From Geotalea uraniireducens Rf4 (GTDB lineage Bacteria; Desulfobacterota; Desulfuromonadia; Geobacterales; Geobacteraceae): 32,000 bases of DNA. Positions 1 through 32,000 of this stretch are shown one piece after another. The translations under genes were made by a program, and so were the position numbers. Position 1 is the stretch's first letter, and the number at the start of each line of letters is the position of its first letter. The stretch spans positions 1,830,001-1,862,000 of the forward strand of contig NC_009483.1 in NCBI RefSeq assembly GCF_000016745.1, in the 5' to 3' direction. Below the pieces are notes generated by a model. The model was not told where the DNA came from. It did not search any database and saw nothing but the letters and a program-made list of their open reading frames with translations.

Positions 1-274
1 CGACCACTTCGCCGTTTCGGGCGATGATGGTGACCCTGGCCTTCACCTCTTTGCCGATAGCTGCGGCAATTGCCTGGGCATCATGGTACAGGTCTCCACC
101 TTCTCTTCCTGCCATGAGCGCCGCCATCCTGGTTTCGTTTGTCAGATTGTCCTTTATTTCGGCCAGCAAATAGTCTTCAAGGGCGTTATTAAGGTAGCCG
201 TAAAGTATGCCGCCCATGAGCAACACCAGGCAGAGGTATGAGACCATCAGTTTCCAGCGAAAGGTGACCTTCAT
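1..274 (-). CDS. Sensor histidine kinase, N-terminal fragment (PhoR-like partner of the adjacent regulator); continues beyond the left edge
   Basis: Absent from the ORF track because there is no stop in the window. The minus-strand ATG at 274-272 overlaps the TAA stop of the upstream regulator by one base (TAATG). The translation MKVTFRWKLMVSYLCLVLLMGGILYGYLNNALEDYLLAEIKDNL... begins with a hydrophobic membrane segment. It lies directly downstream of an OmpR/PhoB-type regulator. Confidence 0.6.
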   Translation of the reverse strand, partial: MKVTFRWKLMVSYLCLVLLMGGILYGYLNNALEDYLLAEIKDNLTNETRMAALMAGREGGDLYHDAQAIAAAIGKEVKARVTIIARNGEVV

Positions 275-951
275 TATTCCTCCATCTTGTAGCCGAAACC
301 ACGCACGGTCTTGATCATTTCTCCTGCCTCGCCGAGTTTGGTCCTGAGCCTTGTCACATGGGTGTCCACCGTCCGGGTATCCCCCACATAATTGTATCCC
401 CAGACGTTTTGCAGCAGGAGGTCACGGCTCTGCACGCGCCCCAGGCGCTCGGCCAGGTTGAGGAGCAGCTTGAATTCGGTGGTCGTGAGGACAATCTCTT
501 CGCCGGCAACGCTGACCATGTGCCGTTCGGTGTCGATGGTGACGAGGCCGATGGTGATGCACTTTCCCTGCGCTTTTTCCGGCATGGTGCGGCGCAGCAC
601 CGCCTTGACCCGCAGTAACAACTCCCGGGTGGAGAAAGGTTTCACCATGTAATCGTCCGCGCCCACTTCAAAACCGACGACCCGGTCTATCTCCTCCCCC
701 TTGGCGGTCAGCATGATGATCGGAATGGCGGCGGTTTTTTCATTCTTCTTCAGGAGCTTGCAGATCTCGGTCCCCATCAGGCCGGGAAGCATCAGATCCA
801 GGAGAATGAGGTCGGGAGGATTGCTGCGCGCGGCTTCCAGGCCGGAAACACCGTCAAGGGCGATGAGCGGCCGGTATCCTTCCTTTTCCAGGTTGAAGGC
901 TATCAGTTCCGCCAGGTCCCGTTCGTCTTCGATCACGAGTATGGTCTTCAT
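274..951 (-). CDS. phoB: OmpR/PhoB-family response regulator (receiver plus winged-helix DNA-binding domain), PhoB-like
   Basis: 225-aa ORF. The receiver domain has the acceptor context DLILLDLMLPG and GADDYMVKPF. The C-terminal winged helix reads LTTTEFKLLLNLAERLGRVQSRDLLLQNVWGY...RTVDTHVTRLRTKL...VRGFGYKM. It appears translationally coupled to the downstream kinase, and a Pho-box-like site lies upstream (1155-1172). The phoB symbol is tentative. Confidence 0.9.
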   Translation of the reverse strand: MKTILVIEDERDLAELIAFNLEKEGYRPLIALDGVSGLEAARSNPPDLILLDLMLPGLMGTEICKLLKKNEKTAAIPIIMLTAKGEEIDRVVGFEVGADDYMVKPFSTRELLLRVKAVLRRTMPEKAQGKCITIGLVTIDTERHMVSVAGEEIVLTTTEFKLLLNLAERLGRVQSRDLLLQNVWGYNYVGDTRTVDTHVTRLRTKLGEAGEMIKTVRGFGYKMEE

Positions 952-1154
952 TGCGGCTCTCTTTCTTGGTTTGTTTCTGTCCGGAAAGGGTGCTTTTCCG
1001 CCCTGACTGTGTCAATCTGCGGGCTTGCTTGTGCGGCGTACCGATGTACGCCTCCGCGCAACCCTTGATTTCCTTGCCAGGACAAAAAATCCCCGCTTTC
1101 CGAATCAGAAACCAATAGTTTGCTGATCTTCTTATCGGATGCTACAGGAGATAT

Positions 1155-1172
1155 ATGACAGTTATGTTACAG
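1155..1172 (-). promoter_or_regulatory. Pho-box-like site (two 7-bp direct repeats at 11-bp periodicity) upstream of the phoB-like operon
   Basis: The minus strand reads CTGTAAC-ATAA-CTGTCAT followed by ATAT. This matches the E. coli Pho box consensus CTGTCATA(A/T)A(A/T)CTGTCA(C/T) in layout and most positions. It has the same orientation as the regulator gene, about 200 nt upstream of its start. Confidence 0.5.
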
Positions 1173-1194
1173 GTGTGTAAAAAGCCTGGTCGGC

Positions 1195-1230
1195 TGTTCC
1201 ACAGCGCCTGTGGATAAGTATTGTGGATAA
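1195..1230 (-). promoter_or_regulatory. DnaA-box cluster: two perfect TTATCCACA boxes plus one 7/9 box
   Basis: TGTGGATAA at 1209-1217 and 1222-1230 is the reverse complement of the consensus DnaA box TTATCCACA. TGTTCCACA at 1195-1203 is a 7/9 match in the opposite orientation. The palindrome CCACAGCGCCTGTGG spans 1199-1213. Confidence 0.5.
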
Positions 1231-1469
1231 TATGTTAATCAACGGAAAAAGGTTTAATAAATATGATACTCGCAGCAAATTGCCTAAGAAAACGGCAGTG
1301 GGATTTTGACAGTAATCTTGTCGAAATAATCAATTAAAACAATATGTTAGCGTAAATAACCGGAATGCAAGGAGAATGCTTCTGTCAAGGATTATTTACA
1401 ATAATAAAATGTAACACATGGTGTAACAAAAATAAGAAAAATAAAGGAATAACACTTCGTTTTAAAACC

Positions 1470-1496
1470 TTGACTTGTCATAAATGCTGTGATAAT
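1470..1496 (+). promoter_or_regulatory. Candidate sigma70 promoter for the acyl-CoA ligase gene
   Basis: TTGACT (1470-1475), a 15-nt spacer, then TGtGATAAT (extended -10, GATAAT at 1491-1496), about 75 nt upstream of the ATG at 1573. Confidence 0.35.
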
Positions 1497-1572
1497 TGGT
1501 AAATCCCTTTTAAATCAATGAGTTAAATTTGCATGTAAAGGCCAGATATGACGAAACTCCGGAGGATAAATT

Positions 1573-3231
1573 ATGTCACGGCAGCTTGAATTTACTATGG
1601 GAGGTTTGTTGGATCATATTGCGCAGCAATTCCCTGATAACGAAGCCTTGATTTATGTTGAGAGGGGCCTTCGTTATTCCTATCGGGAATTCAACGAGGT
1701 CTGCCGTCAGGTGGCCAAGGGGCTGCTCAAGATGGGAATTAAAAAGGGAGATAACCTCTCAATCTGGGCCTATAACGTTCCTGAGTGGGTCATCCTCCAG
1801 TTTGCCACTGCCAAGATCGGCGCTGTACTGGTGACCGTCAACACCAGCTACAAGTCTGCGGAGCTGGAGTATATATTAAAGCAGTCCGATTCGAATACGC
1901 TGTTCCTCGTCCAGGGGTTCAAAGACACCGACTATGTGGCGACCCTTCTGGATGTGGCGCCTGAGTTGGCAACCAGCAGGCCGGGCGAGCTTCAGGCTGC
2001 AAATCTTCCCTGTTTAAAGAATGTGGTTTTTCTTGGTGAGGGGAGCCACGCCGGCATGGTTGATTTTACCGGTATCATGGAACTGGGCAAGGACGTGTCC
2101 GATGCCGAGCTGGCCGCAGTGGAATCAACCCTTGACCGCCACGACGTGATCAATATGCAGTACACATCAGGAACCACCGGTTTTCCCAAGGGTGTCATGC
2201 TGACCCACTTCAACGTCATCAATAATGGTTTCAACATCGGCGAATGCATGCGGTTCACCGACAAGGACCGCCTCTGCATCCCGGTGCCGTTCTTCCACTG
2301 CTTCGGTTGCGTGCTTGGGGTCATGGCCTGCGTTACCCACGGCTCCGCCATGGTGCCGGTGGAGATCTTCGATCCGCTCAAGGTGCTCCAGGCCATTGAA
2401 AAGGAGCGCTGTACCGCCGTACATGGCGTTCCGACCATGTTCATCGCCGAACTGGAACACCCCGAGTTTCCGAAATTCGACCTGAAAAGCTTGCGAAGCG
2501 GGATCATGGCGGGCTCCAACTGTCCGATCGAGGTGATGAAGCGGGTCATTCGCGATATGAACGCCTCGGAAATAACGATTGCCTATGGTCAGACCGAATC
2601 TTCTCCGGTAATCACCCAGACCCGCACCGATGATGCCATTGAGCTGAGGGTTGCCACGGTCGGTCGGGCGCTCCCTGACGTGGAGGTTAAGATTGTCGAT
2701 ATCGAGACGGGCAACGAGCTCCCCCCCGGCAAGCAGGGAGAACTGTGCACCCGCGGCTACCTGGTGATGAAAGGGTATTACAATATGCCGGAAGAAACGG
2801 CCAAGGTGATTGATGCCGACGGCTGGCTGCATACCGGCGACCTGGCGGTGATGGATGAGAATGGTTACTGCAAGATCACCGGCCGGATAAAGAACATGAT
2901 TATCCGCGGCGGCGAGAACATCTATCCCCGCGAGATCGAGGAATTCCTTTACACCCTTCCGAAGGTCTCCGATGTGCAGGTCTACGGTGTTCCTGACCGC
3001 AAGTACGGCGAGCAAGTGATGGCGGCCATTGTCCTGAAGAAAGGTGTGACGATGACCGAGGAAGAGGCGCGGGAGTTCTGCCGGGGCAGGATAGCCAACT
3101 ACAAGATACCGAAATATGTGAAATTCGTTGATTCCTATCCCATGACCGCATCTGGCAAGATTCAGAAATTCAAGCTGCGGGAGATGGCAATCCGCGAGTT
3201 GCAACTGGAGGATGCCGGTGAAACGGCATAA
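1573..3231 (+). CDS. AMP-dependent acyl-CoA synthetase/ligase (medium-chain/ACSF2-like)
   Basis: 552-aa ORF with SD GGAGG 7 nt upstream. AMP-binding signature YTSGTTGFPKG, plus LHTGD and GRIKNMIIRGGENIYPREIEE motifs and the terminal SGKIQKFKLR, all typical of adenylate-forming ligases. Confidence 0.9.
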   Translation: MSRQLEFTMGGLLDHIAQQFPDNEALIYVERGLRYSYREFNEVCRQVAKGLLKMGIKKGDNLSIWAYNVPEWVILQFATAKIGAVLVTVNTSYKSAELEYILKQSDSNTLFLVQGFKDTDYVATLLDVAPELATSRPGELQAANLPCLKNVVFLGEGSHAGMVDFTGIMELGKDVSDAELAAVESTLDRHDVINMQYTSGTTGFPKGVMLTHFNVINNGFNIGECMRFTDKDRLCIPVPFFHCFGCVLGVMACVTHGSAMVPVEIFDPLKVLQAIEKERCTAVHGVPTMFIAELEHPEFPKFDLKSLRSGIMAGSNCPIEVMKRVIRDMNASEITIAYGQTESSPVITQTRTDDAIELRVATVGRALPDVEVKIVDIETGNELPPGKQGELCTRGYLVMKGYYNMPEETAKVIDADGWLHTGDLAVMDENGYCKITGRIKNMIIRGGENIYPREIEEFLYTLPKVSDVQVYGVPDRKYGEQVMAAIVLKKGVTMTEEEAREFCRGRIANYKIPKYVKFVDSYPMTASGKIQKFKLREMAIRELQLEDAGETA

Positions 3232-3250
3232 CACAATTTAGATTCGCATC

Positions 3251-3283
3251 AGGCTGAGCCATTTAATCCTCAGCCTTTTGTTA
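3251..3283 (+). terminator. Rho-independent terminator after the acyl-CoA ligase gene
   Basis: Stem AGGCTGAG (3251-3258) pairs with CTCAGCCT (3269-3276) across a 10-nt loop, followed by TTTGTTATT. Confidence 0.6.
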
Positions 3284-3298
3284 TTAAAGGAGCACGGA

Positions 3299-3445
3299 AT
3301 GCGAGAAAAGGCGTTGGGTATCATATTTTTTCTGTTTATGGTCTGCTTTATAGCGATTATTGTTGAAGAAACCTTCCTCGGCGGGAAAAAGAAAAGAAAG
3401 CTGATCAAAGAAGCGCGGGAAAAACAAAATTCTGTGACGGATTAA
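3299..3445 (+). CDS. Small predicted membrane protein (48 aa), hypothetical
   Basis: Below the ORF-track size cut-off. AGGAG lies 7 nt upstream of ATG 3299. The translation MREKALGIIFFLFMVCFIAIIVEETFLGGKKKRKLIKEAREKQNSVTD has one hydrophobic helix followed by a Lys/Arg-rich tail. It fits between the terminator and the next gene. Confidence 0.4.
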   Translation: MREKALGIIFFLFMVCFIAIIVEETFLGGKKKRKLIKEAREKQNSVTD

Positions 3446-3463
3446 CCGTTTTAAGGGGGCATT

Positions 3464-4654
3464 ATGCGTATCACACCTGCTGAGGAACTTGCGTACCGGT
3501 GCAAACGACTGCAGCATTTCATGGTTGAGGAGGGACTGGATGCGGTGATCATGCTGCAGAACGCCGATCTCTTCTATTTTACCGGCACCATACAGGCCGG
3601 CAATCTCTATGTCCCGGCTGAAGGAGAGCCGCTTTACATGGTGCGCAAGGATTTCATGCGGGCGCGGATGGAATGCGGATTGAAGGAGGTGGTGCCGTTC
3701 AGCTCCATGAAGGACCTTCCCGCACTTCTTGCCGGTTACGGCTATCCTGTGCCTGCGCGGATCGGGATGGAACTGGACGTGCTGCCGGTCAACTTTTTCG
3801 ACCGTTACCAAAAGGTCTTTCCAGCAGCCCGGTTCAGTGATGCCACCCCCAGTATCCGCAAGGTGCGGATGATCAAGACCCATTATGAGATACATTTGCT
3901 TCAGGATGCTGCCAACCAGGTGGACAAGGTCAACAGCAGGGTGAAAGAGGTGGTCCGCGAGGGTATGACCGACCTTGAGCTTGCCGCAGAGCTTGAATAC
4001 ACTGCCAGGAGAGAGGGGCATCAGGGTCTCGTCAGGATGCGGGCTTTCAATGGAGAAATGGTTTATGCCCATGTGTTTTCCGGCCCTGATACCGCGGTTC
4101 CGGCCTACCTGGACACGCCTCTCGGCGGTATGGGGCTGAATCCCAGCTTCGGCCAGGGGGCCGGATACAATAGAATAGAAAGAAATGAACCGATTATTGT
4201 CGATTTTGCTGGCAGTTTTGATGGCTATCTGGTGGATCAGACACGGATATTTGCCATTGGCGGGTTGTCCGATAAGCTGAAGAAAGGTTATGAGGACATG
4301 TTGAAGATCCAGGAACGGATGATGGCGCTTGCACCCGAGAGGCCGACCTGGGGGCGGATTTACGAGGAATGCCTGGACCTGGCAGTGGAGCTTGGCTATG
4401 CGGAAAGCTTCATGGGCCGCAGGGGGGCGCAGGTTTCTTTCATCGGCCACGGCCTTGGTATCGAGATTGATGAATATCCGTTTCTGGCGAAGGGGTTCAA
4501 TGACATGACCCTGGAACCGGGAATGGTCTTTGCCTTCGAGCCGAAGGTGGTGTTTCCCGGCGAGGGAGCAATCGGCATCGAAAACACCTTTTACCTCACC
4601 GAAAGCGGTCTGAAGCAGCTTACCTTTTCCGACCAGAAATTAATAATTTTATAA
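3464..4654 (+). CDS. M24-family metallopeptidase (Xaa-Pro aminopeptidase/dipeptidase-like)
   Basis: 396-aa ORF with SD AAGGGGG. It has a creatinase/prolidase-like N-terminal region and a pita-bread catalytic domain with metal-ligand contexts IIVDFAG..DGYLVDQTR, FIGHGLGIEIDE, FAFEP and GIENTF. Confidence 0.85.
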   Translation: MRITPAEELAYRCKRLQHFMVEEGLDAVIMLQNADLFYFTGTIQAGNLYVPAEGEPLYMVRKDFMRARMECGLKEVVPFSSMKDLPALLAGYGYPVPARIGMELDVLPVNFFDRYQKVFPAARFSDATPSIRKVRMIKTHYEIHLLQDAANQVDKVNSRVKEVVREGMTDLELAAELEYTARREGHQGLVRMRAFNGEMVYAHVFSGPDTAVPAYLDTPLGGMGLNPSFGQGAGYNRIERNEPIIVDFAGSFDGYLVDQTRIFAIGGLSDKLKKGYEDMLKIQERMMALAPERPTWGRIYEECLDLAVELGYAESFMGRRGAQVSFIGHGLGIEIDEYPFLAKGFNDMTLEPGMVFAFEPKVVFPGEGAIGIENTFYLTESGLKQLTFSDQKLIIL

Positions 4655-4677
4655 AATATCTTAACATAAATTTTTTG

Positions 4678-4706
4678 TTGAATTTAATATGACAGGATGG
4701 TATAAG
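4678..4706 (+). promoter_or_regulatory. Candidate sigma70 promoter for citrate synthase (would give a leader of about 230 nt)
   Basis: TTGAAT (4678-4683), a 17-nt spacer, TATAAG (4701-4706), in an AT-rich intergenic region. Confidence 0.35.
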
Positions 4707-4935
4707 TTACGCAAATTTTGTATACAGTATATTTTAGAATTATAGTCTAACGTTTTATGTGTCTATCCTCCCGCTGTTTTTCGTTTGCATCGTTCACCTT
4801 GTATATATTTAAGTCGTACCATGTCTAGGCGTTATCAATCGGTGTAGGAAAGGAGGGAGTTGGTTAGGTCTTTTTGGCTTGTAATGCATTTCATTTTTAT
4901 TAATCACCCCAACAGACAAAAGGAGAACAAACACC

Positions 4936-6261
4936 ATGGCACTTAAGGAAACCCTGAAGCAGAAGATTGAGGCACATCGTCCCCGCACTACCCGACTCGT
5001 GAAGGAATTCGGCAAGGTCATCATCGACCAGGTAACCATCGACCAATGCATCGGCGGCGCCCGCGACATCCGCAGCCTTGTTACCGACATCTCCTACCTG
5101 GATCCCCAGGAAGGGATACGCTTCCGCGGCAAGACCATCCCCGAGACGTTTGCCGCCCTGCCAAAGGCTGACGGCTCCAAGTATCCGACCGTCGAGTCCT
5201 TCTGGTACTTCCTCCTGACCGGCGATGTTCCGACCCAGGCTCAGGTGGATGAAGTCGTGGCCGAGTGGAAAACGCGTCAGGAAGTTCCCCAGTACGTGTT
5301 TGACGCGATCCGCGCCCTGCCTCGTGAAAGCCATCCGATGGTTATGCTTTCCGTCGGTATCCTGGCCCTGCAGAAAGATTCCAAGTTCGCCGGTTTCTAC
5401 AATTCGGGCAAGTTCAACAAGATGACTGCCTGGGAATCAGTATACGAAGATGCCAGCGATATCGTTGCTCGCATCCCCATCATCGCTGCTTTCATCTACA
5501 ACCTGAAGTTCAGGGGCGACAAGCAGATCGCTATCGATCCGAAACTGGACATGGGCGCCAACTTCGCCCACATGATCGGCCAGAGTGAAGAGTACAAGGA
5601 CGTTGCCCGTATGTACTTCATCCTGCACTCCGACCACGAGTCCGGAAACGTTTCAGCCCACACCACTCATCTGGTGCACTCCGCCCTTTCCGACCCCTAC
5701 TATGCGTACTCAGCCGGTCTGAACGGTCTGGCAGGTCCGCTGCACGGTCTTGCCAATCAGGAAGTTCTCGACTGGACCATGAAGTTCCAGGAGAAGTACT
5801 GCAAAGGCGTCGAGCCCACTAAAGAACTCGTCACCAAGGCACTGTGGGATACCCTCAATGCCGGTCAGGTTATTCCGGGTTACGGCCACGCCGTTCTTCG
5901 CAAGACCGATCCGCGCTACATGTCACAGCGTGAGTTCTGCCTCAACACCCCCGGCCTCAAGGACGATCCGCTCTTCAAACTGGTTGCCATGATCTTTGAA
6001 GTTGCTCCGGGCGTCCTCACCGAGCACGGCAAAACCAAAAACCCTTGGCCGAACGTTGATGCCCAGTCCGGCGTCATCCAGTGGTACTACGGCCTCAAAG
6101 AGTGGGACTTCTACACCGTCCTGTTCGGCGTCGGCCGCGCACTGGGCTGCATGGCCAACATCACTTGGGACCGCGGCCTCGGCTACGCTATCGAGCGTCC
6201 CAAGTCCGTTACCACCGATATGCTGGAGAAGTGGGCGGAAGAAGGCGGCCGCAAGTTCTAG
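4936..6261 (+). CDS. gltA: Citrate synthase, eukaryotic-like type characteristic of Geobacteraceae
   Basis: 441-aa ORF with SD AAGGAG. The N-terminus LKETLKQKIEAHRPRTTRLVKEFGKVIIDQVTIDQCIGGARDIRSLVTDISYLDPQEGIRFRG parallels mitochondrial citrate synthases. Catalytic contexts are HSDHE, GPLHGLANQEV and PGYGHAVLRKTDPR. Confidence 0.95.
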   Translation: MALKETLKQKIEAHRPRTTRLVKEFGKVIIDQVTIDQCIGGARDIRSLVTDISYLDPQEGIRFRGKTIPETFAALPKADGSKYPTVESFWYFLLTGDVPTQAQVDEVVAEWKTRQEVPQYVFDAIRALPRESHPMVMLSVGILALQKDSKFAGFYNSGKFNKMTAWESVYEDASDIVARIPIIAAFIYNLKFRGDKQIAIDPKLDMGANFAHMIGQSEEYKDVARMYFILHSDHESGNVSAHTTHLVHSALSDPYYAYSAGLNGLAGPLHGLANQEVLDWTMKFQEKYCKGVEPTKELVTKALWDTLNAGQVIPGYGHAVLRKTDPRYMSQREFCLNTPGLKDDPLFKLVAMIFEVAPGVLTEHGKTKNPWPNVDAQSGVIQWYYGLKEWDFYTVLFGVGRALGCMANITWDRGLGYAIERPKSVTTDMLEKWAEEGGRKF

Positions 6262-6271
6262 AAATGTTGTC

Positions 6272-6294
6272 GGGGCGCACAAATGTGCGCACCC
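6272..6294. repeat. REP-like GC-rich hairpin (GGGCGCACA..TGTGCGCACCC)
   Basis: Stem GCGCACA (6275-6281) pairs with TGTGCGC (6284-6290). It belongs to the same sequence family as GGGCGCACACATAGGTGCGCCC at 22452-22473. Confidence 0.5.
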
Positions 6295-6304
6295 TTATCA
6301 AGTA

Positions 6305-6341
6305 TAAAAAAGGGAGACGCTTTTAGCGTCTCCCTTTTTTG
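6305..6341 (+). terminator. Bidirectional rho-independent terminator after gltA
   Basis: An A-tract, stem AGGGAGACGC (6311-6320), loop TTTTA, stem GCGTCTCCCT (6326-6335), then TTTTTT. Confidence 0.85.
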
Positions 6342-6396
6342 TAACGACAAGCCTTCAACCCTAGACAGAAACGGCAGTTGGACACTGTTTGTTTTT

Positions 6397-6534
6397 TATA
6401 CCACGTAGGGGCGACAGCACGGCTTCATCGTGCTTCGCCCTTGTTCGCAACGCCACCAAAGGCGGGCGAAGCAGGTAAAGCGTTAGCTTCGCCCCTCCAA
6501 TCAAAAACGGTATATCAGGAAATTCTATGTCCCT
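6397..6534. repeat. 138-bp nested-palindrome intergenic repeat, copy A
   Basis: Aligns without gaps to 30919-31056 with 8 mismatches in 138 positions. Outer arms are GTAGGGGCG ... CGCCCCT(c)C, with four alternating GGGCGA(A)GC / GCTTCGCCC arms inside. Confidence 0.9.
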
Positions 6535-7091
6535 TAGCTATGAGCTTTTTCGCAGAATACTTCGGCACTGAAGATATAGATGTCGGTCCCTTCCTTCCAG
6601 TCTTCCGGTTTTAGCCCGGCTTTAATGCAGGTCTGGCAGAGAAAGGTTTCCCTGTCCCATCCGAATTCGACTGCTACCTGGGGGAGCAGGACGCCGCGGG
6701 AAAAATTTTTCTCAATATACAATCCATGCGTCCCTACTTCAATCTCTTCGATTGAGGAAATCTTTTGCAAGGGGGAAAGGACTGAAATCTCCATGTCGAA
6801 ATTTTCCAGGTCTTGCTCTTTCATCGGATAGAATCGGGGATCCCGCGTAGCAGCAGAAACCGCCATTTCCTGTACCAGTTTATAAAGCGGTTTCTCTGAC
6901 GTAAAATTGCCGATGCAGCCGCGCAGCGTTCCGTTAACTTTTATGCTGACAAAGCAACCCTGATGGGATTGAAGGTTTTCATCGGTTACCTCCTTTTTTT
7001 TGGGGATAACTTCACGCACACAGTTGATGATGGCCTCTCTTGCTAGTTTCAGGAGTTGATTTTTTTCTCTGGCAGTCAGTTTGTTGTTCAC
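6534..7091 (-). CDS. AMMECR1-domain protein (AmmeMemoRadiSam system protein A family)
   Basis: 185-aa ORF with a GTG start and AGGA upstream. It carries the hallmark LRGCIGNF motif and the downstream AATRDPRF and GLYIEK...GVLLPQV contexts. Confidence 0.85.
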   Translation of the reverse strand: MNNKLTAREKNQLLKLAREAIINCVREVIPKKKEVTDENLQSHQGCFVSIKVNGTLRGCIGNFTSEKPLYKLVQEMAVSAATRDPRFYPMKEQDLENFDMEISVLSPLQKISSIEEIEVGTHGLYIEKNFSRGVLLPQVAVEFGWDRETFLCQTCIKAGLKPEDWKEGTDIYIFSAEVFCEKAHS

Positions 7092-7185
7092 GATGAGGTC
7101 CTTGTTATCGGTTGATAATTGTGCGCTAATGTAATATATTCAGCAAATATTTTCAAGGGTTAAGCGTATCCGTAAGGAGGATTAT

Positions 7186-8613
7186 ATGGCCAGGCGTTAC
7201 AGAATGCTTATTGGTGGAGAATGGTCAGGCGACGACCGAACTGGGATTGAGGTGATTAACCCCTACGATGATTCTTTGATAGGTATAGTGCCTGAGGCAA
7301 CTGCAGAAGATGTGGAGGCGGCCATTGTTTCTGCACGGAAGGGATTTGACGAAATCTCAGCCATGCCCGCCTATAAAAGATCCGAAATACTTGAAAGAGC
7401 TTCCGAGTTTATTATGCGGGATAAGGAGGAGATTGCCGGTATCATCGCCAGGGAGGCGGGTAAATCATGGAAATACGCTCTTGCCGAGGCGGAGCGGAGT
7501 GCCGAGACCTTTAAATTTGCAGCCATAGAGGCAAGGGCGAGCCATGGTGAGATCGTGCCGATGGATGCTTCGCCGGTTTCCGCAGGGAGATTCGGTTTTT
7601 ATCTCCGCAACCCGATCGGAATCATTGGTGCCATAACCCCTTTCAATTTCCCACTGAACCTGGTGGCGCACAAACTTGCCCCTGCTATTGCCACAGGAAA
7701 CGCAGTGGTTCTGAAACCGGCAACCAAGACCCCGCTTACTTCTCTCAAGCTGGCAGAACTGCTCATGGAAGCGGGGCTCCCTGCCGGTGCGCTTAATGTT
7801 ATAATAGGCAGCGGTGCCACTGTGGGCAACCGGCTGGTTGAAGATGAACGGCTGGCAATGATTACTTTTACCGGCAGTCCGCCGGTGGGGAGAGGGATCA
7901 AGTCCCGGAGCGGATTAAAGCGGGTGACGCTGGAACTAGGTTCCAATTCGCCGACCATCATCGAGGAGGACGGCGATGTGGACAAAGCGGTCTCCCGCTG
8001 CGTTATCGGGAGTTTTGCCAATTCAGGCCAGGTATGCATCTCGGTGCAGCGGATTTTCGTCCACCAGAGTCGCTATGAGGAATTCATCGCCAAGTTTGTC
8101 GAGGCCACCCGATCCCTCAAGGTAGGCGATCCTTTCGACAAAACCTGTGATATCGGTCCGATGATCTCGCGAAAGGAGCTGGAACGGGCCGTTTCCTGGC
8201 TGGAAGAGGCAAAAAAACTGGGTGCCGTGATTGCCGTTGGCGGCAATGTTGTGGGGAACTGTCTGGAGCCGACCGTGCTGACCAGCGTTACCCGCGACAT
8301 GCAGGTTATGTGTTCCGAGGTTTTTGCCCCCATCGTTTCGGTCCTTCCCTATAAGACCTTTGATGAGGCTTTGGAAATGGCCGATGATTCGATCTATGGT
8401 TTACAAGCCGGGATTTATACAAGCGACATAAACAAGGCGTTTAAAGCTGTAAAAAGGCTCGATGTGGGTGGGGTTATCATTAATGATGTTCCTACATTCC
8501 GAGTCGATCATATGCCTTATGGCGGCAACAAGGAAAGCGGACTCGGACGTGAGGGAGTACGCTACGCAATGGAAGAAATGACGAATATTAAAATGGTTTG
8601 TATAAATTTGTGA
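7186..8613 (+). CDS. NAD(P)-dependent aldehyde dehydrogenase family protein
   Basis: 475-aa ORF with SD AAGGAGGA. The catalytic Glu context is LELGSNSP, the catalytic Cys context is FANSGQVCIS, the cofactor-binding region is FTGSPPVG, and the C-terminal motif is PYGGNKESGLGREG. Confidence 0.9.
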   Translation: MARRYRMLIGGEWSGDDRTGIEVINPYDDSLIGIVPEATAEDVEAAIVSARKGFDEISAMPAYKRSEILERASEFIMRDKEEIAGIIAREAGKSWKYALAEAERSAETFKFAAIEARASHGEIVPMDASPVSAGRFGFYLRNPIGIIGAITPFNFPLNLVAHKLAPAIATGNAVVLKPATKTPLTSLKLAELLMEAGLPAGALNVIIGSGATVGNRLVEDERLAMITFTGSPPVGRGIKSRSGLKRVTLELGSNSPTIIEEDGDVDKAVSRCVIGSFANSGQVCISVQRIFVHQSRYEEFIAKFVEATRSLKVGDPFDKTCDIGPMISRKELERAVSWLEEAKKLGAVIAVGGNVVGNCLEPTVLTSVTRDMQVMCSEVFAPIVSVLPYKTFDEALEMADDSIYGLQAGIYTSDINKAFKAVKRLDVGGVIINDVPTFRVDHMPYGGNKESGLGREGVRYAMEEMTNIKMVCINL

Positions 8614-8695
8614 ACGAGTCGATCAACATGAATGGTATAATCCGTGCTCATGTTGACTGGGTGCGGTGGTAAAAATATTTTTTGTTAAAATAATC

Positions 8696-8723
8696 TTGAC
8701 TTTTCATTTTTTAATAGTATATT
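8696..8723 (+). promoter_or_regulatory. Candidate sigma70 promoter for the small lipoprotein gene
   Basis: TTGACT (8696-8701), a 16-nt spacer, TATATT (8718-8723). Confidence 0.35.
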
Positions 8724-8804
8724 TGCGCTTTGTTGTGACTGAAAAAAAACCATGCGCTTTGCGCAACAGATGGTAATCAAAAAAGAAAAGAGGTGATATC
8801 GTCA

Positions 8805-8999
8805 ATGAAAAAACTGATCTCTTTAGCATTGTGCTTGGCTCTGGCTCTGGCTTTCGCCGCTGGCTGCAAGAAGAAAGAAGAAGCTCCGGCTCCTGCTGCT
8901 GAGCAGGCTGCTCCTGCTGCTCCGGTTCAGGCTCCTATGACTGCCAAGTCTGCTCCTGCTGCTCCTGAAGCTCCTGCTGCTCCTGCTGAGAAAAAATAA
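8805..8999 (+). CDS. Small Ala/Pro-rich lipoprotein (64 aa)
   Basis: SD AAGAGGTGA precedes ATG 8805; the ORF-track GTG at 8793 lies inside the SD. The signal peptide and lipobox read MKKLISLALCLALALAFAAG-C. The mature part is low-complexity (APAPAAEQAAPAAPVQAP...APAAPEAPAAPAEKK), encoded by GCTCCTGCTGCT-type repeats. Confidence 0.7.
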   Translation: MKKLISLALCLALALAFAAGCKKKEEAPAPAAEQAAPAAPVQAPMTAKSAPAAPEAPAAPAEKK

Positions 9000-9034
9000 T
9001 TTCCCAGGATTAGTGGACAGTCTGGAACGAAATG

Positions 9035-9066
9035 GCCTACAGAATATATTCTGTAGGCTATTTTTA
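9035..9066 (+). terminator. Rho-independent terminator after the lipoprotein gene
   Basis: Stem GCCTACAGAAT (9035-9045) pairs with ATTCTGTAGGC (9048-9058), followed by TATTTTTA. Confidence 0.75.
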
Positions 9067-9085
9067 TGCTATCGCGAGAATCTCA

Positions 9086-9114
9086 TTGACATTTGCCGGG
9101 GTAAATGGTATTTG
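9086..9114 (+). promoter_or_regulatory. Candidate sigma70 promoter for ndk
   Basis: TTGACA (9086-9091), a 17-nt spacer, TATTTG (9109-9114). Confidence 0.35.
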
Positions 9115-9157
9115 AGACGGTCTATTGATATAAATAGCTAAAATTGTGGAGGAAAGT

Positions 9158-9571
9158 ATGGAAAGAACATTTGCGATCATTAAGCCCGATGCCGTGGAAA
9201 GAAACATTACCGGCAAAGTCCTCGATAAAATTGAAGGCGCAGGGTTTAAAATTGTCGGCATGAAGAAGATTCACCTGACCAAGAATGAAGCTGAAGGGTT
9301 CTATTACGTACACAAGGAACGCCCGTTTTTCAATGATCTTTGTACCTTCATGTCAAGGAATCCGGTAGTTGTGCTTGCATTGGAAAAAGAGAACGCCATT
9401 GCAGCATGGCGTGAGCTTATGGGCGCCACAAACCCTGCCAATGCCGAAGCCGGCACGATCAGGAAAGATTTCGGCGTCAGCATCGAGGAGAATACGGTTC
9501 ATGGTTCCGATTCCCCGGAATCCGCTGCCTTTGAAATTCCCTACTTCTTCAGCCAGTTGGAACTAGTGTAA
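9158..9571 (+). CDS. ndk: Nucleoside diphosphate kinase
   Basis: [26 protein letters not shown]... with the active-site context [13 protein letters not shown] lies 5 nt upstream of ATG 9158; the ORF-track GTG at 9146 overlaps the SD. Confidence 0.95.
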
Positions 9572-9598
9572 TTCGAAATTAATAAAAGCAAGGAAAAG

Positions 9599-9623
9599 AG
9601 CCCTTCCATGAAGGGCTTTTTTA
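9599..9623 (+). terminator. Rho-independent terminator after ndk
   Basis: Stem AGCCCTTC (9599-9606) pairs with GAAGGGCT (9610-9617), followed by TTTTTT. Confidence 0.75.
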
Positions 9624-9633
9624 TATCTGTGAT

Positions 9634-10665
9634 ATGGAAAAAGTGGACATAAAAAACTTTACGCTGCAAGAGCTTGAAGCGTATATAGCGGGGCAAGGGA
9701 AGGAACGCTTTCGCGCGAAGCAGATTTTCAAATGGCTCTATCAGCAGGATGCCAGAGAGTTTGCGGACATGACCAACCTTTCCAAGGATTTCCGGCAGGA
9801 GCTGGAAAAGACCGCCTGGATCAGCAATCTGGACGCGGAGGCTGTTGAGGCTTCCGCTGACGGGACGAAAAAGTATCTGTTTCGTCTCGCAGACGGCAAC
9901 GCGGTCGAATCCGTGCTCATTCCCGATGAGGACCGCACCACCCTCTGTATTTCCAGCCAGGTCGGTTGTGCCATGGGATGCGAATTCTGCCTGACCGGTA
10001 CATTCAAGCTGACCAGGAACCTGACCACTGCCGAGATCGTCAATCAGGTCTGTGCGGTCAAGCGACAGGAGCCGGTGCGCAACATCGTTTTCATGGGGAT
10101 GGGGGAACCGCTCGCCAACCTGAAGAACGTGGTCGGCGCCCTGAAGATACTTACCGACCCAGACGGTTTTCAGTTCTCGACCCGCAAGGTAACGGTTTCA
10201 ACATCCGGTCTCGTGCCGGAGATGGCGGAACTGGGCGCTTCTGTCACGGTCAACCTGGCCGTCTCCCTGAATGCGACCACCGACGAGGTGAGAGACCGGA
10301 TCATGCCGATTAACCGCCGCTATCCGCTCAAGGAGCTTTTGGCCGCGTGTAAGGCCTTCCCGCTCCCGTCGCGACGCTGGATAACCATTGAATACGTTAT
10401 GATCAGGGGGGTGAACGATTCCCTCGATGACGCCAAACGGCTGGTACGGCTGATCAGCAATATTCCGTCCAAAGTGAACCTGATTCCGTTTAACGAGCAT
10501 GATGGCTGTACCTTTCAGGCACCCACCCAAGACTCCATCGATAAATTTCACAAATTTCTTCTCGATAAACATGTTACGGTCATCACCCGCTCCAGCCGCG
10601 GCAGCGACATATCGGCAGCCTGCGGACAGTTGAAGGGACGGCTGGACAAGGCGGTGAAAGATTAA
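9634..10665 (+). CDS. rlmN: Radical SAM 23S rRNA/tRNA adenine-C2 methyltransferase
   Basis: 343-aa ORF. The radical SAM cluster motif is CAMGCEFC. The family contexts are [11 protein letters not shown] at the N-terminus, GMGEPLAN, and the C-terminal catalytic [11 protein letters not shown]. Confidence 0.9.
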
Positions 10666-10700
10666 AACTTACTTGGATACGAAATGAAGGAGGGCACTAC

Positions 10701-11564
10701 ATGAGCGAACAGGTAATCGGCATAATCGGCGGCAGTGGACTGTATGAACTGGATGGCCTTACCGACGTGAAAAGCGTAGCGGTGACGACACCATTTGGTG
10801 AGCCGTCCGACGAATTTATCACCGGGGTGCTGGACGGAGTCAGGATGGTATTTCTTCCCCGCCACGGCAAGGGGCATCGGCTGCTGCCGTCGGAAGTCAA
10901 CTACCGGGCCAATATTTACGGCATGAAGAAGCTCGGGGTGAACCGCCTCATTTCCGTCTCAGCTGTGGGTAGCATGAAAGAGGAAATCGTTCCCGGTCAT
11001 ATCGTCATACCCGACCAGTTTATCGACCGCACCAACGCCAGCCGTGCCAATACATTCTTCGGCAACGGCATCGTTGCCCATGTCCAGTTTGCCGATCCGG
11101 TCTGCGCGGAACTGTCTGATATTCTTTTTGCCGCTGCCCAGGCTGCCGGTGCAACGGCCCACAAGGGAGGGACCTATATCTGCATGGAGGGGCCGGCATT
11201 TTCCACCAGGGCTGAGTCGATCATGTACCGCTCGTTCGGCGTCTCCGTTATCGGCATGACCAACATCCCGGAAGCAAAGCTGGCCAGGGAATCGGAAATC
11301 TGTTACGGTGTCATCGCCCTGGCCACCGATTACGACTGCTGGCACGAGTCCCATGAAGATGTGTCGATAGATGCGATAATCGACACTATCAAGAAGAATG
11401 TCGCTATGGCAAAGACGATCATCAAAAATGCCGTCGGCCTCATAAGCGGTGAAAGGGCTTGCCCTTGTTCGTCCGCCATGCAGTATGCCGTTATCACCGA
11501 AAAGTCGATTATCCCCGACGAGGTGAAGAAGAACCTCGATATTATTATCGGCAAATACCTGTAA
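10701..11564 (+). CDS. mtnP: S-methyl-5'-thioadenosine phosphorylase
   Basis: 287-aa ORF with SD AAGGAGG. The N-terminus is IGIIGGSGLYEL. PNP/MTAP family contexts are FLPRHG.GH...PSEVNYRANI, ICMEGPAFSTRAES and GMTNIPEAKLARE. Confidence 0.9.
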   Translation: MSEQVIGIIGGSGLYELDGLTDVKSVAVTTPFGEPSDEFITGVLDGVRMVFLPRHGKGHRLLPSEVNYRANIYGMKKLGVNRLISVSAVGSMKEEIVPGHIVIPDQFIDRTNASRANTFFGNGIVAHVQFADPVCAELSDILFAAAQAAGATAHKGGTYICMEGPAFSTRAESIMYRSFGVSVIGMTNIPEAKLARESEICYGVIALATDYDCWHESHEDVSIDAIIDTIKKNVAMAKTIIKNAVGLISGERACPCSSAMQYAVITEKSIIPDEVKKNLDIIIGKYL

Positions 11565-11597
11565 TCCCACGGACTTTCATTTATCTCCGGAGGAACG

Positions 11598-12497
11598 ATG
11601 AACTTGGAACCGGAATTAACCGAACAGCTTAAGCGGGTACTCAGCTCTTTGGAGCTGCTGCTGCCCAAACCGACAGCAAAGATAGACTGGGCAGTGTGTC
11701 ATGCGGCCAACTGGCGGCGACACTCGTTTTCCGGGTATCTGGAGTCGATCCCGAGTATTGAAGGAATCTGTCTGGATGACCTGCTCGGTATCGATAAACA
11801 GAAGTGGGATGTAGAGGAAAACACCCGCCAGTTCCTGGCCGGCCTGCCTGCCAACAACATCCTTTTGTGGGGGACGCGCGGCACCGGCAAATCTTCGCTG
11901 GTACGGGCCATGCTCCATAGTTATGCGCCCGAGGGATTGCGGGTCATCCAGGTGGACAAGGACGACCTGGTGCACCTGCCCGATATCGTTGATGAAGTGA
12001 AGGACCAGCCGTACAAATACATTATCTTTTCCGACGATGTTTCCTTCGAAGTGGGTGAATCGAGCTACAAAATGTTGAAGAGCGCGCTGGATGGCTCTGT
12101 CTACGCACCGCCGGATAATGTGATTATATATGTAACCTCAAACCGGCGGCACCTTATTCCCGAGTATGAAAGCGACAACCGAGGCGCAATGATGGTAGAA
12201 GGGGAGATCCACCACGGCGAGTCGGTGGAAGAAAAGATCTCTCTCTCCGGCCGTTTCGGCATCTGGGTCGCGTTCCACCCCTTCAGCCAGGACCAGTATC
12301 TTGAGGTGGTTAAACAGTGGGTTGGCAAGCTTTGTCAGAAAAAAGGCGCTGAGCTTGAGTGGACTAAAGAAGCGCAGGATGAGGCTATTCTCTGGTCGCA
12401 GAAAAAAGGTGACCGTAGTGGCCGCATTGCTTACCAGTTTGCCAGTAGCTGGGTGGGGCGGAAGCTCCTGGCAACAACAAAACCGGTAGGTGCGTAA
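11598..12497 (+). CDS. DUF815-type AAA/P-loop ATPase
   Basis: 299-aa ORF with SD GGAGG. The Walker A motif is GTRGTGKSS and the Walker B-like motif is YIIFSDD. Overall layout resembles COG2607-type ATPases. Confidence 0.75.
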   Translation: MNLEPELTEQLKRVLSSLELLLPKPTAKIDWAVCHAANWRRHSFSGYLESIPSIEGICLDDLLGIDKQKWDVEENTRQFLAGLPANNILLWGTRGTGKSSLVRAMLHSYAPEGLRVIQVDKDDLVHLPDIVDEVKDQPYKYIIFSDDVSFEVGESSYKMLKSALDGSVYAPPDNVIIYVTSNRRHLIPEYESDNRGAMMVEGEIHHGESVEEKISLSGRFGIWVAFHPFSQDQYLEVVKQWVGKLCQKKGAELEWTKEAQDEAILWSQKKGDRSGRIAYQFASSWVGRKLLATTKPVGA

Positions 12498-12550
12498 ATC
12501 GTTATACTTTTCAGGTAGGGCAAATAAATTCATACTCTTAAGGTATTTTG

Positions 12551-12584
12551 AGGGGCGTCCGTTGTCAGCGGACGCCCCTTTTTC
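12551..12584 (+). terminator. Rho-independent terminator after the DUF815 gene
   Basis: Stem AGGGGCGTCCG (12551-12561) pairs with CGGACGCCCCT (12569-12579), followed by TTTTTC. Confidence 0.85.
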
Positions 12585-12589
12585 ATTCT

Positions 12590-12754
12590 AGGAGCCTGTC
12601 GGACTTAGGAATGAATCTACTGCGAGAATGGCAAATCGGTCAATATTTTCGGAAATTTTCGACGAATAGGTCCACTATTAGCTCTCAAATTTCCGGAAAT
12701 CTGCCCTCGATTTTCCATCCTCTCGCTACGATCCCCTAAGTCCGACAGACTCCT
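12590..12754. mobile_element. Non-autonomous foldback element (MITE-like), 165 bp, with 20-bp terminal inverted repeats
   Basis: AGGAGCCTGTCGGACTTAGG (12590-12609) matches the reverse complement of CCTAAGTCCGACAGACTCCT (12735-12754) at 19/20 positions. The interior arms are also imperfectly complementary (CGAGA..ATGG.AAATCG....CGGAAATTT on both arms). It has no real coding capacity. Confidence 0.65.
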
Positions 12755-12804
12755 TGGCTCGAAAATCTGCAAGACTGTCATAAATGGAACATTATGCGAT
12801 TTGA

Positions 12805-14332
12805 ATTAATACTACTCCGACACATATAGTTCTTTAACATTTCAATATTCGCACCAGAAGCTTTGCAATCTGATGCCTGATGTCAGGCAAGGACGGCATG
12901 CCTTTGAGTCGTTGCCTCCGCCTCCATCGCTCAGAGGAACGAAGAGAACAGCAACGATGGCGCCACTTTTCCAGGTGTTTGGTTTTCAGAACAAAGCGTC
13001 GTTGGCCAGTGTCGATTTTTTCTGAATCCAGTTGCTCCGCGCTGTCGCACTCTTCTGTTTTTTTTGCTGCAAACGCAACAGTGTCAGATAGCCATATGCC
13101 AGGGACGTCAGGAGCACATGTCGATGCCATCCGCTCCATGAGCGCCCTTCATGGTGATCAAGGCCAAGCTCTTCCTTTAGCTGTTGATAGCCATGCTCTA
13201 TCCAATAACGTTCATGGTAGAGGCGGGCAAGGTCAATCGTTGCCAGATGCTGCGGCATATTGCTGAAGAAATAGCGAAGCTCGTATCCACCCAGGTTCAG
13301 GGGGCGGCGCTCTATCAGGAGCCAGACTTGTTCATGATGATTGCCCTGCCGCCATCCGTGAGCCGGCCACACTCTCATTGAGACGGCCTCTGCAACAAGT
13401 GGCTTGTCCTTGGAATTGAGCCTCAATTCTAGCCGTTGCCATGCATCATCGGCAATGCTTTCGCCCAGTACCGACAGCTTGACCGGTTCGGGGTTTGTGG
13501 AGACTACCTTAGGGCGAGTTCGTGGACGCCCTCGCTTATGCTCTTTGACTGGCGCAATTTCAAAGACCGGCTCCTCAAGAAATACCGGGGTGTTGGAGTA
13601 AGCTCCCAGGATGTAATTTTCACTGCGGGACTCAAGCTCCTTGCGAAACTCCGGAATGTTGCCATACCAGCTGTCAGCAAGGACTGCACGATGGGGAACA
13701 TTGTCTTTTCGGGCCAGGTCAACAAAATCAAGTGCCATGCGCCATTTTGACTTATGGTGCACTGACTCCGGCATGTGAGCCTTTTTACGCTTTGCGGTGC
13801 AATCATCATTTTGCTGATCCCAGGATTCCGGGACGAACAGTTCCATGGCATATGGCCAGGCGACATCTCTGCCGACATACGTCATGCTTACGCCAATCTG
13901 ACAGTTGTCAGTCTTGCCTGATGCACCGCAGTATTGCCGGGCAACACATACACTGTCGTACCCTTTCTTAGGGAACCCGGTATCATCAAGAACCAGGATC
14001 CCCTGCGGGTCGGAAGTGACGTCAAGCATGGAACGGCGGAATTGCTCAGCAACAAGTTGATCGTCCCATTTGGCAGTCGAAAGGAGGCGCTGCATACTTC
14101 GTTCAGATGCGTTTACCTTCTCTGACATGGGTTCAACTGACTTGCGCTCACCGTCCATGAGCAGGCCGGCCAAGTAACATTCTGCCAGTTCACGGCTCTC
14201 TGACCGATGGAAATAGCCATAATAGGGAGCCATATATTCTTCGATGCCGGGGAAAACGATCTCTGTTGTCATTCGCAGAGATTATCACATGAAACAGATT
14301 ATATCAAGCTATGTGTCGGAGTAGTATTAATA
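12805..14332 (-). mobile_element. IS701-family insertion sequence, apparently intact
   Basis: The perfect 22-bp inverted repeats ATTAATACTACTCCGACACATA (12805-12826) and TATGTGTCGGAGTAGTATTAAT (14310-14331) enclose a single 428-aa transposase gene. TTGA occurs immediately outside both ends (12801-12804 and 14333-14336, if the right end is set at 14332). Confidence 0.85.
12986..14272 (-). CDS. IS701-family (COG5659-like) DDE transposase
   Basis: 428-aa ORF. The N-terminus is FHRSESRELAECYLAGLLMDGERKSVEPMSEKV...MQRLLSTAKWDD. The catalytic-region contexts VLDDTGFPKKGYDSVCVARQYCGASGKTDNCQIGVS and AVLADSWYG, and the C-terminal YHERYWIEHGYQQLKEELGLDHHEGRSWSGWHRH, are typical of this family. Confidence 0.85.
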   Translation of the reverse strand: MTTEIVFPGIEEYMAPYYGYFHRSESRELAECYLAGLLMDGERKSVEPMSEKVNASERSMQRLLSTAKWDDQLVAEQFRRSMLDVTSDPQGILVLDDTGFPKKGYDSVCVARQYCGASGKTDNCQIGVSMTYVGRDVAWPYAMELFVPESWDQQNDDCTAKRKKAHMPESVHHKSKWRMALDFVDLARKDNVPHRAVLADSWYGNIPEFRKELESRSENYILGAYSNTPVFLEEPVFEIAPVKEHKRGRPRTRPKVVSTNPEPVKLSVLGESIADDAWQRLELRLNSKDKPLVAEAVSMRVWPAHGWRQGNHHEQVWLLIERRPLNLGGYELRYFFSNMPQHLATIDLARLYHERYWIEHGYQQLKEELGLDHHEGRSWSGWHRHVLLTSLAYGYLTLLRLQQKKQKSATARSNWIQKKSTLANDALF

Positions 14333-14682
14333 TTGATCACAAAATCAATAGCTTGAGATTGTATGTATAAATTCAGCATGTTACTGCACATTGACTTTTC
14401 ACTGTTAAAGATTAATATAATCTTATGACCAGTCGGTGAAAGGAGGTAACCTTTGCCGGATTAAGATCAAGGTTGCCGGTAAGCTTCCATCATTGGCGAG
14501 TAGGAAAACCTGGCGATATGAAGGATGAAAGGACACCTCCAGATTAATTTCAGGGGGGATTGATGAAACTGATAGACCGATTCTCGTTTCTTTTGACTTC
14601 TAGCGGGTTTCTCCCGATCTCTTCGCCACATCCGAAGAACCGATCCGCTGCGAGGCACCCAGCGCAAAACGACTGGAAGACA

Positions 14683-14901
14683 ATGAAAATAGAACAAACT
14701 TTTTTATGTCTTAACTGTGACGAAGTCTTCCACGAAGATTTCAAGCAATGTCCGGGTTGTGCTTCAACCAACATTGTTCCACTAGCTAAATTTTTGCCGC
14801 CTCTTAAATTCAACAGGATACTGATAAGAACATTTCCAATTCAACAAGCAACACTGACTGCCGCTCTTGCCAAGTTAGCATGTAGAAGCGATGTTGAATA
14901 A
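14683..14901 (+). CDS. Small zinc-ribbon protein (72 aa), hypothetical
   Basis: MKIEQTFLCLNCDEVFHEDFKQCPGCAS... carries a CxxC-N13-CxxC pattern. The ORF-track version starts at 14560, but that N-terminal part looks non-coding. The SD (GGAAG) is weak. Confidence 0.35.
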   Translation: MKIEQTFLCLNCDEVFHEDFKQCPGCASTNIVPLAKFLPPLKFNRILIRTFPIQQATLTAALAKLACRSDVE

Positions 14902-14986
14902 CTGAGAAATATTTGATTGCCGCCTGGTTTCGCCATACAAATCAGACAGCGCTTTATTGGGAACCAATTTAGTCGGAGACTGAAAG

Positions 14987-15613
14987 ATGTCAAACCCGAA
15001 GCCAGTTGGTGACTTGTTGTACGGCCGGATCACCTTTTGTAAAGAATTTCTGAAACACCCTCGACAGATCGGGTCGATCATACCAAGCTCTTGCTTCCTT
15101 AAACGCCGCATTGTTGATATCGCCGGGATCTGTTCGGCCAAGACCATCGTGGAGCTTGGTCCCGGAAGTGGGGGCACGACTCAGGCAATACTGCGTGCAG
15201 CACCATCGTATGCCAGGCTCCTCAGCATCGAAGTCAATCCTCATTTACATTCCTTGGTATGCAGCATCGAGGACAATCGACTCATCGCGCATCTCGGTGA
15301 CTGCCACGGGTTAAAGGAAATACTTTCGATGTATCGGCTCGGCGCCCCGGAAGTAATAATTTCCGGTATTCCATTTTCCACCATGAGCAACATCTCAGGA
15401 ACTCAAATTATTGAGGAGATCTCTACAGTGCTTGCCCCAGGGGGACGTTTCGTGGCGTACCAGGTGAGTAATCGGGTTGCCAAGCTATGTCGGCCCTTTC
15501 TCGGAAAGGAGAAGATGGAGGTAGAACTCTTCAATATACCGCCGATGCGAGTTTATTGGTGGGAAAAGCACGATGCCTGCCCATCGGATAAGGGTTCTTC
15601 CCCGTTTCCCTGA
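14987..15613 (+). CDS. Class I SAM-dependent methyltransferase, phospholipid N-methyltransferase (PmtA/COG3963)-like
   Basis: 208-aa ORF. It has the N-terminal FLKHPRQIGSIIPSS motif typical of COG3963 proteins, SAM motif I VELGPGSGGTT, IEVNP, a post-motif SGIPFS, and GGRFVAYQ. Confidence 0.7.
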   Translation: MSNPKPVGDLLYGRITFCKEFLKHPRQIGSIIPSSCFLKRRIVDIAGICSAKTIVELGPGSGGTTQAILRAAPSYARLLSIEVNPHLHSLVCSIEDNRLIAHLGDCHGLKEILSMYRLGAPEVIISGIPFSTMSNISGTQIIEEISTVLAPGGRFVAYQVSNRVAKLCRPFLGKEKMEVELFNIPPMRVYWWEKHDACPSDKGSSPFP

Positions 15614-15641
15614 CGCAGATATCGGGCATGCCCGGCATGTC

Positions 15642-15947
15642 TCATTTCCCAAATGACTTCATGAATTCCTTCAACAGGAGGGGAGCGTTTGATTTGATCG
15701 TGCCGCTCATGAAATCCCGCAGGCCTGGCGTATATCCCTCGTTCCAGATCTTCAGGAAAAACTGTTCGCTTGTCTTGCAGACGCAGTCGACATTTTCCTC
15801 TGTCTTTCCGTTGCTGACGGAGCAGGTCTCCGCATCGAGGATGATGGTCTTCTTGACGTCTTCTATGGAAAAATAGAAGGATGTCTTACGCGAGAATCCC
15901 CCTTTTATGTAAAGAGGGGAAAGCGTGGCAAAAATATCGTTTATCAT
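15642..15947 (-). CDS. SCP2 sterol/lipid-binding domain protein (101 aa)
   Basis: SD GGAGA lies 7 nt upstream. The sequence follows the SCP2 pattern: FYFSIEDV..TIILDAETCSVSNGKTEENVDCVCKTSEQFFLKIWNEGYTPGLRDFMSGTIKSNAPLLLKEFMKSF. Confidence 0.7.
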   Translation of the reverse strand: MINDIFATLSPLYIKGGFSRKTSFYFSIEDVKKTIILDAETCSVSNGKTEENVDCVCKTSEQFFLKIWNEGYTPGLRDFMSGTIKSNAPLLLKEFMKSFGK

Positions 15948-15967
15948 TGTCTTTCTCCGCTAATCGG

Positions 15968-16183
15968 TTATTTGCTCGTTCTTGACAAAGTTTGTTCGCG
16001 CATCAAGTATTTAAGCGCTGCCCGCATGATCTCCGATGCACTTTTCCGACTCTTTTGCATTACCTCTTCAAGAAACTGCTGCTCCTGATCACTGATTCTC
16101 ATAGAGATTACGTTGTATCGTGGATTTTCACGCATCCTGCCCATTGTTTCCCTCAAACCATAAAATATCAACGATTTCTGCAT
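15968..16183 (-). CDS. Ribbon-helix-helix (CopG/MobC-like) DNA-binding protein
   Basis: It has a beta-strand plus two-helix pattern: NVISMRISDQEQQFLEEVMQKSRKSASEIMRAALKYL. The more likely start is the ATG at 16144 (GAGGGA SD), which gives 58 aa. The gene ends 20 nt before the SCP2 gene. Confidence 0.5.
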   Translation of the reverse strand: MQKSLIFYGLRETMGRMRENPRYNVISMRISDQEQQFLEEVMQKSRKSASEIMRAALKYLMREQTLSRTSK

Positions 16184-16195
16184 TTCCGATTTGAC

Positions 16196-16242
16196 CGAAA
16201 AGTGAGGCCGGCGCCTTGCCTTGCGGCGTATTGGCGCCGGCC
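16196..16242 (-). terminator. GC-rich hairpin terminator downstream of fadL
   Basis: GGCCGGCGCC (16206-16215) pairs with GGCGCCGGCC (16233-16242). On the minus strand the hairpin is followed by TCACTTTTC, which is a weak T-tract. Confidence 0.45.
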
Positions 16243-16337
16243 CGCGACGGTTCTGAATTCCCTAACCCCGATGAACGGGATAAGTCCCTTCACGAAAAAT
16301 TCTTCGCAAAAAACATGCAAATAATTTTTCTAAGGGA

Positions 16338-17606
16338 CTAAAACTTGGTGGTGATGCTTACCCCGAACAGGTGAGCATCGCTCTTGTACTCGCCGGTCTG
16401 TTTCGCATTGGAGACGGTGCGGTCGACGAAATGCACGAACATGTAGCCCATGTCAAACGCAGCATAGTCATTATGCAGCCCCAGGCCAAAGGTGATGTTA
16501 TGGCGGTCGGCGTCGGGGAGTTCGGGGCCGATGGTCGCGTCGGGGGTGGGGCTTATGTCGTAGGCATAACCTGCGCGCAGGTCGAGGCTTTTGGTAGCGG
16601 CAAACTGGGTCCCGAAGCGGTAGGCCCAGACGTCCTCCCAATTTTTGGCTTCACTTGTGCTCAGAGGCGCAAGCTTGCCGCCAAAACTCGGAGCAAACTT
16701 ATCGTAGGAACTCCAGCCCGTCCGCTCTGCATCGAATTCCAGGGTAAGACTCTCGATCGGTTTCCAGGCTACGGCGAGCGTCAGGACGTCCGGCAGGGTA
16801 ATATCGAGTTTTGCAGTACCTCTCGTCGTCCCGGGGCCTGTAATTGCTGCGCCTGCTGTTGTGGCGGCAAAGTTTGCATCACCTTCCAGCTTTAGTTTGA
16901 CCTGGCTCCGGTAAGCGGCGCCAAAGGTGAGTTGCCGGAGAGGTTTCCACTGCGCGCCAACGTTATATCCCAGCCCCACGGCCGTGGCATCAACGCCCAT
17001 GTTGCCCAGTGCCGTATATGGCCCGGAAGGCGGTGGAAATGGAGAGTAGGCGACCTTCTGCAAAGAGGCCATGGCGTAGGTGATGTCCAGGCCCGCGGCG
17101 AGAGCCAGCTTCAGGGCGTCGAAACGGTAGGCCAGGGTCGGCTGGAAGTTGATCGGCTTAATTTCGATTTCCTGGATACTGTCCCGAAAGTTGCCACCGG
17201 CGTCCCATCGCTTGGCCAAGGGGAAGAAAGAGTTGACCCCCAGGCCGAAGGAAAGGGGGACCGATTCCAGCGAAGTAGTAACGTAAAAGGTGGGCGCGAT
17301 GAAGATGTCACGGTTGGCTTTTTCGGTGACCGTCGTGCTCCCGCTGAGCCTTGTCGTGCCGGTGAACTCGGTTTGCGGTACGAGGACGGTGGTTGACCCG
17401 ACCTGGACCTGGCTCCCCTTCAGAAATGCGATACCTGCCGGGTTGAACGCCAAGGCAGATGGGTCGTCGGCCTGTGCGGCGAAGGCGTTGGCCATGGACA
17501 TGCTTTTGGCCCCCTGGTCGCTGATCCGGAATCCTGCGCCAAATGATGGGGCCGTCATTCCCAGAATGGCTCCTGCAACGATGGTACACGTCAGTTTCTT
17601 GTTCAT
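16338..17606 (-). CDS. fadL: Outer-membrane long-chain fatty acid/hydrophobic compound transporter (OMPP1/FadL/TodX family)
   Basis: AGGAG lies 7 nt upstream of the ATG at 17606; the ORF-track start at 17654 is probably too long. The signal peptide reads MNKKLTCTIVAGAILGMTAPSFG-AG. The N-terminal hatch-like region is GAKSMSMANAFAAQADDPSALAFNPAG. The body has Gly/aromatic-rich beta-strand periodicity and a C-terminal Phe. Confidence 0.8.
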   Translation of the reverse strand: MNKKLTCTIVAGAILGMTAPSFGAGFRISDQGAKSMSMANAFAAQADDPSALAFNPAGIAFLKGSQVQVGSTTVLVPQTEFTGTTRLSGSTTVTEKANRDIFIAPTFYVTTSLESVPLSFGLGVNSFFPLAKRWDAGGNFRDSIQEIEIKPINFQPTLAYRFDALKLALAAGLDITYAMASLQKVAYSPFPPPSGPYTALGNMGVDATAVGLGYNVGAQWKPLRQLTFGAAYRSQVKLKLEGDANFAATTAGAAITGPGTTRGTAKLDITLPDVLTLAVAWKPIESLTLEFDAERTGWSSYDKFAPSFGGKLAPLSTSEAKNWEDVWAYRFGTQFAATKSLDLRAGYAYDISPTPDATIGPELPDADRHNITFGLGLHNDYAAFDMGYMFVHFVDRTVSNAKQTGEYKSDAHLFGVSITTKF

Positions 17607-17702
17607 GTCGAATCTCCTTTCCCTGTGTGTTGCGTTAAAACTGCTTCGATACATCTGCCAATATAAATTTGTAAAACACGATTATAAATAAACTATTATA
17701 AC

Positions 17703-17720
17703 CTTAACGTCGATGTCAAG
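17703..17720 (-). promoter_or_regulatory. Palindromic operator overlapping a TTGACA -35 element, fadL promoter copy
   Basis: The minus strand reads TAC-CTTGACATCGACGTTAAG, a 16/18 match to the copy at 31635-31652. It lies about 97 nt upstream of the fadL ATG and points toward fadL. Confidence 0.6.
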
Positions 17721-18059
17721 TATAAAATATAACATGGTTTCGGAAAAAGTAAATTGCAAGCAATTAACTGCGATTCGCATGAAGGTTTTTAGTGTGATTA
17801 TTATATGCGGTGGTGGCGTAAGGCAAAAAATTATTAAAATTGGATGGTTATGGGTGTATATGGTATGATTGGGTTGGTCCGGAAGGTGGCAAAAGTTAAA
17901 ACATGATTATATTGTAAAATTAAAATTTGAATTTTGGGCGGGAATAGCCTGGATATTTTTCTGCTCAACGCTGCAAAAAACTTCCCCATGCCGCATGGAA
18001 CACAGATTAACCGGAAGTAGAATCGAAAAACAAATACGCAAAAATGAAAAGATATTTTA

Positions 18060-18089
18060 CTTGACATGAACGTCAAGGATAGATATTAT
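18060..18089 (+). promoter_or_regulatory. Palindromic operator plus sigma70 promoter of the fad operon
   Basis: CTTGACATGAACGTCAAG (18060-18077) has perfect 6-bp arms CTTGAC/GTCAAG. The -35 TTGACA is at 18061-18066, followed by a 17-nt spacer and the -10 TATTAT at 18084-18089. Confidence 0.65.
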
Positions 18090-18129
18090 TGCTTTAAAAT
18101 TATTTGCATCCCTTCGGAGGATGACGCTT

Positions 18130-19941
18130 ATGCAGGATATCCCTTTTTTGTCAGTTCCCGACATGTTGAGGCAAAATGCCGCCAGGTTTCAGGGGAAGCT
18201 TGCCCTGAAGTACCGCAAGCAGGGAAAGTTTGTCACGCTGAGTTACGCGGAGTTTTATGAACGGGCTCTGATGGCCGCCCGTGGCCTGAAGAAGTGCAAT
18301 GTGAAACCGGGGGAGAGGGTTGCGATCCTCTCAGAGAACCGTGCCGGGTGGGTTATTGCCGATATGGGGATCCTCACTGTCGGCGGCGTGACCGTGCCGA
18401 TCTATCCGACGAACACACCCGAGCAGATCGAGTACGTGCTGAATCATTCGGAAGCCCGTATTGTTTTTGTTTCCAGCAAATTTCAGTACTCAAAGCTTCT
18501 CAGGATACGGGAAACAATTCCTAAAGTGGAATTGGTGGTTTCGTTCGAGCGTTTTCTGGGTGAGCCGGAGTTGCCGGTCTGCACCTTCTATCAGCTCTCG
18601 GAAATTGACCTCCCGGTTACCGAAAGTGAAAAAAAGCAGCTTGAGGCCGGTATTGACTGCATCGGCCCCACTGACCTCCTTACCCTGATTTACACCTCCG
18701 GCACAACCGGCGTGCCGAAGGGGGTGCCGCTTACCCACCGCAATATTCTCTTCGATGCCTTTTATACCAGCAGAAAAGCAGTGGTGCTTCGCGAATGCGA
18801 GGTTCACCTCAGCTTCCTCCCCTTGAGCCACGTTCTTGAAAGAACAATCGGCTATTACATGATGATCATGAACGGCTCGATGATGGCTTTTGCCGACAGT
18901 ATTGAAAAGGTCCCGGAAAACATGATGGAAGTCAAACCAACAGTGATGGTAAGCGTGCCGCGGCTCTTCGAAAAGATCTACTCGCGCATTTTCGAAAACG
19001 TGCATCAGATGTCTGTTGTGAAAAGGAAACTGTTCCATTGGGCGATTGAGGTAGGCAAGAAGTATGTGGAAGCAAGGTATATCGAGAAGAGAACTTCTCC
19101 CTTACTGGCATTTAAGTACAACGTGGCAGACAGGCTCGTCTTCGGCAAATTGCGGGAGCGGTTCGGCGGGAACATGAGGCTGTTCTGCTCGGGTGGCGCG
19201 CCGCTTGACAAGACGATCAACGAATTCTTCTGGATTATCGGCCTTCCTATCCTGGAAGGGTATGGTCTGACCGAGACCAGTCCGGCGGTCAGCTTTAACA
19301 ATTTTGATCAGGTCCGGTTCGGCTCCGTGGGAACAGCGCTTGAGCACACGGAAATAAAAACGGCCGAGGATGGCGAACTGCTGATCCGGGGGCCGCAGAT
19401 CATGACCGGTTATTACAAGGAACCGGCGGCAACCGGTGAGTCGTTGCAGGATGGCTGGTTCAAAACGGGAGATATCGGCTACATCGAGAACGGTTTTGTC
19501 TATATAACCGACCGCAAAAAAGAGCTGATAATCACAGCAGGGGGGAAAAATATAGCCCCCCAGCCCCTGGAGAACGAACTCAAGCTGGACAAGTACATTT
19601 CCTCGGCATTTGTATATGGTGACCGGAAGCCTTACCTTACCGCCCTGCTCGTACCAAATATGGAGCGGTTGCTGGAATTTGCCAGGGAAAAGCATATCGA
19701 TTATTACGATATGGATGACCTGGTCATCCACGAGCCGGTCACCAGGCTGATGGAGCAGAGGCTCGCCGAAATCAACAGCCATCTGCCCCAGTATGAGAGC
19801 ATAAAGAAGTTTGTGCTGCTCCCACGCGACTTTTCCATTGACGGGGGGGAGCTTACCCCGACCCTCAAGCTGAGGCGGAAGGTTATTTACGAGAAATACA
19901 AGGATAAGATCGAAGGAATGTATGTCGAGAACGGGAATTGA
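18130..19941 (+). CDS. Long-chain acyl-CoA synthetase (AMP-forming, COG1022/FAA1-like)
   Basis: About 603 aa. GGAGG abuts the first ATG (18121), so ATG 18130 is the better-spaced start. The AMP-binding signature is YTSGTTGVPKG, with additional GYGLTETS, FKTGD and the C-terminal LTPTLKLRRK. Confidence 0.9.
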   Translation: MQDIPFLSVPDMLRQNAARFQGKLALKYRKQGKFVTLSYAEFYERALMAARGLKKCNVKPGERVAILSENRAGWVIADMGILTVGGVTVPIYPTNTPEQIEYVLNHSEARIVFVSSKFQYSKLLRIRETIPKVELVVSFERFLGEPELPVCTFYQLSEIDLPVTESEKKQLEAGIDCIGPTDLLTLIYTSGTTGVPKGVPLTHRNILFDAFYTSRKAVVLRECEVHLSFLPLSHVLERTIGYYMMIMNGSMMAFADSIEKVPENMMEVKPTVMVSVPRLFEKIYSRIFENVHQMSVVKRKLFHWAIEVGKKYVEARYIEKRTSPLLAFKYNVADRLVFGKLRERFGGNMRLFCSGGAPLDKTINEFFWIIGLPILEGYGLTETSPAVSFNNFDQVRFGSVGTALEHTEIKTAEDGELLIRGPQIMTGYYKEPAATGESLQDGWFKTGDIGYIENGFVYITDRKKELIITAGGKNIAPQPLENELKLDKYISSAFVYGDRKPYLTALLVPNMERLLEFAREKHIDYYDMDDLVIHEPVTRLMEQRLAEINSHLPQYESIKKFVLLPRDFSIDGGELTPTLKLRRKVIYEKYKDKIEGMYVENGN

Positions 19942-19976
19942 TCCCGTTGCCGGCAATAAAAAAACGGAGGAAAACT

Positions 19977-22364
19977 ATGAAACAGATCAATAAGGCGGCC
20001 GTGCTGGGGTCAGGTGTTATGGGAGCGACCATTGCAGCCCATCTGGCCAATGCCGGAATTCAGGTGCTGCTCCTTGACATAGTGCCGAGGGAGCCGAGCG
20101 ATGCGGAGACGGCGGCAGGTCTTACCCTGGCTGACCGCGCTGTCCGGAACAGGATCGCCCAGGCCGGTCTGGACGGACTTCTCAAGATGAAGCCGGCGCC
20201 GTTCTTTATCCCCGGCTATGCATCGTACATCGAGGTGGGCAACTTCGAGGACGACATGGCGCGGCTCAAGGAGTGCGACTGGGTCATCGAAGTGGTCATC
20301 GAGAACATGGAGATCAAGAAGAAGCTCTTTAGCGAAAAGGTGGCCCCCAACATGAAAGATGGGGCTGTTCTCTCCACCAATACCAGCGGCCTTTCCGTTA
20401 ACGAGATGGCGGAAAGTCTGCCGGACAACATCAGGAAGAACTTCCTGGTTACCCATTTCTTCAATCCGCCCCGCTACATGCGTTTGCTGGAGATCGTTTC
20501 CTGCCGCTACACCGATCCGGCTGTTGCGGAAAAGATGGCGGCGTTCATCGGCAAACGGCTGGGAAAGGGGATTGTCTACGCCAAGGACACACCCAACTTC
20601 ATCGCCAACCGGATCGGCGTGTATGCCATCTGCAACTGTGTGCGGAACATGATGGCGATGGAGATGACCGTCGAGGAGGTCGACAAGATTGCCGGTCCGG
20701 CAACCGCCAGGCCAAAGAGCGCGGCTTTTCGCACGGCGGATCTGGTGGGCATCGACACACTGCAGCATGTGGCGAACAACTCCTACGAGCTCCTGGTGAA
20801 CGACGAGGAGCGCGAGCTCTTCCGTTTCCCTGATTTTATCCGGGAAATGGTCGGGAAGGGGCTCCTGGGGAATAAGAGCAAGCAGGGTTTCTTCAAGAAA
20901 GCCAAGGGGGAAAAGTGTTCGACCATTTTCTTTTACGACTACAAGAGCGGTGAGTACGTGGAGGCGCAAAATCCGAAATTTGCCTCCGTGGAGGCGGCAA
21001 AATCCATCGACGATCCGGCCAAGCGTCTCCAGGCCGTTATCACCGGCACGGACAAGGCTGCCCAGTTTGCCTGGAAAAACATGCGGGACACCCTTATCTA
21101 CACATTCAACCGGATCCCGGAAATTGCCGACGATATTGTCAATATCGACAACGCCATGAAGTGGGGGTTCAACTGGGAACTCGGCCCCTTCGAAATGCTG
21201 GACGCCATCGGTGTCGGCTATTTCGTGGAGCGGGCCGAAAAGGACGGGGCGCCGGTTCCAGCCGGACTCAAGGCGGTTGAACAGTTCTATAAATTTGCCG
21301 ACGGCAAAAACTACTATTACAGCCTTGCTGACAAAAGCTATCGGGAAATAGCCCGGAAGGCCGGCCATGTAAACCTCTCTGTCCTCAAGAGAAGCGGCGG
21401 GATGGTGGAGAAAAATAGCGGCGCCTCCGTGGTGGATCTGGGGGACGGGGTCTTCTGCCTGGAATTCCATACCAAGATGAACGCCATCGGCAACGAGATC
21501 CTTTCCATGGTCCACAAAGGGATCAAGCGGTCGGAAGAAGAAGGGGTGGGACTCGTTATCGCCAACGAGGGTGGGCTGTTTTCTGCCGGCGCCAACCTGA
21601 TGCTGCTGGTGATGGGGATTGCCGAAGGGGCCTATGACGAGATCGCCATGACGGTGAAAAACTTCCAAAAGGCGATGATGGCAATCAAATACTCCAAGAT
21701 CCCCGTGGTTGCGGCTCCCCACAACCTGACCATGGGTGGCGGATGCGAGACCTGTCTCCATGCCGACGCGATGAATCCATATGCGGAAACCTACATGGGA
21801 TTGGTGGAGATCGGGGTAGGGCTTCTGCCGGCCGGCGGGGGAACCAAGGAGATGGCCATCCGCGCCATTAAACTGGCCGAAGAGTATGACATGGACCCTA
21901 CTCCTTTCATCTTCAAGAACTTTATGAATATCGCCATGGCCAAGGTAAGCATGTCTGCGGCCGAACTCAACCAGATGGGCTTCATGCGCCAAGGCGACGC
22001 CGTTGCCATGGATATGGATACGCGGATCTTTGACGCCAAGCTGAAGGTCATTGCCCTGGCTGCCAACTACCGCCCGGGCAGGCCGCTGATCGACCTGAAG
22101 GCGCCCGGTCGGGGGATTGCCGCCAGCATCAAGTCCCAGCTCTGGAACATGCGCATGGGGGGCTTCATCTCCGAGTACGATGAGTTCCTGGGCAAGACCA
22201 TTGCCGACGTCATCACCGGCGGCGATGTCCCGGCCGGGACCCTGATCACCGAAGACTACCTCCTGGAGTTGGAGCGTGAGGCGTTTGTCCGGCTCTGCGG
22301 GCAGAAAAAAACCCTCGACAGGATTCAGAACATGCTGAAGAAGGGTAAAACGCTGCGCAATTAG
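19977..22364 (+). CDS. fadN: Bifunctional 3-hydroxyacyl-CoA dehydrogenase / enoyl-CoA hydratase, N-terminal dehydrogenase order (Bacillus FadN-like)
   Basis: 795 aa counted from ATG 19977, with GGAGGA upstream. The N-terminal Rossmann motif is AAVLGSGVMGATIAAHLANAG with 3HCDH contexts (HFFNPPRYM). The C-terminal third is crotonase-like (GLFSAGANL...GGGCE...EIGVGLLPAGGGT). Confidence 0.9.
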   Translation: MKQINKAAVLGSGVMGATIAAHLANAGIQVLLLDIVPREPSDAETAAGLTLADRAVRNRIAQAGLDGLLKMKPAPFFIPGYASYIEVGNFEDDMARLKECDWVIEVVIENMEIKKKLFSEKVAPNMKDGAVLSTNTSGLSVNEMAESLPDNIRKNFLVTHFFNPPRYMRLLEIVSCRYTDPAVAEKMAAFIGKRLGKGIVYAKDTPNFIANRIGVYAICNCVRNMMAMEMTVEEVDKIAGPATARPKSAAFRTADLVGIDTLQHVANNSYELLVNDEERELFRFPDFIREMVGKGLLGNKSKQGFFKKAKGEKCSTIFFYDYKSGEYVEAQNPKFASVEAAKSIDDPAKRLQAVITGTDKAAQFAWKNMRDTLIYTFNRIPEIADDIVNIDNAMKWGFNWELGPFEMLDAIGVGYFVERAEKDGAPVPAGLKAVEQFYKFADGKNYYYSLADKSYREIARKAGHVNLSVLKRSGGMVEKNSGASVVDLGDGVFCLEFHTKMNAIGNEILSMVHKGIKRSEEEGVGLVIANEGGLFSAGANLMLLVMGIAEGAYDEIAMTVKNFQKAMMAIKYSKIPVVAAPHNLTMGGGCETCLHADAMNPYAETYMGLVEIGVGLLPAGGGTKEMAIRAIKLAEEYDMDPTPFIFKNFMNIAMAKVSMSAAELNQMGFMRQGDAVAMDMDTRIFDAKLKVIALAANYRPGRPLIDLKAPGRGIAASIKSQLWNMRMGGFISEYDEFLGKTIADVITGGDVPAGTLITEDYLLELEREAFVRLCGQKKTLDRIQNMLKKGKTLRN

Positions 22365-22375
22365 GGTCGCCACAT

Positions 22376-22477
22376 GTAGGGGCAGACCCGCGTGTCTGCC
22401 CTGTTTGCGGTGCAAATGTCCGGCAAGGGCGTACACATAGGTATAAGTGCAGGGCGCACACATAGGTGCGCCCCTAC
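22376..22477. repeat. REP-like composite palindromic element inside the fad operon
   Basis: Outer arms GTAGGGGC (22376-22383) and GCCCCTAC (22470-22477). Inner hairpins are GGGCAGAC/GTCTGCCC (22380-22401) and GGGCGCAC/GTGCGCCC (22452-22473). There is also a direct repeat, GGGCGTACACATAGGT / GGGCGCACACATAGGT. Confidence 0.7.
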
Positions 22478-22501
22478 AAATGAATGACTTGGAGGAAATC
22501 G

Positions 22502-23674
22502 ATGAGAAACGCATATATTTTAGCTGCCTTTCGTACCCCCGGTTGTAAGGCTAAAAAGGGGAAATTCAAGGATGTGCGGCCTGACGACCTGGCTGCGGTA
22601 GCAATCAGAGGCCTTTTGGAGAAAACAGGAATAGATCCCCTCGCTGTTGAAGACATCATCATGGGGTGTGCATTTCCGGAAGGGGAGCAGGGGATGAACA
22701 TGGCAAGGGTGGCGGCCATGAAGGCCGGCGTCCCTTACCAGGTGCCGGCCCAGACCGTCAACCGGTTCTGCTCTTCCGGATTGCAGAGCATTGCTTCTGC
22801 TGCTGAGCGAATCATGGCCGGTTTCAGTGACTGCATCATTGCCGGCGGCTCGGAAAGCATGAGCATGGTTCCCATGGGGGGCAATAAATACAGTGCCAAC
22901 CCTGGGCTGGTAGCGTCCTGGCCGGAGTCGTTCGCCTCCATGGGGATCACCGCCGAATTGGTTGCCGAGCAGTACACGGTTTCCCGCGAGGAGCAGGATT
23001 TCTTTGCTGCGGAGAGCCATAGAAAGGCAGCCGCAGCCATAGCGCAGGGGAAATTCGCAGAGGAAATCCTGCCGGTTGAAGTGGAAAGCTGCGCTCTGGT
23101 GAACGGCAAGATGAAACGGAGTAAGGAGTTGGTCACCGTTGATGACGGTGTGCGTGGTGAAACGACCCGGCATGGGCTCGGCAAGCTGAAGCCGGCGTTC
23201 AGCGCCACCGGGACGGTAACGGCAGGGAACTCATCCCAGATGACCGACGGCGCCGCAGCGGTGTTGGTGGTGTCGGAAGAGTTCCTGAAAAAATGCGGTA
23301 AAGTGCCCATTGGCCGCTTTGTTTCGTTCGCAGTGCGCGGTGTGCCGCCGGAAATCATGGGAATCGGCCCCATCGAGGCGATCCCGGCAGCCCTCAAGCT
23401 GGCGGGGCTCAAGCTGGAGGATATCGGACTGTACGAGCTGAACGAAGCGTTTGCCGCCCAGTCCATTGCCTGCGTGAAAACCTTGGGGATCGATCCGGCC
23501 CGGGTTAACGTCAACGGCGGCGCCATAGCCCTCGGCCACCCCTTGGGGTGCACCGGCGCAAAACTGACCACGTCGCTCCTTCATGAGATGCAGCGCAGCA
23601 ATACCCGCTATGGCGTCGTTTCCATGTGCATCGGCGGCGGGATGGGCGCAGCGGGAATTTTCGAGAAGATGTAA
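22502..23674 (+). CDS. fadA: Acetyl-CoA C-acyltransferase (3-ketoacyl-CoA thiolase)
   Basis: 390 aa from ATG 22502, with GGAGGA upstream. The acyl-Cys context is VNRFCSSGLQ. Other thiolase contexts are NEAFAAQ, NGGAIALGHPLGCTGA and MCIGGGMGAAGIFE. Confidence 0.95.
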   Translation: MRNAYILAAFRTPGCKAKKGKFKDVRPDDLAAVAIRGLLEKTGIDPLAVEDIIMGCAFPEGEQGMNMARVAAMKAGVPYQVPAQTVNRFCSSGLQSIASAAERIMAGFSDCIIAGGSESMSMVPMGGNKYSANPGLVASWPESFASMGITAELVAEQYTVSREEQDFFAAESHRKAAAAIAQGKFAEEILPVEVESCALVNGKMKRSKELVTVDDGVRGETTRHGLGKLKPAFSATGTVTAGNSSQMTDGAAAVLVVSEEFLKKCGKVPIGRFVSFAVRGVPPEIMGIGPIEAIPAALKLAGLKLEDIGLYELNEAFAAQSIACVKTLGIDPARVNVNGGAIALGHPLGCTGAKLTTSLLHEMQRSNTRYGVVSMCIGGGMGAAGIFEKM

Positions 23675-23706
23675 AAAATATAACTCTTATTTTACGAGGT
23701 GAGATC

Positions 23707-25485
23707 ATGGCAGCAAAAATTTTCAAAGGCGCCGAGTACCTGATAACGGAAGTGTTGAAGGATGAAGTCTTCACACCGGAGGATTTTACCGACGAACAGA
23801 AGCAGATAGCAGAAACAACCGAGCAGTTTGTCGTCAAGGAAGTTGCGCCCCACCGGGAAGAGATCGAGCACCAAAACTTCGACCTGGTGGTTGAGCTCAT
23901 GCAAAAGTGCGGCGAGCTGGGTCTACTGATGATCGACGCGCCGGAAGAGTACGGCGGACTCGAATTGGACAAAGCAACCAGCATGCTGGCGGCCGAAAAA
24001 ATCTCCTCAGCCGGCTCCTTTTCCGTTGCCTATTCGGCCCATACCGGTATCGGCACGCTGCCGCTTGTCTATTACGGGACAACGGAACAGAAGGAGAAAT
24101 ATCTCGGCAAGATAATCAGCGGCGAGTGGGTTGCCGCCTACTGCCTGACGGAGCCCGATTCGGGGAGTGACGCCCTGGGGGCCAAGACCACCGCCACCCT
24201 CTCTGCGGACGGAAAATATTACCTCCTGAACGGCACCAAGCAGTTCATCACCAATGGCAGCTTCGCCAACCTCTACACCATTTTCGCCAAGATCGACAAG
24301 GAGCATTTCACCGCCTTTCTCGTCGAGCGGACCACCGAAGGTCTGTCCGTCGGAGCCGAGGAGCAGAAGCTCGGGATCAAAGGCTCTTCGACCACCCAGA
24401 TCATCCTGGAAAATGCCAAGGTGCCGGTGGAAAATGTGCTGGGAGAAATCGGCAAGGGGCATAAGATCGCCTTCAACGTACTCAACGTGGGGCGCTTCAA
24501 GCTGGGCGCCGGGGTGACCGGCGCAGCCAAGTACGCACTGGCCGAGGGGATCAGGTACGCCAATATGCGCAAGCAGTTCGGAGTACCGATCGGTACGTTC
24601 GGCGCCATCAAGGAAAAGATCGCCAATCTGTCCGCTGCCGTTTTTGCCGCGGAATCCCTCGTCTACCGCCTGGCCGGGCTGATTGACCATAAGCTGGCAA
24701 CCATTCCCAAGGATACCTCCAATTACTACGATGTGTACCAGAAAGGTATAGAGGAGTACGCCATCGAGTGTGCCATTGCCAAGGTCTTTTGTAGCGAGGT
24801 GCTGTCCGACGTGGTGGACGAGGTCGTCCAGATCCATGGCGGCTACGGTTTCATCCAGGAGTATCCGGCGGAGGGTTTTTACCGTGATGAGAGGATCAAC
24901 CGGATCTTCGAGGGGACCAACGAGATCAACCGCCTCCTCATACCGGGAATACTGCTCGGCAGGGCAATGAAGGGGGAGATCCCGCTGCAGCGTGAAGTGA
25001 TGAAGGCCCTTGAGGCGCTGATGACCCCTTCCTTCGATGAAATCGATGACTCCGTGCCCTTTGCTGCGGAAAAGGTCCTGCTCCAGAACCTGAAAAAGGC
25101 CTTCCTCGTCCTTGCCGGTTCGGCCGTGCAGAAGTATATGGATAAAATCAAGGATGAGCAGGAGATCCTCATGGCTGTGGCAGATGTGGCCATCAATATC
25201 TTCGCCCTGGAAAGCGCCGTTCTCCGTGCCGAGAAGATCCTCGGAACGCTGAGCGACGGCAAAAAAACTTCTGTCACGGCAGCCGTAAAGGTGTTGGCCT
25301 TTGATGCCGTCGAGAAGATTTCCACGGCGGCGAAACGGGCTGCCTACTACATTGAAGAAGGGGACAATCTTACCATGGTGCTCGGCGGGATCAGAAGGTT
25401 CACCAAGTACGATGCATCAGGGCTTCTCCAGGCCAAACGGCACTTGGCTGATGTTGCTCTTGAAGCGGAAAAATATATATTTTAA
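23707..25485 (+). CDS. fadE: Long acyl-CoA dehydrogenase with C-terminal extension (Bacillus FadE/YusJ-like)
   Basis: 592 aa from ATG 23707, with GAGGTGA upstream. ACAD contexts are AAYCLTEPDSGSDA, NGTKQFITNG, QIHGGYGFIQEYPAEGFYRDERINRIFEGTNEI, plus a helical extension of about 180 aa. Confidence 0.9.
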   Translation: MAAKIFKGAEYLITEVLKDEVFTPEDFTDEQKQIAETTEQFVVKEVAPHREEIEHQNFDLVVELMQKCGELGLLMIDAPEEYGGLELDKATSMLAAEKISSAGSFSVAYSAHTGIGTLPLVYYGTTEQKEKYLGKIISGEWVAAYCLTEPDSGSDALGAKTTATLSADGKYYLLNGTKQFITNGSFANLYTIFAKIDKEHFTAFLVERTTEGLSVGAEEQKLGIKGSSTTQIILENAKVPVENVLGEIGKGHKIAFNVLNVGRFKLGAGVTGAAKYALAEGIRYANMRKQFGVPIGTFGAIKEKIANLSAAVFAAESLVYRLAGLIDHKLATIPKDTSNYYDVYQKGIEEYAIECAIAKVFCSEVLSDVVDEVVQIHGGYGFIQEYPAEGFYRDERINRIFEGTNEINRLLIPGILLGRAMKGEIPLQREVMKALEALMTPSFDEIDDSVPFAAEKVLLQNLKKAFLVLAGSAVQKYMDKIKDEQEILMAVADVAINIFALESAVLRAEKILGTLSDGKKTSVTAAVKVLAFDAVEKISTAAKRAAYYIEEGDNLTMVLGGIRRFTKYDASGLLQAKRHLADVALEAEKYIF

Positions 25486-25560
25486 TCAATTCGAAGATGA
25501 AACCCGTTGCAAACCGATTGCCGGCTCGCAAGATATTGCCTGCCAAGTGAGAGACGACAG

Positions 25561-26502
25561 ATGCGACAACACACGATCAACACCCCTTACATGGTAGGTG
25601 AAGCCCATTTCTACTCCACGGAACTGAATGGGGACCTGGTTCTTTTCGACACCGGTCCCTCCACTCCGGAGGCCCTTGCCTACCTGCAAACGGTCGTTGA
25701 TCTCAGGCGTCTGAAATACCTCTTTATCACCCACTGCCATGTGGACCATTACGGACTGGCCGATTTTATCGCCAAAAACAGCAGCGCCGAAGTTTTCCTC
25801 TCCCGCAAGGATGCCATCAAATTCCGGCGTCACCATGAGCGCCTGGAGCATATCAGGGAGCTTCTCCGCTCATATGGCTATGATCATGGTTTTGTCGACC
25901 GCTTGCAGGCTGTCTATACCGACAAGAAAATATTTCCCGCTTTTCCCGAGAAATACACTCTCGTCGAGGAGTCGGACGTTCCCCGCAAGCTGGGGATCGA
26001 CCATATCGGCTGTCCCGGCCATTCCCAGAGCGATCTGGTCTATTTGTGCGGCAAATACGCCGTTACCGGCGATGTCTTGCTGCGCAACATCTTTCAGGCG
26101 CCGCTTCTCGATGTCGACCTGGAGACATTCGACGGGCGGTTCCGCAACTACGACGCATACTGCGCGTCACTCCTTGAATTGCAGTCAGTGCGCGGCTGCG
26201 AGATACTTCCCGGCCATCGGCAGTATGTGGAGAGCCTGGACGAAACCATCCTTTTTTACGCCGGGAAACTGATGGAGCGGGCGGCGCAGGTGAAGAGGCT
26301 GGAGGGGGTTGCCTTGGTAAGCGATGTGATCGCGAAGCTCTTTGGCGGGGCACTCGACGACCCGTTCATCACTTACCTCAAAGTGTCGGAAATCGTATTC
26401 ATGCGAGACTTTCTCGCAGAGCCGGAGAAGTTGAAAAATTCCCTGGAGCAGATCGGCCTGTTTGATCTGGTATGCGACGTCTACGCTGCAGCAGTCGGAT
26501 AG
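25561..26502 (+). CDS. MBL-fold metallo-hydrolase
   Basis: The HxHxDH motif is ITHCHVDHYG, with downstream ligand contexts GCPGHSQSD and the HR of ILPGHRQY. The ORF-track start at 25507 is a TTG; ATG 25561 is preferred, although its SD is weak. Confidence 0.75.
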   Translation: MRQHTINTPYMVGEAHFYSTELNGDLVLFDTGPSTPEALAYLQTVVDLRRLKYLFITHCHVDHYGLADFIAKNSSAEVFLSRKDAIKFRRHHERLEHIRELLRSYGYDHGFVDRLQAVYTDKKIFPAFPEKYTLVEESDVPRKLGIDHIGCPGHSQSDLVYLCGKYAVTGDVLLRNIFQAPLLDVDLETFDGRFRNYDAYCASLLELQSVRGCEILPGHRQYVESLDETILFYAGKLMERAAQVKRLEGVALVSDVIAKLFGGALDDPFITYLKVSEIVFMRDFLAEPEKLKNSLEQIGLFDLVCDVYAAAVG

Positions 26503-26555
26503 CGGGCATGCGGGTCGGCCCCGATGATGCCAATCTGGAAATCTGGAGAAAAACA

Positions 26556-28559
26556 ATGATCGATCAACTCTTTGAACCACTCGTCATTAACGGGCTCAAC
26601 GTAAAAAACCGGATATACATGCCGGCCATGCATCTGCAGATGTGCAGAAACTTCGAGGTAACAGACCAATTGGTGGAATTCTACACGGCAAGGGCCTGCG
26701 GGGGGGCCGGGATTATCACGGTCGGTTATGCGACCGTCGATGAGCTGTCAGGCAACCCTACCAACATCGGCGCCCACCGTGACGAGTACATTCCCGGTCT
26801 GGCGCGGCTCGCCAGGGCCATCAGGGAAAACGGCGCTGCTGCCTCAGTGCAGTTGAACCATGCGGGTCGCTACAATCATTCCCTTTTTCTTGGTGGGAAA
26901 CAGCCGGTGGCTCCTTCGGCTATCCCGTCCCGGTTGACCAGAGAGACTCCCCATGCTCTCGATGCAGCGGGGATTGCGAGGATAATCGCCGGGTTTGCCC
27001 AGGCTGCCCTCAGGGTGAAGACCGCAGGCTTCGACGCCGTGGAAATCCTGGCGGGGACCGGCTATCTGATCAGCGAATTTCTCTCCGAGGTGACGAATAA
27101 GCGGATTGACGATTATGGCGGCTCCCTGGAGAACCGGATGCGCTTCGGGCTCGAAGTCCTGCGTGCGGTCCGGGAATCGGTCGGACCGGCGTTCCCCCTT
27201 GTCGTGCGCATGAACGGCAACGATTTCATGAAGGGGGGGACCGGCCGGCGGGAGCTGCAGGAGTTCGCCCGCTGTCTCGTTGCGGCGGGGACCGATGCCA
27301 TCTGCGTCAATGTGGGGTGGCACGAGGCGCTGGTGCCGCAGATAGTCACCAAGGTCCCCCGCGGTGTCTTTGCCTACCTGGCCCGGGGTGTCAAGGAGGC
27401 GGTACATGTGCCGGTCATTGCCAGCCACCGGATCAATGACCCGGCGGTGGCCCGCGACTTGATCGCGGATGGCATGTGCGACATGGTGGCCATGGGGCGT
27501 GCTCTCATAGCTGACCCCGCTCTTCCGGAGAAGACCATGCGGGGGAAGGAACGGGAAATCGTCCACTGCGTGGCCTGCGGCCAGGGGTGCTTTGACAACC
27601 TTTTCAAGATGAAACCGGTGGAGTGCCTCTGCAACCCGCGGGCGGGCCATGAGCGGGAGACCGTGATCGAGAGGGCAGCGAAGAGCCTGAAGGTGATGGT
27701 TGTGGGAGGTGGGGCCGCGGGTATGACCGCAGCGGCGGCCGCTGCCGATGCAGGCCACCAGGTGACGCTCTTCGAGCGGAGCGGGCGGCTCGGCGGGCAG
27801 CTGCATCTTGCAGGAGCTCCGCCGGGGCGGGAGGAGTTTTTGGAACTGGCGCGGGATCTGGCCTGCCAGCTGGACCTGAGAAAGGTCCGGGTGGTGCTCA
27901 ACCAGGAGGTCGACGAAGCAGTGATCGAGCGGGAACAGCCTGACGCGGTAATCCTGGCCACCGGCGGGATGCCGGTTACTCCGCCGATTCCCGGCGCAAA
28001 CCTCCCCAACGTGGTGCAGGCCTGGGATATCCTGGCCGGCAAGGTACGTACCGGCAAAAGGGTGGCCATTGTCGGTGGCGGGGCAGTGGGGGTCGAGACA
28101 GCGCTCCTCCTGGCGGAAAAGGGGACCCTTTCCGGCGAAGAGCTGAAGTTTCTCCTCGTCCATGGAGCGGAAGCTGTCGAGGATCTTGGCCGGCTGGCTG
28201 TCCGGGGGACAAAGGAAGTGATCCTCGTGGAGATGCTTGATGGACTGGGCAACAACTTTGGCAAATCCACCCGGTGGGGGATGCTGATGGACGTGGAGCG
28301 TTACGGGGTAATTGCCGGGACAGCCGTTAAGGTACTGGAAATTACCGCCGCCGGGCTCAGGGTGGAGCGGGATGGTAACGTGGAAGACATCGCCGCCGAC
28401 ACGGTTGTCCTGGCGGTCGGCACCCGGCCGTACAACCCGTTGCAGGAAATCCTGGCGAAAAGGGGCATCCCCCACAAGACGGCCGGCGATGCGCTGCAAG
28501 CAGCCATGGTGTTCGATGCGGTGCATCAGGGATTCGCGGCGGGGCGGGAGATTGTTTAA
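26556..28559 (+). CDS. fadH: 2,4-dienoyl-CoA reductase-like flavoenzyme (OYE-type FMN domain, 4Fe-4S, FAD/NAD(P) domain)
   Basis: 667 aa from ATG 26556, with GGAGA upstream. The OYE N-terminus is LNVKNRIYMPAMH...VQLNHAGR. The Fe-S motif is CVACGQGCFDNLFKMKPVECLCNP. There are two dinucleotide folds, VVGGGAAGMTAA and IVGGGAVGVETA. Confidence 0.85.
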   Translation: MIDQLFEPLVINGLNVKNRIYMPAMHLQMCRNFEVTDQLVEFYTARACGGAGIITVGYATVDELSGNPTNIGAHRDEYIPGLARLARAIRENGAAASVQLNHAGRYNHSLFLGGKQPVAPSAIPSRLTRETPHALDAAGIARIIAGFAQAALRVKTAGFDAVEILAGTGYLISEFLSEVTNKRIDDYGGSLENRMRFGLEVLRAVRESVGPAFPLVVRMNGNDFMKGGTGRRELQEFARCLVAAGTDAICVNVGWHEALVPQIVTKVPRGVFAYLARGVKEAVHVPVIASHRINDPAVARDLIADGMCDMVAMGRALIADPALPEKTMRGKEREIVHCVACGQGCFDNLFKMKPVECLCNPRAGHERETVIERAAKSLKVMVVGGGAAGMTAAAAAADAGHQVTLFERSGRLGGQLHLAGAPPGREEFLELARDLACQLDLRKVRVVLNQEVDEAVIEREQPDAVILATGGMPVTPPIPGANLPNVVQAWDILAGKVRTGKRVAIVGGGAVGVETALLLAEKGTLSGEELKFLLVHGAEAVEDLGRLAVRGTKEVILVEMLDGLGNNFGKSTRWGMLMDVERYGVIAGTAVKVLEITAAGLRVERDGNVEDIAADTVVLAVGTRPYNPLQEILAKRGIPHKTAGDALQAAMVFDAVHQGFAAGREIV

Positions 28560-28604
28560 TCAAGAGCTGATATTTGCACACTTAAAGAAAAGAGGTCTGA
28601 TGCT

Positions 28605-29162
28605 ATGCGAAAACTAGTTGTTGTGCTCCTGCTCATGCTGGCAGCAGTCAATGCCCATGCCCTCGAAGTGGCCGGAGTCCACCTGGAAACGGCGGTTATT
28701 GTCAACAATCACCCCCTGAAGCTGAACGGCTACGGCATCCGCAAAAAGTTTTTTGTCAAGGTCTATATCGGCTCCCTCTACACCGCCAAAGCGGTGGCCA
28801 AGGCCGACGAGGCGCTGAGCGAACCGGGGGACAAGCTCATCAGGATGAACTTCCTCCATAGCAAGGTGGACAAGGGGAAAATCACCGAAGCCTTCAGCGA
28901 GGGGTTTGCCGCTAATTCTCCTCAACTGGCCGGTTCCGCCGAGGTGAAGAAGTTCCTCGCCTTTTTCACCTCGGATTTCAGCAAGGGCGATACGGTTGAC
29001 CTCTCCCTGGGGAGCGATGGGAGGGTGGTTGCCGTCCATAACGGCAAGGTGCTGGGAACGATCACCTCAAAAAGGCTGGCAAAGGGGATTCTCGCCATTT
29101 ATCTGGGTGAGAAGCCGGCTGATGAAGCCCTGAAAAAGGGGATGCTCGGGAGGGAGTCCTGA
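28605..29162 (+). CDS. Secreted chalcone-isomerase-fold (CHI-like/fatty-acid-binding-protein-like) protein
   Basis: 185-aa ORF with SD AAGAGG. The Sec signal is MRKLVVVLLLMLAAVNAHA-LE. The family pattern is VAGVHLE..V.V..HPLKLNGYGIRKKFFVKVYIGSLY...IYLGEKPADEALKKGMLG. Confidence 0.7.
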   Translation: MRKLVVVLLLMLAAVNAHALEVAGVHLETAVIVNNHPLKLNGYGIRKKFFVKVYIGSLYTAKAVAKADEALSEPGDKLIRMNFLHSKVDKGKITEAFSEGFAANSPQLAGSAEVKKFLAFFTSDFSKGDTVDLSLGSDGRVVAVHNGKVLGTITSKRLAKGILAIYLGEKPADEALKKGMLGRES

Positions 29163-30076
29163 GAGCGGAATCCTGCTACATCCGGGTCAATGGCGTTGAT
29201 ACCCTGCATCTCCGGCGCCTCTATGAAGATCCGCAGGGGCCGCCCGTCTTCATGCTGCATGGCGCCATCGAAAACGGCCGGATCTTCTACTCGGACTCGG
29301 GCCGTGGACTGGCTCCCTATCTGGCCGGGCAAGGTTACGATGTCTATGTTGCCGATCTGCGGGGCCGCGGCGGAAGCACCCCGGCGATCAGCCGCATGTC
29401 GCGCTTCGGCCAGACAGAGGCCATTACCGAGGACATTCCGGCATTCGTCAACCATATCATCGAGCGCCGCGGTCTGATTCCCCAGCACTGGATAGCTCAT
29501 TCATGGGGTGGGGTGCTCCTTTCCTCCTATCTGGCGCGATTTGCCGACCATCGCGACCTGGTCCGGTCAGCCGTCTATTTCGGCAGCAAACGGATGGTGA
29601 GGGTATGGAACTTCCACCGTCTTTTGAAGGTAGACCTGGTATGGAACGGGTTGTGCCATCTGATTTCCGACCTGGCCGGCTATCTCCCTGCCCGCAGGTT
29701 GGGTATCGGCTCGGACAGCGAGACGCTCAAGTCCCATTGCCAGAGCAGCGAGTGGGTAAAGAAGGATGCCTGGGTGGATTCCGACGACGGCTTCGATTAC
29801 GGCGCCGCTATCGGGCAGGTGCAGCTGCCGCCGATCTGGTACCTGGCCGCGGAGAGGGACCACGCCCTGGGACATCCGCGCGATGTGGCGGATTTCCGGC
29901 GGTCGGCAGGAGTGCAGGAAAGCAGCTATACTGTACTCAGCCGCAGGAACGGCAACCTTCACGACTATGATCACATAAACATGCTGACCCACCCGGATGC
30001 ACCGGCAGACCATTTCCCGTTAATCGTCCACTGGCTGAAAGAGCATGAAACAGCTGCCGGTGCGGCAAGGAACTAG
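29159..30076 (+). CDS. Alpha/beta-fold serine hydrolase (esterase/lipase-like); start codon uncertain
   Basis: The first ATG (29252) falls at ..PPVF-MLHG, inside the conserved N-terminal strands. The frame is open from 29126 and encodes CYIRVNGVDTLHLRRLYEDPQGPPVF upstream. The only plausible initiator is CTG 29159, with GGAGG 5 nt upstream and overlapping the upstream TGA. The nucleophile elbow is AHSWGG, with late Asp/His contexts. Confidence 0.6.
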   Translation: MRAESCYIRVNGVDTLHLRRLYEDPQGPPVFMLHGAIENGRIFYSDSGRGLAPYLAGQGYDVYVADLRGRGGSTPAISRMSRFGQTEAITEDIPAFVNHIIERRGLIPQHWIAHSWGGVLLSSYLARFADHRDLVRSAVYFGSKRMVRVWNFHRLLKVDLVWNGLCHLISDLAGYLPARRLGIGSDSETLKSHCQSSEWVKKDAWVDSDDGFDYGAAIGQVQLPPIWYLAAERDHALGHPRDVADFRRSAGVQESSYTVLSRRNGNLHDYDHINMLTHPDAPADHFPLIVHWLKEHETAAGAARN

Positions 30077-30110
30077 CCGGCTTTAATCAGGAAACAAGGA
30101 GAAAAACGCC

Positions 30111-30896
30111 ATGAGCGCTGCCAGCACAAATGAACAGATTCAAACCGACCTGCGGGACGGTATTTTTACCATTTGCTTTAACCGACCGGAGAAGAAGAAC
30201 GCCCTGAACCTGGCCATGTATGCGGCGTTGGTTGATTCGCTGGGAGAAGCGGACCGGGATGATGCGGTACGGGTGGTTCTCCTGACCGGAAATGGGGAAT
30301 GCTTCACCAGCGGCAACGACCTGGCGGATTTCATGACCGCACCGCCCATCAGCGCGGAGAGTCCGGTCATGCAGTTTCTTGCTGCCATAAGCCGGTTCCG
30401 CAAACCGCTCGTTGCGGCGGTCATCGGCTCGGCGGTCGGTGTCGGGGTGACGATGCTTCTCCATTGTGACCTTGTTTACGCCGGAACAGGCGCTGTCCTG
30501 CAGCTGCCATTCGTTAACCTCGGGCTCTGCCCGGAAGCCGGTTCGACCCTGCTCTTTCCCCGGCTCATGGGGCACCAGCGGGCAGCGGAACTGCTCCTGC
30601 TCGGAGAACCCTTTTCAGCCGAGAAAGCCTGTTCAGTCGGCATCGTCAACGGGGTTTTCCCGGATGTGGAGGTCCTGGCTGCCGCCCGGACCAAGGCCTT
30701 ACAGCTGGCGGCCCGACCGGCCGCAGCAGTGCGCCTGGCCAAAGCGTTGCTGAAAAAGGAGTATGCGGCATCCTTGGAAGAAACCATTGCCGACGAAGGG
30801 GCTCACTTTGTCAAGCGGTTGATGTCACCGGAGGCGGGTGAAGCGCTCCGGGCCTTCATGGAGCGGCGTCAGCCCGATTTCTCGCGATTCAAGTAA
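30111..30896 (+). CDS. Crotonase-superfamily enoyl-CoA hydratase/isomerase (possibly delta3,delta2-enoyl-CoA isomerase-like)
   Basis: 261-aa ORF with SD AAGGAG. It has the crotonase fold pattern FNRPEKKNAL...VVLLTGNGECFTSGNDLADF...AAVIGSAVGVGVTM. The SGNDL motif resembles ECI2-type isomerases. Confidence 0.85.
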   Translation: MSAASTNEQIQTDLRDGIFTICFNRPEKKNALNLAMYAALVDSLGEADRDDAVRVVLLTGNGECFTSGNDLADFMTAPPISAESPVMQFLAAISRFRKPLVAAVIGSAVGVGVTMLLHCDLVYAGTGAVLQLPFVNLGLCPEAGSTLLFPRLMGHQRAAELLLLGEPFSAEKACSVGIVNGVFPDVEVLAAARTKALQLAARPAAAVRLAKALLKKEYAASLEETIADEGAHFVKRLMSPEAGEALRAFMERRQPDFSRFK

Positions 30897-30918
30897 TAAT
30901 GGACTTGGTAATTATCAA

Positions 30919-31056
30919 TATACCCCGTAGGGGCGCCAGCACGGCTTCATCGTGCTTCGCCCTTGTTCGCAACGTCACCAAAGGCGGGCGAAGCAGATAA
31001 GGCGTTTGCTTCGCCCCTACAATCAAAAACGGTATATCATGAAATTCTATGTCCCT
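30919..31056. repeat. 138-bp nested-palindrome intergenic repeat, copy B
   Basis: Gap-free alignment to 6397-6534 with 8 mismatches. The outer stem is perfect: GTAGGGGCG (30927-30935) pairs with CGCCCCTAC (31012-31020). A 13-nt partial echo, GGGGCGCCAGCAC, lies at 31077-31089. Confidence 0.9.
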
Positions 31057-31131
31057 AAGGGAATAGTAAGGCGGGCGGGGCGCCAGCACTGAGCGGGCGA
31101 TTGTTTGTTGTCTCGGGGCGCCGGCGATGAG

Positions 31132-31527
31132 CTAGCTCGAAAGGTTATAATAGTCGAGGATCTTCTGCTTATATTCTGCGATGTCTTTTTCCAGCGATTG
31201 TAATTGGGCGGTTCTCTTTCTTATGTTGTTCAGGTGAGAATCGAGGAGTTCGATCAGGCGCGGCATTATTTTCTCAGGCAGCTGTTCTCTGGTATAGAGT
31301 TCGGCCAGTTCCTTCATTTCCTGCAACGAGAGTCCCAGGGCCTTCAGCTTGAGGACGAACTTGAAACGCTTGATATCTGAATTTTCATAAACCCTGATGC
31401 CTCCTTCGGTCCTTTTCGGGGGCTCCACCAATCCCATCTGCTCGTAAAGCCTTATGGTTCTGGTTGTTATGTGCAATGCCTTGGCAAGATCGCTGATCTG
31501 CATGTATTCATCTGAGCTGAGTCTCAT
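31132..31527 (-). CDS. MerR-family transcriptional regulator (small LiuR-like type)
   Basis: 131-aa ORF with SD GAGGTGA. The N-terminal HTH reads MQISDLAKALHITTRTIRLYEQMGLVEPPKRTEGGIRVY, followed by a wing and a long coiled-coil dimerisation helix. No metal-binding Cys residues are present. Confidence 0.85.
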   Translation of the reverse strand: MRLSSDEYMQISDLAKALHITTRTIRLYEQMGLVEPPKRTEGGIRVYENSDIKRFKFVLKLKALGLSLQEMKELAELYTREQLPEKIMPRLIELLDSHLNNIRKRTAQLQSLEKDIAEYKQKILDYYNLSS

Positions 31528-31634
31528 ACTTCACCTCTATGTTAAATTAGGCTTTTATACAACACAAATTCCGAAAGCTTGTCAAGAAATTAAAAAATAT
31601 TTTATTGCATGCGACTATTTTACAAATACTTGTA

Positions 31635-31664
31635 CTTGACATGAACGTTAAGATAAAGTATAAC
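31635..31664 (+). promoter_or_regulatory. Palindromic operator plus sigma70 promoter in the MerR / Fe-S oxidoreductase divergent region
   Basis: CTTGACATGAACGTTAAG at 31635-31652. The -35 TTGACA is at 31636-31641, followed by a 17-nt spacer and the -10 TATAAC at 31659-31664. It lies 33 nt upstream of ATG 31697 and about 108 nt upstream of the MerR start. Confidence 0.6.
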
Positions 31665-31696
31665 ACAATTATGTAACTAATCTTCAGGGGTGGCCA

Positions 31697-32000
31697 ATGG
31701 ACGCAGCGAGAGAAATATACTGGAACGTAGGGCACGGGGTGATAGGGCCGATGTACCTCTTTTCTTTGATCGCCATCGCCCTCTGTGGATGGGGTTTTTA
31801 CAAAAGGACACCGATTTACCGCCAGGGGAAGCCGCTAGACCGCCTGGACCGGCTGCCGGAGAAGATTGCCTTTATGGCAAAGAGCGTACTGGCCCAGACT
31901 CGGGTTCTGCGGGTCGTCAACCCCGGGATTTTGCATACCCTCTTTTTCTGGGGGTTCGGTATCCTGTTCATCGGCACCCTGCTCGTCATGGTCCAGGCTG
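31697..32000 (+). CDS. Membrane-anchored oxidoreductase, N-terminal fragment (likely Fe-S/heterodisulfide-reductase-like enzyme of the ETF-linked type); continues beyond the right edge
   Basis: Absent from the ORF track because there is no stop in the window. The translation is MDAAREIYWNVGHGVIGPMYLFSLIAIALCGWGFYKRTPIYRQGKPLDRLDRLPEKIAFMAKSVLAQTRVLRVVNPGILHTLFFWGFGILFIGTLLVMVQA. It contains two clear transmembrane helices. The functional call rests on recollection of similar N-termini next to etf genes in Geobacter/Syntrophus. Confidence 0.5.
   Translation, partial: MDAAREIYWNVGHGVIGPMYLFSLIAIALCGWGFYKRTPIYRQGKPLDRLDRLPEKIAFMAKSVLAQTRVLRVVNPGILHTLFFWGFGILFIGTLLVMVQA

Follow-up and report, generated by a model that had tools for sequence, protein, structure and literature searches.

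Sequence analysis of a probable LiuR-type fatty-acid regulon in Geotalea uraniireducens and in related loci of three phyla

LiuR regulons and the fad locus of Geotalea uraniireducens

The described systems closest to the locus analysed here are the LiuR regulons. In alphaproteobacteria, Kazakov et al. are said to have reported in 2009, the genes of fatty-acid degradation are controlled by LiuR orthologues. PMC3223726 describes LiuR as a repressor of the MerR family. MerR-family LiuR regulons of branched-chain amino-acid and acyl-CoA catabolism have already been described in Proteobacteria (PMC3223726; PMC5343134). In the PMC5343134 supplement, the published regulons comprise liuR itself, etfAB, thiolases, ACADs and, occasionally, fadA, fadB and fadL, and 0 LiuR regulons are given for Desulfuromonadales. 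The genome paper of G. metallireducens makes no mention of MerR or of the motif, and a literature search on a Geobacter LiuR or a MerR-family fatty-acid repressor found nothing relevant.

Repressors of fatty-acid degradation are also known from other protein families. FadR (a GntR protein) and PsrA and FadP (TetR proteins) act at palindromic operators at fadL, fadD, fadBA, fadE and etf promoters (PMC5343134). The system analysed here would share with them the physiological job and the arrangement of a local repressor with palindromic operators, whereas its protein family and operator sequence are unrelated to theirs.

The window, that is, the whole stretch of 32,000 nucleotides of G. uraniireducens Rf4 that was analysed, contains the following genes.

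16338-17654, minus strand: FadL/TodX-family outer-membrane transporter (porin), target 1 (Pfam Toluene_X, 1.2e-64)
18121-30896, plus strand: nine-gene operon, target 2 (gene content from domain matches)
31132-31527, minus strand: LiuR-like MerR-family putative regulator of 131 aa (Pfam MerR_1, MerR and MerR-DNA-bind)
31697-32000, plus strand: membrane Fe-S oxidoreductase gene, 5' portion, target 3 (the whole product has 661 aa)

The domain searches agree with the gene identities that had first been read from the DNA, namely fadL, an acyl-CoA synthetase/beta-oxidation operon, an Fe-S oxidoreductase gene and a MerR gene. The score of the target 1 product is far under the FadL equivalog cut-off. 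Genes 1-3 of the operon encode an AMP-ligase (acyl-CoA synthetase, ACS), a FadB-like 3-hydroxyacyl-CoA dehydrogenase/hydratase and a thiolase; genes 4-6 encode a 619-aa ACAD, a metallo-beta-lactamase-fold (MBL) protein and a flavoprotein resembling 2,4-dienoyl-CoA reductase; genes 7-9 encode a chalcone-isomerase-like (CHI-like) protein, an alpha/beta-hydrolase and an enoyl-CoA hydratase. Matches to promoters and terminators inside the operon were no commoner than in shuffles. The full Fe-S oxidoreductase, taken from a longer contig (L001), carries Nitrate_red_gam (cytochrome-b-like), 4Fe-4S and CCG domains. An Rfam search of the whole window gave no match, and the base composition of the window gave no signal of horizontal transfer.

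The MerR protein had been called the only regulator encoded in the locus. This holds within the fad cluster; the window, however, also encodes an OmpR-type response regulator (274-951), which lies 17 kb away and is the sole other regulator in the window. No TetR, GntR or CRP gene was found among the ORFs of the cluster or the window.

The 131-aa protein is 100% identical to a G. uraniireducens protein. None of the curated NCBIfam models reached its cut-off for it, the metal-sensor models being far below, and NCBIfam contains no LiuR model. The structural model of the protein (pLDDT 87) shows an N-terminal winged helix-turn-helix (H11-17, H22-30 and a wing) and then a long coiled-coil helix (H84-127), after which the chain ends. 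The model has no sensor domain, and the sequence has no cysteine; both were counted against acyl-CoA sensing. The PDB folds nearest to the model all belong to the MerR family and include HiNmlR 'lacking the sensor domain'. In the DNA-binding domain, the protein has 53% identity across 77 aa with the LiuR encoded in a Vibrio liu locus; with a Thiolinea homologue the identity is 49% across 68 aa. In a tblastn search against plasmids, plasmid-borne metal sensors (MerR/CadR) were at most 39% identical to it; the plasmid matches, dominated by such metal-sensing genes below 40% identity, were uninformative. A Sphingomonas match (H41) was not used, since the MerR gene there is not beside acyl-CoA genes.

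For comparison, LiuR boxes were read directly from loci identified as liu by gene content, not from the published logo; other papers name the 'ILV box' but print no sequence for it. In the liu locus of Vibrio campbellii (L205), genes for ACAD, carboxyltransferase, hydratase and HMG-CoA lyase come after the MerR gene, with thiolase, aldehyde dehydrogenase and ACAD genes in the divergent direction; the boxes there are TTGACGTTTACGTAAG and TTTACGTAAACGTAAA. The Marinobacter liu locus (L207) has the box TTTACGTTTACGTAAA. On pAB510c of Azospirillum sp. B510, TTTACGTAAACGTCAG lies upstream of a merR-thiolase-fadB-ACAD cluster with a long ACAD.

The likeness to LiuR covers protein, box and targets. 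Both regulators are small MerR-family proteins of about 130 aa with no sensor domain. Both boxes are 16-bp 7-2-7 palindromes with ACGT cores, TTKACGT-NN-ACGTMAA in Vibrio, Marinobacter and Azospirillum and TTGACAT-NN-ACGTYAA in the window. The targets are in both cases acyl-CoA catabolic genes (ACAD, thiolase, hydratase, acyl-CoA synthetase, etf), the sites of the present system standing before ACS, ACAD, Fe-S oxidoreductase, FadL, EtfB and thiolase genes. LiuR is autoregulated, and an operator-like element is found here in the merR leader. The differences are as follows. The liu genes (methylcrotonyl-CoA carboxylase and HMG-CoA lyase) were found neither in the window nor beside the merR orthologues of related loci; the core here consists instead of long-chain/unsaturated fatty-acid uptake and beta-oxidation, together with a membrane Fe-S oxidoreductase that is typical of anaerobes. 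The present system occurs in Geobacterales, Nitrospirota and Spirochaetota. Its left half-site, being fixed as TTGACA, doubles as a -35 element, and the C-terminal half of the 131-aa protein could not be aligned with LiuR. The Azospirillum locus resembles the present one in that a LiuR-type box and a MerR gene lie beside thiolase, FadB-type and long ACAD genes, which points to beta-oxidation and not to leucine catabolism. It belongs to another phylum, however, and its regulator gene is the first of the operon, whereas merR in the window is convergent with the operon end and divergent from the electron-transfer gene.

Judged by sequence, the system is probably a LiuR-type regulon in new lineages with a fatty-acid/electron-transfer core; it is no new kind of system. 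Since LiuR regulons are known in Proteobacteria (PMC3223726; PMC5343134), the finding is less new than the sequence-only reading assumed. Our main reading, to which we assign a probability of about 75%, is that the three sites described below are operators for a dimer of the adjacent 131-aa LiuR-type MerR protein, which would repress by promoter block.

Putative operator copies and the geometry of their promoters

The sites in the window and the promoter elements next to them are listed here.

17703-17720, minus strand: putative fadL-promoter operator CTTGACATCGACGTTAAG; -35 TTGACA at 17719-17714, extended palindrome at about 17698-17725
18060-18077, plus strand: putative operator of the nine-gene-operon promoter, CTTGACATGAACGTCAAG; -35 at 18061-18066
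18084-18089, plus strand: candidate -10 TATTAT of the nine-gene operon, after a 17-bp spacer from TTGACA; 11/12 positions in the promoter scan
31635-31652, plus strand: putative operator of the Fe-S oxidoreductase promoter, CTTGACATGAACGTTAAG; -35 at 31636-31641
31659-31664, plus strand: candidate -10 TATAAC of the Fe-S oxidoreductase gene, after a 17-bp spacer

The three 18-bp sites match the pattern CTTGACATNNACGTYAAG exactly, so that the three copies first picked out by eye were confirmed in position and sequence. All are intergenic in a window that is 83% coding. Each site faces its gene and lies 37-48 nt before the start codon downstream (48 nt before the fadL ATG, 43 nt before the ATG at 18121). 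The copies had been described as containing a TTGACA hexamer oriented toward the downstream gene and as being preceded by TAC. The hexamer is indeed present on the gene-facing strand in all three; TAC precedes the hexamer, whereas it is TA that precedes the 18-mer.

With up to 3 mismatches to CTTGACATNNACGTYAAG allowed, 4 places in the window matched, with 8 strand-matches in all; the shuffle expectation was 0.39, and 0/100 shuffles reached 8. A site model of 22 nt, trained on 85 related sites, scored 37.5 bits at 18060-18077, 36.8 bits at 31635-31652 and 31.4 bits at 17703-17720, and the next independent place in the window reached 9.1 bits. The claim that the 32 kb hold no other full copy is therefore right. 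The match at 2674-2691, the fourth of these places, falls within the AMP-binding ORF 1573-3231, has 3 mismatches and scored 8.7 bits; as this is within the top scores of shuffles (up to 9.4 bits), it was taken as a chance match. A search of the fadL-ACS spacer for other repeats gave, besides the two operators, short pairs at chance level.

It could be argued that no regulator is involved and that the three sites represent a shared strong promoter, or a sequence arisen by chance or by duplication, since each site has a consensus -35 and a plausible -10. The small number of matches expected by chance speaks against this explanation, as do the flanks, which are unrelated among the copies beyond about 30 nt. 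Conservation across phyla extends to the right half ACGTYAAG and to the symmetric flanks (TA/TA and T/A), although none of these belongs to a sigma-70 promoter, and the starts of 188 internal genes carry no sites (see the next section). We consider this explanation very improbable.

The anatomy of the site was analysed on a logo of 85 unique sites, the 18 core positions of which were fixed by the search patterns, so that the core is partly circular; the flanks and a search with the outer half-sites are free of this circularity. The unconstrained flanks pair symmetrically (T-1/A20, t-3/A22 and T-4/a23), as expected for a dimeric protein, and extend the palindrome to about 28 bp, TTnTA-CTTGACAT-NN-ACGTYAAG-TAnAA. 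The outer half-sites alone, CTTRAC-N6-GTYAAG, gave 28 matches in 1.29 Mb, against an estimated 0.3 or so by chance, and the free centres of these 28 matches read AT..AC in 16 and AT..GC in 4.

The proposal that the operator overlaps the -35 element was supported by one-sided features of the logo. T25 and A26 are conserved in 76 and 80 of the 85 sites, respectively, exactly 17 bp past TTGACA and on the gene side only. An A at logo position 37, which is 7 nt beyond the conserved TA, is present in 54/85 sites. The mirror positions of T25, A26 and A37 are not conserved. Because the one-sided TA and A37 look like a -10 element and a start site, the view that the left half-site doubles as a -35 is supported, and this role explains the oriented A of TTGACA, where symmetry predicts G. 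The 17-bp spacing is seen in two of the three window promoters and in the 85-site logo; the -10 of fadL is ambiguous, AATAGT, ATAGTT and TAGTTT being candidates at 16, 17 and 18 bp. The -10 elements are moderate, with positions 25-30 averaging about 4/6 and the final T present in 35/85 sites. The dyad centre lies 2.5 bp past the -35 hexamer and about 6 bp from the spacer centre, and the site, spanning about -40 to -14 with its centre near -27.5 relative to the inferred start, overlies the -35. With the -35 and the greater part of the spacer lying under the site, a bound regulator would block RNA polymerase.

Classical MerR proteins activate from inside the promoter, so that family membership alone cannot establish repression. 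In classical MerR activation the spacer is 19-20 bp long and the dyad is centred in the spacer, and the sites of MerR, CueR and BmrR lie inside the promoter. The classical activators (MerR, CueR, ZntR, SoxR and BmrR) share with the present system the protein fold and a palindrome inside a sigma-70 promoter; in the present system, however, the dyad is shifted onto the -35, and the 131-aa protein has neither metal-binding cysteines nor a ligand domain. One may nevertheless suppose that the same protein at the same sites works as a classical MerR switch, which would activate, or both repress and activate, by reshaping the DNA on ligand binding. Membership of the MerR family by sequence and fold, the position of the site within the promoter and the only moderate -10 elements are in keeping with such a switch. 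It is disfavoured by the spacer of 17 bp instead of 19-20 bp, by the off-centre dyad with a site covering the -35, by the perfect consensus of the -35, by the copy at about +1 to +20 of merR, which fits a roadblock, and by the description of LiuR as a repressor (PMC3223726). We regard a classical switch as unlikely. Taken together, the -35 overlap, the 17-bp spacer, the off-centre dyad, the merR +1 copy and the repressor description of LiuR make promoter occlusion the simplest reading.

Under promoter occlusion, a dimer of the 131-aa protein would recognise the 7-2-7 palindrome TTGACAT-NN-ACGTYAA within a 28-bp symmetric footprint, the left half-site of which would serve also as the consensus -35 of a promoter whose spacer is 17 bp long. 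With RNA polymerase blocked by the dimer, the Fe-S oxidoreductase gene, fadL and the operon for acyl-CoA synthetase and beta-oxidation would stay off; in other genomes, etfB, ACAD and extra thiolase genes would also be kept off. The DNA would probably be released once a pathway intermediate such as acyl-CoA builds up, acyl-CoA being suggested as the signal by analogy with FadR, PsrA and FadP. Both the repression by the 131-aa protein and its physical binding to the three sites we infer from sequence data. A MerR-family protein is apparently used here as a plain promoter-blocking repressor.

Conservation of the sites in three phyla

When genomes were scanned with a MerR protein alignment, 80 loci were obtained. 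The merR orthologues, with 60-87% identity, belong to genomes or bins of Nitrospirota, Geobacteraceae/Desulfuromonadales, Geomonas and Spirochaetota (Rectinemataceae). Nearly all of them converge on the 3' end of the same beta-oxidation operon. Many are divergent from the gene for the Fe-S oxidoreductase; in some genomes etfB takes this divergent position. The gene content and gene order of the operon beside merR are kept across three phyla.

In these regulator-anchored loci, sites with at most 2 mismatches lie 39-49 nt ahead of the start codon in genes for the Fe-S oxidoreductase, ACS, FadL, EtfB, an operon-heading FadB and a second thiolase. With the site model, a site was found before 4/4 testable ACS orthologues and before 14/20 Fe-S oxidoreductase orthologues (15/20 after a mis-called ORF in L021 was fixed); among first genes, 19-20 of 24 have one. 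The Fe-S oxidoreductase orthologues without a good site are those of L006, L008, L009, L059 and L061. The promoters of the fadL orthologues in L112, L011, L099 and L147 carry the same site. At the starts of operon-internal genes, on the other hand, a site was found in 0/188 cases (thiolase 0/17, ACAD 0/25, MBL 0/25, reductase 0/26, ECH 0/43, hydrolase 0/20 and CHI 0/32). The motif recurs at the first genes of orthologous units in three phyla and is not spread through coding sequence; the refuting conditions on conservation and on coding regions that the sequence-only reading had named did not hold. The regulon proposed in the sequence-only reading, covering fatty-acid uptake, activation, beta-oxidation and electron transfer, is supported wherever sequence data can test it.

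These loci also bear on the question of whether the palindrome is bound by a different factor encoded elsewhere, such as a CRP/FNR-type or a TetR/GntR-type fatty-acid regulator, the MerR protein being a mere neighbour. The outline TTGAC-N6-GTCAA has the 5-6-5 form of CRP-type sites, and FadR, PsrA and FadP are GntR or TetR proteins (PMC5343134). However, CRP/FNR-type sites are of the form 5-N4/6-5 with an unconserved centre and lie near -41.5 or further upstream, whereas the central ACGT and AT positions are conserved here and the site is centred near -27.5. The cluster contains no TetR, GntR or CRP gene, and the OmpR-type protein is encoded 17 kb off. In addition, merR accompanies the sites in three phyla, and the LiuR loci show the same type of box beside a homologous DNA-binding domain. 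Binding by such a factor seems distinctly improbable.

A scan of metagenome contigs with the exact pattern TACTTGACATNNACGTYAAG, which was not anchored on the regulator, found at least 120 stretches, of which 80 loci with 81 sites were listed. Among the matches listed, the gene just downstream encodes an orthologue of the 619-aa ACAD at 22 sites, ACS at 12, Fe-S oxidoreductase at 7, FadL at 3 and EtfB at 1, which makes 45/81 sites. The sites at target genes among these matches mostly keep the same short distance to the start codon, and 13 of the loci listed also carry a merR homologue. Of the remaining sites listed, 12 are at contig ends and 24 have other or unresolved downstream genes. Some of these 24 fall within the coding sequence of unrelated genes (DNA polymerase, restriction enzyme and flavodiiron protein) and are clearly due to chance, about 15 chance matches being estimated for the 19-base pattern; others reflect ORFs called in the wrong frame in GC-rich contigs.

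For Geobacter-type metal reducers, and likewise for uncultured Nitrospirota and Spirochaetota, the regulator and its sites form a candidate regulator-operator pair of fatty-acid catabolism, and with the site model the members of the regulon could be listed in genomes and metagenomes. The apparent co-regulation links the genes of ETF and of the membrane Fe-S oxidoreductase to beta-oxidation and may help to assign the electron-transfer path of fatty-acid-oxidising anaerobes. A bolder version would be that a minimal LiuR-type MerR protein, lacking both sensor domain and cysteines, senses long-chain acyl-CoA at a new site and represses from a combined operator and -35 cassette. This cassette would have travelled among Desulfobacterota, Nitrospirota and Spirochaetota together with an anaerobic module of beta-oxidation and membrane Fe-S oxidoreductase/ETF. 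This version is somewhat unlikely. If it were true, the regulon would mark the electron route, so far poorly defined, by which anaerobes oxidising fatty acids connect their acyl-CoA dehydrogenases with the quinone pool. The general understanding of such systems is unaffected by the present findings. The main reading describes a fairly ordinary local gene switch in a group for which it was previously uncatalogued.

An operator-like element in the merR leader

Two further elements were located upstream of the merR coding region.

31529-31546, minus strand: weak operator-like element TTTAACATAGAGGTGAAG, fused to the Shine-Dalgarno sequence in the merR leader (3.8-8.3 bits)
31580-31585, minus strand: putative merR -35 TTGACA, read from the sequence and conserved ahead of the leader element in orthologues

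By score alone, the copy at 31529-31546 is within the chance range. Its position is nevertheless conserved: in 69 unique orthologous loci, TA-ATTGAC-N6-GTGAAG-TA is fixed at -21 to +1 of the merR ATG, and about 47 of the 69 loci score 0 bits or more there, against 9e-5 of random 22-mers. The folding energies of an RNA hairpin in the merR leader were no better than those of shuffles, and reading the element as an RNA structure was rejected, as no significant hairpin was obtained.

The leader element would be an operator whose right half coincides with the Shine-Dalgarno sequence; it would cover about +1 to +20 of the transcript and is probably an autoregulatory site. The regulator, bound at this weaker copy fused to the ribosome-binding site, would exert negative autoregulation. 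The assignment of the MerR-family protein as the regulator of the fad genes, which had been suggested from its location in the cluster, is supported by the conserved synteny, by this operator-like element in its own leader and by its LiuR-type DNA-binding domain and box.

A putative promoter for this leader is also conserved. In the orthologous merR leaders, a conserved TTGACA is followed at 17-18 bp by TATAT, ahead of the leader element; in G. uraniireducens the -10 is ambiguous, being either TGTATA at 18 bp or TATAAA at 20 bp.

Leader element and promoter of merR

The region in front of merR, the gene of the MerR-family regulator, holds two features:

31529-31546, minus strand: operator-like element fused with the merR Shine-Dalgarno sequence, weak in G. 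uraniireducens
31554-31585, minus strand: putative merR promoter, from TTGACA to the candidate -10 element

The leader element was kept in 69 orthologous loci (among L005-L077, compared loci carrying a merR orthologue), where it spans -21 to +1 relative to the merR ATG. The element suggests that merR would be negatively autoregulated. In the merR promoter of the window, the best -10 hexamer, TATAAA, lies 20 bp from TTGACA, whereas the spacing in the merR orthologues is 17-18 bp. The 20-bp spacing resembles that of MerR-type promoters. No palindrome was found in this spacer.

Genes associated with the operator

In genomes whose Fe-S oxidoreductase gene does not adjoin merR, etfB takes the divergent position behind the operator. 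These cases comprise the sites at L014 9895, L064 8352, L067 1465, L068 9932 and L073 3162, and the locus L145. The electron-transfer flavoprotein is therefore tied to the same regulon as the other operator-bearing genes. No good operator was present at the orthologous Fe-S oxidoreductase genes of L006, L008, L009, L059 and L061. In L006 and L009 this gene follows merR in the same orientation, so that the two may share a transcript.

Among the matches listed, a large metagenomic group (L089, L091, L094, L095, L108, L111, L118, L121-L127 and others) showed the near-identical promoter-operator sequence ttcgtaCTTGACATTAACGTTAAGtagaagtatgaa ahead of the acyl-CoA dehydrogenase orthologue, with a merR of 56-59% identity close by.

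The beta-oxidation operon includes the following genes:

within 19938-22364, 25507-26502 and 28605-30076: FadB-like, metallo-beta-lactamase-fold, chalcone-isomerase-like and alpha/beta-hydrolase proteins

In the FadB-like protein of the window the dehydrogenase domain precedes the hydratase domain. The other three proteins were kept in the operon across phyla.

Relatedness of the cluster and further regulators

The G. uraniireducens regulator is 75-87% identical to orthologues in Nitrospirota genome bins, versus 65-72% to those of other Geobacteraceae (L005-L012 versus L017-L077). The Fe-S oxidoreductase and the acyl-CoA dehydrogenase showed the same trend, but it was slight or overlapping. 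On these comparisons, the closeness of the regulator may mean that the cluster was transferred horizontally, or it may stem from mis-binning. The base composition of the fatty-acid cluster showed no anomaly.

Two further genes of the window are as follows:

274-951, minus strand: OmpR-type response regulator (receiver domain and Trans_reg_C)
12986-14272, minus strand: IS701-family transposase, about 2 kb from fadL

Since the former is encoded here, merR is not the sole regulator gene in the 32 kb. In several Desulfuromonadales-type loci, an additional MerR paralogue of 38-40% identity lies directly upstream of the merR orthologue (L024 9331-9741, L027 9505-9909, L030 9260-9676 and L075 9355-9765).
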